A stretch of 64,000 nucleotides of DNA, from positions 2,571 through 66,570 of the forward strand of contig DAOVET010000002.1 of the NCBI GenBank assembly GCA_030668825.1. The letters are read 5' to 3'. Positions 1-64,000 of this stretch are shown here, in pieces. Each line of letters opens with the position of its first letter. Within the stretch, counting starts at the first letter, position 1. A program made the position numbers and the translations under genes. The notes under the pieces are model-generated. The model was not told where the DNA came from, searched no databases, and saw only the letters and a list, made by a program, of their open reading frames with translations. The stretch is from Candidatus Heimdallarchaeota archaeon. Its GTDB lineage: Archaea; Asgardarchaeota; Heimdallarchaeia; Heimdallarchaeales; Heimdallarchaeaceae.

Positions 1-1
1 A

Positions 2-820
2 GGGAGAAATGTAACCTATGTTGGACCTTCATCAACATTTTTTGAGAAATTGATAAAAGATAATGGCATACAAATTCAGATAAAAGCTATACAAAATGCA
101 GAGGTCAATTATACTACAATTCTGAATCTTCAAGATGGTGAAGTACAGTTCAATTCAATTCAAGGAAAACTCTCGTTAGAAAGTTTATCTGAAGAGATTA
201 TTAAATACTACAGAAAAAGTCCTTTGAAACCTATAAGTAATGTATCACTGAATCCTACTTCTATTGAATGGGTAAGCTTTCTTCTCCTAAGTTTAGAGGA
301 TGAAGCTATATTAGATTCACTTGAAGATAGCACTAATCCTCTTGGTATGATCTCTTCCTGTTCTGGAGCATCATATGAAGGAATTATTTTTGTTGACCCT
401 TCAGATATTTCTCATTTTGAAAGAATTGATGAATTTTGTAAAATATTAGTACAATTGAAGAAATTCGAAGGAGAAAAATATCTATCTGTAAATGAATATG
501 AATTAGCTGTTCTAAGTAAGCATTTCTCAAAATCCCCAAGGAAACTAGCAAGTTTTCTTGATGTTCCTATTATTCTGCACACATCTGATAATGTTTCTTT
601 TTATGGAAAAGAAGTAATCAACTTAAAAACAAAGAATCTTGAAGGTAAAGTGAAATTTGTTGGAGCAGGAGACTGCTTTAACGGAGCTTTTATTCATTCA
701 ATATTAGATTCTCACCCTATAACAGACTCTTTAAGCTATGCAATAGAGGCTGCTTCATATCTAATAGAAACTGGAAAATACCCAAATGCATTACATATCT
801 CAAAAAGAATAAATAGCTAA
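2..820 (+). CDS. PfkB/ribokinase-family carbohydrate kinase, 5'-partial (reading frame is open to the window edge)
   Basis: C-terminal PfkB signature 'KFVGAGDCFNGAFIHSIL' (GAGD anion hole). The in-frame translation continues upstream of the annotated TTG to position 2 with no stop. The rest of the protein is divergent. Confidence 0.45.
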   Translation, partial: GRNVTYVGPSSTFFEKLIKDNGIQIQIKAIQNAEVNYTTILNLQDGEVQFNSIQGKLSLESLSEEIIKYYRKSPLKPISNVSLNPTSIEWVSFLLLSLEDEAILDSLEDSTNPLGMISSCSGASYEGIIFVDPSDISHFERIDEFCKILVQLKKFEGEKYLSVNEYELAVLSKHFSKSPRKLASFLDVPIILHTSDNVSFYGKEVINLKTKNLEGKVKFVGAGDCFNGAFIHSILDSHPITDSLSYAIEAASYLIETGKYPNALHISKRINS

Positions 821-827
821 ACAATTA

Positions 828-1901
828 GTGAGTACTAAAGCCATTACATGGAAGTTTGTTAGTATAATGTCACTTGATGTTGAAAGTTCAAAGGAATACA
901 AAGAGATTCACAAGAGGGTAGAACTTTTACAACTCTTGAAACAATACTATGGTTCAGGAGCAAACTTCTATGATTTTGATACTGGCGATATTCCTTTACG
1001 TGAATTAATAGCTTTTATGTCTGATGAAGGATACCCTAGACGTTTACCAGAAACAGAACATGTTCTCAAAAGAATCGATGAGGAAATAATTGTTTTAGAG
1101 AAAAAGAAAAAGGGAATGAGATTACAGGAAATAGAATCCAGAAACTTAAACTCTTTGCTAATAATAACTTCATGGACTAAACTAATAGGAACTCCAAACA
1201 AAGGTGTTTTTCTTGATAAACCCGTAATTGATCTGAGAAGAGATACAATCGTGATGTTAACTGATGAAACTCAGATATTTAAGGAGCTTACAGATGAACG
1301 TATCGCAGTCATTTTTGGTCCTGGAATTTATTACTCTGAATTTTCTGTGGATAGAGGGAATTATTTAGAAGACTCCTTAGAAATAAATGGTATATGTTTA
1401 CCTTTGGAGCTTCTTGGAAAAATCTATACAGCAGAGAAGATTTATCACTCAGATAAAATTGATGCAACTATTACTGAAGTCTCAACTATTTTGCCTTTCC
1501 ACATTATGGAGCAAGAAGAGACAGTACAAACCTATGTTAGGGGGATCATCAGTAGAAGTGTTTTTCACCCCAACAAAGCTGCTCTTGAGAAGTTTAATTT
1601 CCATATTATGGAAGGCGGTTCATATCCTATAGCTGAAGGATTCAAAATAATGTCAGCTCATCCTCTTTGGTATAATAAATTATTAGTCGAACCCGACTAT
1701 CAATATAGAACTGGAAGTGGAAAAAGAGTGTACAGTACAGCTGGAATCGGTTCACTATCAGGGATGGTTCATAAATTAAAACCAATCATATTTTCTTCCC
1801 CCTCAAAGGAAAGAGAACAATTGGAACGAATTGAAGAGATTGTTAAACAATATAGAGAAGTGGGTTTTCAGCTACTAAAAAGTTGGATACCATCTTATTA
1901 A
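828..1901 (+). CDS. hypothetical protein (357 aa), GTG start 8 nt after the upstream stop
   Basis: Long ORF tightly coupled to the upstream kinase. No motif recognised. Confidence 0.4.
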   Translation: MSTKAITWKFVSIMSLDVESSKEYKEIHKRVELLQLLKQYYGSGANFYDFDTGDIPLRELIAFMSDEGYPRRLPETEHVLKRIDEEIIVLEKKKKGMRLQEIESRNLNSLLIITSWTKLIGTPNKGVFLDKPVIDLRRDTIVMLTDETQIFKELTDERIAVIFGPGIYYSEFSVDRGNYLEDSLEINGICLPLELLGKIYTAEKIYHSDKIDATITEVSTILPFHIMEQEETVQTYVRGIISRSVFHPNKAALEKFNFHIMEGGSYPIAEGFKIMSAHPLWYNKLLVEPDYQYRTGSGKRVYSTAGIGSLSGMVHKLKPIIFSSPSKEREQLERIEEIVKQYREVGFQLLKSWIPSY

Positions 1902-1902
1902 T

Positions 1903-2427
1903 TCAGAGTATTTCTACAGCTGCCATTGTTTCAAAAGCTTTTTTCTCTATTATTATTAGATTTTCTTCACATTTATAATGTAATGCTAGTTTTTTTAAAC
2001 TCGTTATAGGAAGTTTCTTCTTTGTTTGCAGATCTATATTCTTTGAAATTGTTTCTAGAATGACATCAAATTCATATTCTATTTCTTCTTTCTTCTCGCC
2101 AAAAGCAATAATCATTATATTAATGCATGAATCTTTAATCCCTAGAAAGTTTATCGCGTTTGATATCTGTCTTTTTCCTGAAAGTCGCAACAAAAATTCA
2201 GTTGTGAAATCTCTAGCAATGTTATTCTCTCTTTGAAATGCTTTTTTAGTGTGATATAAGGCAGCTATGATTTGCTTTTCACTAACAATGAATGTTGGAT
2301 CTAATATCTGCAAATGAACATTATCCTTCTTCTGCCTTTTGATGAGTTCAATTACCGTTTCTGAATTGAAAGGTTGGGAAGTAGAAAAAACAGAATATTG
2401 GTATTCAAAGCTACCAAGATTACTCAT
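1903..2427 (-). CDS. cgi121: Cgi121-like KEOPS complex subunit
   Basis: The segment 'ARDFTTEFLLRLSGKRQISNAINFLGIKDSCINIMIIAFG' parallels the Cgi121/TPRKB core (tRtLsTEiifnLSpnnnIseAlkkFGIs...iLiv). Size is 174 aa. Confidence 0.55.
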   Translation of the reverse strand: MSNLGSFEYQYSVFSTSQPFNSETVIELIKRQKKDNVHLQILDPTFIVSEKQIIAALYHTKKAFQRENNIARDFTTEFLLRLSGKRQISNAINFLGIKDSCINIMIIAFGEKKEEIEYEFDVILETISKNIDLQTKKKLPITSLKKLALHYKCEENLIIIEKKAFETMAAVEIL

Positions 2428-2435
2428 GATTTAAC

Positions 2436-4007
2436 CTACAACTCCTTGGGACCCCTTATAATGTCTAAAATCATTTTTTCCATATCAATGGGTTCAAAAT
2501 CTGATGTTGCTAATTTGACAGCAGATGTCAGTTTACTTTCAGTAGAAGAATGTATTTCAAATAGAACGTCACCTTTTTTGAATCTATCTCCTCTTTTTAC
2601 TTTAAGAACAACTCCTGCAGTTTTATCAGCAGGTGCTCCTGCTTGTCTAGCTATTGTTGAGATGGGCGCGCTATCTATTGCATATACAACACCATCACTC
2701 TTTGCTTCTATGGTGCCAATATAGGACGCTTGTGGGATATCATTTACTTCAATATTCTCGTCTCCTCCCTGAGCTACTACAATTTCTTTGAACTTTTGTA
2801 GTGCTTTTCCACTTCTCAAAATATCTTCTGCATACTCAAAACCATATCCTCGAGGACACAAATTGTGAGCTTCAAGAATTATACCTGACAATGAGAGAGC
2901 TTTTCTCATCAGATCAGCACTTCCGCTTTGATCTGTTAAAATTTGAAGAGCATCTTTTGCTTCTAATGCTGGTCCAATCATACTTCCAATAGGTCTATCT
3001 CCAGGACTGATTATACAATCAAGTTTGATTTTCAAAGCATAAGCTAGCGAAATGAATAGACTACCAACCTGTTGTGCATTTTCTCTGTGAACTACTTTAG
3101 CACCTTTACCTGTTGGTAAATCAATAAGAACGTATTCGGAACCAGCAGCTATTTTTTTGGCAATAATACTAGCGACCATAAATTCCTTGGGATCGATTTT
3201 TACCTTTTCAAGGACAGCAATAATCTTATCTGATACGTCTGCTAAACCTACAGTTTCACCACTAACTATACAACCCCCTGTGGTATCAACAACTTCTGTC
3301 ATTTCTTCTAGCGTTAATTCACAAGGCATAAGCAATTCAACAGCATCTATAGTTCCTGCTGGAGATGTAATTGCTCTTGTTGACACTTTTGGAATTGTTA
3401 GTCCCGATGCTGCTAATATAGGTACCATAATAGGTGTTATCCTATTACCTGCGATTCCTCCAATACTATGTTTGTCAACTACAGGTTTTTTCTTAATATT
3501 TAGAATTTGTGAATTATTGATTATTGCTTTAGCGACTGATGTTGTTTCTTCTAAAGTTAAACCTTGAACTTGAAATAATGACATCAGTACGGCAATTTGT
3601 GTTGGATGCATTAGATTCTTATCAATTGATTCAAAAATTGCATCTATTTCTTCTTCTTGGAGAACATCTCCCTTCATCTTTTTATGTATCAGATGAATTA
3701 AATTCTCACTGGTTAGTTCTTTTAGAACTATTTCATTACCTTTCTGAATACCATGTTCTTTTGCTAGTTTTCCAGATATCCCAACAGTGTTTTCGGGATA
3801 TTTGTCACTAGTATATACTTTCAATCCTATATTAAAAGGAGAAATCTCAATCAGTTGCCCTGGTAAAATATCATACTTATGGGCTAAAGCAGAATTAATT
3901 AACATATATCCTGGCTCTGAATCTAATATATTATCTATTCTTACAATTAATTTTATCACTTTAATACCGCCAGATTCATTATCTATCTTAAAGATATTGA
4001 GGTTCAA
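2436..4007 (-). CDS. deoA: AMP phosphorylase / thymidine phosphorylase family (archaeal DeoA-type, 523 aa)
   Basis: Glycosyl-transferase family 3 motifs 'DKHSIGGIAGNRITPIMVPILAASGLTIPKVSTRAITSPAGTIDAVELL' and 'SGETVGLADVSDKI'. The length with an N-terminal extension is typical of archaeal AMP phosphorylase. Confidence 0.8.
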   Translation of the reverse strand: MNLNIFKIDNESGGIKVIKLIVRIDNILDSEPGYMLINSALAHKYDILPGQLIEISPFNIGLKVYTSDKYPENTVGISGKLAKEHGIQKGNEIVLKELTSENLIHLIHKKMKGDVLQEEEIDAIFESIDKNLMHPTQIAVLMSLFQVQGLTLEETTSVAKAIINNSQILNIKKKPVVDKHSIGGIAGNRITPIMVPILAASGLTIPKVSTRAITSPAGTIDAVELLMPCELTLEEMTEVVDTTGGCIVSGETVGLADVSDKIIAVLEKVKIDPKEFMVASIIAKKIAAGSEYVLIDLPTGKGAKVVHRENAQQVGSLFISLAYALKIKLDCIISPGDRPIGSMIGPALEAKDALQILTDQSGSADLMRKALSLSGIILEAHNLCPRGYGFEYAEDILRSGKALQKFKEIVVAQGGDENIEVNDIPQASYIGTIEAKSDGVVYAIDSAPISTIARQAGAPADKTAGVVLKVKRGDRFKKGDVLFEIHSSTESKLTSAVKLATSDFEPIDMEKMILDIIRGPKEL

Positions 4008-4110
4008 GGCATATAATAAGCATTGTGTCCTTGTTAAAAATATAGCAATTAATACTGATTGTCTTACCCGTAATAATTATTAATCATTTGTTTTAAAGTA
4101 TTATTAGAAA

Positions 4111-4260
4111 ATGTTTAGTGGCGCGAATTCAGAAAAAAAAGAATTAAAAGAAAAGGATGAAAAATCATTCAAGTGTACTGGATGTGAAACACCTTTAAGC
4201 AAAAATGATGAATTTTGTCCTAACTGTGAAAGAATAAACCCCAAATATCTAACTGGGTAA
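4111..4260 (+). CDS. small zinc-ribbon protein (49 aa; CxxC...CxxC)
   Basis: ATG..TAA ORF not in the track (<60 aa): MFSGANSEKKELKEKDEKSFKCTGCETPLSKNDEFCPNCERINPKYLTG. Confidence 0.3.
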   Translation: MFSGANSEKKELKEKDEKSFKCTGCETPLSKNDEFCPNCERINPKYLTG

Positions 4261-4310
4261 TTGAAACATTAAGAAAATATTATATATTGCACGAATTCAT
4301 ATTTCTATAG

Positions 4311-4499
4311 GTGCACTTCATGGCAGATATCCCACTCCCTCCCAGCAAAAACAAATCAGAAGACGACGATTCAAGTGCTGATTGTGAAAAATACGATCCT
4401 ATAATGGGAGGGTACTGTAAATTTTACGTTACAAAAACTGGAGAGTGCATGATTAAATTCAGTTTATGTGATGGTTTTGGAGTTTCAAAGAAAAAATAA
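4311..4499 (+). CDS. small Cys-containing hypothetical protein (62 aa)
   Basis: ORF in an intergenic gap. Cys residues 'DCEKY...GYCKFY...GECMIKFSLCDGFG'. Confidence 0.25.
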   Translation: MHFMADIPLPPSKNKSEDDDSSADCEKYDPIMGGYCKFYVTKTGECMIKFSLCDGFGVSKKK

Positions 4500-4506
4500 A
4501 AGTAGC

Positions 4507-5361
4507 TTATCTTCTAAGCAACTGATCTAAATCGTTACTAATTTCTTTTACATTTGCTACAATTCTATTTTGTCCAGAACCTTTTGTTCCATCAGTGTCT
4601 ATCGTTGCTGATGTTAAAAACAATGGTTTGAAGAAATCTTTTATCATTTGTTTTCCGTCACCTAAAAGGCAAGAGCAAGTTCCTATGTATTTTTCACCTT
4701 CAACCCTTCTTACTCTGAAGAAGCTAACGTGATTTGAACGATCTCTCCAGATAATAAGATTAGCCGAGAGGTAGATATTATCTCGAATAATATGCCCCAA
4801 ATAAACATTAGAATCTAGACCGAGTTCATACAACTCAGTACTAGACTGCTTTTCAAAGTTTGTTAGAACCATTATTTTTGTGTTTTTGGATAATTGTTCA
4901 TACCTTTCTATTGGTATATTTTTTGTAGATTCTTTGATAATGAAAGTATAAGATCTATCTCTTCTTAATGTGTAAGCTGCTTGATATTCTATCATTGCAG
5001 ATGCCAATTCCAAGAGTAGAGGGGCTTCTTTCTTGCTTAATTCAAACTTATCAATTGATTGAATTGGAACTTTTGATTTAGCTAAAAGACTACAAACAAG
5101 AACCCCTATCAAATCATGTGATAGAGATCCTGCTACAATGCAACCTGAAGTGAGAAGAATTGCTGGTAGCTGATTTAAAGGTATGCCTTTTTTCTCAGCT
5201 GATTCCCTATTCTTACTTACTTGATGAACGATTAGTTTAACTTCTTGTGTTTTTAGAGCACTAATGACTGCAGTTAGAAACTTTAGCGTAGGTTGACAGT
5301 GATCACAATGCTCATCATGAATATAAATTTCTATTTCCATATTGCCCCAACATCTAATCAA
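4507..5361 (-). CDS. hypothetical protein with N-terminal thioredoxin-like CxxC module
   Basis: N-terminus 'MEIEIYIHDEHCDHCQPTLKFL' is a Trx/Grx-like CxxC. The remainder is unrecognised. An alternative start is at 5340. Confidence 0.4.
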   Translation of the reverse strand: MIRCWGNMEIEIYIHDEHCDHCQPTLKFLTAVISALKTQEVKLIVHQVSKNRESAEKKGIPLNQLPAILLTSGCIVAGSLSHDLIGVLVCSLLAKSKVPIQSIDKFELSKKEAPLLLELASAMIEYQAAYTLRRDRSYTFIIKESTKNIPIERYEQLSKNTKIMVLTNFEKQSSTELYELGLDSNVYLGHIIRDNIYLSANLIIWRDRSNHVSFFRVRRVEGEKYIGTCSCLLGDGKQMIKDFFKPLFLTSATIDTDGTKGSGQNRIVANVKEISNDLDQLLRR

Positions 5362-5424
5362 TAAACGAATACATAGAGATTAGAAGGATTAATATAAATA
5401 TTGTCGTTCTATTGAATTTATTCT

Positions 5425-6684
5425 CTACTTTTTCTTATACAAAAATCGTTCAAGATATTTTTCTTTAGCTAATTCGATTGCCTCATGAGCATGCGAAAAA
5501 CAATCCAATCTTCGTTCAGGAATTGGATCCCATCCTCTCCCATCACTATTTTCAGCAAGTAGTAAATGTTTCCACATTTCTTCAGTTATCTCACTTTCGA
5601 GCAAATGAGCAAAATACCAACGAGCTTCCCAGCACAATCTTTCAAGTTTTTGATTATCTTCATCTCTAGTCCAAATATCTAATCTTCTATTAGGGGCCCA
5701 ACTCCCTGTTTTCAAATATCCGAGATCTTTTGGTTTGTTATCCTTTAGATATTTAGAAGGCAAAATCATCTGATTATCTTGAATCTTTATCATTTTTTCA
5801 AGAAAATCCCTTAGATGTTTTTCTGTTGGGAGTTTTCCTTCAACAAAACTTCGATAGCCAAAGAACTCGATATCAGTTCCATATGGTATGATTAATCCAG
5901 GATCATTCCTGAATTTTGCAATGGTTTTAAATGCTTTTTTAGGTTTAAGAAAGGGGAATTTCAATAAACTTGCAGTAGAGAAAATACTCCATGCTTGGGG
6001 AATCTTTAATCCTGTGATTGTGCCTTTAACACCTTTCAATTCTACTGGATAAAAGTTAGATTTTTTTGCATATTTTTTAAGACCTTTTGTGGCCTTTCTA
6101 TACTTGAAAAATTTACGAAATATTCCTTTTGCCTTCATGAATTCTATGATGTAATGCGAGGCAGAATAATAAGGGATATTGTATTCACTTGCATCATTAA
6201 GTAAAGGGGAACTTATATTGTATAATTCTTCGTCAATAAAAGTATATAAAAAATCAAAACTTCTGAGAACTCTAGGAATCAGTGGGTCATAAGCTAGTTC
6301 AGGTAACCAAAACCCCTTTGGTTTATAATTTAATGTAGATTCTAGAACATTGTTGTTAAATTCAATTTGCTTCTTCATGTCGGTTTCTGGTAGTAAGGGA
6401 AATATTGGGTGTGAATATCCACAACCTGTCATTTCAAATTTGCCTTGATCAATTCCTTCCTTAAGTAAATCAATAACTTCAGGATAACCATTTTTCAATA
6501 TCTCCAAAGTAACTCCTGTGAAATTTAGAACCACCTCGATTTTAGGAATATCTAGAAGAGTTGATAGAACTGGAATATAGCTCAGTTTTACTACTTGAGG
6601 TATTTCACTTATAGGAATTTCTGCATACTGCAGATTTGCATGCAAAACAATTGTTGAATACACAAGAGGAAACACTAAATTCAA
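5425..6684 (-). CDS. glycoside hydrolase family 57-like protein
   Basis: GH57-like conserved regions: 'GCGYSHPIFPLLP' (His-x-x-Pro region), 'GFWLPELAYDP' (WLPExA catalytic region) and 'PYGTDIEFFGY'. Confidence 0.55.
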   Translation of the reverse strand: MNLVFPLVYSTIVLHANLQYAEIPISEIPQVVKLSYIPVLSTLLDIPKIEVVLNFTGVTLEILKNGYPEVIDLLKEGIDQGKFEMTGCGYSHPIFPLLPETDMKKQIEFNNNVLESTLNYKPKGFWLPELAYDPLIPRVLRSFDFLYTFIDEELYNISSPLLNDASEYNIPYYSASHYIIEFMKAKGIFRKFFKYRKATKGLKKYAKKSNFYPVELKGVKGTITGLKIPQAWSIFSTASLLKFPFLKPKKAFKTIAKFRNDPGLIIPYGTDIEFFGYRSFVEGKLPTEKHLRDFLEKMIKIQDNQMILPSKYLKDNKPKDLGYLKTGSWAPNRRLDIWTRDEDNQKLERLCWEARWYFAHLLESEITEEMWKHLLLAENSDGRGWDPIPERRLDCFSHAHEAIELAKEKYLERFLYKKK

Positions 6685-6776
6685 AATATAAACGTTTTGG
6701 GAGGAGAAAAACTTGAAGATTTGTGGGTTTGGAAATGTCCGAAGACATTAAATATATCAATAGACGTTCTAAAACA

Positions 6777-7733
6777 ATGAGTCATAGAGAAATCAGAAAA
6801 AATCCGTTTACTGATGAATGGATTATGTATTCAGAAGCAAGACAAGTAAGACCAAATAGAAAAAAGGATTTTTGCCCTCTATGTTCTGGTTCTCCCGAAG
6901 TTCCAGAGTATAGAGAATCTGTTAGAATTCCAAATAAATTCCCAGCGCTAGATGCAGAGGGTGACACTCGAAAATTTAGTTCAGGAGAATTTCAGATTAA
7001 AATGGGGAGTTATGGTAAATGTGAAATTGTTGTATATACAGACAATCACCATGCTAAGTTTATTGATTTATCAACTGAGGAAACTTTCCAAATTTTTAAT
7101 TCATGGGTGGAAGCTACCAAAGAATTAAGCATAGATAAAAATATCAAATACATACTACCTTTCGAAAATTATGGTGAGGATGTAGGAGCAACCCTTATCC
7201 ACCCTCATGGACAAATCTATGCATTTCCAATGATTCCAAATATGATCCAGAAAGAATTTGATTCAATTAAGAAATATAGAGAAAAAGAAAGATCTTGTAT
7301 GGTATGTAATTACATCGTTGAAGAACAAGAGAAAGAAGAGAGAATTGTATTTCAAGATAATAATCTAATAGCTTTTGTTCCATATTTTGCAAGGCATGCT
7401 TATGATGTGTTTGTATATCCAAAACGGCATGTTAATTTTCTTCATCAGTGTACAAGATCCGAGACGAATTCTTTCATCTCCATTATTAAGCAAATAATTA
7501 TCTCGCTAAATGATATTTTCGAGAAAAACATCAGTTATTCACTTTCATTACATCAGAGTCCCTTGAATACACAAGGATCTAACATGTTCCATCTTTATTT
7601 TAAAATTCATACACCCCAGAGAAATATCAAATCGCTGAAATTACTGGGGGCAGTTGAAACTAGCACGATGACCTACATTAATGGAATATTACCAGAAACC
7701 GCCGCTAGTAGACTTCGAGAAAAAATGTCATAG
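6777..7733 (+). CDS. galT: galactose-1-phosphate uridylyltransferase (HIT family, GalT)
   Basis: Zn site 'CPLCSGSPEVPEY' and HIT-like 'HPHGQIYAFP'. The track ORF starts at 6723; the start at 6777 (MSHREIRKNPF) fits the GalT N-terminus. Confidence 0.8.
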   Translation: MSHREIRKNPFTDEWIMYSEARQVRPNRKKDFCPLCSGSPEVPEYRESVRIPNKFPALDAEGDTRKFSSGEFQIKMGSYGKCEIVVYTDNHHAKFIDLSTEETFQIFNSWVEATKELSIDKNIKYILPFENYGEDVGATLIHPHGQIYAFPMIPNMIQKEFDSIKKYREKERSCMVCNYIVEEQEKEERIVFQDNNLIAFVPYFARHAYDVFVYPKRHVNFLHQCTRSETNSFISIIKQIIISLNDIFEKNISYSLSLHQSPLNTQGSNMFHLYFKIHTPQRNIKSLKLLGAVETSTMTYINGILPETAASRLREKMS

Positions 7734-7865
7734 ATTCTTTCTGTTAACTCTGTTTTTATGATTAGTTTCTTTTTCAAAAAAGTGTCAATTTCCCATAAAA
7801 CCATTTAGACAGATTGTAACTAGAACCTCTATTTTTTTCGAACTTCTTGATTTGGTTAGATTCTA

Positions 7866-7921
7866 AAACAATATTTATATTATGTCTAAACACTATCTAA
7901 GAGTAGACAATTATTGGAGGT
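7866..7921 (+). promoter_or_regulatory. putative promoter (TATA-like 'TTTATATTA' at 7874-7882) and strong RBS (GGAGG at 7916-7920) for the surface-protein gene
   Basis: AT-rich TATA-like element about 45 nt upstream of the ATG at 7927. GGAGG lies 6 nt before the start codon. Confidence 0.35.
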
Positions 7922-7926
7922 CTAAA

Positions 7927-10900
7927 ATGAAAAATAAGTCAATTATGGGTTCAGTATTGTTGGGTTTAACAATTGTTCTGTTAACATTGAGCGGGTCAGT
8001 GACTCAAGCTCAAATAGTATCTGAGCAAAGTACACCCCATACAAGTGCTATGAACCTTGTTTTTGTAGAAGAAATGCGAATAATCGCTGGTATAGATTCT
8101 GCAGCTGTTATAGAATTAGACCTTATAGGTGGCGTAATGCCAGCTATAGATGCTAATCCACTATTCAGCGCAGTGAAAAATTGGGCTTTTATTGCTTCAA
8201 ATCAAGCAGGTTATCAAGATTATATATTAAGAAGACCTTTCAAATCACCTGATAATGCTACACTCTTGTTAGATGTTGATTCGTCTTTAGGAGTTGATGG
8301 CAGCTTGATAAGAGCAGTTGAAATAGCCTTGCTGTTTAATGCGGCTTATGGAACAAATTTGATGTGGTCAAGAGCAGAAGCATTGCCAGGAAGTTACTTA
8401 TACTTCTTTACTGGAGGAATGCCAAGCACCATATTCAGTACATTAATTGCTGAATATCAGACAGATATATCTGGTGGTTTTACATCTTTATTAGATCCTG
8501 TTGAAGTGACTGCTTCTCCCGTAAAAGTAGCTTTTATGGGTAGAATTGGTTTGGATGGATTGATAAGTGCTGCTAGAGGATTATATTATGTTGATGTAGA
8601 TGCAATAACAGGAGCTAGTATATATACTCTATCAACACACAATATCTTTGGCGTTGATGTAGCTCCAACTCATGGACTACTAAAATTCTCTGTTCTTAAG
8701 TTCAGATTCCCCTATACTATCAATCCTTTGAGCATTACACCTAAACCAGGTAACGTTGCTCCACAGATTACAGGAAAGATGGATTGGGACTTAAATGCAC
8801 CTTGGTTCGTAGCAAAACCTGCAATGAACTATGAAGTAGTCTATAAAATTAACCACACAGCACTAACCTCTGCTCCAAGAGTATCTGTAAATATGGCATA
8901 CGATCAAGATATGCTTAACAACTTTGGCAGATTACAAATGGACTATGTAGTAACCAACACAGGAACAGAAGATGCAGTAGATATAGATATTAGTTATCCA
9001 TTAGGACCTGATTTCTTAGATTTCTTAGCCAATAAACCAGATCTCTGGGAACTCAGAAATGATGTAACAATTGATGAAGGATATTCTAACACAATTAGCG
9101 GCAATGTTCTAATAACTTTTGACGGACCTTTATTCGCTGATGAAGTAGCTTATCCTGATATTGTTTATGAACAAGAATTTCTAGTTCTTGAAGGGTGGTA
9201 TAAAAATAACACAGATGGAAGTTATGTTGATATTGATCTTTTGAACAATGCTCAAGTAATAAAGACTGATAGTGCTTTCTATAATGTTCCATTAGTAGGT
9301 GATGGAACAGTTACAACTAATGTAACATTTAGTTCTCCAAACGGATTACCTAATACTTTAGTTAATTTTGCTACAAATCTTTTATTTCCAATCGATATGC
9401 CTTCCATTATGGTGAACATTCCAAATGTAATAAATGATTACAACATAAAAATCTGGGAAGCTGTACAAGCAACTGGAGATGATCTCTTTAATAGATTATA
9501 CATAAGGCAATCAATATTTGATCCAGAACTTATGGATTTCAATTTTACTGTTAGGGAAGTAGGACGAATTGGTTCAGAATATGCTTATGATGAAGTATTT
9601 CTTAACACAACTATTTCATTGCTACATCCTGGAGAATCTGTAAACGTTAGTTGGGCAATTGATAATATCCCTTCAAGAGATGATCATTATGGTATGATGG
9701 GTCTTGCAGAAATTAATGTAGATGCAACTTATCCTGCATTGCAACTAACAACTGTAGACAAGACTGGTTACGATTTAATGCGATACTTGTTCGGTGTAGG
9801 TGACGCAATTGCACCTAATTTAGGTGATAGATTTAGTCGACCTTTGAGTTACTATGAACCTTGGACTAAAACTTGGCTGTCAACTGGAGCAAGATTTGCA
9901 TATATGGATACTGAAGGCTTTGAATACTTTGGTTTCAGTAATGGAATAAATCTTCAAATAGCAGATGATGAAGCTGTTCTTAATGTTCATGTTTCATTGG
10001 ATAACACTACTTATCTAGTTGGTGATCCAGTTACCGTGTATTATTCAATTGAAAATACTGGTAATCTGCCAGCTGAAAAAGTTGTTCTCCTCCTGTTCCA
10101 TGGAAGAATGGGTGCAGATTGGCAAATCGTTGATTCTGAGTGGTTCTGGATAGATGATATTGGAATAATTGCACCTGGTACAACATATTATGGGCAAGCT
10201 GATGTTCTAGCAAATTCATTCTTAGGAATTCACCCAGTTTATGGTGTAGCAGGATTCAAGAGTGATGTTGGGCAAACAGTTCTATCTGATGGAGTTATTA
10301 ACATTGCACCAGGATTAACCTCTATATTTGAAGGAGCTGCTGAAACTTATCAACTCGTTGCTTCAAATATGGATTGGGGATTGGTACTACCAAAGACTCA
10401 AAACAGAAGACCTGCATTTCCACAACCAGTATTAGATATAGATGTAAATGTTAGATTTATCATTCCAACAGATGCACCTTGGGAATTAGAAATTACCATA
10501 ACAATCACAAACATTGGAGATGAAAGAACACACATAACTGCTATTCAGTTCTATAACGCTACTGAAATGCAACTATTAAGAAAAATCACCACAGATGGAT
10601 ATACAGCAAATGCAACACACTTAGGTATCGGAGTAATTCTATTTGAAGGAATAACACTCTTACCTGGTGAGGACGTTACCTTTACTATGAGATGGCTTTT
10701 CTTAACGAGTCAAGGATGTTACATTCCTGGTATCATTGTAATCTATGATAGTAGATTCGCAAGCGATGTAGGAAATGACATTGTAGATACAGCTGTAGAA
10801 ACAGATGCTCCGCTAATGACTGCATTAGGTGGGTCAGCTCAAGATGAAGAAGATTGGGAAGATTATGGAGAATCAACTCAAACAGGTTCTTCAGCAGGTG

Positions 10901-11025
10901 CTGATGTATTTACTGGTGGAACACATACTCGAAGAATAGGTTCATACGATATGGTCTTATGGTCAATCAGTGCTATATTTGTTACAGCAGTTGCAACCAG
11001 CATTAGAAAGAAACTTAAAAACTAA
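7927..11025 (+). CDS. large secreted cell-surface glycoprotein (candidate S-layer protein), signal peptide plus C-terminal TM anchor
   Basis: N-terminal signal 'MKNKSIMGSVLLGLTIVLLTLSGSVTQA'. More than 15 N-x-S/T sequons. C-terminus 'MVLWSISAIFVTAVATSIRKKLKN'. Strong RBS, followed by a poly-T terminator. Confidence 0.6.
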   Translation: MKNKSIMGSVLLGLTIVLLTLSGSVTQAQIVSEQSTPHTSAMNLVFVEEMRIIAGIDSAAVIELDLIGGVMPAIDANPLFSAVKNWAFIASNQAGYQDYILRRPFKSPDNATLLLDVDSSLGVDGSLIRAVEIALLFNAAYGTNLMWSRAEALPGSYLYFFTGGMPSTIFSTLIAEYQTDISGGFTSLLDPVEVTASPVKVAFMGRIGLDGLISAARGLYYVDVDAITGASIYTLSTHNIFGVDVAPTHGLLKFSVLKFRFPYTINPLSITPKPGNVAPQITGKMDWDLNAPWFVAKPAMNYEVVYKINHTALTSAPRVSVNMAYDQDMLNNFGRLQMDYVVTNTGTEDAVDIDISYPLGPDFLDFLANKPDLWELRNDVTIDEGYSNTISGNVLITFDGPLFADEVAYPDIVYEQEFLVLEGWYKNNTDGSYVDIDLLNNAQVIKTDSAFYNVPLVGDGTVTTNVTFSSPNGLPNTLVNFATNLLFPIDMPSIMVNIPNVINDYNIKIWEAVQATGDDLFNRLYIRQSIFDPELMDFNFTVREVGRIGSEYAYDEVFLNTTISLLHPGESVNVSWAIDNIPSRDDHYGMMGLAEINVDATYPALQLTTVDKTGYDLMRYLFGVGDAIAPNLGDRFSRPLSYYEPWTKTWLSTGARFAYMDTEGFEYFGFSNGINLQIADDEAVLNVHVSLDNTTYLVGDPVTVYYSIENTGNLPAEKVVLLLFHGRMGADWQIVDSEWFWIDDIGIIAPGTTYYGQADVLANSFLGIHPVYGVAGFKSDVGQTVLSDGVINIAPGLTSIFEGAAETYQLVASNMDWGLVLPKTQNRRPAFPQPVLDIDVNVRFIIPTDAPWELEITITITNIGDERTHITAIQFYNATEMQLLRKITTDGYTANATHLGIGVILFEGITLLPGEDVTFTMRWLFLTSQGCYIPGIIVIYDSRFASDVGNDIVDTAVETDAPLMTALGGSAQDEEDWEDYGESTQTGSSAGADVFTGGTHTRRIGSYDMVLWSISAIFVTAVATSIRKKLKN

Positions 11026-11026
11026 C

Positions 11027-11060
11027 TTTTTCTTTTTTCTTTTTCTTTTATTTTTATTCT
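11027..11060 (+). terminator. poly-T archaeal terminator after the surface-protein gene
   Basis: 'CTTTTTCTTTTTTCTTTTTCTTTTATTTTTATT' immediately after the stop at 11023-11025. Confidence 0.45.
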
Positions 11061-11114
11061 GTAATAGCTTGTTTTAAATAGTGATTTGTCGCTAGATTCC
11101 AAGAGTGGAACTGA

Positions 11115-14105
11115 ATGGCAACTACAGTTGTAACCAATTCAGATTTATATGTTTTTGATAGTCTTATGTTATATAATTTTAAGATGCATAAGTCTACTGA
11201 ATTGTGTCTGTCTGAAGTTCCAATTGTTGTTATTTCAGGTGCCAATGGTAGTGGCAAAACACAGATTTTAGAAGCGCTGATTATGGCTATTGGTCATGTT
11301 CCTACTAGAGTCTCTTTGAGTACGTATAAAGAGATTATAGGCCCCTTTGATAATTACTCTCAAATCCAACTTAAACTGAATAATCCCAAACTTAGTGATA
11401 ACAGAATATTCACAACTTCCGATCCTGATCTCATACCATTTGTCGAGAAAGATTATTTTGTAATCGATGTGAAAATAAATCGTGAAGGTAATATCAGAAG
11501 AAAAGTAATTGATATGAAAGGCAAAGGAATAACCGTTACTAAAAGACAGATTCAGAATTTAATGAAGAACATAGGGATATTCGAGGATACCATGCTTAAT
11601 TTCACTGAAGAAGGATATCTTAGTTCTTTTGCTGATGGTTCTCCTCATAAGAAATTAGATAGTTTATTAGTTGCAACTGGTCTGAAACAAATATTTTCTA
11701 GCTATATTAATTCGAAGAAAAAAGTAGAAGAGAAGGAAAGGGAGCACTCGCCTTTAGTTATGCAATTAGAAAAAGAGGAGAGCAGATTAGAAAGACTTAG
11801 GGAGAACTTTGAAAGGATACAGATGAAAAGAGAACTCATACAACGATATGAGGTTCTTGAAAGAGAACTAGTCTGGTTTAATGCAATTGAAAGTCAAAAT
11901 CAATTTGAGGATGCAAACCAAAACTTAACCAGCAAAAAGAAAGAACTCGAAGAATTGGAAAAGAAACTTAGTATTTCTTCGATTGATCAAGATAATTTAC
12001 GTAAAGAGGTAAGAAAAGCAGAAGAAGAATTAGTAGATAGAAAAACTAGTATGAGGGAATTGTCAGATCAGGAAAATAGGTTGGAAGGTCAGAAGGAAGA
12101 AAAAAATCGAATAGTTCAATCTTCGAAATCTCAGATAGCAAATATCGACTTAAAACTAAGCGAATTTGAGACCATTCAAACAGATGAGGGGTTCTCACAA
12201 AAAAAGCAACTCCAGCAACAACTGGATAAAATTCATACAAGTATTTCACAATTGAACAGTGAGTTGCAATCTAGCCAAATTAATTTAAAAGACAAAGCAA
12301 CTGATGAAGACAAAATAAGACAAAGAATAAATGAAAGATCTCATCTTTATGGAGAACTGTCAGACTATGAGCGGAAATTAATAAAAGATTGTATATTGTA
12401 TAAGGAAAGAATTCAGAATTCAGATTTTAAAGATGAGATAATTGGACCTATATATGAGATCATCTCTATAAAGGAAGGTTTCGAAAATTATACAGATGTT
12501 GTAAAAGCAGCTCTTGGAAGATATCTCTTTGGCTTTGTTGCTACTACTCATGCAGCTTATAAAGAAGCAAAAAGCATTTACGATAAAATTTTCCCAACCT
12601 ATAAACCAAATTTCACAGTAGGGCGAATTTTGGAGGAAGAAAAAGGACCCAAACCTGATTACCTTACCAATCAATCATTGGAGAGTAAACCTGAAGGCAT
12701 AATTGATTTTGCAGTTAATTTAATTGAAGCTCCATTTCAAGTTAAGTTGTATTTGGTTAGGTTTGTAAGAATATTATTAGGCTCTCCATCTTTACCTCCA
12801 AATCTTCTAACAGACTATGCAAAGCAATATAAAACCAACATTTTGACAACAGATTGTAACAGTTTTTATCTTTCTCAAGAAGCATTTTCAAGACCACCAA
12901 GAAGATCCAATGTAAAACTGAGTTTAGATCTCAATAAATACCAGTCAATTGAACGTATAAGAGAACAACTACAATTAGTACAATTTGACATTGAGAAGAT
13001 TACCGAGGATAAGATCAGAATTACTGGAAGTTTAGCTGAATTAGACAACAGAAAGCGAGAGTTAGAGAACCAGTTGAAACCTTGGGAAATGGGAACTGAT
13101 GAAATTGAAAATGAATTTTTCAGGTTACAGCAAATCAAAAGTGCAGCTGAAATCTTAGTTAGAACTGAGACTGAAAACCTTTCTAAACTTGATGTGGAAA
13201 TCAACAAGATCACTCATGATATAGTAGATATTGAAAAGACTGTTACAGTACAACAAAAACAGTATGATGAAATCAGAAAGAAACTTAATCATCTAAATGA
13301 AGAGATTAAAGAACTCTCAGGAAGAAGAGACAAAAATCTAAAATTGATAAGTTTTCTTGAAATAGAAATCTTAGATTTAAAAGAAGCATATGAAAATCTG
13401 AATAAAGAAGCAAAGGAGAAAGGGGAACCTCCTGAAAGTATTCGTTCAGACAAAGAAGAAATAGCCTCCGAATATAATAAAGTTAAAGGACAATTAGAAT
13501 TATTAGAAATTACACCAGAAGTATCACAAGATAGCATCGAAAAACAAGAACAACAAGTAAGCATTTTGCAAGATGAAGTAAAAAATGCTGAAATTCATCT
13601 AAATAATCTTAAAAAAGATTTAGAAAAAAGAATTGATGAATGGGAAGGGGGTCTACATAATATTGTAGACCATCTGAACAAGATGCTGAATTTACTTCTT
13701 CAAGATGTTTTTGTAAATGTATCGATCCAAATTCGAAATTATTATGATGAGAAGTATGCAGGATTACATATTGAAGCTGAAACAAAGGGAGATAATAGAA
13801 AATATAGACAGCTTTCGGGGGGAGAAAAAACACTATTAGCTCAAGCAATCATTTTAGCTCTTCACATGATAAATCACTCACCAATTCATGCAATAGATGA
13901 ATTTACTCAAAAACTTGATAAGCGAAACAAAGCACTTGCTTTTTCCATGGCTTTAGCAACTTATAAAATCTCGAAGGAGAATAGGATAATTACTCCTCAA
14001 TTTATTCTTATAACTCCCTCTCTTGATGATGTAGAACTCTCTGAAGAGTTTACTCACAAAGTATTGATTGAGAGTAAAGTAAAACCTCATGAGGTGAAAA
14101 CATGA
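11115..14105 (+). CDS. smc: SMC (structural maintenance of chromosomes) ATPase, short-armed (996 aa)
   Basis: N-terminal Walker A 'LYNFKMHKST...VISGANGSGKTQILEALIMAIG'. Central hinge 'IIGPIYEIISIKEGFENYTDVVKAALGRYLFGFVATTHAAYKEAKSIY'. C-terminal signature 'RQLSGGEKTLLAQAIILALH...IHAIDEFTQKLD'. Long coiled coils. A canonical-looking start is also possible at 11166. Confidence 0.8.
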   Translation: MATTVVTNSDLYVFDSLMLYNFKMHKSTELCLSEVPIVVISGANGSGKTQILEALIMAIGHVPTRVSLSTYKEIIGPFDNYSQIQLKLNNPKLSDNRIFTTSDPDLIPFVEKDYFVIDVKINREGNIRRKVIDMKGKGITVTKRQIQNLMKNIGIFEDTMLNFTEEGYLSSFADGSPHKKLDSLLVATGLKQIFSSYINSKKKVEEKEREHSPLVMQLEKEESRLERLRENFERIQMKRELIQRYEVLERELVWFNAIESQNQFEDANQNLTSKKKELEELEKKLSISSIDQDNLRKEVRKAEEELVDRKTSMRELSDQENRLEGQKEEKNRIVQSSKSQIANIDLKLSEFETIQTDEGFSQKKQLQQQLDKIHTSISQLNSELQSSQINLKDKATDEDKIRQRINERSHLYGELSDYERKLIKDCILYKERIQNSDFKDEIIGPIYEIISIKEGFENYTDVVKAALGRYLFGFVATTHAAYKEAKSIYDKIFPTYKPNFTVGRILEEEKGPKPDYLTNQSLESKPEGIIDFAVNLIEAPFQVKLYLVRFVRILLGSPSLPPNLLTDYAKQYKTNILTTDCNSFYLSQEAFSRPPRRSNVKLSLDLNKYQSIERIREQLQLVQFDIEKITEDKIRITGSLAELDNRKRELENQLKPWEMGTDEIENEFFRLQQIKSAAEILVRTETENLSKLDVEINKITHDIVDIEKTVTVQQKQYDEIRKKLNHLNEEIKELSGRRDKNLKLISFLEIEILDLKEAYENLNKEAKEKGEPPESIRSDKEEIASEYNKVKGQLELLEITPEVSQDSIEKQEQQVSILQDEVKNAEIHLNNLKKDLEKRIDEWEGGLHNIVDHLNKMLNLLLQDVFVNVSIQIRNYYDEKYAGLHIEAETKGDNRKYRQLSGGEKTLLAQAIILALHMINHSPIHAIDEFTQKLDKRNKALAFSMALATYKISKENRIITPQFILITPSLDDVELSEEFTHKVLIESKVKPHEVKT

Positions 14106-14872
14106 CTGATCAAGATATTCTAGATGAAAGTTCTGATACAATTTCAGTCTACATTGAAGAAAATAGAGAATGGGTTGAGAACATATTTCAACTAGTTTTT
14201 GAGCTCAAGAGGAAATATGGTAGATCGATAAGAAAGAAAGAAATTGTGAGACTTCTAGAATCAGAGGAAGATCGGTCTAAAGTTTCTGATGCTTATCTAT
14301 ATTTACAGAACAAAAAAGAAAGCCTTCTGGATTCTGCTCTTTATGAAGATTTTATCAAAATGAATGATTTGAGAGAAAATGATTTTCTAGAACAGCTGCT
14401 TTATCCTCAAGAAAGGTTGAAAACCTTTGCAGACAAAGTAAGAAGTTTATGTGTTCCAATAACTTATTTCTCAGGAACAACTCAAACATCTTATGAAGAA
14501 CCATTAAATGCTCTAACAGAAGAAATCATTGAATTGGAATCAATTGAAAATATTGAACTTTTTGTGAAAAAATACCAGAACTTCTTTAAGAAATTAACAA
14601 CTAATTTTATAGATAAAGGTGAAATTTTGAATATTGAAAATATAATTAAAGACAAACTGATAGGTAAAAAAATCAAAAAGGTGAAGATTAACGAACTTTT
14701 GACATCTTTAGAAGCAGAGATTTTATCTAAAATGATAAGTGAGAAAAAGATTCATGTCATTTTAGAGAATGATGTACTGATTTTTCAAACTGAAATAAAG
14801 GATGAGGAATCTGATGGTGTCTCAAGTTCAGTTCTCCTCTCACCTAAGAACCCCAAAGTAGAGCGTGACTAA
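14102..14872 (+). CDS. scpA: putative kleisin ScpA (256 aa), called from operon position
   Basis: ATGA overlap with the smc stop. It is followed 2 nt later by a clear ScpB. The size fits ScpA. No strong sequence motif recognised. Confidence 0.45.
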   Translation: MTDQDILDESSDTISVYIEENREWVENIFQLVFELKRKYGRSIRKKEIVRLLESEEDRSKVSDAYLYLQNKKESLLDSALYEDFIKMNDLRENDFLEQLLYPQERLKTFADKVRSLCVPITYFSGTTQTSYEEPLNALTEEIIELESIENIELFVKKYQNFFKKLTTNFIDKGEILNIENIIKDKLIGKKIKKVKINELLTSLEAEILSKMISEKKIHVILENDVLIFQTEIKDEESDGVSSSVLLSPKNPKVERD

Positions 14873-14874
14873 TA

Positions 14875-15480
14875 ATGGAAGAAAACCATCTGGATCAATC
14901 CATTGATTCAAATGAGATTGCTGAAGAAAATAATTTCTTACCTTCTTCTATTTCAGATGAAGAAAAAGGAGAACTATTTAGAGAGTTAACTACAATTTTA
15001 TCTAGAAAATGGATAAAAGATAAAGTGACTGTTTTTGGTTGTTCTGAACTTGATTTATTATTGGCAACACGTTTTGATGTTCAAACCTTACGTGAAACAA
15101 TTGATGAATACAAAGCATTTGTTCAAATTTTAGGACTAAATGTAATTGATTATGACATGGATGGTGAAAAGTGGTACTGCTTAAGATCCTCTCATTACGC
15201 GCCTTCTGATTTACAATCTCCTGAATTAATAGTATTGGGGACTATAATTGCTTATCTTGAAAGTGATAAACAAAAACCAATAACTACAGAGAGGATTAAA
15301 GAAAAATTGGTGGTCACTGGCAGGATGAAGGAATACCTAGTTGATAATAGTTTGAGGAAATTAACAAGACTCGGATATTTCAAGAAGCAACAGAACGAAT
15401 GGGAATATAATTATCGGACCTACATAGAGTTTGGTGATGAGGAGAGAAAAAAAATTGTAGAGGAGTTCAGAAGGATTTGA
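14875..15480 (+). CDS. scpB: ScpB (segregation and condensation protein B)
   Basis: 'SPELIVLGTIIAYLESDKQKPITTERIKEKL...LVDNSLRKLTRLGYFKK...YRTYIEFG' matches the ScpB winged-helix pattern (LETLAIIAY.QPiTr.eIe.iRGV...L...GLi.....Y.TT..FLe.FGL). Confidence 0.7.
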   Translation: MEENHLDQSIDSNEIAEENNFLPSSISDEEKGELFRELTTILSRKWIKDKVTVFGCSELDLLLATRFDVQTLRETIDEYKAFVQILGLNVIDYDMDGEKWYCLRSSHYAPSDLQSPELIVLGTIIAYLESDKQKPITTERIKEKLVVTGRMKEYLVDNSLRKLTRLGYFKKQQNEWEYNYRTYIEFGDEERKKIVEEFRRI

Positions 15481-15929
15481 ATGAACAAGAAGCAATCTAT
15501 TGCTATATTCGTTGTACTTTCTGTAATCAGATGAAAACTCTAAGAGATGCTGCACTAGAAGGGTGGGAAGTTTGTGATAGATGTCAATTAGTATTTTGTA
15601 ATGAATGTAAGAAAAACACTGAAGAAGAATTCTGTCCAGGGTCTGTCTATACTACAAAACATACTGCTAGTTTTGGACTTCTTCCAATAGAACAAATTAT
15701 TGAAACAGCAAACAATATAGAGAAACAACCTAAGGAAAGCAAGTTTATTTCTAAGATATTTTTTGAAAAAGAAAAAAAGAAAATTGAAATACTCAAAAGT
15801 AACAAGAAGAAAAAGGAACCAGCTGATTTTAGTATCGTAAGATTTCGGGAAGAACAGTGGAGAAAATTTGGTACTGTTTTAGTCAAAAGGAAAGATGGTA
15901 AATTTCTAACTTGGGGTCAATTAGAATAA
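15477..15929 (+). CDS. Cys-rich zinc-finger protein (150 aa) with Lys-rich tail, last gene of the smc-scpAB operon
   Basis: TTG start overlapping the scpB stop (TTGA). Eight Cys in 'CYIRCTFC-x16-CDRC-x4-CNEC-x8-C'. Basic 'EKEKKKIEILKSNKKKKE' tail. Confidence 0.5.
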   Translation: MNEQEAIYCYIRCTFCNQMKTLRDAALEGWEVCDRCQLVFCNECKKNTEEEFCPGSVYTTKHTASFGLLPIEQIIETANNIEKQPKESKFISKIFFEKEKKKIEILKSNKKKKEPADFSIVRFREEQWRKFGTVLVKRKDGKFLTWGQLE

Positions 15930-15958
15930 CTAAAAGAAAAAAGAAAAATGGACAGGGA

Positions 15959-18862
15959 TTATATCCCTGTAATTGCTTCTGCTCGAGAGCCTAGTATTAC
16001 ATTTGTTATGAAGAGACTAGTTATTTGCAATAACATTAGAAGTACTCCTATAGCACAGAAAATTTGGAATTTTAAAGGATTCCATGCCATATACCATGTT
16101 ATTGTTCCAGCTTTTGATGAGAATATCAAAAATATCGTCGTAGAGACTTCTGATAGACAATATAAGAAGGAAACCAGCGAACCAGCGAATATATTGAGGG
16201 AAATTAATGGTATAGTAATCCTTGAAAAAGTTCTCATTCTAGAAGCACCTAAATTGATGGAAGCTTCTTCTAAAACTACATCCACTTGTTGTAAACCCGC
16301 ATACGCTGATCGTACCGTAAATGGTATTTTTCTTATTGTATAGCTCATTATTAGCAGCGTTACTGCAACCCCAATGAATGGATCTAACTTCAATCCTGCT
16401 GTGATGTTGGCCATCATTTTGTTGAACCATGAAGGGTTCCTAGATGCTATACCACTCCAATCAAAAGTTCGATAATAACCAATGGCTAAGACAATACCTG
16501 GGATTGCAATAGGTAATGTTACAAGTGCATCTAAAATCTTCTTCCCTCTAAACTCCTTTCTGGCTACAACATACGCGGCAACTGAACCAATTACGATAAT
16601 TAAAAGTGTAGCAAGGACACTATAAACTAGCGTGTTAATTATATACGGTGGTATATCATACGTTGAAGATACAAATATCACTTTATAGTTTTCACCCGTG
16701 AAAGCTAGATCTGAGGGTTTCGTACCTCCAAGCGTTTCCATAAACGACATCAGGATGACTCCTGTATGCACCAATAATGAGAATGCAAATAGTATGATCA
16801 AAAATGGATAGATGTATAATAACTTCCATTTAGCTTTAGACATCCTGTATTGTCCTGCTCTACCTTTACTTACCATTGCATATGTTCGTAAAGATACATA
16901 CTTCCGGATCGCAAAGAACCCAATAAGTGCAATAATAAGGAGTATACCTCCTAATACACAGACCTCCGGCTTAATCTCTGCAGCTCCTGCTTTCTTGTAT
17001 TCTGAAAATACATAGTAAGGTAGAAATTTACTAGCAGCTGTATCTCCCATTGCTGTGAAGATGATTGGGGTTCCTACATCTTCCATAGAAAGAATCAAAA
17101 CTAATATAGCTCCAGCCCCGATTCCTGGCATAGCCAATGGCAAAGTAACAGTGGAGAATAAACGAAATTTTCCTGCTCCAAGATTCTCTGCTGATTCTTC
17201 CATGCTTGGATCTATGTTCAAGAAGGATGAAAAAGCATTGAGATAAACTAAAGCATAGAAATGAGATGTTTGAACAAACACAATAGCAAACAGCCCTGAG
17301 AAGATTAGCTTTGTTTGGAATGCTGGAATTAAGAAGAAGTTATTTAGAAATCCGTTAGGTCCTAGAATTAACCTGAAACCCATTCCTGATATGAACGGTG
17401 GTATAATGAGAGGAGCAAGTGCTAGTAAACTTACAAGTCTTTTTCCAGGAAATTCATACCTTGCTAAAACGAAAGCCAATGCTGTACCAAGTATTACTGA
17501 AAAAATAGTAGTCAAGATTCCAAGAATAATAGTGTTAAGAACCACACCATGATCTTTTCCACTTAAAGTTATAACAGTAATTTCTATAGTATCTTCATAT
17601 TCTGCGATCAGAGGTAATTCAATTAAAACTTGAGACATATCTAGGATTTGAGTACCACCTTTTAGTTGAGAGAGGAAAATGCGGTTTGTTGTAGTATCAA
17701 TGAAAATATCTGCTGTTTTATACACAACTGTATAATAGCTGTTGATGCTTACAAGATTTGATGGATCAGTAATGTCAAAAATTCGAACACCAAGATCATT
17801 CAAAGAGAAATCAAAAGAGACAAAGTAACCATAATTGTTTACAATCTGAACATCGTATAATTTACCAACAACAGTTTCGTCATAATACTCAACAAGTGTC
17901 ATATTTAATGGGTCTGTAATGTTGAAAATACCTAAACCATCATTTCCTAAGGTGATGTAAGCTAAATCTCCAACTATATCTATATCTTGTGCCCCCATAG
18001 TCCCATTTTCTGGATCATGAATAATATGATATAACTGTGCGTCAGTATACTCTGCTAACAGTAAAGGATTTTCTGGATCAGAAATGTCAAAGATTTTAAC
18101 TCCTGTTGTGAAACCTACAACATAGACAAGGTCATTATTAATAACAATATCAAATACATCTGTATCAATGGTTACATTAGATAGAATGGTTGGATTTATT
18201 GGGTTTGAAACATCAATTATTGCGAAACCCTTTCCATTGATATCTAGAATAGCTAAATTGTTTTCAACAGCGATAAAATCAGTAGTATCTGCTATATCAT
18301 ACATATGACACATAGGTGCAAAGCTTTCTCGAACATTAGAAATGTTAAAAATTACCAATCCACCTCTACCTGCAGCAGTGTATAATAGGTCATCTTTTAC
18401 AACTAATTCATTGAAACTACTAATTTCTTCGTAATACTGCCTTATTTCCGTAGTCTCATTATGTTGCGAGACATCTAGAATCTCTATACCTTCGCTTCTT
18501 TCAGCAACAAACGCAATATTATTATCAACAGCAATTGCTTCTGCTGGACCTCCATAATCTTGTTTATCCTTTGAAAAGAAATGGGTTTGATTATCTCCTG
18601 GGAAATTGAAGAATAAAGTTTTAGTAAAGACATTAGCTATAGGGGCACCAGACCACTGACCATTGAAATAAACAGCACCAGATAGAACCGAGAATAGTGG
18701 GATTACCATCCACACAATAAAAACAAAAGACACAAGGACGATGATGAAATTTGTCGAAGGTTCTCGTAATAGTTTAACATAAAGAAAATTAATTAATGAT
18801 CTTCTCTTTTTGCCCTTTCCCTCTTCACTTGTTTTTTTACTAGAGCTAGCCATTTTATTCAA
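15959..18862 (-). CDS. ABC transporter permease (two-domain, Fe3+/thiamine-type) fused to N-terminal extracellular LVIVD-repeat beta-propeller
   Basis: N-terminal basic cytoplasmic stretch plus TM, then repeated 'G(L/F/V)xIF(N/D)ISxPxNP' LVIVD-like units (GLVIFNISNV, GFAIIDVSNPINP, GVKIFDISDPENP, GLGIFNITDPLNM, GVRIFDITDPSNL). The C-terminal approximately 540 aa hold two BPD-type permease domains with about 12 TM helices. Confidence 0.7.
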   Translation of the reverse strand: MNKMASSSKKTSEEGKGKKRRSLINFLYVKLLREPSTNFIIVLVSFVFIVWMVIPLFSVLSGAVYFNGQWSGAPIANVFTKTLFFNFPGDNQTHFFSKDKQDYGGPAEAIAVDNNIAFVAERSEGIEILDVSQHNETTEIRQYYEEISSFNELVVKDDLLYTAAGRGGLVIFNISNVRESFAPMCHMYDIADTTDFIAVENNLAILDINGKGFAIIDVSNPINPTILSNVTIDTDVFDIVINNDLVYVVGFTTGVKIFDISDPENPLLLAEYTDAQLYHIIHDPENGTMGAQDIDIVGDLAYITLGNDGLGIFNITDPLNMTLVEYYDETVVGKLYDVQIVNNYGYFVSFDFSLNDLGVRIFDITDPSNLVSINSYYTVVYKTADIFIDTTTNRIFLSQLKGGTQILDMSQVLIELPLIAEYEDTIEITVITLSGKDHGVVLNTIILGILTTIFSVILGTALAFVLARYEFPGKRLVSLLALAPLIIPPFISGMGFRLILGPNGFLNNFFLIPAFQTKLIFSGLFAIVFVQTSHFYALVYLNAFSSFLNIDPSMEESAENLGAGKFRLFSTVTLPLAMPGIGAGAILVLILSMEDVGTPIIFTAMGDTAASKFLPYYVFSEYKKAGAAEIKPEVCVLGGILLIIALIGFFAIRKYVSLRTYAMVSKGRAGQYRMSKAKWKLLYIYPFLIILFAFSLLVHTGVILMSFMETLGGTKPSDLAFTGENYKVIFVSSTYDIPPYIINTLVYSVLATLLIIVIGSVAAYVVARKEFRGKKILDALVTLPIAIPGIVLAIGYYRTFDWSGIASRNPSWFNKMMANITAGLKLDPFIGVAVTLLIMSYTIRKIPFTVRSAYAGLQQVDVVLEEASINLGASRMRTFSRITIPLISLNIFAGSLVSFLYCLSEVSTTIFLIFSSKAGTITWYMAWNPLKFQIFCAIGVLLMLLQITSLFITNVILGSRAEAITGI

Positions 18863-19020
18863 CCAAATTTGGTTAGATAGAGATGTAATATCTTAATGCT
18901 TTTTGAATTTTATCCCTATTTTTAAAAAATATGAAAGAAATATGAAAACATAAATAAATAATTATCTTCTGAATAAGTAATTGAAACACAAAAAAAAGAA
19001 AAAAAGAAAATTAGCAGTAT

Positions 19021-20514
19021 TTACTTCTTCTTTCTCCTAAGTAAAACCATTGTAGCCACAAAAATTGATGTAATGAAGACAGGGATCATACCAAAAGCAT
19101 TTGTCGTTTCTGTTTCTGGAATCAAAATCCCAAGTATAGTATTATACTTTGTTTGAGCAAAATTTCTCCATTCTCCATCTTTTATTGCAGAAAAAGTTGC
19201 ATTCAATTGATATTGCGTATTCCAGTCTATAGATTCCTGCAAGGTCATTCCCGGTACTCCGAGATCTTCTATTAGTTCATTGAAGAATGTACTATTAATT
19301 TCACCATCTCTTAATTGTGTTACCATCTCACCCCAAGTATTTCTTAGCAGGGTGTGAAGTTGTTCAATTGTATTGTGGAAATAGTAAATGGTTGTAGCTA
19401 AGTTAGAAGTAGCAAGATCTTCGTCGAAGTCTATACCTACATTATCCAGTGTTTCATTGAATAGTAAGTATAAATCAGGTCTTAATTGTCCATCTGGGGT
19501 GTGAAAAGCATCTTCATTAACTGGTAATCGGTCTATACCTTCAGTTAACCAGATAGCTTGACCTTCTGGAGTATTTACGTATGTTAGAAACGCTGCAGCA
19601 GCATCATAGTCATCAACATTGATACCCATAGCGATAGGATCACCATTGACAATTGATTGACCTTGTGGGATTATGTACTCACAATCAAGATTCTCTCCCA
19701 TGGCTATTATTCCATAAAAGTCGATTGTCATAGCAATTCCCACTTCACCACTAACTACAGCAGCCCTTGTAGCTACTGATCCAGGATACATTCCTGAATT
19801 AGCACCCATTCTTGTCAGAATCGACCATCCTACATCCCAACCAAATGCTTGGAGGATAATTTGGTAAATTCTTGTATTGGATGTGGTTAAAGGTGGATCA
19901 CCCATACTAATAGCTTTAACACTAGGACTGATGTAATAAATTGGACTGGCTAATTCTTCCCAAGTTTTTGGTACTGGAAGAGCATGAGTGGTTAAGAAAT
20001 CATGATTAACAGTAAAACCAAAAGAAGAGATAGCATTTGCTGCCCAAACAAGACTTCCATTTGGTGCAAACGACTTCATACTTGCACCTGCTAATTCAGC
20101 AGGAACACTGTCGTTTATTGCTGTAAATAAAGCAGCATCAGTTACAGGATCAATGTGTTTTAACAAACCCCAATTATCCATAGTGTTGAACAAAGCTGGT
20201 CCACCACCCCATGCAAGATCCACAGATTTCGAAGGATCCTCTAGAAGTTTCTTCCATCCGGCATCTGTTGAAGCTTGTCTGAAATCAAATGAAGTAACAC
20301 CTAATGCAATCGCTTCTGGAGTCGCTAAGAAAGCAGCTTGAAATGCGTTTGTTAGAGTTGTATCATGTCGAGTAACAATGGTTAAGGTAACTGCATTAAG
20401 CTCTGGATTTGATGAGTTAGCAGTATCAACTTCAGCGTTAATCATAAAAACGGCTGAACCCATTGATATCGATGCAATTAAGAAAACTAGAATAGCTATT
20501 CTTTTTATATTCAT
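19021..20514 (-). CDS. ABC transporter extracellular solute-binding protein (family 1-like) with C-terminal TM anchor
   Basis: Signal/TM 'MNIKRIAILVFLIASISMGSAVF'. Periplasmic-binding-protein-like body. C-terminus 'TNAFGMIPVFITSIFVATMVLLRRKKK'. It lies directly upstream of the permease. Poly-T run downstream. Confidence 0.6.
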   Translation of the reverse strand: MNIKRIAILVFLIASISMGSAVFMINAEVDTANSSNPELNAVTLTIVTRHDTTLTNAFQAAFLATPEAIALGVTSFDFRQASTDAGWKKLLEDPSKSVDLAWGGGPALFNTMDNWGLLKHIDPVTDAALFTAINDSVPAELAGASMKSFAPNGSLVWAANAISSFGFTVNHDFLTTHALPVPKTWEELASPIYYISPSVKAISMGDPPLTTSNTRIYQIILQAFGWDVGWSILTRMGANSGMYPGSVATRAAVVSGEVGIAMTIDFYGIIAMGENLDCEYIIPQGQSIVNGDPIAMGINVDDYDAAAAFLTYVNTPEGQAIWLTEGIDRLPVNEDAFHTPDGQLRPDLYLLFNETLDNVGIDFDEDLATSNLATTIYYFHNTIEQLHTLLRNTWGEMVTQLRDGEINSTFFNELIEDLGVPGMTLQESIDWNTQYQLNATFSAIKDGEWRNFAQTKYNTILGILIPETETTNAFGMIPVFITSIFVATMVLLRRKKK

Positions 20515-20706
20515 TTTATAATCAACCTTCTTATTGATATCTAATAATATCAAATAATTATCTAGCATTCAGACTATAAAGTTTTTGCACTATTGATAAA
20601 AATGGTTTTTTAAGAAAAGCAATATGTAATAAATTCTTAACAATAGAAATAGCAATAAATTAACAATTATTACCAAAGAAATATAGCGCCCACAATTTTG
20701 ACATCT

Positions 20707-21180
20707 ATGGGAGTAGATTTTTCTACTTTAACTCCTGCATTTGATGGTGGAGCACAAACTGGAATCCCTTTCTGGGGTTTCGAAGACAATGATGTACCCG
20801 TTATCAAATTAGCTTCCTACAAATATCTTGACGGTCAATTTCAAGAATTAACTGAAGAAACTAAGATTGCAGATGTTTTCAATATTAGTTTATCAACTTT
20901 TGATTGGTGTAACGAATTAGTAGGTGAACTAGAAGTTGAAGGTCTAATTTTTGAATCTATAAATTCAAAATGGTCAAATGTCTGGTTTTCTAATATTGAT
21001 CTAACAGAGCTAAAAAATGGAGAAAAAACTTTTCATTTCACAGTAACTGATCCATTTGGAAATATCGGAACTTATGATATAACAACCAATTTAAAACAAG
21101 CCTCAATATCGACATGGCTCTCAATTACAGTTTTTCTTGTAATTGTAACTTATCTCGTTCTAAAACGAAGAAAAAAATAA
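20707..21180 (+). CDS. small C-terminally anchored protein lacking an N-terminal signal peptide (possible gene remnant)
   Basis: Begins 'MGVDFSTLTPAFDGG' with no hydrophobic N-terminus. Ends 'ISTWLSITVFLVIVTYLVLKRRKK'. Confidence 0.4.
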   Translation: MGVDFSTLTPAFDGGAQTGIPFWGFEDNDVPVIKLASYKYLDGQFQELTEETKIADVFNISLSTFDWCNELVGELEVEGLIFESINSKWSNVWFSNIDLTELKNGEKTFHFTVTDPFGNIGTYDITTNLKQASISTWLSITVFLVIVTYLVLKRRKK

Positions 21181-21200
21181 CTTTCTTTTTTCTTATTTTT

Positions 21201-22802
21201 CTAATGAAAATTTACTTTTTTCTGTTCATATCCTATTTTATTTCCATTATCATCTTGAAATATCAATTCAATGAATGTGGGACCTAAAAAGTTTGTAGCA
21301 GGAATTTCAACCATTTTAGGTTCATGAGAGTTAGCTTCTAAGAGCATTGGATAAAGGTGATTGGTATATATTCCACCTCTCGTAAAAGATACTCTCAGAG
21401 TTCCTATTATTCCTTCCTCACTACGATTATATAGATGAACTGGGATACTGAAAGGTTTGTGAATTGGTGCTGTATCTGATGTTGTTACTCTTATTTCAAT
21501 GGTTTTATCTTGTTTGTCCAGATCCAAGCTTGGTAATGAAAACTTCCAGTTGAGGTTTTCGAACATAGTACCTTTAGTTTTCTCGTAATCTTCATTACTA
21601 GTTCTCTTCTTTCCCTCAGCTAAGCCTTTATCCCACTTGACTTCTTTGTGAGCATGTATGGATATTTCGTGTTGATTCATATCATCATAACTGTAACGCA
21701 CTTCTCTGATGTTTGAATCCCCTAAAGTATTTCCTCTCTGCAAGATTATGCAACTAGGATTTCTATACAAATATCTAAAATCGTGTTGCAAAGTAGGGTC
21801 TATTGGGAACCAAATGCCATTTGCAAAAAACTCAGCTTGTGAGTGATGAACCCAGCCTTCATATTCACTTAGGATGATACTTGTAGTTAATCTAGCGGGA
21901 ACATTACCTGCTCTACATAAACTTACGAATAGGGATGAAAATTCTGTACAATCTCCTAATTTGTTTTCTATTGCGTATGTAGCCCCATAATCTCCATCTT
22001 GGGGAACATAGACTAAATTCTCCTTTACATACTTCAAAAAAGCTAAAACTTTACTTAGTGGAGGATGGGAAAGGTATTTTTTTGCTATATTAACAATGCT
22101 TTCATTAGAGGATTCAAGAAATGGTTCGGATTTAGTATATTTCTGGTAGACCTGAGGATAAAGGGTTTCGATATTTTTTTCTTCACCTCTTAAACGTGTA
22201 ATATCGTAAGCAACCAAACGAGTAACGATATCTGCTTTATACGCAATAGTTATCTTTTCTCTAGGATTAATTTGATGAAAATAAAATCTTAGCCATCGAT
22301 TCCCATCATTATCAGTAATTAGTTTTGTTGGCTTGTGATTGCTCTCAGCGTTCAATACCTGCTGAATAGGAGAGATAGATGGCGGAATCATAACATCAAG
22401 AACAAAGTTGTTCAGAGGAAAATTATTTGGATTTTTTAGTTGAACTCCATAGAATAGAATCCAGCGATAAATCAAATGTTTATTTGTACGGATATTTACC
22501 TTTTCTCTTATTTTATAATCTCCTTCAATTTGGAGAAAATAGGTACCAGAATATAAATCAGGAGTTATTGGAAACGAGTAAATTTTCTGTAAGCCTGTTT
22601 CTTCTAATCTTACTTGATCAGAATCGATAATAGTACCAATGGGAGAAATTAGGAGAATGTGCAATTTCTGATTTTTTCTACTCCCCACAAAAGGAACAGC
22701 TTCCTCTTTACCTGAGATTAATATACTGTCCCCTATCTCTAAAGCCAAATCACTAGATAAAGGTCTTGCCTTATTCTGTTTAACATGAACAATATTAATC
22801 AT
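21201..22802 (-). CDS. transglutaminase-like superfamily protein (Cys-His-Asp core)
   Basis: 'KLGDCTEFSSLFVSLCRAGNVPARL' (catalytic Cys) and '...HHSQAEFFANGIWFPIDPT' (His/Asp). Confidence 0.6.
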   Translation of the reverse strand: MINIVHVKQNKARPLSSDLALEIGDSILISGKEEAVPFVGSRKNQKLHILLISPIGTIIDSDQVRLEETGLQKIYSFPITPDLYSGTYFLQIEGDYKIREKVNIRTNKHLIYRWILFYGVQLKNPNNFPLNNFVLDVMIPPSISPIQQVLNAESNHKPTKLITDNDGNRWLRFYFHQINPREKITIAYKADIVTRLVAYDITRLRGEEKNIETLYPQVYQKYTKSEPFLESSNESIVNIAKKYLSHPPLSKVLAFLKYVKENLVYVPQDGDYGATYAIENKLGDCTEFSSLFVSLCRAGNVPARLTTSIILSEYEGWVHHSQAEFFANGIWFPIDPTLQHDFRYLYRNPSCIILQRGNTLGDSNIREVRYSYDDMNQHEISIHAHKEVKWDKGLAEGKKRTSNEDYEKTKGTMFENLNWKFSLPSLDLDKQDKTIEIRVTTSDTAPIHKPFSIPVHLYNRSEEGIIGTLRVSFTRGGIYTNHLYPMLLEANSHEPKMVEIPATNFLGPTFIELIFQDDNGNKIGYEQKKVNFH

Positions 22803-23073
22803 GTGAAGCCACTACTTAGTAATGCAAATCGGCAAAGGATTATTGTACTTATACCTGTTCCTGCTATCAAAACTAGCTCAAAAATTTAATTTAAATATAC
22901 GTATTATTGTCGGAGTGTCTGAAGTAACTGTTTTCTCTATTTCCCCAATTCATTCCAATTATTGAAATAAACTGTATTCTGGGGATTTATAGTTTTTAGT
23001 CTTATTTTTGTCGGGAATCCCGTTTCAATTTTTTAATCAGAAAAGTTTAATTAGGAGAATATTTCTGTATTAA

Positions 23074-23089
23074 GTGCACAACTGTGCAC
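23074..23089. promoter_or_regulatory. palindrome GTGCAC-AACT-GTGCAC 11 nt upstream of the ATG at 23100 (candidate operator)
   Basis: Perfect inverted repeat read directly from the sequence. It contains the TGTGCA core also found upstream of the wHTH gene at 57624-57641. Confidence 0.25.
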
Positions 23090-23099
23090 GGTGAAATAA

Positions 23100-24113
23100 A
23101 TGAAAAGAAAATATATTTTCAGTTTAATTCTAATTGTGGGAATGATTACCGGCATGACAACAACAAATGCATATACTACTACACTTGATTTCACTGGTGT
23201 AACAATCGCATTTGATATCTCTCATGGAGGTTATCACACAACAGAAGCAGACTTAGCTCCCATAATAGGTAATTTAACAGCTGCAGGTAACACAGTTATC
23301 TACATTAATGAAACTTGGGGAATACCCGATAATGTAGCCGCTTTATTCCTAACACAATCAGACGACAATTATACAGCTGCTGAACGAGCAGATATTAAAA
23401 CTTGGTTTGAATTAGGAGATAAATTACTCTGGGTAGCTGGAGACTCTGATTTTGGTGGTTACTACAATCCATGGTCAATAAATCAAGTTCTTGGAACCTT
23501 AGGTGCTATAGTCAGAATGGCTGGTGTTTCAATTGAAGATTCAGTATACCACGATGGGTCAGCCTATCGTACTGCTCCAAATCAAATTGGTTATGGAAAT
23601 GCATTATATGATGATTTAGCTGTCGAACTTACAACTGGTATGACTGCTGGTATAATCGCACATGGTCCAACTGCAATTATGGCATGGAATGGATTTGATT
23701 ACAGAGATCTAAGATTAGGAAAATCAGTCTTTCCACTAAAAGTTAATGTGATTATGACTTACAGTGAAAACGCAACTGCTATTGATTCAGATACTAGCGA
23801 GGGCGTTTTAGACATATATGCTGGAACAACTGGAGGACTCTACCCAGCTGTTGTACATGAAAACATGACTGATGTTGGAAGTCACATAATCGCTACAAGT
23901 GAAGCTATCTATACAAACTACAAGTTTATGTATGGACAAAACACCGAAAATGGCGTATACAATAATGGTACTCACTATGGTCAAATGTTAGTTAATAACA
24001 TCCTCAACTACTTCGTAGTTGAACCAGAAGAACCAACCAAAACCAATGCATTTGCTCTAATTCCATTAGCTGCAATTGGTGTAATTTACGCTATTTCCCG
24101 CAGAAAGAAATAA
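23100..24113 (+). CDS. secreted protein with signal peptide and C-terminal TM plus RRKK anchor
   Basis: 'MKRKYIFSLILIVGMITGMTTTNA' signal. C-terminus 'TKTNAFALIPLAAIGVIYAISRRKK'. Followed by a poly-T terminator. Confidence 0.5.
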   Translation: MKRKYIFSLILIVGMITGMTTTNAYTTTLDFTGVTIAFDISHGGYHTTEADLAPIIGNLTAAGNTVIYINETWGIPDNVAALFLTQSDDNYTAAERADIKTWFELGDKLLWVAGDSDFGGYYNPWSINQVLGTLGAIVRMAGVSIEDSVYHDGSAYRTAPNQIGYGNALYDDLAVELTTGMTAGIIAHGPTAIMAWNGFDYRDLRLGKSVFPLKVNVIMTYSENATAIDSDTSEGVLDIYAGTTGGLYPAVVHENMTDVGSHIIATSEAIYTNYKFMYGQNTENGVYNNGTHYGQMLVNNILNYFVVEPEEPTKTNAFALIPLAAIGVIYAISRRKK

Positions 24114-24118
24114 TCCAC

Positions 24119-24146
24119 TTCTTTTCTTTTTTCTTTTTCTTTTAGT
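24119..24146 (+). terminator. poly-T terminator
   Basis: 'TTCTTTTCTTTTTTCTTTTTCTTTTAG' after the stop at 24111-24113. Confidence 0.4.
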
Positions 24147-24200
24147 TTAAAGTAAATCCCTATGGGAAGATATTTTTGAGGAAATAATTTTTCATCTAAA

Positions 24201-24665
24201 TTGTTAAATATCAATTTCTTAAATGATAATTGTAATAAAAGAGTGAGAAACATGGTTATCATATGGGGTTACACACCTTCTGAAGCTCTACCAAATAGCA
24301 AAATCATTGGAGAAGGAGTTAACGAAATCAAGCAGCTATTTTCAGCTATACTTTTTAAAACTGGAATTAAGGGAATTTGTGTAAATCTAGAAGGAATCTC
24401 AAAAAAACCTGTTGTTAAACTAAGTTTGGTGATTGATTCTGAATCAATCTATGAAACTAGTTTTTCACCAGAAAGAGCAAGAGAATACTCATACGAATTG
24501 GATGAGACAGTTTTTCCCAAAACAAAAATAGAGGTTGTGATGTCGGTTTCCAATGGATCAGTTGAAGTTGCTATTTCTCCAATTGGAATAGGAATGGGGT
24601 TTCAAAAACAGGATGGTGAATTTGTTCCAACAAATCACTTAGCTCTAGGCGTAATTATTCTTTAA
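24201..24665 (+). CDS. hypothetical protein (154 aa)
   Basis: ORF only. An alternative start is at 24252. Confidence 0.3.
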   Translation: MLNINFLNDNCNKRVRNMVIIWGYTPSEALPNSKIIGEGVNEIKQLFSAILFKTGIKGICVNLEGISKKPVVKLSLVIDSESIYETSFSPERAREYSYELDETVFPKTKIEVVMSVSNGSVEVAISPIGIGMGFQKQDGEFVPTNHLALGVIIL

Positions 24666-25168
24666 TACTCTAGTTTCTTTCTCATTGATAGTAATTTAAC
24701 AGAATAACCCAAATTCTCGTAAAATTCCGCACCACCTTCATTCAGAAGATGCACATACAACGTTAATTCATCAGCTTGATTCTCTCTAGCAAAATCCTTC
24801 TCGAATTTTGCCATCAGTTTCGTACCTATTCCTTGTCGTCTAAAACTTTCAAATACTGCTATGTCTGAGATATGAGCTATTACTCGTTTCTTGAAGAAAC
24901 CTGAATGTTTCTTTGTATAACCAAACAAGAACCCAATTATTTCTTCTTCTACTTTAGCCACATAAACTATTTGCGTTGGCTCATGTAATGCTTTTGAGAC
25001 CATAAAACTGAAGTTTATTTTTCCATCTTTATCTAAGGTAAAATCCTCATCGATTTGTGAATGCCAATCTATAGTCTCAACCCAGATATTTACAATGTCT
25101 TTGACATCCTCTTTTTTTGCCTTTGATATTTTTACTTCTCTTAGGGCATCTGTTTTTGGGTTCATCAT
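24662..25168 (-). CDS. GNAT family N-acetyltransferase
   Basis: Acetyl-CoA binding motif 'RRQGIGTKLMAKFE'. Size is 168 aa. Confidence 0.75.
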   Translation of the reverse strand: MMNPKTDALREVKISKAKKEDVKDIVNIWVETIDWHSQIDEDFTLDKDGKINFSFMVSKALHEPTQIVYVAKVEEEIIGFLFGYTKKHSGFFKKRVIAHISDIAVFESFRRQGIGTKLMAKFEKDFARENQADELTLYVHLLNEGGAEFYENLGYSVKLLSMRKKLEY

Positions 25169-25320
25169 ATGATAGTATACTTACTAGTTTCTATTTTTTG
25201 CTATAGGTAAGACTCAAGAAATTTGTTTAGAAGATAGTGAGCAATCTTTTTATTATTCATTTTTTTACTCGTCTATTAGTACTTATGGAACATTAGAATT
25301 ATGTATAGGTGAAGTAATTC

Positions 25321-26577
25321 ATGTTGATAAATAACCCAACAAAAAAAGTTGATTATAAAGAGAGAGATTTGTCAAATATTCTCAAATTTAGAGAGAAAAA
25401 ATTTATCACAGATTTAGATGTTTTCAATAAGCAAGTGTTAGTAAGAGTCGATTACAATGTTCCAATTGATAAGAATGGGAAAATTACAGATACAAGAAGA
25501 ATATCAAATACTTTACCAACTCTTAACTATTTGCTAAAAGAGAAGTGCAGAATAATTCTGATTTCACATCTAGGAAGACCTGATGGAAAAGTTGTAGAAT
25601 CTCTTAGAATGGACCCCATTCATAAGAAATTGAAGGAGTTCTTTCCAGAAACCAATGTCTACAAAGTAGATGACTGTATTGGGAAAGAAGTGGAAAGCAA
25701 AGCTTCCAAGTTGAAGAACGAAGAAATACTTCTTCTGGAAAATCCGAGATTCCACAAAGAAGAAAAAGATAATGATCCAGAATTTGCAGCAAAATTGGCT
25801 AAACTAGCTGATGTCTATGTAGACGATGCTTTTGCTACTGCTCATAGAAAACAAGCTTCGACTTATGGGGTTTGTTCATTTTTCAAAGAGAAGGGATATG
25901 GTTTTCTTGTAGAAAAAGAGTTGAAATTCTTGTCATCCAGTATAGAAAAACCTCAAAGACCATTTACAGTAATTTTAGGAGGAAAAAAAGTTAAAGACAA
26001 ACTTGGAGTGATAAAGAATCTAATTGGTTTAGCAGATAATATCTTGATTGGGGGCGGTATGGCTTATACATTCCTTCTAGCTAAAGGATATCAAATTGGG
26101 AAATCTGTCAAGGATTTATCTAAACTTGAAGAGATCAGAGATTATCTCAGAGATGAAACTCATGGAACTAGAATTTTCATCCCAAAAGATGTGCTAGTAT
26201 GCGATGAAATTGAAAATCCAAAGAAAATAAAAATTGTTCCGGTAACTGAAATTGGAGAAAATGATATAGGCGTAGATATTGGTCCTGAAACCATCAAAAT
26301 TTTTAATCGCATCTTAGCAGAATCAAAACAAGTTGTATGGAATGGACCTATGGGTGTTTTTGAACAGAAAGAATTTGAAAATGGAACAAAAGAAATAGCT
26401 AGATATTTAGCTGAAAGCGATATTGTTACGATTATTGGTGGGGGAGATAGTGCTGCAGCAATTGAGAAATTTGATTATCAAGACAATATGTCATTCATTT
26501 CTACCGGTGGGGGTGCAAGCCTTGATGTTATGCGAGGTGCCCTTTTACCTGCAATCGATTGTTTATCAGATAAGTGA
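25321..26577 (+). CDS. pgk: phosphoglycerate kinase
   Basis: 'VLVRVDYNVPIDKNGKITDTRRI', 'GGGMAYTFLLAKG', 'WNGPMGVFE' and 'GGGDSAAA' PGK motifs. Confidence 0.9.
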   Translation: MLINNPTKKVDYKERDLSNILKFREKKFITDLDVFNKQVLVRVDYNVPIDKNGKITDTRRISNTLPTLNYLLKEKCRIILISHLGRPDGKVVESLRMDPIHKKLKEFFPETNVYKVDDCIGKEVESKASKLKNEEILLLENPRFHKEEKDNDPEFAAKLAKLADVYVDDAFATAHRKQASTYGVCSFFKEKGYGFLVEKELKFLSSSIEKPQRPFTVILGGKKVKDKLGVIKNLIGLADNILIGGGMAYTFLLAKGYQIGKSVKDLSKLEEIRDYLRDETHGTRIFIPKDVLVCDEIENPKKIKIVPVTEIGENDIGVDIGPETIKIFNRILAESKQVVWNGPMGVFEQKEFENGTKEIARYLAESDIVTIIGGGDSAAAIEKFDYQDNMSFISTGGGASLDVMRGALLPAIDCLSDK

Positions 26578-28167
26578 TTAAAACATCCATATGAAATATA
26601 ACAAGAGAGAAACAATAGCTCCCATAATAATACTAAAAAGATTAACAAAATCATTTCTTAGCCATTTAACACCAGAATAATATTCTGTCTCCACTTCACA
26701 ATGTACTTTTTTCTCTGTAATTTTTTCACATATAGTACATCTGTTTAGTTTCTGAATGGTACAAGCAAAAATACTATCAAAATATGAACCTATTAAACCA
26801 CCCACTATTACGGGAATGATGAACGCCCACATTGAAGTAGGGAATACAGTAAAATTATCAATGAAGCTAACTCCAAATCCTGAGAATGCAATAATTACTG
26901 CTCCTAAGACTGAAGCTAAAAGACCTAGTATTGATACAGCGCCAGGTGATCCCTGTTCAGCTTTAATCCATGGTTTGATAGATGACCTTGGTTTGAATTT
27001 AGATAAAGCACCAATTTCTGTTCCAAGAGTATCAGCTAAACTAACAGCAATTGCCCCTCCAGCAATAACAGTGATAATGGGGTCTCTAAAAAGTATCACT
27101 AAGAAAGCTAAAAATGCGGGTAAAACGCTATTGACCATTGCTTGAACGCTATCTCTTCGAGTATCACCCTTCTCAAATTCTTGACTTATGGATTTCTTCT
27201 TGTTTTTTCCAAGAAAAGTAGTTAAACTTCCAAGAACAAAAAATGTGATATACATAACTCCCCATGTCCACGAACCAAGACCAAGAATTACTAAACCAAA
27301 GTATAAACCAGCTAATGCTCCATCCCAGGTTAATGCCTTAAGAATGATTCCAGAAACAGCTAATAACAAACCAACAGCTGCTCCCGCTATTATGGCATTA
27401 TTTGATAGTGATGAAACAAAGGAAAACGAAGTTTTATACAGAATAAACAATACAATTGCATTTGCGGCTGGAACTGCAATATTATCAAATCCTTTAGGAG
27501 TTAATGCTTCAACAAAAGCTGTAATAAAACCAGTCAACAATCCAAGATAAACAGATAATACAACCGTTTGAGATAGGATCAAACAACTGATTGTAACTGC
27601 TCCAAAGGTTGCAAATGCAGCAGACCAACTTCCTAGTAATGTTTTTGTCCCTCCCCAAATATTGTATGCTTTGTCATTTCCAAACTTAGAGCCTATTACA
27701 GCACTTATTCCATCCCCCCAAACTAAAGGCATGAATGCTCCAAAAAGAATGATATTTGTTGGATTGGTTTTATCTGGACTGAAGAATAAAACAACCAGAG
27801 TAGTTAAAGAAATTGCATAAAAAACTGTACCATAAGTATGTCCTTCGCTTACACCTTTTAATCGGAATTTCTTAATCGGGGAGCCAGGACCTGTAAAATA
27901 AGTGAAGGGAATAAAGAAAACCGGTCCTATCATTGCAAACCATATATTGGTAAAAACAAAAGGAAATAAGAGAACTACATTCCCTACAGATAGATGAACA
28001 ATTTTCCTTGAGGTGCTTCCTGATACTTTATCTTTTCTTCTTAGAATTTCAGCGATGAAAAGTGAAAGGAGAACAAAGACAAAAAGTGCTGCTAAACCAA
28101 TGATGTCAGAAATTGCTATTTTAGTAGGTAATGAGAAATCCAATTTATTTCCTCTTTTAATTCTCAA
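26578..28167 (-). CDS. polytopic membrane protein: CTP-dependent polyprenol/dolichol-kinase-like N-terminal region fused to a DUF92/TMEM19-like domain, with C-terminal Cys cluster
   Basis: More than 12 predicted TM helices. 'SRKIVHLSVGNV' motif. C-terminal 'CTICEKITEKKVHCE'. Confidence 0.35.
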   Translation of the reverse strand: MRIKRGNKLDFSLPTKIAISDIIGLAALFVFVLLSLFIAEILRRKDKVSGSTSRKIVHLSVGNVVLLFPFVFTNIWFAMIGPVFFIPFTYFTGPGSPIKKFRLKGVSEGHTYGTVFYAISLTTLVVLFFSPDKTNPTNIILFGAFMPLVWGDGISAVIGSKFGNDKAYNIWGGTKTLLGSWSAAFATFGAVTISCLILSQTVVLSVYLGLLTGFITAFVEALTPKGFDNIAVPAANAIVLFILYKTSFSFVSSLSNNAIIAGAAVGLLLAVSGIILKALTWDGALAGLYFGLVILGLGSWTWGVMYITFFVLGSLTTFLGKNKKKSISQEFEKGDTRRDSVQAMVNSVLPAFLAFLVILFRDPIITVIAGGAIAVSLADTLGTEIGALSKFKPRSSIKPWIKAEQGSPGAVSILGLLASVLGAVIIAFSGFGVSFIDNFTVFPTSMWAFIIPVIVGGLIGSYFDSIFACTIQKLNRCTICEKITEKKVHCEVETEYYSGVKWLRNDFVNLFSIIMGAIVSLLLYFIWMF

Positions 28168-28197
28168 TTACTTCAGAGATAGCAAGTCATTAAAAAT

Positions 28198-28797
28198 CTA
28201 CTGCTCGCTAAATGCATCTCCTTTATTAAAGCTCTCTACTGCTTTTGCTCTATCAACAGCATCAACCATTCCATCACATCTGGGATGATAAAACTGATCG
28301 CAGTTTCTACAAACTTGTTCATTCTTCCTATTTCTAAATCCAGTAAAATAAGCTCTGCTTGTAAAGTAGAGAAAGAGAGTTATGAGAATGACTGCAAACG
28401 CCCACCAATTCATTGCCTGAGCAAGGGTAACTATAGAAAGAATGATCGATAAACCTGCTGAAATCATAGCAATTCCAAGAAGGAAACGACATATGTCTTT
28501 AATTAAACGAGGAGGTTCAAGAAACGCACTAATGGGGGTAAAAATGAATAAAGACACTGTGGCAACAAAAGCCATCCAGAATGTTACTTTAAGAACAAAA
28601 ACCATTATAGGTGCTAGAATCAAACCAGCAATCATCCCGCCATAGAGATTAATACATCCTCTACATACTTTGTGACCCCTTATTATATACATGTGATCAT
28701 CGAAATTCTTACACAATGGATGATGAGCTAATCTATATGGGGAAAGCATCCACTTTTCTCGTCTAGACATCTTTTCTTTCTGCTTCATCTTTATCAC
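28198..28797 (-). CDS. membrane protein with flanking CxxC pairs (DUF2085-like)
   Basis: 'HPLCKNFDDHMYIIRGHKVCRGC' at the N-terminus, 'CRNCDQFYHPRCDG' at the C-terminus, and 4 TM helices between. The start may be internal (28749), avoiding overlap with the TPR gene. Confidence 0.4.
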   Translation of the reverse strand: MIKMKQKEKMSRREKWMLSPYRLAHHPLCKNFDDHMYIIRGHKVCRGCINLYGGMIAGLILAPIMVFVLKVTFWMAFVATVSLFIFTPISAFLEPPRLIKDICRFLLGIAMISAGLSIILSIVTLAQAMNWWAFAVILITLFLYFTSRAYFTGFRNRKNEQVCRNCDQFYHPRCDGMVDAVDRAKAVESFNKGDAFSEQ

Positions 28798-30772
28798 TTA
28801 AATATATCACATATAATGTATTTATGGCAATACTACTTATCAAATATAGTAGTATTAACAAGTTCTCTTCGCTAATCTTGTCTTGAAATTCTGTTATTTT
28901 AACACTCATTCTTGTAAACATCTGATTAAACTTTTGTTCTAGGAGTTGATTACCAAATGTTACGTTAATGGGATTAAAATGCTTTTTTAATAATTCTATA
29001 AGAATTAATTGCTTTTGTTTAATTATTAACTGAAAATCTAATGGAAGTTTTTCCGTCCAATCAATTTTCTGAAGATATTTTTTTGAGATATATTTGTGTT
29101 TAATACTGAAAAAAATTGAATCTAGCAAGGTAAGCAGGTCTACTAAAGACAGCTCACTTAATTTCTTATTATCCAAAGATAAGACTTTAAGTACCTCTTC
29201 TAAAGGAGGTTCATCTTCATTTTCTGAATTGATTTCTTCTGTATCTTTTTTTATTCTGACACTCATTTGCTTTAATATTTCTTCTTTTTTTTCAGTCGAA
29301 GAAAAATTTAGAATGTTGTGTAATGTCTCTTGTAGAATATACAGAGAACGCTCAATTTCTGAAAACTTCAATAAAACAGTAAATTCATCCTTTATGTTTT
29401 TTAACTTAACATTTTCTAATAAATAGAAAGTTCTAAGAATAAGTGAGTATCTCTGCTTATTCTTTACTTGAACATATCTGAATATGTTCTTCAAAACTTT
29501 AATACATTTACGAAAATCTCCTTGTAAAAAGTATATCTCAAAAAGCATATCCAATATTTCTGCTATAGCAGAATCTTTGTATTTAACTGCTAAATCCCTT
29601 CCTTGTTCTGCAAATACTGTAGCTTGTTCATACTTCCCTAACTTAAGATATATTTGCGCTTTAGAATGGTAAATTGCGATAAGACTCCGCTTGTCTTTAA
29701 TTTCTGCTCCTATTTCTTCAAGCTCATTCAGTATCTCTAATGCTTCATCTAGTTTATTCTGAATAACTGCTACCTGACTCAGCATCTGTTTTAATTTTCC
29801 ATAATCTGGTAACATCTCAACAAATTTCCCTTGTGTCAGACGATGAATACTATCAATTCCCAGCTTAATTACGTTCCTTGCTTTGATAACTTGTTTTTCT
29901 TTTAACAGCGCTTCAGCAAAGATATCTATAAGGGGAATATGAGCTCTGGTAATCTCAACTGCTTCCTTGTTTTCTAAATATTCAAGATTAGTTATCACTT
30001 GATCAAAATTCTTAAGACTATAATACAATCTTGCTTTGGTATTGAGTACGCTGTGGAATCCTTTCTCATGATTAATTTCCTTGAACACTTCTTCAGCTTT
30101 AATCAGAAATTCGTTGGCAAGTTCCTCGTTAAGTTGATTTGCATATATAGAGCCAAGATTTAGAGAAACTGTAGCTTCTCCTAGTATATCTTTAGTTTGT
30201 TTTCTCAAATTTAGACTTTTGAAATAATAATTAATAGCTTCATCATACTCACCAAGATAGAAATGCAACCCCCCCAAACTAGAATATGTGTGTGCTTGAC
30301 CTTCTTCATTCATGTAAATTTGATCTATAGATAATGCCATCTGAAAGAGTTTCTTACTCTCCTCGAAATTTCCCTGTTCCATGTGGAGATTAGCTAAATT
30401 ATGGTATATTGCAGCTCTAGTATCATCGTTGAGTGAAGACTCATGAAGTTCAAGTAATTCGGAATAAATCTCCATAGCTTGTTTTTTTTCACCTATGCGT
30501 CTTAGAATCTTGGCATATTCTATTTTTGCATCAAATACCTCTTTCTTAGGAAGTTGATGTAATTCTAGTATTTCCATCACTTCTTTAATATTCTCAAAAG
30601 CTTGCTTATTTTCACCTAAGAAATAATATGCCTTTGCTAAAACAAAGTAATAGTTTTTTTTATCTATGTTACTCATTTTTTGATTTAATTCTCTATGAGC
30701 TAACTTGATAATACTGGTGTAATCATGATCTTTAAACATTTTTTGAAGTTCTTCAGCTAAATAGTCAACCAT
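28763..30772 (-). CDS. TPR-repeat protein (669 aa)
   Basis: Repeated 34-residue units with 'AxxYYxLGxxxxAxxxYxxAL' patterns throughout. Confidence 0.7.
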   Translation of the reverse strand: MVDYLAEELQKMFKDHDYTSIIKLAHRELNQKMSNIDKKNYYFVLAKAYYFLGENKQAFENIKEVMEILELHQLPKKEVFDAKIEYAKILRRIGEKKQAMEIYSELLELHESSLNDDTRAAIYHNLANLHMEQGNFEESKKLFQMALSIDQIYMNEEGQAHTYSSLGGLHFYLGEYDEAINYYFKSLNLRKQTKDILGEATVSLNLGSIYANQLNEELANEFLIKAEEVFKEINHEKGFHSVLNTKARLYYSLKNFDQVITNLEYLENKEAVEITRAHIPLIDIFAEALLKEKQVIKARNVIKLGIDSIHRLTQGKFVEMLPDYGKLKQMLSQVAVIQNKLDEALEILNELEEIGAEIKDKRSLIAIYHSKAQIYLKLGKYEQATVFAEQGRDLAVKYKDSAIAEILDMLFEIYFLQGDFRKCIKVLKNIFRYVQVKNKQRYSLILRTFYLLENVKLKNIKDEFTVLLKFSEIERSLYILQETLHNILNFSSTEKKEEILKQMSVRIKKDTEEINSENEDEPPLEEVLKVLSLDNKKLSELSLVDLLTLLDSIFFSIKHKYISKKYLQKIDWTEKLPLDFQLIIKQKQLILIELLKKHFNPINVTFGNQLLEQKFNQMFTRMSVKITEFQDKISEENLLILLYLISSIAINTLYVIYLSDKDEAERKDV

Positions 30773-30806
30773 TTTTCCATCATCAATATATTAGATATGC
30801 AACAAG

Positions 30807-31364
30807 TTAGCTTCTATCTTCTAGCACTATTGTATTAGCTACGAAATCTCCTATTCTTCTACCTTCATCATTACATAAAGGAACAAAAACATCTATTATA
30901 CTAATAAAACATAATGTTCGAACACATGCTTGCCCTGCTGTAATTGGTAAACCTGTATCATAATCAACCACCATTAGTTTCATCATCCCTTTTCCAAAAC
31001 CTTTACCGGTTTCAGGAATAATGTCTCTGAAACACCCTAGAGGTGGACAGAAAGAAGAAATACAATTATCAATAATATAAGCTACAAACCTATCACCATA
31101 ACTAGCTCTTAACTGAGCGTATGCATGCTTGGGAATACCACCACCAGATACTGGCATTGGTTGAGCAGGAGCATATGGTTGTGTTGGTGCATAAGGTTGA
31201 GGTGGAACATATGGAGCTTGTTGAGCAGGTGTCTCATATTGAGGTTTTTGAGCTTTCGGAGATGGAGCTGAATCCTCTACTAATTTTTTTCCGCAATTTA
31301 AACAAAACTTATCTGCTGTAGCAGTAGATGAGCCACAATTTGGGCAGAAATATTTTTTGGACAA
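30807..31364 (-). CDS. zinc-ribbon plus RDD-domain protein with Pro/Gln-rich linker
   Basis: 'CPNCGSSTATADKFCLNCGKKL'. Linker 'PQYETPAQQAPYVPPQPYAPTQPYAPAQP'. C-terminal RDD-like 'GRRIGDFVANTIVLEDR'. Confidence 0.55.
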   Translation of the reverse strand: MSKKYFCPNCGSSTATADKFCLNCGKKLVEDSAPSPKAQKPQYETPAQQAPYVPPQPYAPTQPYAPAQPMPVSGGGIPKHAYAQLRASYGDRFVAYIIDNCISSFCPPLGCFRDIIPETGKGFGKGMMKLMVVDYDTGLPITAGQACVRTLCFISIIDVFVPLCNDEGRRIGDFVANTIVLEDRS

Positions 31365-31465
31365 TTTAAAACACCACTATATTATATTAACTGTCACTCT
31401 CCCAGTATTTAAGTATATTTTAATTAAATGAGAGAAAAAATATCTTAGCCAATTTTGAATCCAAA

Positions 31466-32689
31466 TCATTTTGATTCCTTAATGATTTTAGTATATGCTT
31501 TAAGTAGTTTTTTTCCTACTACAGGATAATCAAAATTTTTAAGAGCGTGTTTTTGTGATTTGAAAGCAACTTCCTGGATTTTCTCTTTATTCTTAATTAT
31601 ACCCAATACCTTGTCAACTAGTGCAACTTCATCATTTGCAGGATATAACCAATCACAATTAGGGGGTATCATCTCATTCATTGGAGGTTTATCAACCGCT
31701 ATCACAGGCAAGCCAGAAGCCATTGCTTCAATAAGTGGAGTACCAAAACTACCTTCTTCAGCAGGATAAAGAAGAACGTCACCTATATGAAACGCTAATA
31801 GGAGCTCTTTATCATCAATGTATCCTGTTATTATAACTGAATCTTCAATCCCAAGATTTACTACATCTTCTTTTATCTTTGATAGAAGGGGACCATCTCC
31901 AACGACCAGAAAAGCAATTTTTGCGTTTCTTTTAAGTATCTCAGGGAAATATTGAACCACTTCATGTTGGGATTTTCTGTTGATATACGGACCCTGCATT
32001 AAAACAATGGATTTTCCTTGATCCAAATCATATTTGTCTCTAAAGGATTCCAAATCCTCCAGTTTTGGAATTTGTGAGAAAGTTTTGCAATTTAGTGAGT
32101 GGGGAATGATGATTACTTTCTCTTTCATACTTTTTGATAACCTTTTAATTTTTTCTAATAAAGAAGCTGATGTTGTTACTATATTATCACAGTATTTCAC
32201 AATTCGTCTAAGAAGTCTAGAATATGGGCGTTTTACCCACATTCTTGATTTGAAATTCCCAATTGTAACTGCTCCATGAACAGAAACAACTAAAGGGATG
32301 TCTATTTGATTCCTTTTCTTAGCTTTAGCAAAATAAAATGCTGCTACTTCAGTTGCATGTATCAGATATATATCCACTTCTGATTTCAGTTCAGTATATA
32401 CATCAAATGCTTGCTTAGAGAAACTTCGGTGATTTTTAGCATAGAAATGTGTTAAGGTGCTATAGGCACCTCTTGCAGAAATTTGTTCTGGAAGATAATA
32501 AAAATGGATGTTTTCTCTATTCAATAATTCATCATTTGAGGACAGTTTTGTTGTGGTTGCAACATAGATTTCTATCCCTTGGTTTGCTAATGAGTGTACT
32601 AATGAATATGCATACCTACGAAGCCCCGCCATAGGTCCAACATAAGGAGGTCCTATCTCTATCGTAGGAATGAAGATAGAGAAAGCCAT
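31466..32689 (-). CDS. glycosyltransferase family 4 (GT-B, GT1/GT4 superfamily)
   Basis: C-terminal 'EGSFGTPLIEAMASGLPVIA' (E-x7-E motif region). Confidence 0.75.
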   Translation of the reverse strand: MAFSIFIPTIEIGPPYVGPMAGLRRYAYSLVHSLANQGIEIYVATTTKLSSNDELLNRENIHFYYLPEQISARGAYSTLTHFYAKNHRSFSKQAFDVYTELKSEVDIYLIHATEVAAFYFAKAKKRNQIDIPLVVSVHGAVTIGNFKSRMWVKRPYSRLLRRIVKYCDNIVTTSASLLEKIKRLSKSMKEKVIIIPHSLNCKTFSQIPKLEDLESFRDKYDLDQGKSIVLMQGPYINRKSQHEVVQYFPEILKRNAKIAFLVVGDGPLLSKIKEDVVNLGIEDSVIITGYIDDKELLLAFHIGDVLLYPAEEGSFGTPLIEAMASGLPVIAVDKPPMNEMIPPNCDWLYPANDEVALVDKVLGIIKNKEKIQEVAFKSQKHALKNFDYPVVGKKLLKAYTKIIKESK

Positions 32690-32792
32690 GTGTAGAAATT
32701 TAAAGTAACTACAAAAGCATTTTGGTGAAATTCTATTTTATATAGAACATTCAATATTTGTCCAACCACAATAATAAAAAAAAGACTATCGC

Positions 32793-33590
32793 TTGTTAGT
32801 ACATATGATAGATATAGAAGATGTAATTTACGACCAAGTTTATGAGAACGGTTTTTCATCAAAATCCTTACTGTTAATAAGAGAAAATCTTAGTCAAATA
32901 TCTGCAGAATTTCTTACTGATCTCTTAGTAGAAAATATCAATGTTCATACGCAATATAGTATATTAATAGAGTTCCTTACAGAGATATGGTCCCAAAATA
33001 CTAACTCCAGTTCAAATTTACTAAATTATATCAGTGGAGTTCTCCATAAACTGTTTTACCTTGCTCGTGAATATCCTTTAGGGAAAGAAATACCTGACTA
33101 TGTTACTAATGAGATTACTGAATTTCATCAAATGCTATGTGATTTTAGATTAGAATGCTTGGAACAGGACGTAACCCTACAAGATGAATCTATTAAAAGA
33201 ATTAATTCATTCAAAGAGCTTTTTGAAATTATAGATCAACAAACAAAATTACCACAAAATATTAACGAAATGTTTCGAATAGGTGCAACATTATTTTATC
33301 TATTTTCTCAAAATGAAAATCAGAAGTTAAGAAATATTGATGAACTTAGTCTCTATCTCTCAAGATGTTTAATCCTTTGGAGATTAGATGCTTTAACTGA
33401 TGAAGAAATTCAAATATGTTTTGAACAAGCAACAGTTAAATTTTCTGAAGAGCTGAATTTAAAGAAGTTTGAAAATATCTTGGCGTTAGAAATACAAAAT
33501 TATCAATTCTTACAATATGGAATCAGCCATGGGATGATTAAAAATACTGCAAGGACATTCTTTGAAATTTATTCAATTAAAAAAGCTTGA
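32793..33590 (+). CDS. hypothetical protein (265 aa, predicted helical)
   Basis: ORF only. Confidence 0.35.
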   Translation: MLVHMIDIEDVIYDQVYENGFSSKSLLLIRENLSQISAEFLTDLLVENINVHTQYSILIEFLTEIWSQNTNSSSNLLNYISGVLHKLFYLAREYPLGKEIPDYVTNEITEFHQMLCDFRLECLEQDVTLQDESIKRINSFKELFEIIDQQTKLPQNINEMFRIGATLFYLFSQNENQKLRNIDELSLYLSRCLILWRLDALTDEEIQICFEQATVKFSEELNLKKFENILALEIQNYQFLQYGISHGMIKNTARTFFEIYSIKKA

Positions 33591-33599
33591 AATATCAAT

Positions 33600-34037
33600 T
33601 CAAGCAGTTTTTCTACTATTTACATATGATTTTAGTTCTTCTGAAATTCTTGAAGCTTTTTTAAACTCTGGTGCTAAGTAATTCAACAAATCTCGGGGAA
33701 TTTCTTTTCTACTAAATATGTTCAGCAGGATTTCATCCAAAACGTCTGTTTGAAGATCTGGATTTTTTAACATTTCCTTGACAGTTGTTATTTTCATACT
33801 TGAGGGCAAGTTATCTTCTAACATTGTAATAGACGACCATGCCTTGAGTGTAGAATAGACTGACATATCTGGGGTAACAACATCCAATGCCATTCTAAAA
33901 CGCCATTTCTTGACTTCTATAGGTGAATTATCAGTAGCTATAGCCCTACCAAGTTTCATAGCATTATCTTGACTTGGTTTTTGACTATACTTCTCAATTA
34001 AATCTCTTATCTTACCCGTTGTGACCTCTTTGCTCAA
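33600..34037 (-). CDS. hypothetical protein (145 aa)
   Basis: ORF only. Confidence 0.35.
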   Translation of the reverse strand: MSKEVTTGKIRDLIEKYSQKPSQDNAMKLGRAIATDNSPIEVKKWRFRMALDVVTPDMSVYSTLKAWSSITMLEDNLPSSMKITTVKEMLKNPDLQTDVLDEILLNIFSRKEIPRDLLNYLAPEFKKASRISEELKSYVNSRKTA

Positions 34038-34348
34038 TTATATCCCCATCTTTTACTTATTAGAATCTAGTACTGGGGAATATATATATCTTGCTCTTTA
34101 AAGTTCCGTAACTGTTAGTTTCGAGAAAAACAGAAGTTGCCACCTTCTCATAATACACCTTATGTTAGAGATGACTTTGTGAAAAAGGTAGTCTAAGTAT
34201 AGCTAGGATAACCTTGTGGCAAGGTTTTATGCGTTTTATGAGAAAATTATCATTCTAGATAGTTTGCCAGCGCTTGAAAGAACCAAAATTGTGATTTTTG
34301 GAGAAAGATGAAAAAGTGTAAGACTTAATGTGTCCTACCTTACTCTTC

Positions 34349-35551
34349 TCACGATTTAAATAGGTTATAGAAGGCCAACATGGAATAGATAGCTGTTCCT
34401 TTCCACAAAATATCTTCATCGACATCGAATTTAGGATGGTGGTGAGGATGAATTATTCCTTTCTCTTCATTATACAAACCAAGAGCGATGAAGGCACCTT
34501 TAGTTTCATTAAGATAGAAAGCAAAATCTTCTCCGCCCATAGTTAGCTCAACTTCCTGAACTTCATCAAGTTGTCTTAGAATCTCAATAACATCATCAAC
34601 ACTTTCGTCATTATTGATTGTTGGTGGATAATAAATTCCACCTATTTCAAATTCTACAGTTCCTTCACATCTCCAAGCCTGACTATAACCTTCAACTATT
34701 TCTCGTATTCTTTTCAATATGTGTTCTCTTACATCATTACTAAAAGTTCGGAAGGTTCCTTCTAATTTTGCGGAAGAGGGAATAATATTGTGAGCATCGC
34801 TACCTTCTAACATTGGTATTGAAATAACGGCTTTTTCCAGAGGATCAATCTCTCGACTAACTATCTTTTGTATTGCATTATAGATATCAACAAGTACTGC
34901 CGTTGGATCAAAGGTTTGATGAGGAGATGCTGCATGACCGCCTTTTCCCTTTATCTCAATTATGAATTGATCAGAAGAGGCGAGGAATGGTCCTTTTCTG
35001 GTAGCTATGATGCCACTTTGTTCTTCTCTCCATACATGAATACCAAATATCTGATCTATATCTGCAATATGTCCTTCATCAACTATTTTTTTTGCTCCTC
35101 CACCTCCTTCCTCTGCGGGCTGGAAAATCAATTTAATTTTACCAGTTAGTTTGTCTCTATGTTTGTAGATAATATGAGCTGCTCCAAGTAACATGGCAGT
35201 GTGGGCATCGTGACCACATGCATGCATCTTTCCAGGAATTTTGCTACAATAAGGTTTATCGTTATCCTCTGTTACATTAAGTGCATCAATATCAGCTCTT
35301 AATGCAATAACCCTTCCCTCTTTTCCTGAATCAAATGTAGCTATTATACCCGTTTTGGCCGTTTTTTGAATATCGTACCCTATCTTCACCAGTTCCTGCT
35401 CAATAAGAGCAGAAGTTTTTTCTTCTTCATATCCTATTTCTGGATACATGTGAAAATGTCTTCGTTTTTCAATTACATAAGCTTCCTTTTCTTTAGCTTC
35501 ATCAATAAGAAGCTGTTTAAATTCATGAATATCCATAGGATTTCTCTTCAT
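34349..35551 (-). CDS. M20D-family amidohydrolase (aminoacylase/hippurate hydrolase-like)
   Basis: 'MHACGHDAHTAMLLGAA' metal-binding motif. Size is 400 aa. Confidence 0.75.
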   Translation of the reverse strand: MKRNPMDIHEFKQLLIDEAKEKEAYVIEKRRHFHMYPEIGYEEEKTSALIEQELVKIGYDIQKTAKTGIIATFDSGKEGRVIALRADIDALNVTEDNDKPYCSKIPGKMHACGHDAHTAMLLGAAHIIYKHRDKLTGKIKLIFQPAEEGGGGAKKIVDEGHIADIDQIFGIHVWREEQSGIIATRKGPFLASSDQFIIEIKGKGGHAASPHQTFDPTAVLVDIYNAIQKIVSREIDPLEKAVISIPMLEGSDAHNIIPSSAKLEGTFRTFSNDVREHILKRIREIVEGYSQAWRCEGTVEFEIGGIYYPPTINNDESVDDVIEILRQLDEVQEVELTMGGEDFAFYLNETKGAFIALGLYNEEKGIIHPHHHPKFDVDEDILWKGTAIYSMLAFYNLFKS

Positions 35552-35741
35552 CCTTGTTATTTTTATCTTTCTGTTTATCTATGGTTCTTTTCTGTTTCCA
35601 AAAAAGTGTAAATGTATTTTCGAATATGTGTTGGATAGTGTGGATAAAGATTTAAGAAAAACGTTTTCAGTGCCCAAATATTGTAAAACCACCGAAATGA
35701 GCAAAAACTTTGAGGTTCATCTTCAAGGAGGAAAAAAAAGA

Positions 35742-37043
35742 ATGAACGATAATGAATATGACGTTATTGTAGTTGGAGCTGGCTGTGCTGGACCAGCAGC
35801 AGCAAAGAAAGCTGCAGAACTTGGTTTGAAGGTTCTAATACTTGAGAAATCGCAAGTTCCAGGCGATAAAAATGTTTCAGGAACTTGTCTAAACGGTGCT
35901 GCTCTTCTTGAACCAGATCTAAACTACATCGTGGAATGTCCCGTAGAAAGAACGATTAAAGAAATGAGAACTTATCACATCAATAGTGATAGAACAACAG
36001 TTTTTCATGAAATACCATCAAAAGGAATTCTTCTTCTTTCAGTAAGAAGAGATCATCTTGATCCTTGGCATACAAAAGAAGCCAGAAAAGCTGGAGCTGA
36101 AGTTAAATTATCCACAACTGTTATCGATATTATTGAAGAAGATGATTACATTAAAGGAGTTGTAACAGACTCTGGAGAAAAATTCTATGGTAAAGTAATC
36201 ATTGATGCAGCTGGTGTCAATTCAATTGTTGGTCGTAAAGCAGGTTTAATTCCTAAACGAAAAGGTCAGAACATGATTCTCTATGTTACTGTTGCTGTTA
36301 AATTGGGAGAAGAAGTGATTAATGAGAGATTTGGTGATTGCATCGAATACTATCTATCTCCAGGAATTCAATATAAAACATGGCCATGGATCTTTCCAAA
36401 GAAAGATACAGTTACACTTGGCACTGGAGGATATATGGATGAAAATCTGATTAATGATGAATTTCCAAATGTAAATCAATATATGGAGAATTTCTTGAAT
36501 CTTCCAGTAGTCAAGAAGAAACTTGAAGGAGGAGAAATTGCTTCATGGGGATTGCACTTAGAGTACGATGAAGCAATTGAAAGAAGAGTAAGAAATGGAT
36601 TGATTTTGACTGGAGAGGCAGGAGGTTTTGTAATTCCATTCCTAGGAGAAGGAATGCCTGAAGCATTCTTTACAGGGATTTATGCAGCTAAAGCAGCAGC
36701 TGAAGCAATAGAAGCTGGAGACTATTCAGAAACAAAACTCTCTGAACGATATGAAGAACTGATAGGCGAGAATTTCTTTATGCAAGCATTTAGACATATT
36801 GCAGCTGTTAACAAAGAATCCATTCTCAGTAAAACAGATGAAGAAGTTACCCAGATGATGCAGCAAGTGATTATGGGAGGAGGATTCATCTCTAATGCAA
36901 TACACTCTAAATGGTTAAAAGGTGTTGAAGAGGAGAATTTTGAATTAATCCAAGAAGCATATGATTTCCTAGAATTAATCCAACCCTATGCTGTAGTTGA
37001 TCCGGATTTTGAGAGATTATACAATGAGAGGAAGAGCAAATGA
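35742..37043 (+). CDS. fixC: FAD-dependent oxidoreductase of the FixC/ETF-QO (geranylgeranyl-reductase-like) family
   Basis: 'YDVIVVGAGCAGPAAAKKAAELGLKVLILEK' Rossmann FAD motif. GGAGG RBS at 35726-35730. It is followed by an overlapping FixX-like ferredoxin. The track ORF starts earlier, at 35628. Confidence 0.55.
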   Translation: MNDNEYDVIVVGAGCAGPAAAKKAAELGLKVLILEKSQVPGDKNVSGTCLNGAALLEPDLNYIVECPVERTIKEMRTYHINSDRTTVFHEIPSKGILLLSVRRDHLDPWHTKEARKAGAEVKLSTTVIDIIEEDDYIKGVVTDSGEKFYGKVIIDAAGVNSIVGRKAGLIPKRKGQNMILYVTVAVKLGEEVINERFGDCIEYYLSPGIQYKTWPWIFPKKDTVTLGTGGYMDENLINDEFPNVNQYMENFLNLPVVKKKLEGGEIASWGLHLEYDEAIERRVRNGLILTGEAGGFVIPFLGEGMPEAFFTGIYAAKAAAEAIEAGDYSETKLSERYEELIGENFFMQAFRHIAAVNKESILSKTDEEVTQMMQQVIMGGGFISNAIHSKWLKGVEEENFELIQEAYDFLELIQPYAVVDPDFERLYNERKSK

Positions 37044-37300
37044 AAGTTGAGATGAAAGTAGAATATTATCCAGGAGAAACTGGAGAGTTCATTAAGGTAA
37101 TTGAAGACAATTGTGTAGGCTGTGGAGAATGTGCAAAATTCTGTACAAGAGATGTTTGGCAACCAGATGGTGCAATCTATCGACCAGTAAATCTCAAACA
37201 ATGTGTAGAGTGTGGTGCTTGTTGGAATGTCTGCGAATATGAAGCTGTTGACTTCAGCGAACCTAAAGGTGGAACTGGAGTTCGATTTAGTTATGGGTGA
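37040..37300 (+). CDS. fixX: ferredoxin-like protein FixX
   Basis: Two Cys clusters 'CVGCGECAKFC' and 'CVECGACWNVCE'. C-terminal 'KGGTGVRFSYG' resembles FixX ends. ATGA overlap with fixC. Confidence 0.6.
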   Translation: MKVEMKVEYYPGETGEFIKVIEDNCVGCGECAKFCTRDVWQPDGAIYRPVNLKQCVECGACWNVCEYEAVDFSEPKGGTGVRFSYG

Positions 37301-37647
37301 GAATTATGGCTGAAATGGACGAAGTAATGGAGATTCTTGAAGCACAAAAAGCTAAATATACTAATCAAAAAGTAGCTAAATTTTTCAAAACATGGTCTAA
37401 GAAACTCCAATATCACTTTACAGATATCGATGAGTATTATATAATTGAGTTGGTGAAAGGAGAACCTAAACCTATAGTGAAAGAGAAACTAGAAAATCCG
37501 GATATTATGTATTCAATGAGCACTGATACTTTTGTTGAAATGAATACTGGGCAACTTTCTGGATTTAAAGCTTATCAGCGAAAGTTACTAAAAATTAAAG
37601 CTACAATGCCTGAAATTATGAAACTTCAAAAATTAGATAAGCTTTAG
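37297..37647 (+). CDS. SCP2 (sterol carrier protein 2)-like lipid-binding protein
   Basis: C-terminal 'FVEMNTGQLSGFKAYQRKLLKIKATMPEIMKLQKL' fits the SCP2 pattern (fm.GKlKikGnm..a.kL). ATGA overlap with fixX. Confidence 0.5.
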   Translation: MRIMAEMDEVMEILEAQKAKYTNQKVAKFFKTWSKKLQYHFTDIDEYYIIELVKGEPKPIVKEKLENPDIMYSMSTDTFVEMNTGQLSGFKAYQRKLLKIKATMPEIMKLQKLDKL

Positions 37648-37743
37648 TTATTCTTTTTTTCTTTATTCCTTCTATTGCATTTGGTTAGTTTTTGGCTTAT
37701 AATAAGTCTTAATAATTCCAGAAGGAAAATCAAGTTGAAAAGA

Positions 37744-39909
37744 ATGGTAGAATTACGAGGTATTGTCTCAGGTTTAGATTGTGCTAATTGCGTTGCTAAA
37801 GTTACTAGGCATTTGCAAAACGCAGTTGGTGTAAATAATGTACAATTAAACCTCGTGTCTACTAAGCTTATCGTAGAATATGATAAGGAACAGATTAGTG
37901 AAAAAGAACTTATAAAGAATATCAAACAATCAGGATATAAGTTTGATAGCACTTACGAGCATAAATCATTCTTTAATATTAGACACAACAAAAACCTTCT
38001 TCTCGCTATTTTTGGACTAGTTTTCCTTATTATTGCTTTAAGCACAAGTCAATTTCTACCTCTTAATTATAACTTGTTTTTTTATGTTCCTACTATAGTA
38101 ATTGGTGGAATTCCTGTTTATCTGAAAGCTTTTGGCTCAATTAGAACCAAAACAATTGACATAGACATTCTGATGGTTCTTGCTATAATTGGGGCAATGA
38201 TAATAGGTGAGTGGGAAGAAGCAGCAGAAATTGTTGTTCTCTTTTCAATAGCGGAATTGTTAGAAGCATTTTCAATGGACAAAGCTAGACAATCAATAAG
38301 AGAGTTAATGGATTTAACACCACCAACAGCAACTAGATTAATTAAAGGAAAAAAACACGAAGAAGTTCCTCTAGGTGATTTAGTTGTTGGTGATAGAGTA
38401 AGTGTTAAACCAGGAGCAAGAATTCCAATAGATGGAAAAATAGACTGGGGAAGAACAAATGTTGACCAGAGTCCAATAACTGGAGAATCTATCCCAGTCA
38501 ATAAAGATGTTGGAGACAAAGTATTTTCAGGGTCTGTCAACATTGATGGTTATATTATTATTCGAGTAACACGGATGCCTGAAGAAAGTACAGTGGCTAG
38601 AATCAGGCAGCTGATAGAAGAAGCAGAGCAACAGAAATCAAAAAGAGAACAATTTATCCAAAGGTTTGCAAAATATTATACACCAATTATGGTGGGAATT
38701 GCATTATCAGTGTTTCTAATTTCTGGGATTTTTTTGAATATCCCAATTGATCCTTCAGTTCTTAAAGAAGGGCTCTATCAGAGTTTAGTAATTCTGGTAA
38801 TCTCATGTCCTTGTGCTTTAGTGCTATCGACACCAATAACTGTAGTGACCGCAATAACTAGAGCTTCAAAAAGAGGTGTTTTAATAAAGGGAGGTAAATA
38901 TCTTGAAGCTATATCTGACTTAGACACCCTAGCATTGGATAAAACTGGGACCTTATCAACTGGAAAACTAAAAGCTTACAAAGTTGAAGCTTTAGAAGGT
39001 TATTCTGAGAAGGAAATTATCGAAATAGCATATGGTTTAGAATATCATTCAGAACATAAAATTGCAGAAGCAATAATCAATCTGGGAAGAGAAAACAATT
39101 CAAGATTGTTTGGATACAAAGATGTTGAAATAATGCCTGGGATGGGAATCAAAGGAACAAGAAAGAAAGTAACTTACTATCTAGGAAATGAATCGCTTGT
39201 TGATAGAATCATAGGTTTAGAATCTTGTGATTTACACTGTGAAGAAACTGAGAGTATTGTTAGTTATGTTTTAGACGATAAAACAATCTTAGCTCATATT
39301 CACATGTCTGATGAGTTGCGAAGTGAAACCAAAGAAGCTGTCAATTCACTAAAGAAACTTGGAGTAAAAGATATTGTAATGCTCACTGGTGATAATGAAG
39401 AAGTAGCATCAAAAATTGCTGAAGAATTAGATATTAATTATGAAGCAGAACTGTTGCCAGAACATAAAATGCAGTTTATCAAAAATCTCAAAGAAAAAAA
39501 TCAAACAGTGGTTATGGTTGGTGATGGAATAAATGATTCACCCGCTTTAGCTCTTTCAGATGTTGGTATTGCAATGGGGGCAGCAGGAACAGCAATTGCC
39601 ATAGAAACAGCTGATGTTGTGCTTTCCTCAGATAATTTGTTCAGTCTACCTTATCTATTCAAACTAAGTAAAGAAACTAAAAGAACTATTCAAATTAATA
39701 TCTACTTATCCTTGTTTATCAAATTCTCATTTTTTGTACTTGTTTTAATTAATGCAACACCAATTGCCCTTGGGACATTTCTAGGAGCGAATTTACTTTG
39801 GCTAGCTGTGCTAATTGGAGATATGGGAGCTTCATTATTGGTTATATTAAATGCAATGAGAGTTGGTAGAAAGAAGTTTTATTCTGGAAAGATGTTGCCA
39901 AAGAAATAA
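37744..39909 (+). CDS. P1B-type heavy-metal-translocating ATPase (CPC type; TM8 Asp suggests the Zn/Cd/Pb subgroup)
   Basis: N-terminal HMA 'GLDCANCVAKV'. 'SCPCAL' in TM6. 'DKTGTLS' phosphorylation site. 'GDGINDSPAL'. 'GDMGASLLVILNAMRV' in TM8. Confidence 0.85.
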   Translation: MVELRGIVSGLDCANCVAKVTRHLQNAVGVNNVQLNLVSTKLIVEYDKEQISEKELIKNIKQSGYKFDSTYEHKSFFNIRHNKNLLLAIFGLVFLIIALSTSQFLPLNYNLFFYVPTIVIGGIPVYLKAFGSIRTKTIDIDILMVLAIIGAMIIGEWEEAAEIVVLFSIAELLEAFSMDKARQSIRELMDLTPPTATRLIKGKKHEEVPLGDLVVGDRVSVKPGARIPIDGKIDWGRTNVDQSPITGESIPVNKDVGDKVFSGSVNIDGYIIIRVTRMPEESTVARIRQLIEEAEQQKSKREQFIQRFAKYYTPIMVGIALSVFLISGIFLNIPIDPSVLKEGLYQSLVILVISCPCALVLSTPITVVTAITRASKRGVLIKGGKYLEAISDLDTLALDKTGTLSTGKLKAYKVEALEGYSEKEIIEIAYGLEYHSEHKIAEAIINLGRENNSRLFGYKDVEIMPGMGIKGTRKKVTYYLGNESLVDRIIGLESCDLHCEETESIVSYVLDDKTILAHIHMSDELRSETKEAVNSLKKLGVKDIVMLTGDNEEVASKIAEELDINYEAELLPEHKMQFIKNLKEKNQTVVMVGDGINDSPALALSDVGIAMGAAGTAIAIETADVVLSSDNLFSLPYLFKLSKETKRTIQINIYLSLFIKFSFFVLVLINATPIALGTFLGANLLWLAVLIGDMGASLLVILNAMRVGRKKFYSGKMLPKK

Positions 39910-39949
39910 TTTAATAAAGATTTTTACTAAAGAAATATTGGTAGAGTTA

Positions 39950-41803
39950 ATGAGTAAACCTGTGAAACCGTTCAACAAAGCTATTGTTTACATATTAATT
40001 GGTATTTTAGTCATTACTTCAATATTCGCTGTAATGATGTTTGGACCACGTCCTGGTCCACAAAGCAAGATGTTTAATTCTACACTTAGGTATTATACAA
40101 AAGGGACAGAAAAATTATTTTACACAGATTATGCTCAATCTATCGTTCAAGATATCAAAGAAGTAGGCATTTTTGTTACCGATTATCAGATGGAGTATTC
40201 AACATTTTTAGATCAGGTTATCGGAGCGAAAGAATATGAAATGGCAATAATTGAGATTGAGGGTCAAAATGCCCCTCATTTTGAATTTTTATTTAAGGAG
40301 GGTGCAAGTTTAAACGTTTTCAATTTTCAAAATGCAATGGATAATGGTACTACGCTTAATATAATCAACAATATAACTCAAGAAATGGATTTCTATGCAA
40401 GAAAAAATCTTTTCTTTACATTACAAGAACATCTGATGGATAATGTAGTTCCAATGGTACCCATTTTTACTCCAGCAAGAACATTTGCTTATTGGGATAA
40501 CTTAGAAGGGTTTACAAGTAAGTGGGGAATATCTGATAGCCTACCATACATGTCCTTTAATGGATTACATAGCAATCAAGAATCAGTTACTGAGCTAAAA
40601 ATAGGTATTGGAGGATGGTTTGATTTATGTCCTCTAACAATGAGGGAAGCTGGGGAGAAATTACTTATATCTCTTATCATGGATAAATTAGTTCATCTGG
40701 ATGAAAAAGGAGCTCCTACAAAATATGGGTTGATAGATAGTTGGGAATATCTTAATCAAACAACTTTATTGCTTCATGTAAGAGACAATGTTCAGTGGCA
40801 ACCTGATGTGGATGGGATTTTTACTAGTGAAGAGTTTTCAGTTTATGATGTTATTTTTACTTTAGATATAATTAGCAGTATACATGCAAACGTAAACTAT
40901 CAACTCTATAAGTGGATAGATTCTTATGAAGTATATAATGGTACAACAGTCGCAGTTCACATTGATTCAGTTCCAGAAACAGTAGAAAGGGAATCTTATG
41001 CTTTTGCCCTCGAAGATTTGTCAGTTTATAGTTACCCTGAATACTATTTGGATGTTGAGAGCACAATTGAAGAAATAGTTGAATCAGCGAGATGGATTAA
41101 GTATAGAGAAAATCCGTTTGGAACAGGAAAATACAAATTCAACGCAACGGAGAGTCATATAGATCTTACTGCTTTCTTAGAAAGATTTGACGGTTGGCAT
41201 GGAATAGGGGTAGATCCTGGTAAGACTACAAACCTAGTTTTTGAAACCATTGAAGCTCAAACTGTTCCTGATAGTTACTCAATGAACTTAGAATTACAAG
41301 AGGGGAGCAAGATAGACATAGCTGATTTTGGGAAGGATCCCGCAATGGAAATAGCAATACCTGATGATAACTTCAGGGTTGATTATAAAGTAGAAAACTC
41401 ATTAATTTTCATAGCATTCAATTTAGAGAATGATGTCTTTGGAGGAACTAATAACTATGTACCAACCAATGAGACAGGGGTGTCAAAAGCCTTAGCAATA
41501 CGTAAAGCTCTATCATCACTAGTCCATAAAACATTTCTGAATAATGCTTTTCATGAAGGAAAGTATAATATAACTGATTCACCAGTTTCTTGTTATTATA
41601 CAGATTATTATTATCAAAGTGTAACGAAGTATCCATACAGTATCTCTGAAGCCATTGAGTTCCTAAATTTGGCTGGATTCAACATATCAACAGAAACAAA
41701 TGGATCAGTAGAAGAATCAAGTTATGGAGTAATCAGTTCTGTTGTGGCTCTTGGAATCTTTACAGCAATTACGATTACATTAAGAAAAAGAAAACAAAGG
41801 TGA
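39950..41803 (+). CDS. secreted/anchored surface protein (618 aa) with N-terminal signal anchor and C-terminal TM plus RKRKQR tail
   Basis: 'MSKPVKPFNKAIVYILIGILVITSIFAVMMFG' and C-terminus 'VISSVVALGIFTAITITLRKRKQR'. Confidence 0.5.
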   Translation: MSKPVKPFNKAIVYILIGILVITSIFAVMMFGPRPGPQSKMFNSTLRYYTKGTEKLFYTDYAQSIVQDIKEVGIFVTDYQMEYSTFLDQVIGAKEYEMAIIEIEGQNAPHFEFLFKEGASLNVFNFQNAMDNGTTLNIINNITQEMDFYARKNLFFTLQEHLMDNVVPMVPIFTPARTFAYWDNLEGFTSKWGISDSLPYMSFNGLHSNQESVTELKIGIGGWFDLCPLTMREAGEKLLISLIMDKLVHLDEKGAPTKYGLIDSWEYLNQTTLLLHVRDNVQWQPDVDGIFTSEEFSVYDVIFTLDIISSIHANVNYQLYKWIDSYEVYNGTTVAVHIDSVPETVERESYAFALEDLSVYSYPEYYLDVESTIEEIVESARWIKYRENPFGTGKYKFNATESHIDLTAFLERFDGWHGIGVDPGKTTNLVFETIEAQTVPDSYSMNLELQEGSKIDIADFGKDPAMEIAIPDDNFRVDYKVENSLIFIAFNLENDVFGGTNNYVPTNETGVSKALAIRKALSSLVHKTFLNNAFHEGKYNITDSPVSCYYTDYYYQSVTKYPYSISEAIEFLNLAGFNISTETNGSVEESSYGVISSVVALGIFTAITITLRKRKQR

Positions 41804-41808
41804 AATAA

Positions 41809-42528
41809 GTGAATAGAATAAATGAAATAAAAAATCTGGATCTCGAAGGAAAACCTTTGATACAATCATTTAGTGGGAGTGGAGCAATAGGAACAATACT
41901 CTCTACATTTCTAGTGAAAGCATTGAAAATGGAACAAGTAGCAGTAATTCATGCAGATGAGCTACCACCAGTAGCAATAATCAAAGGGGGATTGATAGAA
42001 CAGCCGATAAGAATATTCCAAAATGACAAAATAGCTTTAATGTCTTGTGAAGTGAACATTCCTTACAATACTGTTTCAGATTTTATAGAAATGTTAATTG
42101 ATTTTTATATTAAAAGTGGAGTCTCGCACATCGTACCAGTGGGGGGATTACCTGTCTTACAAAACCAATTTGAAGAAATTGAATGTTATGGAATAGCAAA
42201 CAAACAAGAAACACTCACATTTCTAGAGGAAAAGGGAGTACAACTTCTAGAAGAAGGAATAGTATATGGAACAGTAGTTGAAACTTTAGAACTATGTACT
42301 ACAAAAGGGTTTGATTCGAGTTTTGCACTGTTGGTTGAATGTGACCCAAGTGTAGCTAGTTACGATTCAACAAAGAAACTAGTTCAAAATCTAGCTAAAA
42401 TATTTGATTTTAAATTTGATGAAGAAGAATTTGAAAGTGTTTCAAATATTATCAGAACAAGGATAGAAGAAAGCACAAGATTCTTAAGAGAAGAAGCAAT
42501 GGACAAAACAAGAGAAAGTCACCTCTAA
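41809..42528 (+). CDS. PAC2-family (proteasome assembly chaperone-like, COG1938) protein
   Basis: N-terminal 'LIQSFSGSGAIGTILSTFLVKAL' resembles the PAC2 GxPGxGxVG motif. Size is 239 aa. Confidence 0.4.
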   Translation: MNRINEIKNLDLEGKPLIQSFSGSGAIGTILSTFLVKALKMEQVAVIHADELPPVAIIKGGLIEQPIRIFQNDKIALMSCEVNIPYNTVSDFIEMLIDFYIKSGVSHIVPVGGLPVLQNQFEEIECYGIANKQETLTFLEEKGVQLLEEGIVYGTVVETLELCTTKGFDSSFALLVECDPSVASYDSTKKLVQNLAKIFDFKFDEEEFESVSNIIRTRIEESTRFLREEAMDKTRESHL

Positions 42529-42699
42529 GACAAAGACTTCCATTAGGTGAGTTAAGCTGTTTTTTCTCTAAAACCTTGAATCTGAAAAGAATGGGGTTTT
42601 TTGTCGCGTTTTAACCTCTCAACAAAGATTACAAAAAAGTTTAAATATGTTCAAGGACAATTTTACTTGGTTAATGGCAGGCTATTTAGGAGCCAAATG

Positions 42700-43020
42700 G
42701 TTAGGTCAAAAAGGGACTGCAAACTGAACAGGAAGAGATATCCGATGCTCAGGGACAAGGTTGAACCCCTTTTTAGATGGTTTGAACCCCCATTTGGGCT
42801 TAGTTAAGACCTCCTAAGCCTGAAATCCCCCAGAACCAGACTTCGGTCTGGAATCAGACACTTATTTTGTCTGAAAAAAAAGGACCAGACATCTTCTGTC
42901 TGCCAGAAAGGTATGGTCTTGCTTGACCAGATCCTGGAACCCCCCTCAACCAAAACCCCGAAGCATCGAGTTAGAATAGCCTTCCTGTTCAGGCAGAAAA
43001 CCCTTTAGGGTTTCTTAACC
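42700..43020. ncRNA. GC-rich (about 45% against a roughly 31% background) hairpin-dense noncoding island; candidate structured RNA of unknown class
   Basis: At least six hairpins: GGCTTAG/CTAAGCC (42797-42820); CCAGAC-UUCG-GTCTGG (42836-42851); CAGACA/TGTCTG (42855-42873 and 42886-42902); TGGTC/GACCA (42914-42929); AAACCC-TTTA-GGGTTT plus T-run (42998-43013). Repeated 'GAACCCC' and 'CCAGA' words. The strand is undetermined. Confidence 0.3.
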
Positions 43021-43100
43021 TCTTTTCCTTTTAATTTCTGTTCATTGATTTTTTGTGTTTTTTTTGTGTTTTTAAGCTATATTGCAATAATAATATCATT

Positions 43101-45278
43101 ATGAAAAATTCAGATGCAAATATAGACCTTAGTAAGCTTCTAAATGATTCATACATAAGTGATCAATTCAATAACCTAGCTAAAGAAAAGAAGAAATTTA
43201 TTGAAGAGTTGACAGATGAGGAAAAGAAGATTTATACTGAAACTATATCTTATATTTTCACAGAAGAAAAATCTGATGCTAAAGTGTCTCGTAGTTTTGC
43301 AGAACCCTTTCAGGTGACATGGAGAAAAATACACTGCCAAAAAGATTTCTTGCGCACTGCTATTTTACCCAAAATCACAAAAGATGTTCTTGTTAAGGGT
43401 TTTCCTACAAGAATAGGAAGCCACCCTGGGTTTGATGATGTCTTCTTAGGAGTTGATTCCAAAGGAAAATTTGTCTTTGGAGTATTTGAACTGAAAACAA
43501 ACAAGATTGGAAGTACTTCCCATAGACTCGATAAAGGAACCGAAGCAAGCAAATTGATAGCATTTAATTTGCGAAAAATGAGTACTAAATTTGTTGAAAA
43601 ACTAGTTCTTGATGGTGTGGATTTGAAAAAGGCTCAACGTATTGGAAACGCTCTATTTAATAGATTCAGAATGTCAGCAACTGCAATCGGTTTTGATTTT
43701 CAAAGAAAAGTATCAAGTATGGATATTGTTAAACTATTCCATAATTATTTTGATATACAGCTTATAAATAAAATTCTTGAAGCTGCAATTAAACAAAATC
43801 AGCTAATATCTTTAATAAAAACCTGCTATGCTTTCAAGAAGGAAATCAAAAACAAATATGTTACTGTTGTTAAAGATAAAACTACTGATGTCACAAATCT
43901 AATCAATCTAAATTACAAATACAAAAAAGGTAAAAAAATTGAAATTCCTATCAGTGGTGATTTCTTTAGGATTGATTATGATTTACATACCAAGGAGTTT
44001 AAATTTCCGCAGTTTTCTAGCTCTGCTTTAGGTGTTACTACTTTATCATTTGAGCAGAAAAGAGCTTATTTCAGTTTGAATAAACTAATTAGAAAAGCAC
44101 TGAAGAAAGTTGAGCTATCAATTGTGGATGAAAGTGGGGAATTATTGCAAACAAATGAAATAATTAAAAGATTAAATTCAATGCAATCATTTGTGTATAA
44201 AGCACTGATTAAATCAAGAGTTTTTGATGATTTTCAGGTTTTTCATAAAGGTACAATGTTTTTCTTTCTTGAAACTTTATCAAGTGAGAGTAATGAGAAG
44301 AAAATATCTAGATATTTGAAGAATTATTCAAGCTATAAAGGAATAGCTAATTATCATTATCATCAAAAATGGATAGTTCCTTCTATTTTAGACTTAGGTA
44401 TTTTTGTGGGAAATTTAAAAGAAGAAAATGAAAACTCGCGTAAATTCAGATTATTTCTGTATAAACATCTACTTGATGGAAGTTCTACTGATACAAAAGA
44501 TATGGATATTGAAGAGATTGAAGAGCTTATAACCTCAAATTCTGAATTAAGAGATTATCTTATTGGAAATTTCAGACGTGATATAAGATTACCTGATGGT
44601 TATTTCTGGACTCAAGCAATAAATTCCACACACTTGAAGAAAGCTTTGGTATTTTGTAATGTAAGAGATAGCAAACCCAAAAAGATGTATGGTTGTAATT
44701 TATATACAAGCTATGATTTTCAATACCTTCTAAAGGATTTGGAACTCGATTCCATACTCCTTCAAAATCCTATTACATTTGGAATTAATGAAGGTAGGTT
44801 AGTAGCAGATTTCAATACAGATAGGAATGTTAAGATTGCAAAAGTATGGATAGAATTTTTATCAGAAACCACAGATATTCCAAAGAATACACTACAAAGA
44901 CTCAATACTCATCTAGGACCTGGTGGTGGGATAGATCTATTATATCCACAAACTAACTGTGAATTACTCAGAATGTTGGTTGTAATTCTATTAAAATTCC
45001 AAGAAAATTGGGACAAATTAACATTATACATTATTCAAGAAATAAAAACAAAACAAGTACAATGGGAAATTGAAACTTTAAAAAAGAACAACCCTGTTAT
45101 ATTTGTTAACAAAAGGAATCAAATAACAATTAATGGTGAAGAAGCAATCATAAGATTAGGAACATTAGATGGAACTAATTGGAGAACAACAAGACCATTA
45201 TACTGTTTAGCAAACAGCTCTTGTTGGTTTAATAATATCATCTCTATCTTCAAGAGAGCATACCAAGAAATTATTTAA
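43101..45278 (+). CDS. large hypothetical protein (725 aa) with N-terminal Hjc-like PD-(D/E)xK nuclease core
   Basis: 'HPGFDDVFLGVDSKGKFVFGVFELKTNK' parallels the Hjc motif 'PDIIALKSG-VIILIEMKSRK'. The remaining roughly 570 aa are unrecognised. The track ORF starts at 43053. Confidence 0.5.
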   Translation: MKNSDANIDLSKLLNDSYISDQFNNLAKEKKKFIEELTDEEKKIYTETISYIFTEEKSDAKVSRSFAEPFQVTWRKIHCQKDFLRTAILPKITKDVLVKGFPTRIGSHPGFDDVFLGVDSKGKFVFGVFELKTNKIGSTSHRLDKGTEASKLIAFNLRKMSTKFVEKLVLDGVDLKKAQRIGNALFNRFRMSATAIGFDFQRKVSSMDIVKLFHNYFDIQLINKILEAAIKQNQLISLIKTCYAFKKEIKNKYVTVVKDKTTDVTNLINLNYKYKKGKKIEIPISGDFFRIDYDLHTKEFKFPQFSSSALGVTTLSFEQKRAYFSLNKLIRKALKKVELSIVDESGELLQTNEIIKRLNSMQSFVYKALIKSRVFDDFQVFHKGTMFFFLETLSSESNEKKISRYLKNYSSYKGIANYHYHQKWIVPSILDLGIFVGNLKEENENSRKFRLFLYKHLLDGSSTDTKDMDIEEIEELITSNSELRDYLIGNFRRDIRLPDGYFWTQAINSTHLKKALVFCNVRDSKPKKMYGCNLYTSYDFQYLLKDLELDSILLQNPITFGINEGRLVADFNTDRNVKIAKVWIEFLSETTDIPKNTLQRLNTHLGPGGGIDLLYPQTNCELLRMLVVILLKFQENWDKLTLYIIQEIKTKQVQWEIETLKKNNPVIFVNKRNQITINGEEAIIRLGTLDGTNWRTTRPLYCLANSSCWFNNIISIFKRAYQEII

Positions 45279-46431
45279 CATAATTTGGTTCTTCCCCCTT
45301 ATCTTCTAGATCTTGTTGTTCAGTTGGATATACTGTCTTTCTTGACGATTTCACTATTTTACTAAAAACTCTATAACTACCAATAGAAACCAAGATAATT
45401 GAGAGAATGATGAGAGCTTTCAGCATAATGTCAAGCCAGAGATTTAAGGAGTGTTTCTGAACATCTTCAGGATTTAACACCAACATGAAATTAGAAGGGT
45501 AAAACTCATAGAGAGTGCTTAAAACCAACAATAATACTATCCTTAGTGTAAAGAATATTGTTATTATCAAAGCTGTTCTTCCTACAACCCACAATGACGG
45601 ATACTTTTCTTTGTTTAAAACTCCCCTTATAGAATTGGATTTTCCTCTTATTTTCCTATAATGGTAATAGATTGAACTTGTATATTCTACATTAGGGTTT
45701 TTCGATAATTTTCTCTGCACTCCGAAAATAAATTGAATAACATGATAAGAAAACCCAGCAAGAGCTATATAAAAACAACCTATTGAAAAATAGTGGAAAA
45801 TGTCATAGAGTAAACACCAAGTGTAAGAAATTAACTGTGGAAAATAGAAGTAAGGATTAGTATATAAGAAACTAAACATAAAAACCGAAATGAGAAGAAA
45901 AATTATTTTCCTCACAAACATGTTATCGTCATTATAACTGTGAGCTAGTCTGTTTCCTACTCTATTCTCAATTTCTGTTACTTCACGTGACATCTTATTA
46001 TAACCAATAATATTAAACAGGGCTAAACCTACAAACACACCAATAGTTAATGCCCAATTAATCTCAAATGGATTGGAACGAGTAAAGTCGAAATATTCTG
46101 TAAAATTTATTGAAGTAGATTCATCATAGAACAGTAAAAACAACTTATTAGATGAGTTAATGTATTGATTTAGGAGTTTAATCACCAAAAGAGTATCAAC
46201 TAATACACTAAGACCCCTACGAATTCGACAATTTTCAGTTATCTCAAAATCATTAATCGTCACTTCAAAACCAATGATTTTTGGTAATTTCTTTAGTTCT
46301 ACGTGAACTTCTTTGTAATCTTCTAGAACTTCTATATTTTCAATAATTATGTCCTCTACAGATCCTTGAGCTGTTTTAGTATTTAGGAATATAATAACGA
46401 ATAAGAGAGTAATCAACAAGCATCTTTTCAT
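45271..46431 (-). CDS. polytopic membrane protein (signal peptide plus about 6 TM helices)
   Basis: 'MKRCLLITLLFVIIFLNTKTAQG' and multiple hydrophobic helices. Its 3' end overlaps the 43101-45278 gene by 8 nt (convergent). Confidence 0.45.
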   Translation of the reverse strand: MKRCLLITLLFVIIFLNTKTAQGSVEDIIIENIEVLEDYKEVHVELKKLPKIIGFEVTINDFEITENCRIRRGLSVLVDTLLVIKLLNQYINSSNKLFLLFYDESTSINFTEYFDFTRSNPFEINWALTIGVFVGLALFNIIGYNKMSREVTEIENRVGNRLAHSYNDDNMFVRKIIFLLISVFMFSFLYTNPYFYFPQLISYTWCLLYDIFHYFSIGCFYIALAGFSYHVIQFIFGVQRKLSKNPNVEYTSSIYYHYRKIRGKSNSIRGVLNKEKYPSLWVVGRTALIITIFFTLRIVLLLVLSTLYEFYPSNFMLVLNPEDVQKHSLNLWLDIMLKALIILSIILVSIGSYRVFSKIVKSSRKTVYPTEQQDLEDKGEEPNYVK

Positions 46432-46546
46432 TATATATTTATAGAAAAAAGTGCATATATACACCACAAAAATATCTTACAAAAATATTCGATATGGAGG
46501 GAAACTTTAAAGTATTAACTTGAGAATTAGAGGGTTAAGATGATGA

Positions 46547-47041
46547 AGAATTCTTGTAGACAATCAAGAAATTCTTCATTATACTGAAAATCAACTGGCT
46601 GATTACAGATGTAAAACTGTAGGTTTAATCTATCAGTCTTACAATTTAGCGCAGTTCTTGACTGTCAAAGAAAATATAGAGTTTCCAATGTTATTGGCAA
46701 AAACACCACTAGAAAAAAGAGAAAAACGTATTGAAGAGCTAACAGAATTTCTAGAAATTAGTAGATACATTGAGCAAAAACCTGAATTCTTGAGTGGAGG
46801 GGAACAACAACGAGTTGCGATTGCTATTGCCTTAGCAAATAATCCTCCAATAATATTAGCTGATGAGCCTACAGGTAATATTGATGTAGAAACAGCAGAA
46901 ACAGTTTACACCAATTTATCTCATATGTGCCAAATCTATAACACAACTCTTGTGATAGCCTCACATGATCCAAAAGCCTCAGAATATACAGAAAGAGAGG
47001 TAATTCTAACAGAATTAGAATCCAATAAGATAAGAAGGTGA
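46547..47041 (+). pseudogene. 5'-truncated ABC transporter ATP-binding protein (MacB/LolD-like), lacking Walker A
   Basis: The frame opens after a TGA at 46544-46546 and reads '[47 protein letters not shown]...[32 protein letters not shown]...SHD'. Q-loop, signature, Walker B and H-loop are present. There is no P-loop and no ATG. Confidence 0.55.
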
Positions 47042-47195
47042 AAATTAGTAGAAGAAAGAAACTTATCGAATATAGAAAAGCCTGTGATGATTTATGTAAA
47101 TTTAATGGAGCTAGCTATGTTCCTTTAAATTGAAGGTGAGTTATAATGATATGTAAATACGAATTATTCACTTTTTTGTTTTTGAATTATGGAAC

Positions 47196-48611
47196 TTAAA
47201 AATATTTTTCTAGTTTCTTAGTAGAGAGAACCAGTACAATTAAAGAAATTGAAATGGTGCTGTATCTCTTCTGAGATTTAGAATTCAAATCAGAAGTAAA
47301 ACGAAGACTATATCTGTTCAAATTAAAAAAATCTATTTCTGATATTGGAATACGATAATAGTAAATAGAACTTGGTCCCCAAGTAGCAGAAGTTTTTTTA
47401 CTCCTATCAAAACTAGACCAAGCAAAATGGAAATAGTTTTCACTTAGATCGCAGTGAGCGTAAAATTCATTGTATTTTGATGTACTTGTTAATTGAACTT
47501 CCTCAAAACTCTCTCCATCGTATTTACCCAAGAATATGTCCATTTGATCACTATTGTTTAAGAAAGTTCTTCGTGTATATACAAAACGAAAAGTGCCATC
47601 TTCAAGAACGCAAATAGAGTCATCATAAAAAATCATGTTACCATAAAAGCTGACTATTTCTTGAGTAGTAGAATAAGTAGAGTTGAAAACTTTTGTAAGA
47701 AAAAGACGACTGATATTAGTTTCATGGCCACTTTCATAATAAAATACATTGAATGTGTTATCAGAAGGAATTATAGCTATAGAATATTGGGGAGGATTAC
47801 CTATTCCCAATTTATAAAGTTCCCAACCGTTTTCTGGCCAATTAATAGCTAAATAAGGATGCATATTGTTTTCATTTATATAGTTCCCCCATAGCAAAGC
47901 TATAGTAGAATTCACAACTTTGAAATCGCCAGGAGCTACTGAAAAATCATCAACGATTTCGGGTAACACCGTATGCATGAATATACCCTTGTTTTCTGTG
48001 CCATTGTAGATAACAGGTGTTTGAACACCAACGGTACTTCCATTTATTTGAAAAAGCTGATGCGTGATGAATGCAAACACAGCATCTCCAGAACCAGAAA
48101 ATAGCCAGTTTAAAACAGGTTTTCTCACACCTACGCTACAATTGTAGGGCACATTTTCTAGAGCTGGATGTTCCTCCCAGGTATTATTGATTACTGTTAA
48201 AACCTCCCCTAGATCGTTTTCATATCCAGTTGTTGCATAAATATAAATAAAAGGTCTTTTTTGTGGGTCTAATCCAATTCTTATTTGAAAAAAAGTACCT
48301 AAAACCATCGAATTAAATCTTGGAATGAAAGCTATAGTGTCTTCCTTGAGATTTAATCTGGTATAGATCAAGTCTATGTCGTCTCCGATATCAGATGTAG
48401 CATTAGAGAAACAGAAATGGGTTATGTTATCATTTTCTACAACCATGTCTGATAGAATACTTGCATTCCATAAAGCATTGGGATAAACATATTTATCAGT
48501 AATTGGTTTCTTTGGTTGTTCGATAACTAGGTAATATATAGGTAAAGCAATCGCAAGGCTAATACTTATTAAAATCCCTATTGAAATAACAATTCTCAGA
48601 TACTTTTGCAT
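47196..48611 (-). CDS. secreted protein (471 aa) with N-terminal TM/signal and hydrophobic C-terminus
   Basis: 'MQKYLRIVISIGILISISLAIALPIYYLVI'. C-terminus 'ISISLIVLVLSTKKLEKYF'. Many N-x-S/T sequons. Confidence 0.45.
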   Translation of the reverse strand: MQKYLRIVISIGILISISLAIALPIYYLVIEQPKKPITDKYVYPNALWNASILSDMVVENDNITHFCFSNATSDIGDDIDLIYTRLNLKEDTIAFIPRFNSMVLGTFFQIRIGLDPQKRPFIYIYATTGYENDLGEVLTVINNTWEEHPALENVPYNCSVGVRKPVLNWLFSGSGDAVFAFITHQLFQINGSTVGVQTPVIYNGTENKGIFMHTVLPEIVDDFSVAPGDFKVVNSTIALLWGNYINENNMHPYLAINWPENGWELYKLGIGNPPQYSIAIIPSDNTFNVFYYESGHETNISRLFLTKVFNSTYSTTQEIVSFYGNMIFYDDSICVLEDGTFRFVYTRRTFLNNSDQMDIFLGKYDGESFEEVQLTSTSKYNEFYAHCDLSENYFHFAWSSFDRSKKTSATWGPSSIYYYRIPISEIDFFNLNRYSLRFTSDLNSKSQKRYSTISISLIVLVLSTKKLEKYF

Positions 48612-48818
48612 TAGCTCACCTAATAGTCGTTCAATACATCTTATATAGCTTTTCTCGCATTCTACAGTTTGCCTTATATTAAAATTTCAAGATTATAAGT
48701 ATTATTTAGAGATTCTCTTTTAATTTGGAAATGTTTCAATACTCAACAAATCACTTTTAAATTTATAATCCTATCAGTATTGTTTGGAGATGATGATTTT
48801 ACAAGCACAAAAATTGTG

Positions 48819-50483
48819 CTATATCTTGCTTTTTCTTTTCGAACTAAATTTGAAATAACCAAATACAGCTAGTGGGATTAGTACAACTAAAGAAAGAAAC
48901 GAGTAGTAAATGTTATTATTTCTATAGATTGGAGGTTCAGAAAGAGGATAAAGGTCTTGTGCATTTGCAAATCCATCTATATAATAGCTTCCCACTACAA
49001 CAAAATAGTCAGTCCAGTAATTCCCTTCTTCTGATTCTTCATCGTACCAAATATTATTTACACCATCGTCTTTAGCTTGAGCAGTGTTAAAATATTGATT
49101 ATTTTCTATGAAAGAATTATGATGTATTGAATTATTCCTTGAGTATAAATCCAGAACTACTCCCCATAGAAGGTTTTCACTTAAAAAATTGTAACTAAGT
49201 TCATTTTTGGAAGAGCTTTCTAGAACTATACCTGCAAAATTTGAGTTACACGTATTATTGATGATCGCCATTCCTATGGAACCATAAGTATAGATTCCGA
49301 GATTCCAATTATCAGAGCAAAAATTGTTTTGAATTGTTCCTTTAATACAATAACGTAGGGTTATACCTGTATGAGTATAGGATAGGTTTTGGTTCAATAT
49401 TTGAATATTGGAACAATCTGCAAGAATTAACTGACCGTAAATAGGTTGGGTAATTTTTAGATCATCTAAACCCACAAAATAACCAAATTCTTTGTCATTA
49501 ACCGAATTATTTTGGACAATGTAGGAGTGATAGTCTTCTCTGTTTAGTTCATAGAATTCGAAACCACTTCTATACAGAGCATTGTTAGTTATTTTTGACT
49601 CCTCAGCATCGATTAAGTATATCCCAATTCCATTACCAGAACAAATATTATTGTCAACTGTTACATTCCCCCCATTTACTATGACAATCCCCATACCAGA
49701 GCAATGGTTGTTTGAAACAAAAGAATCATTGGATTCATAAAGCGCTATATTAGTCTGGCTATTATCTGTGCACAAGTTATTTACTACAGTTGATTTGTTG
49801 GATTGAGATAAACTTATGCCCCCATGGTAAGTATTTTCATAACATCTATTATCAGCTACGTACGATAAAGGTGATTCTTCCACAACAATCCCTCCCATAC
49901 TATTTGAATTGCAAGTGTTATTATTAATCAAACACGCTTCACTTAGGTCTACAAATATCCCTAACCAACCATCCTGAATACACCGATTGTTTTCAATTTG
50001 TGATTCAGAAGAGTTCCCAACATGAATACCAACAAAGCTATTATAGTTGCAAGTATTGTTAATTATTTTCGTGCCTGGTGAATGATTGATTCGAATGCCT
50101 GTTGCAGAATTTCCCACACAAATGTTGTCTTCTATTATAGTTGTTTCTTTCCTTACAGAATCTATAACTATACCGCCCCTATAAGCATCTACAAAACAAT
50201 TCTGAATTTTAAAATATTTAGTCGTATTATGGATATAGATTCCTTTATCCTCAGAGGTTGTTATGTTCAAATTTTCAATCCTGAAAGGTTCTTGAGGAGT
50301 CCCAGTACCTAATAATCCATAATCTGTGAAATTTGAATCATTTGTTATTATAATTGGTAATGAGTCTAAGTAAGAAAAAGAATAGGGATAAGTAGTACTT
50401 TCTGAAACAATTATATTCTGAACAGTAATCTCAGTTGAGCTTATTAATATAACTAAAATAAACATTTGATATAATTTATTCAT
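48819..50483 (-). CDS. secreted right-handed parallel beta-helix (PbH1) repeat protein with C-terminal TM plus basic tail
   Basis: Signal 'MNKLYQMFILVILISS'. Repeated 'NNxCxxNxxxGIxxxxS' beta-helix units. C-terminus 'FLSLVVLIPLAVFGYFKFSSKRKSKI'. Confidence 0.6.
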   Translation of the reverse strand: MNKLYQMFILVILISSTEITVQNIIVSESTTYPYSFSYLDSLPIIITNDSNFTDYGLLGTGTPQEPFRIENLNITTSEDKGIYIHNTTKYFKIQNCFVDAYRGGIVIDSVRKETTIIEDNICVGNSATGIRINHSPGTKIINNTCNYNSFVGIHVGNSSESQIENNRCIQDGWLGIFVDLSEACLINNNTCNSNSMGGIVVEESPLSYVADNRCYENTYHGGISLSQSNKSTVVNNLCTDNSQTNIALYESNDSFVSNNHCSGMGIVIVNGGNVTVDNNICSGNGIGIYLIDAEESKITNNALYRSGFEFYELNREDYHSYIVQNNSVNDKEFGYFVGLDDLKITQPIYGQLILADCSNIQILNQNLSYTHTGITLRYCIKGTIQNNFCSDNWNLGIYTYGSIGMAIINNTCNSNFAGIVLESSSKNELSYNFLSENLLWGVVLDLYSRNNSIHHNSFIENNQYFNTAQAKDDGVNNIWYDEESEEGNYWTDYFVVVGSYYIDGFANAQDLYPLSEPPIYRNNNIYYSFLSLVVLIPLAVFGYFKFSSKRKSKI

Positions 50484-50511
50484 TGTATACTTATCCCCTT
50501 TGTTATTTTAT

Positions 50512-50769
50512 TTATTGTGGTGTGATGCCCTCTATTGATAAACAGAATCCATTTCCATAATCATTCCATCTTGTTGGAGTTTGGTTTGCGTTGTAGTAAT
50601 TAACTGACCCTACATAATGATTATACCACCACCATGCATCTATGAAAATATAATCGAAATCTGCAGTTATTGAACCTGCATATCCATGTTCAGAAGGATT
50701 TCCATTCCAAGAATAGTGCAGAAAACCCTTTGGGGTTTCAACTTTTCTTAACTTTTCTTTGTTTTTCAT
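50512..50769 (-). CDS. small Trp/Tyr-rich hypothetical protein (85 aa)
   Basis: ORF 28 nt upstream of the PbH1 gene, 'DAWWWYNHYVGSVNYYNANQTPTRWNDYGNGF'. Confidence 0.3.
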   Translation of the reverse strand: MKNKEKLRKVETPKGFLHYSWNGNPSEHGYAGSITADFDYIFIDAWWWYNHYVGSVNYYNANQTPTRWNDYGNGFCLSIEGITPQ

Positions 50770-50922
50770 GAGTTTTTTTGATGTTTCACTTGTTCCATAA
50801 TTCTCTGAAAAAAAACTAAAATCTAGAAAATATTATTCTTGTTATTAGAAATTAGGTTTATGGCCTTTTTGTATAAATATTTATAGCTAAAACTAGTCAT
50901 TTATGTTTAAGGAGTGTTTTAA

Positions 50923-51729
50923 ATGGAAGAAGAATCTAAAGATGATTTACTAGAAGAAGCTGAAGAGGAGCTTAGTGAAGAAGTAAAGGAAGAACTCAAA
51001 GAAGAGCTTGAGGAGGAAGTAGAAGAGTTCAGTGAAGAAGAAAAAGAAGATCTCGAAGAAGAACTCGAAGAAGAACCTGAGGAAGAAATAGATGAGCTTG
51101 TAGAGGAACTTGAAGAAATTGCAGAAGATGAAGACGAAATAGAAGAGATCGAAGAAGAAGCAGTTGAAGAAGTAGTAGAAGAAGCTGTAGAGGATGTTGT
51201 CGAAGAAATTCTTGATGAAATAGATGAAGAAGTAGAAGAAGAGGTTCTTGAAGATATTGTGGAAGAAGTGGTTGAAGAAGCTGAAGATGAAGCTGAGGAA
51301 GTGCAAATTGTTTCTGAACCAGAATATAAATCTGAACCTGCGCCAGAAGGGATTCCAGAAGATATCAAGAAATTAGGTGGTAACATCCAAATTATTTTGA
51401 AAGATGTCGATGGTGATTTGATTCCATTTGGGTATCATTTACAGAAAGACAAACTAATTATCAAAGAAGATGAAGCAATGAAAGTTAAAATTGTGTTATC
51501 ATGGTTATACAAACAAAATAGGAGCGTAGAAGAGATTTCTGATGCCACAAAACTAAGCATCGAAGAGATTGAAAAAATACTCATAAATCCTTTATACTTC
51601 GGTAAGATTTACTTCGAAGGAGCACTTGTGAAAGGCAATCATGAACCCATATTAACTGAAAGATATTGCAAATTAAATGAAATAAATACTGATGAAATTG
51701 AGGAAAAATATCTTTCCACAAAGAAATAA
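50923..51729 (+). CDS. polyacidic (Glu-rich) protein with C-terminal serine-recombinase 'recombinase' domain and no resolvase catalytic domain
   Basis: The first approximately 130 aa are EExEEEL repeats. The C-terminus 'MKVKIVLSWLYKQNRSVEEISDATKLSIEEIEKILINPLYFGKIYFEGALVKGNHEPILTERYCKLNE' matches the large serine recombinase pattern (iL.NP.Y.G......G.HepIi..e.f..vq). Confidence 0.5.
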   Translation: MEEESKDDLLEEAEEELSEEVKEELKEELEEEVEEFSEEEKEDLEEELEEEPEEEIDELVEELEEIAEDEDEIEEIEEEAVEEVVEEAVEDVVEEILDEIDEEVEEEVLEDIVEEVVEEAEDEAEEVQIVSEPEYKSEPAPEGIPEDIKKLGGNIQIILKDVDGDLIPFGYHLQKDKLIIKEDEAMKVKIVLSWLYKQNRSVEEISDATKLSIEEIEKILINPLYFGKIYFEGALVKGNHEPILTERYCKLNEINTDEIEEKYLSTKK

Positions 51730-51840
51730 GATTAAGGAAATTTATGTGCGGAAGTCTTACTTCCTATTCCTTTTTTAATTGTACTTTTTAATTCTCAATT
51801 TTCGTACTTTTTCTTATTAGAATACACAGTTAAATTCTTT

Positions 51841-52158
51841 TTAGCTAATTCCTTCAGCTAATAAATCCCCAATTGTGTCAGCAGTCATACTAAAAAAGGA
51901 GATGAGATCCTCCTTTGAATGCAAGAGTTCATACAGATTTTTCATCGGTAAATCTTGTCCTTCATCATCAACAAAAACAATTTCATACCCTAAACCTTTC
52001 CCTAGGTTGCTTTGTTCTCTTAACCATTCTCTCTGTTCTTCAAAGAAATTCTGTAGAAATTCTTTAACATTGATTATATTACTTAACTTGTATCTAGTCA
52101 ATTCAAGTTTTTTCTCACTTTCTTCAGCATAGATTTTGAATACCATTTTCCATGTCAA
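51841..52158 (-). CDS. hypothetical protein (105 aa)
   Basis: ORF only. Confidence 0.3.
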   Translation of the reverse strand: MTWKMVFKIYAEESEKKLELTRYKLSNIINVKEFLQNFFEEQREWLREQSNLGKGLGYEIVFVDDEGQDLPMKNLYELLHSKEDLISFFSMTADTIGDLLAEGIS

Positions 52159-52341
52159 GTTTTACACCTTAGTTGTTTTCAACTACTAATGCTACATTTG
52201 ATATATAAACCGATGAATTACTTTCTCGTGCTTAAATATGAATCTACGCTGAATCGCTTATTGTAGCGTTTTTTCTGAACCAAAAACTATAAGTTTTTAA
52301 ACGTGCTTTCGACCACTAAAGTAGACAAGAAAGGTGATTAA

Positions 52342-52524
52342 ATGGGTCACGGATCGCTCCAAAAAGCAGGTAAAGTTAGAAAGCAAACTCCCAAAGTTGA
52401 AGGAAAAGAAAGACACAGTCCTATTCCCAGAAGGGGTCTAAGAAACAAATATGTTAAACGTGTTATTCTTGGTCGTTACGCTGGTCAAGCTCAGAGCATG
52501 GGAGCTAAACGTCGTTCCAGATAA
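52342..52524 (+). CDS. rps30e: ribosomal protein S30e
   Basis: 'GSLQKAGKVRKQTPKVEGKERHSPIPRRGLRNKYVKRV' matches the eukaryotic/archaeal S30e core (GSLARAGKVRGQTPKV..KEKKK..GRAKRR.QYNRRF). Confidence 0.8.
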   Translation: MGHGSLQKAGKVRKQTPKVEGKERHSPIPRRGLRNKYVKRVILGRYAGQAQSMGAKRRSR

Positions 52525-52555
52525 TATCTTCTATTTATTGAAAAACTGTTTTCAA

Positions 52556-54145
52556 ATGATTGATCGAGATAAAGCTCTAGTTGAAATTAAAGAAAGGCTA
52601 TTAATTTTAGAGGAGCCTAATAGAAAAATTCTGGATCAAGTCAAACGTGATATTGCTAAAAAATATAAACTGAAAGATTTTCCGAAGAACAGTGAAATTT
52701 TAGCAATTTGTGATACTGAAGAAAGAGAGTTACTACTTCCTGTTCTTATAAAACGTATTGTTCGAACTTTATCGGGAGTCGCGATTGTAGCTACAATGAC
52801 ACGTCCATGGGCGTGTCCTCATGGAAAATGTATTATGTGCCCTGGGGGCCCAGAAATTGAGAAACCTCAAAGTTATACTGGATATGAACCTACAACTATG
52901 AGGGGGATTCGAAACAATTTCGACCCTTATCTTCAAGTAACTGATAGAATGAAACAACTTGAATCTATAGGTCACTCAACTGAGAAAATAGATGCTATCA
53001 TCATGGGAGGAACCTTTACCAACCAACCTGTTGAATATCAATTATGGTTTATTCAACGAATGTTTGATGCTTTTAATGAAATTGATTCCAAAGACATTAA
53101 AGAAGCACATAAACTCAATGAAACAGCTGCTCACCGATGTATCGGTTTAACAGCTGAAACAAGACCTGATCAGATAAATCACGAGAAAATTAATCATCTT
53201 ATCGAATATGGCGTTACAAGATTAGAAATTGGGGTTCAGTCTGTGTTTGATGATATTCTAGAAAAAATGCAGCGAGGTCACGGAGTTAAAGAAACGGTTG
53301 CAGCTTTTCAGTTTATCAAGGATACTGGACTTAAGGTTACTGCACATATGATGCCTGGTCTTCCAGGATCAACATTCGAGAGAGATATTGAGTCTTTTGA
53401 AATTCTGTTTAATGATTCTAGATTCCGACCTGATGAGCTTAAAATCTACCCAACCATGGTAATTCCTGGAACTAAACTTTTCCAAGATTTTCAAAATGGA
53501 GAATATGAACCCTTAACTAACGAATCTGCTGCAAATTTAATTGCTAAAATAAAAGAATTAATTCCTCCTTATGTAAGAATCAAGAGAGTGCTTAGGGACA
53601 TACCTGCACATCAAATAGCTGCAGGTCCAAATAAGAGTGATTTGAGATTAGATATTCAAGCTATTCTCGAAAAACAAGGAAAGAAATGCCAGTGTATTCG
53701 TTGCAGAGAAGTAGGTCATATCATTTATAAAAAAGGAATAAAAATAGATCAGTCAAAGATTGAGTTAATTGAGCGGTCATATGAAGCCAGTGAAGGAGTC
53801 GAACATTTTCTATCTTTTGAAGAGACACAATGTGATGCCCTTATTGGATTTTTAAGATTAAGAGAGCTAAGTGATAACATTATTCGTCCAGAGTTTGACA
53901 AATCTACGATTATTGTAAGAGAACTACATGTATATGGGGAACTTCGAGGTTTGCAGGCTTTGAAACGTGGTTCCCTACAATGGCAACATAGAGGGTATGG
54001 AAAAAAGTTACTTTCAAGAGCAGAAGAAATTGGGAAAGAAAAAGATTATTCTAAGATTTCAGTAATTTCTGGTGTTGGAGTAAGAGAATACTATCAAAAA
54101 CAAGGATATGCAAAGGATGGCCCCTATATGTCAAAAAAATTGTAA
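52556..54145 (+). CDS. elp3: Elp3-like radical SAM plus GNAT tRNA-modification enzyme (archaeal Elp3 homologue)
   Basis: Radical SAM cluster region 'TRPWACPHGKCIMCPGG' and a C-terminal acetyltransferase-like domain. The track ORF starts at 52451 inside rps30e; the start at 52556 (MIDRDK) avoids the overlap. Confidence 0.8.
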   Translation: MIDRDKALVEIKERLLILEEPNRKILDQVKRDIAKKYKLKDFPKNSEILAICDTEERELLLPVLIKRIVRTLSGVAIVATMTRPWACPHGKCIMCPGGPEIEKPQSYTGYEPTTMRGIRNNFDPYLQVTDRMKQLESIGHSTEKIDAIIMGGTFTNQPVEYQLWFIQRMFDAFNEIDSKDIKEAHKLNETAAHRCIGLTAETRPDQINHEKINHLIEYGVTRLEIGVQSVFDDILEKMQRGHGVKETVAAFQFIKDTGLKVTAHMMPGLPGSTFERDIESFEILFNDSRFRPDELKIYPTMVIPGTKLFQDFQNGEYEPLTNESAANLIAKIKELIPPYVRIKRVLRDIPAHQIAAGPNKSDLRLDIQAILEKQGKKCQCIRCREVGHIIYKKGIKIDQSKIELIERSYEASEGVEHFLSFEETQCDALIGFLRLRELSDNIIRPEFDKSTIIVRELHVYGELRGLQALKRGSLQWQHRGYGKKLLSRAEEIGKEKDYSKISVISGVGVREYYQKQGYAKDGPYMSKKL

Positions 54146-54228
54146 GCTAACAAATTGTTTGTTTACAAAGCTAAATTTATATTTGCTTCTTCTTGATATT
54201 TTTTAGAAAACAAATTACAGGTTGGAAT

Positions 54229-55221
54229 ATGTCTCAAAGCAATCGTTTAGCAATTCTATCTGATGTAGAACAAATTTTCCATACTAATGGATATAGTATT
54301 GCTAAATTATCTCAAGGAAGTAAAGCCTGTTTTGATATTATTGCTAAAAAAAGAGACCAGCTTATTATTATCAAAGTTGAACCCTATATTGATAATTTCA
54401 ACCGTGACAATTCTTTTGAACTAAAGAACATTGCAACCTTTCTTAATGCATCTCCTTTAATTATAGGTGAGCGAGGAAGACGTTTTTCAGAAATTGATGA
54501 TGGCTTAGTTTTACTAAGGTATGGTATTCCTGTTGTTAGTAGTGAAACTTTTACCAATCTAATTTCTCATGGAGTACCTCCAATTATATATTGTAGTAAA
54601 GGTGGATATTTTGTTCAAATTAACAGAAAAATACTCCGTCAAGCAAGACTGGAAAAAAATCTGAGTTATGCAGATTTAGCACATCTTGTGGGAGTTTCTA
54701 GAAGAACAATTTACGAATATGAGCATTCCATAAACCCAACTCCTTCAACAGCAGCAAAACTGGAAGAAATATTAGATTCCCCGGTAGCACAAGGAATCAA
54801 AATCTTCAATATTGACATTGAGAAAGAAACAAGACCACAATATTCAACTGAAAATCTTTCGAATTTTAAGGAGGAAATATCTGGAATTCTTGAAGAATTG
54901 GGCTTTTTTACTCAATTTTGGACTCGTCAATCTCCTTTTGATGCTTTTGGAGAGCAACAAAACCTAGATATTCATAGTGGGATGAACATTCTAGTCTGTG
55001 TAGACGATCTTCAACAAAAGAATATAGCTGAACGCGCAATTCTTACCCAAGATATAGCTACTTTGACTAAAAGAAGAGCAATAATGATTGTTGAAGACTC
55101 TGATAACCCTCTAACTCAAAACATACCAACTTTTACTGTAGATGAACTTAATCAGATGAAGAAAGCTTTTGATTTAGTTAAAAATTGGGTTAAAAAATAT
55201 TCGAATATAAAAGAAAGTTAA
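54229..55221 (+). CDS. HTH (XRE-type) transcriptional regulator with N-terminal domain (COG1395-like)
   Basis: 'LRQARLEKNLSYADLAHLVGVSRRTIYEYEH' is an XRE helix-turn-helix. The track ORF starts at 54193. Confidence 0.55.
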   Translation: MSQSNRLAILSDVEQIFHTNGYSIAKLSQGSKACFDIIAKKRDQLIIIKVEPYIDNFNRDNSFELKNIATFLNASPLIIGERGRRFSEIDDGLVLLRYGIPVVSSETFTNLISHGVPPIIYCSKGGYFVQINRKILRQARLEKNLSYADLAHLVGVSRRTIYEYEHSINPTPSTAAKLEEILDSPVAQGIKIFNIDIEKETRPQYSTENLSNFKEEISGILEELGFFTQFWTRQSPFDAFGEQQNLDIHSGMNILVCVDDLQQKNIAERAILTQDIATLTKRRAIMIVEDSDNPLTQNIPTFTVDELNQMKKAFDLVKNWVKKYSNIKES

Positions 55222-55230
55222 GTTGAGCAG

Positions 55231-55914
55231 TTACTTTTGCCCAACAATCATAATGTGATCTTTTTCGTAAGGTTCTAAATTTACTGTTTCAATAATCTTC
55301 AGACCAAAAGATTCAATCTTATCAATTACTTCTTTGAATATTATTTTTGGATCTTTGGTTACATCAATACTTCTAGATTTTACAGCTAAAAAGAAATATC
55401 CGCCATCTTTAAGGTAGGTTTTAACATTAATATCAAGAATCTCTGCTTGAGATGGTTGAGCAACATCCTCATAGACAATATCTACTTGGGGAACTATGTT
55501 GCTATACTCTTCAGGAAATCTTGCGTCTGCATGAAGCGGTATAATATTTTTCCTTCTTTCAGCAACAACTATGAGATCTCCCATTGATCGAGCAGAAAAT
55601 TCTACTGCAAAGATTGAACCTTCATCGCCTAAAATATCCGAAATGTGAGATACGGTTGTTCCAGAAGCGGCACCTAAATACAAAATTTTACTGCCTTTGG
55701 TTAGAGGGAATGTTTTAAGTTTCTTGAAAATAGCTGCACCTAGTTTGCTTTTGTAGGGGTCAAAAGTCCGATATTCGATTCCTTCTTCAGTTAATAATCT
55801 CTCTGTATATACTTTCTTACCAGGATCAGCATTAATCGTTGCTAATCTCTTATTTCCGTCTCTAGTAGTTACCCAAAACAAATTTCCAAATTTATGATTT
55901 TCTAGGTTTGACAT
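55231..55914 (-). CDS. flpA: fibrillarin (C/D box sRNP 2'-O-methyltransferase)
   Basis: 'KILYLGAASGTTVSHISDILG' SAM motif, 'VDIVYEDVAQP', 227 aa. It lies immediately downstream of nop5. Confidence 0.9.
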   Translation of the reverse strand: MSNLENHKFGNLFWVTTRDGNKRLATINADPGKKVYTERLLTEEGIEYRTFDPYKSKLGAAIFKKLKTFPLTKGSKILYLGAASGTTVSHISDILGDEGSIFAVEFSARSMGDLIVVAERRKNIIPLHADARFPEEYSNIVPQVDIVYEDVAQPSQAEILDINVKTYLKDGGYFFLAVKSRSIDVTKDPKIIFKEVIDKIESFGLKIIETVNLEPYEKDHIMIVGQK

Positions 55915-55916
55915 TT

Positions 55917-57194
55917 TTATCTCCTCTTTTGGTAGGGTTTTTTATATTGAGGCTTTCTTTGACCTCCCTTTTGACCACCTTTGTAGCTTCCGCGTTTTTG
56001 CCCTGGTTGAGAGGGTTGAAAACTTCTATCAACCGGAGGTTGTTTGCCTTCAGGGGGATTCTTATATTTCTCTTTAATTTCATCTATTTTTTGTTCAACT
56101 TCAATTCGCAGTTGGTCTCCCATGAATTCTCCTTGAAAGAAATCTATTCTAGCAGCAATTGTGAGTCTTCCAGCAATAGCTCTGGATATATTACCTCTTT
56201 GCCACCATGGACAGCTGTGTATTTCGGGCATTTGATAGATAATACCATGTTTTGGTGGCTTAGCTCCAGTTTTTAATGCTCTGAAAAGAGCTTTTTCAGC
56301 ACCTAATAACTGAACTGTACTTGCTGGTTTCATAGCTATTTCTCTCAATCCTCCAGCTAAAGCAATTAACCTAGCAGCGATAGAAGACCCTACTATTGCT
56401 TTCATATTTGGAGCAATTCTTCCCATCTCTCTTTCTATCCAACTATCCAAATTCTCTCGTTCTTCATATAAATCGAGAGTTCTTTTCGCCATATTTTGTA
56501 GAGGACGCAAATCTTTATCCTCATAAGATGCTCCCATGGATTTTGATGCTAATTGAACAAGTTTCTTACTCCTCTCTATAGAGAATCCATAATCTTTGAG
56601 ATCATCTTCTGTAAATTTCTGTCTTGTTCCAATTTCAGTGATGATTTTGCAAAGAGTTACATGATTTTGTACTTCTTTCAAAATTTCTGGGAAATGAACA
56701 CCATACCATTCTCTTATTCGAGATGAGAAAAGATTGGTGGTTTTATCTATGTCATCCATTGATAAAATTGCATGTACTACGTTTTTATCAATTCTTTGAG
56801 AACTATAAGCAACGCTTTTCTTTGAAAGATTTATGCTAACATCTTTCAATAGTGCAGTATATTCTGCTTCGTCTTTGATATACTTCTTTTGAATAAGGAT
56901 TTCTGGAATCTTTGAGATTACAGCTTGATAATTTTCAGATTTAATAATGAGTTCACTCTTTATTCCCTTGCTTCTAGAAAAATTCTGAACGTCAGCTGAA
57001 TTAGTTTCAATAGTTTTTTCCTTTAAGTCAGAAAAAATATCTTCTAATTCTTCAGAAATAGTATATTTCGATAAGTTGTGGATCTTTTCAGCAATTTTTT
57101 CAGGATTCTTTTCATAAGCTGTAAACTCAATCAATTTATCTTGATTGTCGAATACAAAGAATCCTGAAATATTAGCTATGATTTTTATTGTCAT
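55917..57194 (-). CDS. nop5: Nop5/Nop56/58-family C/D box sRNP protein with extended basic C-terminal tail
   Basis: Nop domain 'GASYEDKDLRPLQNMAKR...LIALAGGLREIAMKPASTVQLLGAEKALFRAL'. Coiled coil. About 45-aa K/G/Q-rich tail '...KRGSYKGGQKGGQRKPQYKKPYQKRR'. Confidence 0.85.
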   Translation of the reverse strand: MTIKIIANISGFFVFDNQDKLIEFTAYEKNPEKIAEKIHNLSKYTISEELEDIFSDLKEKTIETNSADVQNFSRSKGIKSELIIKSENYQAVISKIPEILIQKKYIKDEAEYTALLKDVSINLSKKSVAYSSQRIDKNVVHAILSMDDIDKTTNLFSSRIREWYGVHFPEILKEVQNHVTLCKIITEIGTRQKFTEDDLKDYGFSIERSKKLVQLASKSMGASYEDKDLRPLQNMAKRTLDLYEERENLDSWIEREMGRIAPNMKAIVGSSIAARLIALAGGLREIAMKPASTVQLLGAEKALFRALKTGAKPPKHGIIYQMPEIHSCPWWQRGNISRAIAGRLTIAARIDFFQGEFMGDQLRIEVEQKIDEIKEKYKNPPEGKQPPVDRSFQPSQPGQKRGSYKGGQKGGQRKPQYKKPYQKRR

Positions 57195-57262
57195 CTCTTT
57201 TCCATAAAAACTGAAAATTAGGAGATAAAAAAGATTTTGATGATAATCTTATTTCTCATGTA

Positions 57263-57550
57263 CTAAGCCAAAGCAATAATTCTTTCTTTACTTAGAGTTA
57301 TTAAATCCTTCAAATTGTTGTCCATTTCAGGGTTGAGTCCTATTAATGAAGATCTCATATCCTCGAAATTAGCACGGTTTACAAGTACAGTTCTTTCTAG
57401 TAACTGTCTAACGGTATATCTAATTGCTCGTGGTTTGGTTTCCTTCAAACTGTCAATTATCTCTTTTTGTGTTAATGCTCCCTTATTCCCTAATAAGTCA
57501 ATCACTTCGATTGATCCTTTTGGTAGTTTTTCCCTTTTCATTGTAATCAC
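57263..57550 (-). CDS. small winged-helix transcriptional regulator (MarR/TrmB-like, 95 aa)
   Basis: 'GALTQKEIIDSLKETKPRAIRYTVRQLLERTVL' is a wHTH-like pattern. Confidence 0.4.
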   Translation of the reverse strand: MITMKREKLPKGSIEVIDLLGNKGALTQKEIIDSLKETKPRAIRYTVRQLLERTVLVNRANFEDMRSSLIGLNPEMDNNLKDLITLSKERIIALA

Positions 57551-57623
57551 TTTTGAGGCGGTGTGTAAATTTTATCCACATGTGTATATATTTTGCACAG
57601 TATATAAACCTTTCGTAAAACGC

Positions 57624-57641
57624 TGTGCAAAGGCTTGCACA
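57624..57641. promoter_or_regulatory. inverted repeat TGTGCAA-AGGC-TTGCACA upstream of the wHTH regulator gene, plus an extra TGCACA half-site at 57594-57599
   Basis: Perfect 7-bp arms read from the sequence. 'TATATAA' TATA-like element between the half-sites (57601-57607). Confidence 0.3.
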
Positions 57642-57667
57642 CACGAAATGAGAAAAAAAATATGGAT

Positions 57668-60580
57668 TTATGTCGTTATTTTTCGGAATCTGAATCTGAT
57701 AACAGGAACCATAGCTAAAGAGACAAACAAAATAGCTATAACCCAATTAGTAATAGATCTAATTGTACTCAATTGATCCCAAAACTGAACATTATTTAAG
57801 ATTTCAAATCTTCCATCTGAGGGAGTATAATCTGTGAATTTTAGCGGAATATATAAAATATTCAATCCATACTCCTCTAGCGTAAAAGTAATTTCATATT
57901 GACTCGATGTTGAATTATAGACTAGTTCAAGATTTTCAAATACTAAATTTGGGTACATTAGAGTTGCATTCAATTTGTTATTTCCACTTACATAGAAACT
58001 TCCATTCTTGAATCTGATTTGAACACCAACAGATACTGGTTTTCGGATGAATGTTTCCTCTGGAGTACTTTTTATTATGTACTCTGGTCTATGAGTATCA
58101 ATAAGCCAATTGAATGTTTCATTCACTAATTGAGAGTTTTTATCATCCAAACCAAAAATATCTTTGAATGAATAATCTAATCCAGCTCTTGAAGGGTTAC
58201 TTTCGTAGGAATCTGGTAACAAACCATGATCTGTAAATGGGTATCCTGAACCAAAAACCATTACTCTTCCGTTGTGATATTCCTTTGCTATTGCAGCATT
58301 AAAAGTATATTTTTCACTGTCTATAACAGTCTCAAATGTCGCTATAACGGTGTTGTTTTCGTTTGGATTATCCGAGAAAAAGACCGGTCTTCCCCAAAAC
58401 ATAAAAGAATCTACATCAAAATTTTCTGTTTCAATAATTTGTGCTTCATAGGGAACATAAGTAATAGGTATTGATTGTCCTACACTCATATTGAACTGTT
58501 CTAGTAATTCATCACATGCATAATAATTGCTTGAAATTAATGGTTCATTATCTATAGATTTAGCATCAATAAATCTAATACTGTCAATCAAAAATAGTAG
58601 GGAACCACCACTAGTAACAAAATCTTGGATATCATCTAACTCCTCTGAAGTAAAATTAAATTCAGGATCTGAGATGACTAGAATATCAATATTTGTAAAA
58701 GAGTAGTTTCCTTGATAATGATTGCGTATACGAAAACCTCTATCTTTCAAAATTCGAGTAAGATAATTGTGTGTCCCCACTGATGAAGATGCATCAAACC
58801 ATCTGTTTTCTGTATCATTTTCATGAGAGTTATCGAATAGAACTGTCCCACCTAAATATCTTGTTTGAATTGAAATACTCATGGTTATAATAATTCCATC
58901 AGTATTCTCAAACAAAATTCCTGCGGTAATAGTTCTTATAGGTGTGTTTAGAGGAATTGAGATGTTAAATGCGAAGTGATTCCAACCTATAGAGACATCT
59001 ATTTGATTTGATAATTCAATGAATTGCGAATCTCCTGTGAGAGTTGTACTAATTTGTCCATCAAAAGATGAGATTAGTTTAATGATAAATTCAGAAGTTT
59101 CCCCCTCTACACATGAGTAAAAATACTCATTCACTGGAGAAATTCGCTTTGGTAATATTGTAAAAAGTCCAAGAGTTTCATAAGAATCTAAGTAATAATA
59201 AGCTGCTAAAGGATTAACCATACCATTTCCTTGGTAAATAATTGGGAAATTCATATCATCTGCGGTTTCTAAAATTGCTGCTTCATATTTATGAACTCCA
59301 AGACCTGGGAAAGCGTCTATTAATAAAGCAAAAACGCCACTAACAATAGGTGCAGCAACAGAAGTTCCTGAAACCCATCTTGAACCACCAGTTGAAGCAT
59401 CACTTCCTTGAATGGCAATACCTGGAGCTAATATGTCTATTCCAACAGAAAAGTTGCGATTCAAACCTTTTGATGTAAATATTGCGAGATTATCCATATA
59501 TTCAGATGCACCAACAGAAATAACATGATCCCAGATTGCAGGAGCACCAATAGAAGCTCCTGAAGGACCATAGTTACCAGCAGAAGCAATTACGGGAATA
59601 TCTAGTTCTGCTGCTTCATAAATTAGTTCTTCAATTGGATCACCCATTTCAGCAAAAGTAACAGATGTTAAACTAGCTGAAATCAAATCAGGATTCTGTT
59701 GGATTGCTTCGTCAAAACCTATTATTAACCATTCATCTTTTCCATATCCAGTTTTATCAAGAACTTTAATGTTGATTAATTGAGCATCAGGTGCAATTCC
59801 ATAATCGTCTGTTAGTTCTATAGTACCATCTTCATTTCTATATTTTCCATTTCCCGCTAAAACTGAAGCAATATGGGTTCCGTGACCTGAAAGATCGTCT
59901 GAGTCTTCAAAAGCTGGAATTAAGTTCAGATCAATTACGATTTTAGGTTCATCATAGTTTCTTAAACTGTTTAAAGCTGGTGCTACAGATGCATTTAAGC
60001 CACTATCCAATAATGCAATACGAACTCCATATCCTGTCACTCCAGCTTCATGTATTGCATCTATTTCTAGAGCTTGACGAAGAACACTAAGATCCATCAA
60101 TCCTGAGATATCCATATCAACATTCTGAGGAATCTGAAAATCATATGTTCCAATTGGATATACATATTTCACTCTTAGGTTATTGAATCCCAATTGTTGT
60201 AAGGTTTCTTCAGTATATATAATTGATACAGCAGGAATTGATTTGAAAGTTCTTTCAATTAATGTACCGCTTTTCATGGTATTTTCAATGAACATATCCC
60301 TTTCATCAAATGAGAAAAATGATATCATTGCTCTTCCGTCAAATTTCATCAAGTCTTTGTAAATTTGGTTCTGTTCCATAGGAAATTTCCATCGTTGATC
60401 CTCGAGGATATTACTAGCTTTTATTATAGAGAAACTAGTCTCATCCGAACTCGTACTTGAATTGAGTACTGTCGAGGGATTCATCTGATAACCCGTTAGA
60501 GATGCATCTGTTTGAAATAACATGGGTAAGGGAAGAATAAGAAATGAAACTAGAAAAATGATGAATGGTTTATTTCTCAT
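57668..60580 (-). CDS. subtilisin-like serine protease (S8 family) with long C-terminal extension and TM plus basic anchor
   Basis: Asp 'GVRIALLDSGLN', His 'SGHGTHIASVLAGNG', Asn 'SAGNYGP', Ser 'GTSVAAPIVSGVFALL'. Signal peptide. C-terminus 'WVIAILFVSLAMVPVIRFRFRKITT'. Confidence 0.85.
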   Translation of the reverse strand: MRNKPFIIFLVSFLILPLPMLFQTDASLTGYQMNPSTVLNSSTSSDETSFSIIKASNILEDQRWKFPMEQNQIYKDLMKFDGRAMISFFSFDERDMFIENTMKSGTLIERTFKSIPAVSIIYTEETLQQLGFNNLRVKYVYPIGTYDFQIPQNVDMDISGLMDLSVLRQALEIDAIHEAGVTGYGVRIALLDSGLNASVAPALNSLRNYDEPKIVIDLNLIPAFEDSDDLSGHGTHIASVLAGNGKYRNEDGTIELTDDYGIAPDAQLINIKVLDKTGYGKDEWLIIGFDEAIQQNPDLISASLTSVTFAEMGDPIEELIYEAAELDIPVIASAGNYGPSGASIGAPAIWDHVISVGASEYMDNLAIFTSKGLNRNFSVGIDILAPGIAIQGSDASTGGSRWVSGTSVAAPIVSGVFALLIDAFPGLGVHKYEAAILETADDMNFPIIYQGNGMVNPLAAYYYLDSYETLGLFTILPKRISPVNEYFYSCVEGETSEFIIKLISSFDGQISTTLTGDSQFIELSNQIDVSIGWNHFAFNISIPLNTPIRTITAGILFENTDGIIITMSISIQTRYLGGTVLFDNSHENDTENRWFDASSSVGTHNYLTRILKDRGFRIRNHYQGNYSFTNIDILVISDPEFNFTSEELDDIQDFVTSGGSLLFLIDSIRFIDAKSIDNEPLISSNYYACDELLEQFNMSVGQSIPITYVPYEAQIIETENFDVDSFMFWGRPVFFSDNPNENNTVIATFETVIDSEKYTFNAAIAKEYHNGRVMVFGSGYPFTDHGLLPDSYESNPSRAGLDYSFKDIFGLDDKNSQLVNETFNWLIDTHRPEYIIKSTPEETFIRKPVSVGVQIRFKNGSFYVSGNNKLNATLMYPNLVFENLELVYNSTSSQYEITFTLEEYGLNILYIPLKFTDYTPSDGRFEILNNVQFWDQLSTIRSITNWVIAILFVSLAMVPVIRFRFRKITT

Positions 60581-60748
60581 AGGTATAGAATGGTGTTGTG
60601 ACTTTTAGATTTTTCCCTAGTATTAATGGAATACTTCTCATTTTTATTGGAATATCAAATTGTCACAAACTGGATATCTTCTAATAACTTTAAAATGGAA
60701 AGTCTTATATTTGAACAATTTGGATGAGTTCCAAGGTGAAATAACACT

Positions 60749-61144
60749 ATGCCATATCAGTGGTTAAAACGCTCACGAAGAAAACTATCAGGTGGTCTTA
60801 TCCGAAGAGCAGCTTCAAAGAAGAAAAGAGATATGGGTAGATATCCAGCTGAAACCCAACTTGGTTCAAGAGTACTCAAACCAATTAGAACACGTGGTGG
60901 AAATCTCAAATATCGAACTCTAGTAGAGGAACATGCTAATGTTATAGACCAATCAACAGGTATCACACAGAAAGTCAAAATACTTAATGTTCTTGAAAAC
61001 AAGGCAAACCGTGAATACGCAAGAAGAAGAATTATTACTAAAGGTTGTGTTTTAGATACAGAAATAGGTAAAGCAATAGTTACAAGCAGACCTGGCCAAC
61101 ATGGTAATATCAATTGCATATTGATAGAACGTAAGGAAGAATAG
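60749..61144 (+). CDS. rps8e: ribosomal protein S8e
   Basis: 'QWLKRSRRKLSGG' N-terminus and 'RTRGGNLKYR' as in S8e. Confidence 0.85.
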   Translation: MPYQWLKRSRRKLSGGLIRRAASKKKRDMGRYPAETQLGSRVLKPIRTRGGNLKYRTLVEEHANVIDQSTGITQKVKILNVLENKANREYARRRIITKGCVLDTEIGKAIVTSRPGQHGNINCILIERKEE

Positions 61145-61189
61145 TAAATCTTCCAAATATTTTAATAACAATTCGAATAAGGCTATATT

Positions 61190-61528
61190 ATGTTGCGCAA
61201 AAAGCGTTATTTTGTTCTCTACCCAGAATATTTCAATAAACAACTTACACGTAAACAGGGTAGAAAAGTTTCTAAGAATAAAGCAGTAGATCAATGCAAT
61301 TTATCAAAAATAGTTTATGCATGTAAGTATCTAGAGCTGGAATATGAAGTTGAAAAAGACAAAAAATATTCTAAAAATAAGTGGGAGAGCGAAGGTAGAG
61401 TCATTGTTAATCCCGAAGGAATAACAAGCAAAACCGAGTTGATTAGAAGAGTAGCAAATGTATCTAGAAAACTCAAAAAAGTTGAAAAGTCTGGCGATTC
61501 AAAGAAACAAAAATCCAGATCCAAATAA
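61190..61528 (+). CDS. srp19: signal recognition particle protein SRP19
   Basis: 'YPEYFNKQLTRKQGRKVSKNKAV...LELEYEVEKDKKY' matches the SRP19 pattern (YPaY.d...sR.eGRRVpK...V..P....i......L.l...vE.dK.YP). Confidence 0.75.
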   Translation: MLRKKRYFVLYPEYFNKQLTRKQGRKVSKNKAVDQCNLSKIVYACKYLELEYEVEKDKKYSKNKWESEGRVIVNPEGITSKTELIRRVANVSRKLKKVEKSGDSKKQKSRSK

Positions 61529-61583
61529 ATTAAAGAGTTTGATTAAATTGGAGCGAGATAGAATAAAGAAGCTTGGTACTATA

Positions 61584-61868
61584 ATGTTCTTTAGTGATCT
61601 AGGAAATGCAATACTAAAAAATCCCCCAAAACTTCCCAAAATTGGTTCTAATGTTGTCACTGAAAGAATGGAACATATTGGGAAAATTGTGGACATTTTT
61701 GGACCGGTTAAATGCCCTTATGTAAGCATTAAAATCAAGCCCCAATATAAGGAATCATTTAATGTTAATACTTTGCTTTATGTGATTGAGCGAAAACCTT
61801 CTAATGTAAGGCAGAGAAAAAAATCATATTCGTCGAAGTATAACAAGACAGTAAAAAGAAAAAGTTAA
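61584..61868 (+). CDS. gar1: H/ACA RNP protein Gar1
   Basis: 'KLPKIGSNVVTERMEHIGKIVDIFGPVKCPYVSIK' matches the Gar1 core (PpiGskVvdE.g..iGkVvDVFGPV..PY..VK). Start chosen at the internal ATG 61584 after the srp19 stop. Basic C-terminal tail. Confidence 0.7.
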   Translation: MFFSDLGNAILKNPPKLPKIGSNVVTERMEHIGKIVDIFGPVKCPYVSIKIKPQYKESFNVNTLLYVIERKPSNVRQRKKSYSSKYNKTVKRKS

Positions 61869-62069
61869 AAATACTTCACTTTCCCCATTATTGTCGCTAT
61901 AATTAAATTTATTAGAATTTTTAATTTTTTCAGAAATTTTTAAAAAAACTTGAACTGTGTTAAAACTTAAATATGCTGATGGAGAATGTATAACAAGAAG
62001 ATAAGATTGTTGTTTGGGTACTTCGATATCAAAATGGATAGTGAAGGGATTCGATAACTTTCAGCTGGT

Positions 62070-62534
62070 GTGAAGAGAATGATGCCTGTTCAAAGAATTA
62101 AGGTGGAGAAAAATTATAGTATTGCCCTTGGGGATGAAATAATCGAGTTGATTGACAGAACTCAGAATAAAAATTTGCTCTACAGAGAAGTGTTAGATAT
62201 CCTTGGTGGTCATGAGACTATCATTCGCAAATTAGATGAACTTCTTTATTCAAATAAAATTTTAAAAGTCCCTGTTACAGAAGGTAATGTTAAAGACTAT
62301 GTTTTAACAATTCCAAAGAAAAAAGAAACTGGCTGGATAACTATGGTCTGTCCTTGCTTTATTTGTGATAGGATAAGCGAATGTGCAATTAATAATCCAG
62401 TAAATCCTGTATCTTGCAGACTTTACAATGAATGGTTAATTGAAGAAGATGAATCAAAGGAGATACAATCTTACAGATTCATTGAATATGATATCCTGGA
62501 TGAAGACGATAGAGTGCGTATACCCTTGAAGTAA
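62070..62534 (+). CDS. winged-helix plus Cys-cluster protein (possibly TFE-beta/RPC34-like)
   Basis: 'VCPCFICDRISECAINNPVNPVSCRLY' Cys cluster after a WH-like region. The assignment is tentative. Confidence 0.3.
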   Translation: MKRMMPVQRIKVEKNYSIALGDEIIELIDRTQNKNLLYREVLDILGGHETIIRKLDELLYSNKILKVPVTEGNVKDYVLTIPKKKETGWITMVCPCFICDRISECAINNPVNPVSCRLYNEWLIEEDESKEIQSYRFIEYDILDEDDRVRIPLK

Positions 62535-62594
62535 TAAATAAAAGGACACAATTCTTATCAATAATGATTTTTAAAATGACTCAAATAAATCTAT

Positions 62595-63191
62595 GTGATT
62601 ACTTTGAGTGATGATCCTTATACAAGAAAAGCAAGAGTAAGTGGTTTTAGATCACGAGCTTCTTACAAGCTTTTTGAAATAAACGACAAATTTAATATTT
62701 TCAAAAAGGGTCAGCAAATTGTAGATTTAGGTGCTTCTCCTGGTGGGTGGTCACAAGTAGCTTCTAGAAAAATTGGAAGCAATGGTTTGGTAATTGCAAT
62801 AGATAAAGCATATATTCAAGAATTTAAAGAGAAGAACATAACCATCCTTTTTCAGGATATTTTTAGAAAAGACCTAGCCACATTTCTCCTAGAGAACTTT
62901 GGAAAATCAGATGTTTTAATCTCTGATTGTGCCCCAAATATCTCAGGGAATTATGATATGGACCATTCTATACAATCCATGCTTGCACATAGAGCACTAG
63001 AACTTGCATCCAATGTATTATACATGGGAGGATCTTTTGTCTGCAAGATATTCCAGGGGAGTGAAACACAGGAATTTGTAAAGAATGTTAAAGAACTCTT
63101 CAATGTAGTAAAATTATTCAAGCCAAAATCCTCAAGGAAACAGAGTTCGGAAATATACTTGATAGCTAAAGACTTCAAATCAGAATCATAA
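62595..63191 (+). CDS. rlmE: rRNA 2'-O-methyltransferase RlmE/FtsJ
   Basis: 'FRSRASYKLFEINDKF...VVDLGASPGGWSQVA' and 'DVLISDCAPNISGN' FtsJ motifs. GTG start. Confidence 0.85.
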   Translation: MITLSDDPYTRKARVSGFRSRASYKLFEINDKFNIFKKGQQIVDLGASPGGWSQVASRKIGSNGLVIAIDKAYIQEFKEKNITILFQDIFRKDLATFLLENFGKSDVLISDCAPNISGNYDMDHSIQSMLAHRALELASNVLYMGGSFVCKIFQGSETQEFVKNVKELFNVVKLFKPKSSRKQSSEIYLIAKDFKSES

Positions 63192-63212
63192 GTTGTGTAT
63201 TGGGGTGATTCA

Positions 63213-64000
63213 ATGACAACAGGTAGTTGGAAGAAAGTCAAAGAAGGAAATACAGAATTAGAAATAATTAAAGACGCTGAAAGAATATATGATGCTTCAG
63301 TATTCTATAATCCTAAAATGACAGTAAATAGAGATTTTACCCTTCTTATGCTAGAAACAATTTCCAGAAAACAAGGAAAGCCACTAACTTTTGTAGATGC
63401 TTTAGCTGGAACTGGGATTCGTAGTTTCAGGATATTAAAGGAATTAAGCTCTTCAACAATCAATCAAGTGATTATTAACGATAAAAATCCTAAAGCTATT
63501 GAGATAATTTCTAAAAATGCATTATTACTTGAAAACAAAGAGAAATTTGAGATAATTCACTCAGATGCTTCAGATTTACTTTATAAAATTATACAACAGA
63601 AGCGATCAATAGATGTAATAGATATAGATCCATTTGGTTCTCCAATAAAATTCTTTGAAACATCGTTATATGCTCTCAAAAGAAATTCCGGGTATCTATT
63701 TGCAACAGCGACAGATCTACAAGTTCTATGTGGAAAGTATTCAGAAGCATGTTTAAGAATCTACAATTCTTATCCAACACGCCACTATTTATGTCATGAA
63801 GTTGCGTTAAGAATTCTACTATACAATGTAATCATTAGTGCTGGAAGACTTGGTCTTGAAATGAAGCCAATATTAAGTTTCCATCATGAGCATTTCTTGA
63901 GAATTAAAGTAAAAGTAGAGAAAAGCAAAGAAGCTGCTAATAGTCAGCATCAGCAAATCGGTTTACTATCTTTTTGTTCTCAATGTTCTTACTATAGAAC
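63213..64000 (+). CDS. trm1: tRNA (guanine26-N2)-dimethyltransferase Trm1, 3'-partial at the window edge
   Basis: 'VFYNPKMTVNRDFTLLMLE...FVDALAGTGIRSFRILKE' are Trm1 N-terminal motifs. The ORF runs to the end of the window. Confidence 0.8.
   Translation, partial: MTTGSWKKVKEGNTELEIIKDAERIYDASVFYNPKMTVNRDFTLLMLETISRKQGKPLTFVDALAGTGIRSFRILKELSSSTINQVIINDKNPKAIEIISKNALLLENKEKFEIIHSDASDLLYKIIQQKRSIDVIDIDPFGSPIKFFETSLYALKRNSGYLFATATDLQVLCGKYSEACLRIYNSYPTRHYLCHEVALRILLYNVIISAGRLGLEMKPILSFHHEHFLRIKVKVEKSKEAANSQHQQIGLLSFCSQCSYYR

Follow-up and report, generated by a model that had tools for sequence, protein, structure and literature searches.

A candidate membrane-anchored surface-coat glycoprotein of the Heimdallarchaeaceae with a predicted PIG-T-like N-terminal module

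The gene described here, which lies in a 64,000-nucleotide stretch of Heimdallarchaeota DNA analysed as a whole (hereafter, the window), on balance appears to encode a membrane-anchored envelope (surface-coat) glycoprotein of the Heimdallarchaeaceae from a single-gene transcript, with putatively strong expression. The best reading of its product is that it is neither an enzyme nor a demonstrated S-layer protein. Judged by its sequence, it is a type I surface protein whose family is confined to the Asgard archaea, and the envelope protein proposed in the original prediction was borne out: the protein is predicted to be exported, it is anchored at its C-terminus, and its gene has a strong-looking, conserved promoter, a ribosome-binding site (RBS), and a terminator of its own. 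The most distinctive feature of the protein, an N-terminal module predicted to resemble PIG-T, had been missed in that prediction. The positions of the features are listed in Table 1.

Table 1. Features of the gene and its product (positions refer to the window)
Feature	Positions	Strand	Residues (aa)	Remarks
Upstream motif CCTCTATTTTTTTCGAAC	7826..7843	+		Contains TTCGAA; ~35 nt upstream of the TATA box
Core promoter	7863..7881	+		BRE-like CTAAAA at 7863-7868 and TATA box TTTATATT at 7874-7881; kept across orthologs
Initiator/putative transcription start, TAGACA	7904..7909	+		Invariant in 13 loci; start inferred
Shine-Dalgarno GGAGG	7916..7920	+		6 nt before the ATG; invariant in 13 loci
Coding sequence	7927..11025	+	1-1032	Stop codon TAA at 11023-11025
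Signal peptide	7927..8010	+	1-28	From hydropathy and motif; kept across homologs; pLDDT <50
D1	8053..8931	+	43-335	Mixed alpha/beta, resembles PIG-T "rib-cage" lobe 1; carries sequon N110 (8254-8262)
D2	8932..9351	+	336-475	CARDB-like beta sandwich; position matches PIG-T lobe 2
D3	9352..9966	+	476-680	Unique helix-plus-beta domain; first half variable
D4	9967..10281	+	681-785	CARDB/DUF11/TRAP-beta-like beta sandwich
D5	10432..10761	+	836-945	Third CARDB-like sandwich; carries sequons N877 and N895 and C931
Stalk	10762..10941	+	946-1005	Acidic, Ser/Thr/Gly-rich; predicted disordered, pLDDT <40
Transmembrane (TM) helix and basic tail RKKLKN	10942..11022	+	1008-1027 (helix)	From hydropathy; membrane anchor or degenerate sorting signal
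T-rich tract	11026..11060	+		TTTTTC repeats directly after the stop codon; the next gene's promoter then follows

The predicted open reading frame (ORF) of 1032 aa was recovered as a full frame closed by a TAA codon, and the ATG at 7927 is the real start because the ATG at 7882 directly abuts the TATA box and precedes the point at which transcription is inferred to begin. In a comparison of 13 orthologous loci, with protein identities as low as 46%, the BRE, TATA box, TAGACA sequence, GGAGG, and start codon were all kept in 13 of 13, and the T-rich tract was present in all 12 of the Heimdallarchaeaceae orthologous loci examined. Thus, the TATA-like element, the perfect GGAGG RBS, and the poly-T terminator named in the original prediction all stood, and the retention of these signals across orthologs means that they are not chance matches. 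The TAGACA sequence lies ~26 nt downstream of the TATA centre, and a start near it would imply a leader of ~23 nt. A full GGAGG is rare among the other genes of the window. The T-rich tract is likely an archaeal oligo-T terminator, and the upstream motif, whose columns are invariant or near-invariant in the 13 orthologous upstream regions, is a candidate regulator site. A scan for bacterial-type (sigma-70/hairpin) promoters and terminators was set aside as uninformative for an archaeon. No other long gene of the window had an ENC as low as that of this gene (39.9–46.8 versus 39.2), although the value is no outlier, and this marginally strongest codon bias offers weak evidence for high expression.

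The gene is regarded as a single-gene unit because there are intergenic gaps on both sides and its neighbours differ in distant relatives. An operon with the neighbouring GH57, GalT, and SMC-like genes was rejected on the basis of these changing neighbours and of the gene's own promoter and terminator, and its synteny with the neighbours is taken to be general genome colinearity. Two other ORFs of ~970 aa were rejected as paralogs within the window; one is an LVIVD–ABC permease fusion and the other an S8 subtilase, both unrelated.

At the N-terminus of the protein, MKNK is followed by a hydrophobic core of 18–23 aa within residues 5–28 and then by a VTQA/Q cleavage-type motif, in which Q27 and A28 are kept in at least 90% of 41 homologs. 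The cleavable signal peptide of the original prediction thus finds support at the sequence level, in its n-, h-, and c-region features and in the retained TQA motif, after which cleavage is predicted. The AlphaFold2 model consists of five beta-rich domains, ordered from the membrane outwards as a ~60-aa disordered acidic stalk, D5, D4, D3, D2, and the N-terminal D1, with a pTM of 0.57 and uncertain inter-domain geometry. A search for beta-sandwich domains, suggested as a check on the original prediction, gave a positive result, with CARDB-like domains appearing both in the predicted structure and in profile matches. Specifically, Pfam CARDB (PF07705) matched residues 685–723 (24.2 bits versus a gathering cut-off of 22.7) and was matched in 27 of 36 family members, as well as in N-terminal fragments of orthologs; in hhalign comparisons, D4 and D5 matched each other with a probability of 96%, and D2 was related to both. 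Sandwiches of this CARDB-like type are characteristic of cell-surface proteins in archaea; the CARDB/DUF11/TRAP-beta sandwiches are generic blocks that carry no functional specificity and make up only about one-third of the protein. The Pfam, NCBIfam, and PDB sequence searches returned only weak CARDB, DUF11, and TRAP_beta matches and no enzyme family, so an enzyme or known-family identity was rejected, in agreement with the non-enzyme status on which the original prediction depended. D2 is the most variable domain, with 26–31% of its positions differing among close relatives, and the most conserved stretch of the whole protein is the end of D3 (about aa 655–700). The ectodomain is acidic (122 D+E versus 55 K+R), and C931 is the sole cysteine of the protein. 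Within the stalk, the motif W977-E-D-Y980-G-E-S983-T (10855–10878) has three residues that are invariant in the orthologs (W977, Y980, and S983), and the pattern W-x-x-Y-[SG]-x-[ST] recurs across the wider family.

The C-terminal TM helix and Lys-rich tail were also found where they had been predicted. The sister clades carry PGF or GF[LIV]G at this position, ahead of a TM helix and RKRK, whereas the window protein reads TRRIGSYD in place of PGF. Despite its TM helix and basic cluster, the window protein was unmatched by the PGF-CTERM (TIGR04126) and Heimdall-CTERM (NF045529) models at E ≤ 1; a sub-threshold Heimdall-CTERM match was obtained in the distant relative P0078 (17.5 bits versus a cut-off of 24). 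No archaeosortase gene was found adjoining the relatives with PGF-like C-termini. These sister-clade C-termini may suggest sortase-type processing and lipid anchoring, but because the window protein fails both models, lipid anchoring is speculative.

The expectation of more than 15 N-glycosylation sequons did not hold. We counted 11 N-X-S/T sequons (X not P), one of which (N3) falls inside the signal peptide, and this number is at chance level: shuffling of the residues gave 8.0 ± 2.6 sequons, with 11 reached in 348 of 2000 shuffles, and the orthologs contain 5–19 sequons versus 6–11 expected. Heavy glycosylation is, on these counts, not supported. Only three sequons are conserved in position, namely N110 (40 of 41 homologs), N877 (36 of 41), and N895 (33 of 41).

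All 45 word-indexed homologs were full length, with 30–100% identity, and the named ones belonged to the Heimdallarchaeaceae or Heimdallarchaeota. The GTDB species genomes contained 28 loci, all in Heimdall-type MAGs, including AB_125 and both closed Ca. Heimdallarchaeum genomes, and close orthologs were present in every Heimdallarchaeaceae genome found. The members of the wider family (970–1070 aa, 23–33% identity) have the same signal-peptide and C-terminal-anchor layout, and the distant relatives at this level of identity occur in the Kariarchaeaceae and Baldrarchaeota. A second profile search, in which a wide alignment was run against a 5.8-billion-protein set, returned only close orthologs that were already known. 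This family of ~1000-aa proteins lacks previous annotation. Its length is narrow (1008–1048 aa), its members are alignable end to end, and paralog pairs occur, including one tandem pair. The window protein has 86% identity to the ortholog in the closest genome, versus 93–97% for its neighbours, which makes it the fastest-evolving gene of the locus. The changes between close relatives concentrate in D2 and D3, a pattern expected of an exposed surface protein.

The top structural match of the outer module was PIG-T (PDB 7W72, 7WLD, and 9UB7; Pfam PF04113). In the predicted structure, the pair D1 and D2 resembles the luminal domain of PIG-T/Gpi16 with its two lobes, of which one is a "rib-cage" beta sheet bearing helices and the other a beta sandwich. 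Lower in the structural match lists came other ER-luminal type I accessory subunits, namely PBN1/PIG-X, OST1/ribophorin I, and TRAP-beta. The window protein and PIG-T both combine a large, twisted, helix-decorated beta sheet with a beta sandwich that follows it, and both have a type I architecture, in which a signal peptide and one C-terminal TM helix flank an external domain (PMC9098846 for PIG-T). At the sequence level, identity between the window protein and PIG-T is 10–11%, and homology was rejected. For this comparison, human PIG-T was checked against the PDB, and the profile, built from 13 vertebrate sequences and Gpi16 fragments, was shallow (Neff 2.2); hhalign, run both locally and globally and set against reversed and block-shuffled controls, gave a probability of 0.3% and a score of 20.3 versus a shuffled null of 16.1 ± 2.3. 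Pfam Gpi16 had no match at E ≤ 10 in the window protein, the 36 family members, or 10 N-terminal fragments. In PIG-T, lobe 2 is seated on the membrane and binds GPI through its juxta-membrane part, whereas the window protein is twice as long and its PIG-T-like module (residues ~43–475) is separated from the TM helix by three extra domains and the stalk (~470 residues plus 60 aa).

These observations bear on whether the protein might be a functional counterpart of PIG-T, that is, the scaffold of an archaeal membrane complex that cuts off C-terminal signals and adds lipid anchors (a proto-GPI-transamidase or sortase), which we consider quite improbable. The shared type I layout (PMC9098846) and a 2026 study claiming Asgard ancestry for the GPI transamidase complex would favour such a role, but the claim of that study is made at the pathway level only, and no papers linking Asgard archaea to PIG-T or Gpi16 were found in the searchable literature. 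The module is N-terminal and far from the membrane, Gpi16 was unmatched, and the hhalign score was no better than the shuffled null. A conserved cysteine of PIG-T forms a disulfide with the catalytic subunit PIG-K, whereas D1 and D2 of the window protein contain no cysteine. No genes for C13 or M28 peptidases, PIG-U-like proteins, or archaeosortases were detected nearby or within the 64-kb window, and no counterparts of PIG-K, GPAA1, PIG-S, or PIG-U were detected in the window or adjoining the orthologs. Moreover, fast evolution and a hypervariable D2 would be unusual for the scaffold of a core complex. The function of the window protein is probably different from that of PIG-T. We tentatively suggest, as a minority possibility, that the D1–D2 head shares ancestry with eukaryotic PIG-T, and more loosely perhaps with PBN1/PIG-X, OST1/ribophorin I, and TRAP-beta, eukaryotes having recruited an archaeal surface-protein module as a GPI-anchoring scaffold. 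Such recruitment into the GPI machine would date from the conversion of the cell-surface apparatus for secretion and glycosylation into the ER.

The original prediction had also proposed an S-layer or major surface glycoprotein; the exported, anchored envelope protein was retained from this claim, whereas the S-layer identity was not, given the amorphous coat of a cultured family member and the lack of a known S-layer protein among the structural matches listed. Haloferax volcanii csg has a Sec signal peptide, a chain of Ig-like beta sandwiches, an acidic composition, and a Ser/Thr-rich stalk next to the membrane, followed by a hydrophobic helix and basic tail. Csg and other PGF-CTERM/archaeosortase A substrates have this overall layout in common with the window protein, and in sister-clade members of the window family the corresponding helix opens with PGF or GF[LIV]G. 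However, the window protein itself has no PGF motif and no sequence match to csg, which is also absent among the structural matches listed, and its PIG-T-like module has no csg counterpart. That the protein is a bona fide S-layer protein, forming the outermost wall through a regular two-dimensional lattice, is unlikely in our estimation, although all the surface-protein features apply to it, its tight length and full-length alignment suggest strong structural constraint, N110 is its best-conserved sequon, and the paralog pairs, including the tandem pair, are reminiscent of two-component S-layers. It might then be the Heimdallarchaeaceae counterpart of the putative S-layer proteins KTGHC1_P6247 and KTGSC1_P0196 of cultured Hodarchaeales. 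For these, N-glycosylation close to the N-terminus and conservation over many Asgard lineages have been reported, and the predicted assembly is a homotetramer that encloses a central pore (bioRxiv 10.1101/2025.02.26.640444). As far as these descriptions go, the window family is comparable, being from the same archaeal class and similarly widespread, in several Heimdallarchaeia families and the Baldrarchaeota. Against a lattice, cryo-ET of a cultured member of the Heimdallarchaeaceae revealed an amorphous protein coat and no paracrystalline lattice (bioRxiv 10.1101/2025.11.06.686947). Furthermore, known S-layer proteins were absent among the structural matches listed, no sequence similarity to characterised ones was detected, and the only NCBIfam match to a "putative S-layer" model (PACE-CTERM-PROT), in a distant relative, was far below the cut-off (17.9 bits versus 110) and covered the CARDB stretch alone. 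It is similarly doubtful that the protein is a specialised adhesin, or a receptor for partner or virus recognition, rather than bulk coat. In that case, the variable D2/D3 face would bind syntrophic partners, substrates, or cells, and the contrast between variable D2/D3 and the conserved remainder, the long stalk with its anchor, and the syntrophic lifestyle outlined for cultured Asgard archaea are all consistent with this. Nevertheless, every family member has one conserved, syntenic copy in its genome, under a conserved strong promoter, which points to a structural, housekeeping role rather than that of an accessory adhesin, and no recognised ligand-binding domain was found with Pfam in the 36 family members.

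According to the surface-coat explanation that we favour, the protein would be exported by the Sec pathway, cleaved after TQA28, and N-glycosylated at N110, N877, and N895, and its C-terminal helix would hold it on the outer face of the membrane; alternatively, a sortase-type enzyme might process the C-terminus, with a lipid holding the protein. Together with its paralog(s), the protein would build the proteinaceous coat seen on Heimdallarchaeaceae cells. By analogy, the D1–D2 head would most likely mediate protein–protein contacts, either self-association or the docking of other surface proteins, and the fast-evolving D2/D3 face would be the exposed surface. This explanation allows for a paracrystalline S-layer but does not need one. 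Several observations run counter to the coat reading: PIG-T, which gave the best structural match, serves as a subunit in an enzyme complex and is no coat protein, the sequons are not enriched, the ENC is no outlier, and the coat of the cultured relative is amorphous.

The Heimdallarchaeaceae are close archaeal relatives of eukaryotes, and the predicted PIG-T-like head is a structural link to the eukaryotic GPI machinery that has no earlier report in the searchable literature. If the likeness reflects common descent, it bears on the origin of the GPI and glycosylation machinery of the ER lumen and would provide a concrete archaeal starting point for one subunit of the GPI transamidase, in a surface protein that carries a sortase-type signal in the sister clades. 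If it does not, the protein would be an ordinary, though uncharacterised, archaeal surface protein. Cultured Asgard archaea have shown either no lattice or only putative S-layer proteins, and this gene, which is universal and syntenic and has conserved high-expression signals, can be put forward as a strong and testable candidate for the principal coat protein in the Heimdallarchaeaceae.

The 1032-amino-acid ORF at 7927–11025 (+), originally predicted to encode an S-layer or major surface glycoprotein, is real, and its promoter-to-start architecture proved fully conserved when the upstream regions of 13 orthologous loci were aligned. The TATA-like element, the perfect GGAGG ribosome-binding site, and the poly-T terminator were all recovered as conserved elements, and the last is followed by the next gene's promoter, also conserved. 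Because the proteins encoded at the 13 loci were only 46–86% identical to the window protein, this upstream non-coding conservation is selective and not attributable to chance. The TTCGAA-containing motif is a candidate transcription-factor site. A longer reading from the ATG at 7882 is possible on paper but was excluded by the alignment, because this codon abuts the 3' end of the TATA box, upstream of where transcription is inferred to start.

Conserved elements flanking the surface-protein gene
Feature	Position	Strand	Basis
TTCGAA-containing motif	7826–7843	+	Conserved in 13 orthologous loci; ~35 nt upstream of TATA box
BRE-like CTAAAA	7863–7868	+	13-region alignment
TATA box TTTATATT	7874–7881	+	13-region alignment
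TAGACA, inferred transcription start	7904–7909	+	Invariant; ~26 nt past TATA centre
GGAGG	7916–7920	+	Invariant in 13-region alignment
ATG of surface-protein gene	7927	+	13-region alignment
TTTTTC-type repeat tract, 35 nt	11026–11060	+	Directly 3' of stop; kept in 12 Heimdallarchaeaceae loci examined

A signal-peptide-like N-terminal segment was confirmed (MKNK n-region, hydrophobic core at residues 5–28, conserved ..TQA cleavage-type motif), as was the C-terminal TM helix (1008–1027) with its Lys-rich tail (RKKLKN). The original prediction was largely right, but its count of more than 15 N-glycosylation sequons was wrong: the window protein contains 11 N-X-S/T, a number reached in 348 of 2000 residue shuffles (8.0 ± 2.6 by chance), and sequon numbers across 41 homologs were just slightly over expectation. 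Position-conserved sequons among these homologs were N110 (40/41), N877 (36/41), and N895 (33/41). The acidic stalk before the TM helix, although predicted to be disordered, was unexpectedly conserved, with W977, Y980, and S983 invariant in orthologs and a W-x-x-Y-[SG]-x-[ST] motif recurring throughout the wider family 40–60 residues before the helix. In many distant members, the helix starts with PGF or GF[LIV]G and is followed by an RKRK-type tail, a layout shared with archaeosortase-type sorting signals; one of these members fell just short of the NCBIfam Heimdall-CTERM cut-off (17.5 bits against 24). The same position in the window clade reads TRRxGSxD, and no NCBIfam sorting-domain model matched the window protein, so cleavage followed by lipid anchoring may occur but lacks support in its case.

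Elsewhere in the window, the 970-amino-acid S8 subtilase at 57668–60580 (−), with DUF4350 and ABC_transp_aux-like regions, ends in a hydrophobic helix and basic tail (..WVIAILFVSLAMVPVIRFRFRK) and is another surface protein anchored in the same style. At 15959–18862 (−), LVIVD repeats (a beta-propeller-type extracellular domain) are fused to an ABC-transporter permease domain in a 967-amino-acid protein, a fusion conserved in related genomes, and a solute-binding protein adjoins it (19021–20568, −). The 533-amino-acid protein with a transglutaminase-like cysteine-protease core (21201–22802, −) is noteworthy in this context, as enzymes with the transglutaminase fold are able to process surface proteins or cross-link them. 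Three consecutive large ORFs (43053–48611; 741, 398, and 471 amino acids) had no Pfam match and are followed by a 554-amino-acid NosD/right-handed beta-helix protein (48819–50483, −).

Searching 5.8 billion proteins by word index identified 45 homologs (30–100% identity), nearly all full length (1008–1048 amino acids) and all annotated as 'hypothetical protein'; every named one came from Heimdallarchaeaceae or Heimdallarchaeota MAGs. The GTDB species-genome scan gave 28 loci, all in Heimdall-type genomes, including the original AB_125 bin (73% identity) and both closed Ca. Heimdallarchaeum genomes with two copies apiece (Ca. H. aukensis, L022 and L024; Ca. H. endolithica, L023 and L033). When 1.84 billion representatives were searched exhaustively with phmmer, 64 matches resulted, of which approximately 30 were more distant and mostly full length (939–1071 amino acids, 23–33% identity); distant relatives were named Kariarchaeaceae, Heimdallarchaeota, and Baldrarchaeota, with one 'Methanobacteriota archaeon' MAG. 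The protein, from a low-GC (~33%) archaeon, represents an Asgard family of surface proteins that had not been characterised before. Heimdallarchaeaceae also have a second, divergent type of paralog (P0066 and P0071), and two members lie in tandem on one 300-kb contig (P0078 then P0094; L036 10001–16098); together with the two copies in each closed genome, these paralogs may reflect hetero-oligomeric surface assemblies.

In Heimdallarchaeaceae, the gene is flanked on one side by a GH57 glycosidase/GalT pair and on the other by an operon for an SMC-like ATPase, an arrangement retained down to 43% protein identity, and more distant relatives keep only a looser neighbourhood (PfkB-like kinase, AMP phosphorylase). 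Operon membership was set aside for this gene, which has its own promoter and terminator, and we read the neighbourhood as positional orthology and general colinearity. Just past the terminator, a four-gene block with its own conserved promoter (11115–15929, +) encodes a 996-amino-acid SMC/Rad50-like ATPase followed by three ORFs (256, 201, and 150 amino acids) that are closely packed or overlap and have no significant Pfam match; its order is kept across Heimdallarchaeaceae (ATPase identity 41–96%), and it may specify an uncharacterised SMC-like complex. In the closest genome, the surface protein was 86% identical and its neighbours 93–97%; at larger distances it tracked the faster neighbours (43%, against 42% in the SMC-like protein and 66% in AMP phosphorylase). 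Between close relatives (orthologs 84–86% identical overall), residues 336–550 (window 8932–9570) differed at 19–31% of positions and the remainder at 8–12%, which suggests diversifying pressure on one protein face, e.g., from viruses or partner cells.

The structure prediction proposed as a check for beta-sandwich domains was run with AlphaFold2 without templates on a 41-sequence alignment (mean pLDDT 76, pTM 0.57; residues 1–39 and 942–1032 disordered). Such domains are present: profile self-comparison resolved three mutually related CARDB-like sandwiches (~317–470, 683–780, and 834–945) and two unique regions, D1 (43–335) and D3 (476–680). When the full model was compared with the PDB using Foldseek, human PIG-T ranked top (E 2.9e-11), followed by fungal Gpi16. 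Fold searching also listed, lower down, FMO protein (9.3), PBN1/PIG-X (8.0), and OST1 (6.1). These results place the PIG-T-like module in the N-terminal part, on the side away from the membrane. Because the PIG-T structures became available in 2022, after the training data of AlphaFold2 had closed, memorisation is improbable. In PIG-T, a twisted 'rib-cage' sheet of ten strands, decorated with helices, is followed by a nine-strand sandwich and then by one TM helix, a description that fits D1 plus D2, the first sandwich (PMC9098846).

A 2026 analysis assigned the GPI transamidase complex Asgard ancestry at the pathway level, and no paper tying Asgard archaea to PIG-T or Gpi16 was found in the literature searched. 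PDB profile searches with the protein gave no sequence signal for PIG-T, and Pfam Gpi16 was unmatched by it and by 36 family members; ten N-terminal fragments likewise gave no match, even with the threshold relaxed to E ≤ 10. Alignment with a PIG-T profile in hhalign reached a probability of 0.3% (local score 20.3 vs 16.1 ± 2.3 in block-shuffled controls), a weak negative because the profile was shallow (vertebrates and two Gpi16 fragments). D1 and D2, unlike PIG-T, contain no cysteine, and whereas PIG-T sits on the membrane, ~470 residues plus a stalk of 60 residues lie between the membrane and the module here. No gene for a peptidase or multi-pass partner was present near this one or within the 64-kb window. 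Given this geometry and the absence of partners, a functional PIG-T-type scaffold role is unlikely.

The evidence is in keeping with an envelope glycoprotein that is exported, anchored, and probably abundant. This reading agrees with cryo-ET of a cultured Heimdallarchaeaceae member, which revealed a non-crystalline proteinaceous coat (bioRxiv 10.1101/2025.11.06.686947). A true lattice-forming S-layer protein is possible, and the S-layer label, though plausible, is unproven. In an envelope glycoprotein of this kind, the fast-evolving middle (D2/D3) would face outward and the conserved N-terminal head would serve as a protein–protein platform; it is this PIG-T-like head that is worth following up.

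Follow-up and report, generated by a model that had tools for sequence, protein, structure and literature searches.

Four chained genes in a 64,000-nucleotide stretch of a Candidatus Heimdallarchaeota contig (hereafter the window) raise two questions: to which family of SMC complexes their products belong, and what a small zinc-finger protein contributes to such a complex. The preliminary description read the genes as an smc-scpA-scpB operon with a short-armed SMC and one extra gene; its SMC–kleisin–kite outline stands, its family assignment does not. Judged by its sequence, the Heimdall operon specifies a chromosome-handling SMC complex of the kind from which eukaryotic SMC5/6 arose. The explanation that we favour as a whole, and regard as probable, is a prokaryotic SMC5/6-type complex with the product of gene 4 as a dedicated, RING-like fourth subunit. 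The three-subunit type is already known; its RING-like zinc-finger partner appears to be previously undescribed.

Eukaryotic SMC5/6 (in the holo-complex Smc5, Smc6, the Nse4 kleisin, the Nse1/Nse3 kites and the Nse2/Mms21 SUMO ligase) is the least understood SMC complex and is unusual in bearing ubiquitin and SUMO ligase subunits, which raises the question of how and why these joined it. The latest evolutionary study treats the ligase subunits as eukaryotic additions (bioRxiv 10.1101/2024.01.07.573240).

Organisation of the operon

The four open reading frames lie on the + strand at 11115–14105 (gene 1, 996 aa), 14102–14872 (gene 2, 256 aa), 14875–15480 (gene 3, 201 aa) and 15477–15929 (gene 4, 150 aa, TTG start codon). 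All of them, and their junctions, were re-read at the positions first described, confirming a chain by overlapping stop and start codons: ATGA at 14102–14105, a 2-nt gap at 14873–14874 and TTGA at 15477–15480. Each gene is under purifying selection (dN/dS 0.04–0.16). An oligo-T tract (11027–11058, + strand), 3′ of the stop codon of the upstream gene (11023–11025), is likely an archaeal terminator parting the operon from that gene; a TATA-like box, TTTTAAATA (11072–11080, + strand), 34 nt 5′ of the gene 1 ATG, is a putative operon promoter, in line with the general features of archaeal promoters.

The SMC subunit

The features of gene 1 (Pfam SMC_N, E = 6.6e-23), like those of the three genes that follow, are on the + strand. 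They comprise a Walker A motif, GANGSGKT (aa 42–49, nt 11238–11261), a signature motif, LSGGE (aa 900–904, nt 13812–13826), and a Walker B motif ending in HAIDEF (aa 925–930, nt 13887–13904). The motifs bear out an SMC with both head halves, as first proposed, whilst the hinge, estimated at about 12432–12899, is barely recognisable in Pfam (SMC_hinge, E = 0.15). The coiled-coil arms (N-arm about 11706–12419, C-arm about 12900–13649) are estimated at roughly 230–250 aa each, which agrees with the initial view that they are around a third shorter than those of a 1150–1200 aa Smc. The length of the N-terminal head plus arm is close to that of yeast Smc6, and the short arms are the normal arm length of the SMC5/6 type and no truncation.

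Against the SMC_prok_A and SMC_prok_B equivalogs gene 1 scores 81 and 117 bits, and does not reach the cut-offs of 729 and 567; the match to TIGR02168 (E = 7.8e-34) is mostly contributed by the coiled-coil region. When a profile of the gene 1 family was compared with the PDB, the best match was SMC6 (E = 6e-40, 140 bits), followed by SMC5 (E = 5e-26, 87–94 bits), with SMC4 (81 bits) and Smc (67 bits) behind. On these profile comparisons, gene 1 is closer to SMC5 and SMC6 than to SMC1–4 or canonical Smc. A 1150-aa SMC (P0043), considered as a second SMC of this genome, was set aside on its bacterial GrpE/HrcA context. A sequence identical to the SMC of the window is not on record.

The kleisin-like and kite-like subunits

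Scans of genes 2–4 against Pfam and NCBIfam gave nothing usable, and PDB profile searches from narrow alignments of the operon's genes gave weak winged-helix or RING hints and no more. Gene 2 has a kleisin-like layout: a predicted N-terminal helical domain (nt 14129–14449), a flexible middle and a predicted C-terminal winged helix (nt 14615–14788). Among PDB structures it is best matched by Nse4, though not significantly; a PDB search with a broad gene 2 profile returned no match, and a concatenated gene 2 plus gene 3 profile retrieved gene 2 relatives alone. The earlier designation as ScpA, made from position, must be dropped, as the ScpA model (PF02616, E ≤ 1) matches neither the window protein nor any of 29 orthologues and five consensus sequences. 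Published surveys detected no Nse4-related kleisin in UBA460-order genomes (van Hooff et al., bioRxiv 10.1101/2024.01.07.573240; Yoshinaga & Inagaki 2021, PMC8665677); gene 2, Nse4-like in our reading, would supply the kleisin that they missed in Heimdallarchaeia.

Gene 3 always lies between genes 2 and 4 in related loci, and its profile matches winged-helix proteins in the PDB. Weak matches across the family point to a kite-like winged-helix subunit: MarR-type winged helices in 11 of 29 members, and, below threshold, SMC_Nse1 in four (best 4.3e-4) and MAGE in two (1.1e-3), with weak MksE and ScpB signals too. The ScpB winged-helix signature ascribed to it is absent; PF04079 matches neither the window protein nor any single family member, and on the all-family consensus alone gives E = 0.02 (14.9 bits, under the cut-off of 27.4).

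A RING-like zinc finger as fourth component

Gene 4 is divided into a zinc domain (nt 15498–15674), a variable linker (nt 15747–15836) and a conserved C-terminal β-domain (nt 15837–15920), with the highest mean pairwise identity at the C-terminus (0.49), 0.38 in the zinc domain and 0.19 in the linker. The conserved ligand set, from 29–37 sequences, is C13, C/H/D16, C33, C36, C/D41, C44, C53 and H62, in the pattern C-x2-C-x16-C-x2-C-x4-C-x2-C-x8-C-x8-H. These are eight conserved putative metal ligands in four pairs, as is characteristic of the RING/U-box/ZZ group, and the domain is predicted to adopt the cross-brace (binuclear treble-clef) fold. Eight cysteines had been counted correctly in the preliminary description; C9 is not conserved, however, and H62 belongs to the ligands. 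The supposed Lys-rich tail is an internal linker (aa ~96–113), acidic in other lineages.

Relatives clearly keep gene 4 beside the kite gene, and the second of the two alternatives originally offered, a condensin with a new zinc-binding accessory, is upheld to the extent that gene 4 is a genuine conserved extra component, with zinc binding predicted. With its family, the Asgard repertoire gains a small, apparently new group of cross-brace zinc fingers. The analysis showed no similarity specific to the Nse1 RING, and none of 54 relatives carries a kite–zinc fusion; an Nse1-like kite–RING fusion was rejected, the longer gene 4 relatives bearing Ras/Roc-like or helical N-terminal regions. P0177 has ten repeats that match the C-terminus of gene 4; it belongs to the Ig-repeat proteins, and the similarity is spurious.

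Related loci and the linked ubiquitin-like cascade

In the window, and at more than 60 related loci, SMC, kleisin and kite make up one operon whose genes overlap or nearly do so. In three lineages this module is joined to genes for a JAB protein, an E1, a Gly-terminated ubiquitin-like protein (Ubl) and an E2-like protein carrying an HP...C active-site motif; the largest arrays, in some lineages, run to eight genes (SMC, kleisin, kite, RING-like, JAB, E1, Ubl and E2-like). The linked Ubl and E2-like proteins have no Pfam or PADLOC match above threshold. Operons with the cascade occur in the JABLTI01 order and in Planctomycetota; the cysteine of the E2-like protein is invariant, and the Hermod-type Ubl carries tails of 1–3 residues. 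Asgard archaea and bacterial Planctomycetota contigs of 68–70% GC both contain the module as a whole, which implies transfer between domains, probably into Planctomycetota.

Comparison with known systems

On profile and gene content, the operon fits the archaeal ‘SMC5/6-related’ operons of TACK and Asgard lineages, which likewise have one SMC nearer to SMC5/6 than to SMC1–4 or Smc, then a divergent kleisin and a ~200-aa kite, all in one operon. In the published tables, UBA460-order genomes of Heimdallarchaeia are entered with one SMC5/6-related SMC, and one of these genomes also with one Nse1/3-related kite (van Hooff et al., bioRxiv 10.1101/2024.01.07.573240; Yoshinaga & Inagaki 2021, PMC8665677). 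The same two papers describe three subunits and regard the RING as absent from archaeal kites and a eukaryotic innovation; they mention neither a fourth zinc-finger gene, nor a linked Ubl/E1/E2/JAB cascade, nor Planctomycetota copies.

Compared with eukaryotic SMC5/6, there is one SMC gene (presumably giving a homodimer) in place of the Smc5/Smc6 heterodimer, one kite-like gene per operon in place of two kites, and no Nse5/6. Here a gene of its own encodes the zinc finger, in a 150-aa protein that also has a C-terminal β-domain; the Nse1 finger is joined to a kite, and Nse2 is built differently.

The related loci with the cascade also resemble the archaeal (Caldiarchaeum and Asgard) ubiquitin operons with srfp, a small RING-finger E3 (PMC5654768), and the bacterial Bil, Bub and CBASS-Cap2/3 Ubl operons (PMC11601596, PMC10557695), in that E1 (ThiF), JAB, Gly-terminated Ubl, an E2-like protein with HP...C and a small cross-brace zinc finger stand in one cluster. 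They differ in attaching the cascade, absent from the window, to SMC–kleisin–kite; the gene 4 ligand pattern is not RING-H2, and the E2-like protein retains the catalytic cysteine, unlike in Bub.

Proposed mechanism

The subunit contacts, zinc binding and E3-like activity set out here are those that we infer. Because there is one SMC gene, a homodimer is presumed, which by analogy with other SMC complexes would have ~35-nm arms. Gene 2, as an Nse4-like kleisin, would link one ATPase head to the other by its helical domain at the N-terminus and its winged helix at the C-terminus, and the kite-type gene 3 protein would be seated on the flexible middle of the kleisin. The strongly conserved C-terminal β-domain of gene 4 is most likely the anchor to the complex; the RING-like domain, which a variable and flexible linker connects to it, most likely recruits a partner. 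Where the operon runs on into JAB, E1, Ubl and E2-like genes, that partner would be the charged E2~Ubl, such that a DNA-engaged SMC complex directs ubiquitin-like modification on the principle known from Nse1 (RING) and Nse2/Mms21 (SP-RING) of eukaryotic SMC5/6. In the lineage of the window, gene 4 may use enzymes encoded elsewhere, or may be purely structural.

An E3-like adaptor role is inferred from gene context in sister lineages. Since gene 4 stands there between the SMC genes and the Ubl cascade, the link between SMC5/6 and ubiquitin/SUMO ligases may predate eukaryotes. We advance only tentatively, with the balance somewhat against it, the joint claim that SMC5/6-type complexes were physically coupled to a Ubl cascade through this subunit before eukaryotes arose, gene 4 being a functional, possibly evolutionary, antecedent of the E3 arms (Nse1 RING, Nse2 SP-RING). 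The current literature treats these arms as eukaryotic innovations. By reconstitution of a compact prokaryotic version, the question of ligase attachment could be put directly to the test, free of eukaryotic complexity.

Alternative interpretations

Gene 4 may instead be a purely structural, or DNA- or protein-binding, subunit with no part in Ubl conjugation; the cascade of other lineages would then be an independent neighbour with targets of its own. The window contains no Ubl genes, and neither it nor any Heimdall-1 locus has them adjacent, yet gene 4 is strongly constrained there. Gene 4 shows no evident counterparts of the residues by which canonical RINGs contact E2s, its type of zinc domain is also joined to unrelated modules (Ras/Roc-like GTPases and helical proteins), and other cross-brace domains, for example ZZ, FYVE and PHD, are often ligand binders and not E3s. 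Against this, gene 4 falls exactly at the junction between kite and JAB–E1–Ubl–E2-like genes in co-directional arrays of two lineages that belong to different domains, a paralogous zinc domain lies inside the Ubl cluster of a third, and the linkage is reciprocal: starting from the E2-like family, a search leads back to the SMC module. We consider a purely structural role unlikely.

A second alternative concerns biological role, and is compatible with an SMC5/6-type identity: the module might serve anti-plasmid or anti-virus defence and not housekeeping, as a horizontally spread SMC DNA sensor (Wadjet/Lamassu-like) with a Ubl effector arm (Bil/type II CBASS-like). Eukaryotic SMC5/6 itself restricts extrachromosomal viral DNA, and the implied inter-domain transfer is in keeping with such spread. 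The bacterial Ubl/E1/E2/JAB operons characterised so far have an established or proposed part in immunity to phages (PMC11601596). Among the linked proteins, JAB and E1 match CBASS Cap3/Cap2-type PADLOC models, generically, and gene 1 shows weak, generic similarity alone, to LmuB (1e-13) and JetC (1e-6); genes 2–4, the linked Ubl, E2-like and Zn proteins and the transglutaminase, on the other hand, have no PADLOC match. In Heimdallarchaeaceae the chromosomal neighbours are unchanged across 42–100% SMC identity, a pattern typical of core genes with vertical inheritance and not of a defence island; these flanking genes have housekeeping or transport functions, with no nuclease or other effector among them, and the published tables give this SMC type as the sole SMC in UBA460-order genomes. 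A defensive role thus appears improbable, and a Wadjet or Lamassu identity was rejected on the PADLOC results and gene content.

The original proposal, a canonical Smc–ScpA–ScpB condensin with merely shortened arms, shares the SMC–kleisin–kite gene order and overall architecture, the TIGR02168 match and the weak ScpB match of the gene 3 consensus, but is effectively refuted: the SMC stays under its equivalog cut-offs, the ScpA and ScpB models match no individual family member, and SMC6 and SMC5 are clearly the nearest solved relatives.

The window also encodes a 533-aa transglutaminase-core protein (21201–22802, − strand; Pfam Transglut_core, 5e-17), homologous to a transglutaminase within a Hermod-type Ubl cluster (E = 4e-27). 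As a recurrent neighbour of the module in several lineages, it is possibly associated with the SMC module.

A probable SMC5/6-related operon core

The preliminary description had placed four chained ORFs on the + strand, and the ORF call on the window recovers them: gene 1 (SMC ATPase; 11115–14105, 996 aa), gene 2 (kleisin-like; 14102–14872, 256 aa), gene 3 (kite-like winged-helix protein; 14875–15480, 201 aa) and gene 4 (RING-like zinc-finger protein; 15477–15929, 150 aa, TTG start). The junctions also read as claimed, with ATGA at 14102–14105, a 2-nt gap at 14873–14874 and TTGA at 15477–15480. An oligo-T tract (11027–11058) and a TATA-like element (TTTTAAATA, 11072–11080, 34 nt before the gene 1 ATG) lie upstream, and 29 nt separate the end of gene 4 from a convergent ABC-permease gene (15959–18862, − strand, 967 aa); the four genes therefore form a self-contained operon. 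A 131-aa ORF (15948–16343, + strand), antisense in the 3′ end of the permease gene, is most likely spurious. Window GC is 32–36%, and tRNA and Rfam scans of the window gave no matches. The closest relatives by SMC are Candidatus Heimdallarchaeota MAGs (94–96% identity; database names Heimdallarchaeaceae). Against close relatives dN/dS is 0.04–0.16 for all four genes, with gene 4 as constrained as genes 1–3.

The SMC head of gene 1 is supported by Pfam (SMC_N, 6.6e-23), whilst the hinge, previously called recognisable, is marginal (SMC_hinge, E = 0.15). Its identity as a canonical smc did not hold: scores of 117 bits for SMC_prok_B (cut-off 567) and 81 for SMC_prok_A (cut-off 729) indicate an SMC other than the canonical prokaryotic Smc. 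The top PDB match is SMC5 with the single sequence and SMC6 with a 13-sequence family profile (6e-40, 140 bits), followed by SMC5 (5e-26 to 1e-22), SMC4 (4e-22), archaeal/bacterial Smc (1e-17), SMC2 (5e-16) and SMC1/3 (~1e-13). Residues 14–475 are collinear with residues 83–566 of yeast Smc6, thus the N-terminal head and arm are essentially of Smc6 length. The motifs GANGSGKT, LSGGE and HAIDEF are all intact. The short arms reported earlier are borne out (~230–250 aa each, a composition-based estimate) and, since all ~80 relatives are 930–1010 aa long, are a trait of the family.

Gene 2 was recognised by none of the sequence methods applied (Pfam, NCBIfam and profile searches, with orthologues and consensus sequences); the 42 relatives retrieved from the database are annotated 'hypothetical' throughout and lack any Pfam domain. 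An AlphaFold2 model built from the alignment of these relatives has a confidently predicted N-terminal helical domain (aa 10–116, pLDDT 80–93), a low-confidence middle (aa 120–170) and a C-terminal winged helix (aa 172–229, pLDDT about 80). The ScpB signature ascribed to gene 3 was not found, the window protein having no ScpB match in Pfam. Its profile searches retrieved winged-helix proteins from the PDB, and its weak matches comprise a recurrent MarR-type winged helix (11/29 orthologues), SMC_Nse1 (4/29, best 4.3e-4), MAGE (2/29), MksE (1/29) and, on a consensus sequence, ScpB (0.02). All four kite-family Pfam models are represented, none passing its threshold; such a set is unlikely to arise by chance.

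Two papers have described an SMC5/6-related SMC from TACK and Asgard archaea whose operon partners are an Nse4-related kleisin and an Nse1/3-related kite (PMC8665677; bioRxiv 10.1101/2024.01.07.573240, hereafter the preprint). The preprint's table gives Heimdallarchaeia genomes of the order UBA460 one SMC5/6-related SMC, and one of them one Nse1/3-related kite; kleisin, canonical SMC and ScpB are recorded in neither. These entries fit the window locus, subject to the authors' caveat of down-sampled SMC and kleisin data sets. The core of the operon is probably a member of this known archaeal kind. What is new is a conserved, putative RING-like fourth subunit, a complete ubiquitin-like (Ubl) cascade attached to the module in several lineages, and the presence of the module in Planctomycetota. 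The preprint mentions neither zinc-finger nor Ubl genes, and it regards the Nse1 RING as a eukaryotic innovation absent from archaeal kites. In the literature searched, whose coverage was incomplete, we found no description of SMC linkage to RING, Ubl, JAB or ThiF.

A conserved RING-like protein, probably a fourth subunit

Gene 4 has 59 relatives by profile search, without Pfam domain or name; exhaustive HMMER searching across 1.84 billion representatives yields only 54. Alignments retain eight ligand positions (C13, C/H/D16, C33, C36, C/D41, C44, C53 and H62), with changes confined to metal-binding residues; the eight cysteines noted earlier are present, but C9 of the window protein is not conserved. 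Mean pairwise identity is highest in the C-terminal beta-domain (0.49) and lowest in the linker (0.19). The latter is the previously noted Lys-rich stretch, which is Lys-rich in the window but acidic in other lineages.

The same zinc domain lies at the C-terminus of proteins P0192 and P0193, after a Ras/Roc-like region; P0189, P0190, P0195 and P0196 combine it with a helical N-terminus, and P0185 also carries it. Given its C-terminal position in otherwise unrelated proteins, including small-GTPase-like ones, it behaves as a mobile domain.

Retention of the zinc-finger gene beside the kite gene was confirmed by searching 86 loci with profiles of all four proteins: the order SMC-g2-g3-g4 is present wherever downstream sequence suffices. 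The full module occurs in 31/31 loci of the window's own group (Heimdall-1), 9/9 of a second Heimdallarchaeia group (order JABLTI01), 13/13 Hermod-type, 2/2 of a third Heimdall group, and 5/5 and 2/2 of Planctomycetota groups A and B (both 68–70% GC). In one rearranged group the g4–g3 pair points away from the SMC–g2 pair, all four still being together.

Complete modules lie on Planctomycetota/Brocadiia-labelled contigs (L050, L051, L057, L058, L061, L082, L083; metagenome L095, L107, L108). Such contigs have 67–70% GC, against 33–47% in Asgard loci, which implies transfer of the whole module between domains, bacterial identity here being that given by MAG labels and GC. Near a few divergent SMCs (24–28% identical; L066, L070, L074, L077, L080, on a 5.97-Mb scaffold, and L085), on Planctomycetota or 'uncultured bacterium' contigs, no kleisin, kite or zinc-finger partners were detectable. 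In L068 the SMC gene is separated from the kleisin-like gene by ~0.9 kb of gap or inserted sequence (4156–5099), and in L072 (6938–10276) the SMC appears as two ORFs, possibly through frameshift or assembly error. Proteins of L029 (Thorarchaeota label), L044 (Odinarchaeota) and L076/L078 (Bathyarchaeia) are nearly identical to those of Heimdall or Hermod groups, suggesting mis-binned or mislabelled MAG pieces; the NCBI name 'Promethearchaeota' covers Asgard archaea in general and does not denote Lokiarchaeia.

A ubiquitin-like cascade beside the module

In Hermod-type loci a divergent cluster adjoining the SMC gene carries ThiF/E1 (1.4e-34), Prok-JAB peptidase (2e-8) and transglutaminase-core genes, together with genes for a 108-aa protein that weakly matches YukD/ubiquitin-like sequences (Ubl) and for a 253-aa protein of unknown family, and a second gene 4-like zinc-finger ORF, whose zinc domain is homologous to that of gene 4 (hhalign 97.5%, E = 5e-12); L046, L053, L059, L094 and L104 have the Ubl set, paralogue and transglutaminase. 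In the JABLTI01 group and Planctomycetota the cascade directly follows gene 4 on one strand, as SMC-g2-g3-g4-JAB-E1-Ubl-E2L, E2L being the 253-aa family (L039 6983–14857, likewise L040, L043, L065, L069, L081, L091, L093 and L110; Planctomycetota-type, GC 0.67–0.70, L050 1861–8793, L095, L107 and L108). The 108-aa protein has an invariant Gly at its exact C-terminus, or a tail of 1–3 residues in Hermod-type copies. An HPR[IL]-x5-G-x-G-x-AC motif is invariant in the 253-aa family, and 40/42 PDB matches of its profile are E2 enzymes aligned via the HPN...Cys active site, with single E-values of 0.028 or weaker. A reciprocal metagenome scan seeded with this family found the SMC module adjacent in 11 flank-visible loci, with 2–3 exceptions. 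Ubl-E2-like pairs lacking an adjacent module are L101 (3411–5761), also with a transglutaminase, L111 (3403–4337) and L112 (273–1225), which is bacterial because a SecA-like gene adjoins. None of the JAB, E1, Ubl, E2-like or zinc-finger paralogue genes occurs anywhere in the 64-kb window.

A defence-type role of the SMC module, which we consider less likely, would be compatible with its SMC5/6-type identity. PADLOC returned only generic JAB and E1 homology for the Ubl-cluster proteins. Archaeal Ub-E1-E2-small-RING operons are known, and their RING E3 was needed in vitro for Rad50 ubiquitylation (PMC5654768). From gene context and predicted folds, the most likely mechanism is that the beta-domain would anchor gene 4 to the SMC complex and its RING-like domain would recruit E2~Ubl.

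Neighbouring genes

A transglutaminase-core gene in the window (21201–22802, − strand) is homologous to the Hermod-cluster copy (E = 4e-27), and the protein may be a further component, e.g. a protease or isopeptidase. Such genes recur close to the module in loci of Heimdall, Sif and Hermod type, as well as beside Ubl-E2-like pairs (L030 12313–13938, L002 17500–18972, L073 1046–2533, L046 4128–5003, L101 4583–5761). A GNAT acetyltransferase gene (24662–25168, − strand), ~9 kb from the operon, has a weak ESCO1/2-type match (E = 0.0014) and is probably a generic GNAT. In every Heimdall-1 locus the SMC gene is directly preceded by a gene (7882–11025, + strand, in the window) for a 1047-aa protein bearing a signal-like segment at its N-terminus and a hydrophobic one at its C-terminus, whose orthologues have faint CARDB/CLIPPER matches. 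Farther out on the same side are GalT and GH57 genes, and the arrangement is a conserved synteny.

What the first reader, a model, noticed from the sequence alone, without database searches (positions are those of the whole stretch)
15959..20514. ABC importer whose permease carries an extracellular LVIVD beta-propeller, with no ATPase gene
The two-domain permease (Fe3+/thiamine-type) is preceded, within the same ORF, by a TM helix and about 370 aa of LVIVD-type repeats that would face outside the cell. The cognate solute-binding protein is membrane-anchored by a C-terminal TM plus RRKKK. No ATPase gene is in the operon. The next gene downstream is the convergent zinc-finger gene of the smc operon. 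A beta-propeller on the permease could dock the anchored SBP or bind a surface polymer. I do not recognise this architecture as described.
Basis: partly seen in the sequence, partly recalled or inferred. Interest (0 to 1): 0.55.

Follow-up and report, generated by a model that had tools for sequence, protein, structure and literature searches.

The report
Propeller-bearing ABC importer lacking its ATPase
In one family of Heimdall (Asgard) archaea, an otherwise ordinary nutrient-uptake pump has a seven-bladed beta-propeller inserted into an outward-facing loop of its membrane subunit and no longer has its ATPase (motor) gene next to it; this combination appears undescribed and its purpose is unknown.

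Summary
ORF 15959..18862(-) is one uninterrupted gene, probably starting at the ATG at 18853 (964 aa). It encodes a 12-TM, two-domain type I ABC importer permease with both EAA coupling loops intact. A confidently modelled seven-bladed LVIVD propeller (aa ~96-433) sits between TM1 and TM2, on the outside by positive-inside rule and EAA-loop parity. It is an insertion into the tip of the ancestral 50-75 aa loop-1 hairpin, not an N-terminal add-on.

The upstream gene encodes an FbpA/AfuA/P5PA-type binding protein with a signal peptide and a C-terminal TM plus RRKKK anchor.

Comparing 80+ Asgard loci:
- Unfused orthologues (other Heimdall, Thor, Loki, Hermod) are always SBP-permease-ATPase: 54/54.
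- The propeller form is a monophyletic Heimdallarchaeota clade, including two complete Ca. Heimdallarchaeum genomes, and never has an ATPase within ±10 kb: 0/28.
- The ATPase-docking motifs are unchanged, so an ATPase encoded elsewhere is inferred but was not found.

The propeller evolves much faster than the membrane domains (about 0.4 vs 0.76 pairwise identity). It has no conserved His, Lys or Cys and is very acidic, so it is probably a non-catalytic binding module. Whether it docks the binding protein or captures something external is undecided.

Verdict: new variant of a known kind, moderate interest.

The parts
15959..18862 (-). Propeller-bearing two-domain ABC importer permease gene. The ORF starts at TTG 18862; the probable start is ATG 18853, giving 964 aa. 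The stop codon is 15959..15961.
   Evidence: One ORF. Pfam LVIVD plus 2x BPD_transp_1. NCBIfam matches to ModB/WtpB/CysT/PhnU2-like halves at aa 433-660 and 741-957, all below the equivalog cut-offs. 100% identical to P0001 (964 aa).
18677..18862 (-). Basic cytoplasmic N-tail and TM1 (aa 1-62).
   Evidence: 9 K/R against 2 D/E before the helix; hydropathy peak of 2.97 at aa 39-57. TM1 is also present in unfused orthologues.
18578..18676 (-). N-flank of the ancestral loop 1 (AVYFNG...FFNFPGD...), kept from the unfused form.
   Evidence: Aligns with 'AVYFHGRVSLEVFGDVFSDPKFFDPS...GGGP' of unfused L033 and L039.
17564..18577 (-). Seven-bladed LVIVD beta-propeller ectodomain (aa ~96-433). The last strand (EITVITL) is the returning strand of the ancestral hairpin.
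16898..17557 (-). Permease half 1 core (TM2-TM6, aa 436-655).
   Evidence: BPD_transp_1 and ModB-like matches. Query residue 440 aligns with residue 73 of A. fulgidus ModB 2onk_C, which I read as TM2 of that permease; the TM numbering is from my own knowledge, not a tool result. Mean pairwise identity 0.78 in the clade.
17138..17206 (-). EAA coupling loop 1 (SMEESAENLGAGKFRLFSTVTLP).
   Evidence: Invariant E555, E556, A558, E559, N560, L561, G562, A563. The same motif occurs in unfused orthologues that carry an operon ATPase.
16805..16897 (-). Basic cytoplasmic linker between the two permease halves (aa 656-686).
   Evidence: 9 K/R and 0 D/E in loop 653-686.
15962..16804 (-). Permease half 2 (TM7-TM12, aa 687-967), with the conserved C-tail ...GSRAEAITGI.
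   Evidence: BPD_transp_1 best stretch at aa 756-957. C-tail conserved across fused and unfused forms.
16208..16273 (-). EAA coupling loop 2 (LEEASINLGASRMRTFSRITIP).
19021..20514 (-). Cognate substrate-binding protein (497 aa from ATG 20514; the ORF is open back to 20568). It belongs to the FbpA/AfuA/P5PA structural cluster and has an ~100-aa helical C-terminal extension.
   Evidence: SBP_bac_8 and SBP_bac_6. AF2 pLDDT 91. Foldseek top hits are P5PA, the G6P-binding VcA0625, AfuA and FbpA, with TM-score 0.74-0.81 normalised to the target. Profile against PDB sequences: P5PA at 7.7e-14. Adjacent to the permease in every orthologous locus.
20434..20514 (-). SBP signal peptide (MNIKRIAILVFLIASISMGSAVFMINA).
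   Evidence: Read from the sequence.
19024..19098 (-). SBP C-terminal anchor (AFGMIPVFITSIFVATMVLL plus RRKKK).
   Evidence: Weak, sub-threshold match to the NCBIfam Loki-CTERM sorting domain (14.3 bits against a cut-off of 19.9).
18863..19020 (-). SBP-permease intergenic region. It has a T-rich tract just after the SBP stop and a TTTAAAAATA-like element upstream of the permease start.
   Evidence: Read from the sequence. Calling these a terminator and a promoter is inference only.
20707..21180 (+). Remnant (C-terminal 157 aa with membrane anchor) of the Sulfatase/Phosphodiest-family gene that lies divergent from the SBP gene in most fused loci.
   Evidence: phmmer E=1.3e-32 to the intact 515-aa L001 gene, which is Sulfatase/Phosphodiest by Pfam. 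Clean 1107-nt deletion relative to L007 7083-8189.
23100..24113 (+). Anchored surface protein with a weak DUF4350 match. Its homologues neighbour this transporter in both fused and unfused Asgard loci.
   Evidence: Pfam DUF4350 E=0.003. Homologues found in 66 ORFs across fused and unfused loci.

Best explanation
**What it is (shown)**
This is the Heimdallarchaeaceae-type version of an ABC importer found across the Asgard archaea. The ancestral operon is SBP, then a fused two-domain permease, then a PotA/CysA/MalK-class ATPase with a TOBE domain. On the stem of one Heimdall clade two changes are seen:
- A seven-bladed LVIVD propeller of about 330 aa was inserted into the tip of the small beta-hairpin in the first extracellular loop (between TM1 and TM2).
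- The ATPase gene disappeared from the operon.

**How it most likely works (inferred)**
1. The binding protein is exported and tethered to the outside of the membrane by its C-terminal helix. It captures a small anionic solute, probably a phosphorylated organic compound.
2. It delivers the solute to the 12-TM permease.
3. The two unchanged EAA loops and the C-tail engage a dimer of an ATPase encoded elsewhere in the genome, which powers import. This would resemble the shared ATPases MsmK and FhuC.

**The propeller (inferred)**
- It stands on a two-stranded stalk beside the SBP docking site.
- It is a non-catalytic binding module.
- The blades next to the stalk (1 and 7) carry the only conserved charged residues: E121, E127, E139, D385, D389, D408 and D424. 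They probably pack against the transporter or the SBP.
- The fast-evolving, very acidic outer blades probably face the environment and bind a variable external partner, such as a polymer, an envelope component or another cell's surface. That would place the importer at the source of its substrate.

**Likelihood**
- Architecture and evolutionary history: above 0.9.
- An ATPase supplied in trans: about 0.75.
- The propeller is a non-catalytic binding module: about 0.7.
- Its main role is external capture rather than SBP docking: about 0.35-0.4.
For: - **Fusion and topology:**
- **Insertion point:** loop 1 is 50-75 aa in unfused orthologues and 370-390 aa (about 500 in some) in fused ones. Both flanks are retained.
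- **Operon comparison:** an adjacent ABC_tran+TOBE_2 ATPase is present in 54/54 unfused loci and 0/28 fused loci.
- **Evolutionary history:** the fused clade is monophyletic and sister to unfused Heimdall orthologues.
- **ATPase docking retained:** the EAA loops and C-tail are conserved in both forms.
- **Still under selection:** TMD identity is 0.76 in the fused clade against 0.65-0.70 in the unfused clades, at similar SBP divergence.
- **Cognate ATPase not relocated nearby in sequence space:** among the best 120 hits (45% identity or more) none is named Heimdallarchaeaceae. All 7 sampled contexts are canonical operons.
- **Propeller properties:** blade identity is 0.30-0.46. There is no invariant His, Lys or Cys. 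Its nearest sequence relatives are large multidomain surface proteins carrying Beta_propel, T9SS-sorting and PKD domains. Some clade members have an extra domain of about 110 aa.
- **SBP class:**
- **Phosphoesterase neighbours:** Sulfatase/Phosphodiest next to fused operons; Exo_endo_phos, PAP2 and S1-P1 next to unfused ones.
- **Precedent for shared ATPases:** PMC4519317 and PMC10147376.
Against: - No partner ATPase was identified, because the genomes could not be searched outside ±10 kb or the 64 kb window.
- The propeller gain and the ATPase loss map to a single branch. Their perfect association is one evolutionary event, not a replicated correlation.
- No ligand or partner for the propeller is known.
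- The AF2 model is poor for the membrane domains (pTM 0.49). The position of the propeller relative to the SBP docking site is therefore not modelled.
- Fold searches return only generic propellers.
- The substrate class rests on remote similarity (15-19% identity) and on gene neighbourhood.
- The neighbouring sulfatase-like gene is deleted in this very genome, so it is not essential to the system.
Confidence: 0.45

Rival explanations
1. **SBP-docking platform (works like the MalF P2 loop).** The propeller's main job is to hold or orient the membrane-tethered binding protein at the mouth of the transporter through the transport cycle.
For: - The domain is a large extracytoplasmic insertion in a permease loop next to where SBPs dock. 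The precedent is the MalF P2 loop, an Ig-like domain that binds MalE with micromolar affinity throughout the cycle (PMC6906923).
- Propellers are common protein-protein interaction platforms.
- A conserved acidic cluster lies on blades 1 and 7, next to the stalk.
- The SBP gene is always adjacent.
Against: - Unfused Heimdall orthologues use the same C-terminally anchored SBP without any propeller.
- SBPs of the fused clade have no clade-specific indels.
- The propeller (identity about 0.4) evolves faster than the SBP (0.60).
- Both proteins are strongly acidic, -39 and -31, so there is no charge complementarity.
- Some lineages add a further domain between TM1 and the propeller.
Confidence: 0.28
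2. **Extracellular enzyme fused to the importer.** The propeller is a hydrolase, for example a phosphoesterase like the LVIVD-type propeller phosphotriesterase Sb-PTE. It would make the transported solute right at the transporter.
For: - The propeller profile gives a weak hit to Sphingobium Sb-PTE (5hrm, E=0.0086) through LVIVD-like motifs. Sb-PTE also appears in the Foldseek list.
- Sb-PTE is a seven-bladed propeller with a binuclear metal centre (Mabanglo et al. 2016, title cited in PMC11656708).
- The SBP class and the phosphoesterase neighbours fit an organophosphate theme.
Against: - No His, Lys or Cys is invariant or nearly invariant anywhere in the ectodomain across 35 sequences. The only conserved polar residues are 3 Glu and 4 Asp on two adjacent blades.
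- Overall conservation is low (0.30-0.46).
- The match to Sb-PTE covers only 83 residues of repeat motif.
Confidence: 0.08
3. **No longer an ATP-driven importer.** After losing its ATPase gene, the SBP-permease pair was repurposed as a receptor, an anchor or a passive channel, or it is decaying.
For: - There is no ATPase within ±10 kb in any of 28 fused loci, nor in the 64 kb window.
- No close orthologue of the operon ATPase attributable to this clade was seen.
- The neighbouring sulfatase-like gene is decaying in this genome.
Against: - Both EAA loops and the cytoplasmic C-tail are invariant, and identical in type to those of orthologues that have an operon ATPase.
- The TMDs are the most conserved part of the protein (0.75-0.78) and are at least as conserved as in unfused clades.
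- The ORF is intact in 25+ genomes.
- Importers that borrow an ATPase encoded elsewhere are well documented.
Confidence: 0.1
4. **Envelope spacer or anchor.** The propeller binds the S-layer or another envelope component and only positions or stabilises the transporter, with no role in substrate acquisition.
For: - LVIVD and YVTN-type propellers occur in archaeal surface-layer proteins (PMC2447325; 1l0q).
- The domain is highly acidic and variable, like other exposed envelope proteins of this organism.
Against: Nothing specific. It cannot be told apart from the best explanation with the available data, and it overlaps with it, since an 'external partner' could be an envelope component.
Confidence: 0.09

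Closest known systems
Two-domain type I ABC importer permeases of the Fe3+/thiamine/2-AEP group (FbpB/ThiP/PhnU2; COG1178), with the ModB/CysT/PotC-like core fold
   Same: - Two BPD_transp_1 halves in one chain.
- 6+6 TM segments.
- An EAA loop in each half.
- A cognate FbpA-cluster SBP encoded upstream.
- Best solved sequence relatives are ModB 2onk_C, PotC, PotB and an iron ABC permease, 9j4r.
   Different: - A ~330-aa beta-propeller sits in extracellular loop 1.
- There is no ATPase gene in the operon.
- All NCBIfam equivalog scores are far below their cut-offs (for example PhnU2 at 122 against 593), so this is not a member of any named substrate-specific family.
Unfused Asgard orthologues (Thor-, Loki-, Hermod- and other Heimdallarchaeota): SBP-permease-ATPase operons
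   Same: - Orthologous SBP (38-41% identity) and TMDs (45-50% identity).
- The same EAA loops and C-tail.
- The same DUF4350-like neighbour.
- The same loop-1 flanks.
   Different: - Loop 1 is only 50-75 aa.
- An ABC_tran+TOBE_2 ATPase gene always follows the permease.
- In Thor, Loki and Hermod the SBP is anchored by an N-terminal TM instead of a C-terminal one.
MalF P2 loop of the E. coli maltose importer
   Same: A large folded extracytoplasmic domain inserted in a permease loop of a type I importer. It projects about 3 nm above the membrane and contacts the SBP (PMC6906923).
   Different: - P2 is an Ig-like domain of about 180 aa between TM3 and TM4 of an 8-TM subunit.
- Here the domain is a 7-bladed propeller between TM1 and TM2.
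- SBP binding is not shown here.
Importers energised by an ATPase encoded elsewhere (MsmK, MsiK, FhuC-type sharing)
   Same: The SBP and permease genes lack an ATPase gene, while the coupling motifs are kept (PMC4519317 and PMC10147376).
   Different: - Those cases are bacterial sugar or siderophore/haem systems with an identified multitask ATPase.
- Here the ATPase is unidentified.
- Its loss from the operon coincides with the gain of an ectodomain.
LVIVD-repeat (PF08309) cell-surface propellers, including the Sb-PTE phosphotriesterase (5hrm)
   Same: - The same repeat family (16/16 members).
- A seven-bladed fold.
- An extracellular setting (PMC2447325).
- A weak profile match to Sb-PTE.
   Different: - Those are soluble or anchored stand-alone proteins, often with PKD or T9SS domains.
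- None is known inside a transporter subunit.
- No conserved His-type metal centre is present here.
BtuG-type propeller lids on TonB-dependent transporters (8ptd)
   Same: A surface-exposed seven-bladed propeller that captures ligand for a transporter. It appears in the Foldseek list.
   Different: - BtuG is a separate lipoprotein on an outer-membrane barrel.
- Sequence identity is 13%, so the similarity is generic to the fold only.

Membership tests
Type I ABC importer permease (BPD_transp_1) | Pfam BPD_transp_1 above the gathering score, present in both halves | tested here: met
   57.9 bits against a cut-off of 26.4, in 2 stretches. ModB/CysT/PotC-like matches for aa 433-660 and 741-957.
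Type I ABC importer permease (BPD_transp_1) | EAA-x3-G coupling motif in a cytoplasmic loop of each half | tested here: met
   EESAENLGA (aa 555-563) and LEEASxNLGA (aa 864-873) are invariant in 35 sequences. Cytoplasmic parity follows from hydropathy and charge.
Type I ABC importer permease (BPD_transp_1) | Cognate substrate-binding protein | tested here: met
   An SBP_bac_8/6 gene lies directly upstream here and in every orthologous locus.
Type I ABC importer permease (BPD_transp_1) | Partner ABC ATPase (NBD) | tested here: not met
   None within ±10 kb in 28 fused loci or in the 64 kb window. The only match is a Walker-A-less fragment at 46547..47041. Presence elsewhere in the genome could not be tested.
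LVIVD-repeat beta-propeller (PF08309) | Pfam LVIVD above the gathering score | tested here: met
   56.8 bits (whole protein) and 67.4 bits (ectodomain) against a cut-off of 20.2. 16/16 clade members match.
LVIVD-repeat beta-propeller (PF08309) | Beta-propeller fold built from 4-stranded blades | tested here: met
LVIVD-repeat beta-propeller (PF08309) | Extracellular location | tested here: met
   Positive-inside rule and EAA-loop parity; the loop has 16 K/R against 56 D/E. This is a prediction only, with no experimental topology.
MalF-P2-like SBP-docking loop | Direct binding of the loop domain to the SBP | not testable with these tools
   No multimer modelling was available. The indirect indicators are neutral to negative.
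MalF-P2-like SBP-docking loop | Ig-like fold between TM3 and TM4 of an 8-TM MalF-type subunit | tested here: not met
   Here it is a propeller between TM1 and TM2 of a 6+6 TM protein.
Sb-PTE-type propeller phosphotriesterase | Conserved binuclear metal-centre ligands (His-rich) | tested here: not met
   No invariant or nearly invariant His, Lys or Cys in the ectodomain. The sequence match is E=0.0086 over 83 residues only. That the Sb-PTE centre is His-rich rests on my own knowledge of amidohydrolase-type binuclear centres, not on a tool result.
FbpA/AfuA/P5PA cluster of substrate-binding proteins | Family sequence signature and two-lobe class II fold | tested here: met
   SBP_bac_8 at 56.6 bits and SBP_bac_6 at 38.7 bits, both above cut-off. 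AF2 pLDDT 91. Foldseek TM-score 0.74-0.81 (normalised to the target) to P5PA, VcA0625, AfuA and FbpA.
FbpA/AfuA/P5PA cluster of substrate-binding proteins | Identity of the ligand (Fe3+ versus phosphorylated organic compound) | tested here: inconclusive
   The best sequence relatives are the phospho-ligand binders P5PA, VcA0625 and AfuA. Their DPxSSGT segment aligns with GDPPxTTSNT here. PhnS2 scores 33 bits against a cut-off of 393. No ligand test was possible.
Shared-ATPase importers (MsmK/MsiK-like) | A multitask ATPase encoded elsewhere that serves several permease pairs | not testable with these tools
   The genomes could not be scanned beyond the fetched loci.
Loki-CTERM / Heimdall-CTERM sorting signal (NCBIfam NF033507, NF045529) | C-terminal domain model above its cut-off | tested here: inconclusive
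   The SBP tail scores 14.3 bits against 19.9 (Loki-CTERM). Another protein in the window scores 14.6 against 24 (Heimdall-CTERM). These are sub-threshold matches to very short models.

The most novel reading that the evidence does not exclude
The propeller turns the importer itself into a surface receptor. It would bind a polymeric or cell-associated source of organophosphate, or dock extracellular phosphoesterases. Candidate sources are extracellular DNA, envelope polymers or a partner cell's surface. Hydrolysis products would then be released directly at the tethered SBP and imported, a substrate-channelling uptake machine unknown among ABC importers. In parallel, Heimdallarchaeaceae would have moved to a shared, centrally encoded ATPase for several importers.
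Probability: 0.2. Interest if true: 0.7.

Novelty: new variant of a known kind. Interest (0 to 1): 0.5.

Why it matters
Type I ABC importers are among the best-understood transporters. Apart from fused SBP domains and the MalF P2 loop, their membrane subunits are not known to carry large folded ectodomains.

This case has four useful properties:
- The propeller is stably inherited across 25+ genomes, including two closed genomes.
- It is under purifying selection.
- It sits inside a permease loop.
- Close natural controls exist: orthologues without the propeller and with the ATPase.

It therefore allows a clean test of what an ectodomain adds to binding-protein-dependent uptake. It also asks how an importer is energised once its dedicated ATPase gene is gone.

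The hosts are Heimdallarchaeia, the archaeal lineage closest to eukaryotes, whose cell-surface biology and nutrient exchange with partners are largely unknown. Any surface-recognition role would be of wider interest. If the propeller is only a docking aid or a spacer, the finding is a modest architectural curiosity.

Tried and rejected
**1. Looking for the ATPase**
- Motif and phmmer scans of the window and all fused loci found nothing intact.
- The window's ABC_tran fragment at 46547..47041 is a Walker-A-less remnant with a MacB/LolD-type 'ADEPTGNID' Walker B. It is not the PotA/CysA type of the cognate ATPase.
- I used the unfused L033 ATPase as a query against 5.8 billion proteins and sampled 7 contexts. 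All were canonical operons, and no orphan orthologue appeared.
- The 232-240-aa gene downstream of the permease in some loci is the size of an ATPase. It turned out to be a DUF92-related membrane protein.
- The adjacent SMC-like ATPase (ABC-type head) was considered as a motor and rejected as implausible. Its proximity reflects region-wide synteny, and the transporter segment is inverted in some genomes.

**2. Getting function from fold**
- The afdb50 library was unavailable.

**3. Enzyme hypothesis**
- There is a weak Sb-PTE match, but no conserved His, Lys or Cys.

**4. SBP-docking indicators**
- No fused-clade-specific indels in the SBP.
- No charge complementarity.

**5. Structure of the full permease**
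- The TMDs were modelled poorly (pLDDT <50-70, pTM 0.49), so the model cannot be used to place the propeller.

**6. Literature**
- No paper links LVIVD domains to ABC permeases.
- A search on Heimdallarchaeia ABC transporters found nothing specific.

**7. Artefact explanations**
- A frameshift, a missed gene boundary or a misassembly are all rejected. The ORF is intact and collinear in independent MAGs and in two closed genomes.

Full report
**1. What is in the window**

Gene and domains:
- Coordinates 15959..18862(-) hold one uninterrupted ORF of 967 aa, starting at TTG.
- An ATG three codons in (18853) gives 964 aa. This matches database protein P0001 exactly and matches the N-termini of all relatives.
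- Pfam finds LVIVD (56.8 bits, cut-off 20.2) and two BPD_transp_1 stretches (57.9 bits, cut-off 26.4).
- NCBIfam matches ModB/WtpB/CysT/PotC-like models twice (aa 433-660 and 741-957), and also the two-domain PhnU2 and ThiP models. All are far below the equivalog cut-offs.

Topology. A hydropathy and charge analysis gives 12 TM segments: 39-60; then 440-466, 476-494, 519-541, 572-596, 634-652; then 687-708, 749-767, 776-794, 820-840, 882-914, 934-952.
- The N-tail is basic (9 K/R against 2 D/E).
- The inter-half linker is basic (9 K/R, 0 D/E).
- The 382-aa segment between TM1 and TM2 is very acidic (16 K/R against 56 D/E).
- Both EAA loops (SMEESAENLGAG... at 553-575, LEEASINLGAS... at 864-885) then fall on the cytoplasmic side. 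The large segment is therefore outside.

Propeller fold:
- AlphaFold2 on an alignment of 35 clade members models aa 70-440 confidently (pLDDT 80-92) as about 30 beta-strands.
- The membrane part is poorly modelled (pTM 0.49).
- Reading the sequence gives seven LVIVD-type repeats.

Binding protein:
- The upstream gene (19021..20514, open to 20568) is an SBP_bac_8/SBP_bac_6 binding protein.
- It has a signal peptide and a C-terminal hydrophobic helix followed by RRKKK.

ATPase:
- No intact ABC ATPase is present in the operon or anywhere in the 64 kb.
- The only ABC_tran match is a fragment at 46547..47041. It has the Q-loop, signature, Walker B and H-loop but no Walker A, and the upstream frames are closed.

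**2. It is an insertion into loop 1, and it is conserved in a clade**

Distribution:
- The protein search found about 50 clusters with the same LVIVD+BPD_transp_1 architecture, at 50-100% identity and 955-1105 aa. Where named, all come from Heimdallarchaeota or Heimdallarchaeaceae.
- A scan of one genome per species found the fused form in 25 genomes (L007-L031). These include the closed genomes of Ca. Heimdallarchaeum endolithica and Ca. H. aukensis.
- The same scan found 55 unfused orthologues that match only aa ~430-967 at 40-50% identity. They come from other Heimdallarchaeota and from Hermod-, Thor- and Promethearchaeota.

The insertion:
- In the unfused proteins, TM1 is present and the TM1-TM2 loop is 50-75 aa. 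In the fused ones the loop is 370-390 aa, or about 500 aa in a subset.
- Both flanks of the ancestral loop are kept. Compare 'AVYFHGRVSLEVFGDVFSDPKFFDPS...EGGGP|TVITTSGFDFGIILNT' (L033) with 'AVYFNGQWSGAPIANVFTKTLFFNFPGD...YGGP|[propeller]|EITVITLSGKDHGVVLNT' (window).
- The propeller thus sits in the turn of a small hairpin, on a two-stranded stalk.
- Alignment to A. fulgidus ModB agrees: query residue 440 corresponds to chain residue 73, which I read as TM2 of that permease (the TM numbering is my own knowledge).
- The 'TM helix in front' is therefore the permease's own TM1.

Phylogeny:
- A neighbour-joining tree of the membrane domains makes the fused proteins monophyletic. Their sister group is the unfused Heimdall orthologues.

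**3. The ATPase gene**

- In the unfused loci the gene after the permease is a 360-410-aa ABC_tran+TOBE_2 ATPase.
- Using the L033 ATPase as a phmmer query, an adjacent ATPase is present in 54 of 54 unfused loci that have at least 1.2 kb downstream. It is present in 0 of 28 fused loci, and no ATPase-like ORF occurs anywhere in those ±8-10 kb loci.
- The association is perfect, but it maps to one branch, so it counts as one event.
- The ATPase-docking elements are unchanged. Both EAA loops and the C-terminal 'R..A.TGI' tail are conserved alike in fused and unfused proteins.
- Within the fused clade the membrane domains are the most conserved part, at 0.75-0.78 mean pairwise identity. That is at least as high as in the unfused clades (0.65-0.70) at comparable SBP divergence.
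- This argues for a working transporter that still binds an NBD dimer.
- A search with the L033 ATPase returned orthologues down to about 45% identity. None is named Heimdallarchaeaceae, whereas such names were frequent among the permease and SBP hits.
- All seven contexts I sampled were canonical SBP-permease-ATPase operons.
- No genome appears in both the fused and the unfused locus sets. Only the best 80 of 275 matches were kept, so this is indicative only.
- My inference is that the dedicated ATPase gene was lost and an ATPase from another system serves the permease. This happens with MsmK and FhuC in bacteria (PMC4519317, PMC10147376).
- I could not identify that ATPase.

**4. The binding protein and the likely substrate class**

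Orthology and anchoring:
- The SBPs of fused and unfused loci are orthologous and the same size (470-510 aa).
- The Heimdall ones, fused and unfused alike, have a signal peptide plus a C-terminal anchor. The Thor, Loki and Hermod ones have an N-terminal anchor.
- The anchor is therefore unrelated to the propeller.
- The same kind of tail ends at least six other secreted proteins in the window. It gives sub-threshold matches to NCBIfam's Loki-CTERM and Heimdall-CTERM models.

Structure and relatives:
- The AF2 model of the SBP is good (pLDDT 91).
- Its best structural matches are P5PA (pyridoxal-phosphate binding), VcA0625 and AfuA (sugar-phosphate binding), STM0429 and the ferric FbpA group, with TM-scores 0.74-0.81 normalised to the target.
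- By profile against PDB sequences the phospho-ligand binders come first (P5PA at 7.7e-14). Their DPxSSGT segment aligns with GDPPxTTSNT here.

Neighbours:
- A Sulfatase/Phosphodiest gene lies divergent from the SBP in most fused loci.
- Exo_endo_phos, PAP2 or S1-P1-type genes lie near several unfused operons.

Reading:
- A small phosphorylated, or at least anionic, organic solute is the best guess. Fe3+ is not excluded.
- In this window the sulfatase-like gene is reduced to its last 157 codons by a clean 1107-nt deletion relative to the close relative L007. It cannot be essential to the transporter.

**5. What the propeller might do**

Facts:
- Its nearest sequence relatives are large multidomain surface proteins carrying Beta_propel, T9SS-sorting, PKD and CARDB domains. 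The best hit is from Heimdallarchaeota.
- It evolves much faster than the rest of the system. Blades are at 0.30-0.46 identity, against 0.60 for the SBP and 0.76 for the TMDs.
- Conserved positions are mostly Gly and hydrophobic. The only conserved charged residues are E121, E127 and E139 (blade 1) and D385, D389, D408 and D424 (blade 7), which are the blades next to the stalk. No His, Lys or Cys is conserved.
- Its net charge is -39, or -10.5 per 100 aa. Other secreted proteins of the window are at -5.6 to -7.1 per 100 aa, and the SBP is also acidic at -31.
- A subset of the clade carries a further domain of about 110 aa between TM1 and the propeller. By its motifs it looks like a PPC-type beta-sandwich (my own reading), but it has no Pfam match.
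- A propeller-only profile hits the Sphingobium phosphotriesterase Sb-PTE only weakly (E=0.0086), through LVIVD-like motifs.

Reading:
- A catalytic role is unlikely.
- The domain is a binding module with a conserved base and a variable, exposed remainder.
- SBP docking in the manner of the MalF P2 loop (PMC6906923) is possible from the geometry. It gets no support from the SBP sequences (no clade-specific indels) or from charge, and unfused relatives with the same anchored SBP do without a propeller.
- I therefore rank 'external capture or attachment module, with some incidental contact to the SBP or transporter through blades 1 and 7' slightly above 'dedicated SBP dock'. The evidence does not separate the two.

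**6. Comparison with what is known, and novelty**

- The components are known kinds: a type I importer permease, an FbpA-cluster SBP and an LVIVD propeller.
- The combination is not described in the literature I could search. That combination is a folded propeller inside loop 1 of the permease, conserved across a family-level clade, together with loss of the operon ATPase.
- The sequences themselves are already in public databases, annotated only as 'ABC transporter permease subunit', or wrongly as WtpB.
- Other FbpB-like permeases with different N-terminal extracytoplasmic extensions exist in bacteria (P0077, P0080). Appended ectodomains may therefore be a recurrent, unstudied theme in this permease family.
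- I class this as a new variant of a known kind. The interest is moderate (0.5): it offers clean natural controls and sits in an interesting lineage, but there is no functional evidence yet.

Noticed in passing
window 46547..47041 (+): Remnant of an ABC ATPase gene. It matches Pfam ABC_tran profile positions 42-136 only. The Q-loop, LSGGEQQR signature, Walker B '[11 protein letters not shown]' and H-loop are present, but there is no Walker A and the upstream frames are full of stops. It is the MacB/LolD/FtsE type, not the type that serves this importer.
   Followed up: partly
window 20707..21180 (+); L007 7083-8189: The 157-aa ORF between the SBP gene and the transglutaminase-like gene is the C-terminal remnant of a 515-aa anchored Sulfatase/Phosphodiest-family gene. 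That gene is intact in more distant relatives (L001). A clean 1107-nt deletion relative to L007 removed the catalytic part, and L014 shares the deletion. In L007 the gene is already split into 381-aa and 157-aa ORFs.
   Followed up: yes
window 7882..11025, 19021..20568, 20707..21180, 23100..24113, 39950..41803, 48819..50483, 57668..60580: Seven secreted proteins end in a hydrophobic helix plus an R/K-rich tail. They include a CARDB protein, two SBPs, a beta-helix/NosD protein and a subtilase. Two of the tails give sub-threshold matches to NCBIfam Loki-CTERM and Heimdall-CTERM sorting-domain models. This may be a lineage-specific sorting signal rather than a plain anchor.
   Followed up: partly
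window 39950..41803 (+), next to 37744..39909 (+): An orphan, C-terminally anchored SBP_bac_5 binding protein sits directly after a heavy-metal P-type ATPase (HMA + E1-E2_ATPase). No ABC permease or ATPase gene is nearby. It is a second example of scattered ABC components in this genome.
   Followed up: no
window 23100..24113 (+); e.g. L087 9243-10490, L088 11706 (-), L039 350 (+): An anchored surface protein of 330-415 aa (weak DUF4350 match) is a neighbour of this transporter in fused loci and in many unfused Asgard loci. It may be a functional partner of the system.
   Followed up: partly
L005/L006 8001-11234, L023, L028, L029 (proteins P0034, P0036, P0039, P0044-46): A subset of the fused clade (1077-1105 aa) has an extra domain of about 110 aa between TM1 and the propeller. 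It has 'DFDLSLWD' and 'GxWxVxVxxxxGxGxFxIxV' motifs reminiscent of PPC-type beta-sandwiches, but no Pfam match. These sequences are not monophyletic in the NJ tree.
   Followed up: partly
L087, L088, L090, L035, L092, L093 (unfused operons): Secreted Exo_endo_phos-family genes of about 590 aa recur within a few kb of the unfused SBP-permease-ATPase operons. PAP2 and S1-P1/PLC-type genes also occur. This points to uptake of a phosphoester hydrolysis product.
   Followed up: partly
proteins P0080 (1128 aa) and P0077 (738 aa): Distant FbpB-like two-domain permeases carry other large N-terminal extensions predicted to be extracytoplasmic. One is a ~520-aa helical domain between two extra TM helices and the other is a ~150-aa domain after an N-terminal TM. 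Neither has a Pfam match. Appended ectodomains may be recurrent in this permease family.
   Followed up: partly
window 7882..15929 (+) and the equivalent regions of L001, L002, L005: The transporter always lies between a five-gene block and a transglutaminase-like gene. The block is a CARDB surface protein, a ~1000-aa SMC_N/AAA_15 ATPase, two small proteins and a Cys-rich 150-aa protein. The SBP-permease segment is inverted in some genomes. I read this as regional synteny, not as a functional link.
   Followed up: partly
window 18863..19020 (-): The SBP-permease spacer has a long T-rich tract right after the SBP stop and a TTTAAAAATA-like element about 60 nt before the permease start. This would fit partial termination plus an internal promoter (excess SBP over permease). 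It was not tested.
   Followed up: no
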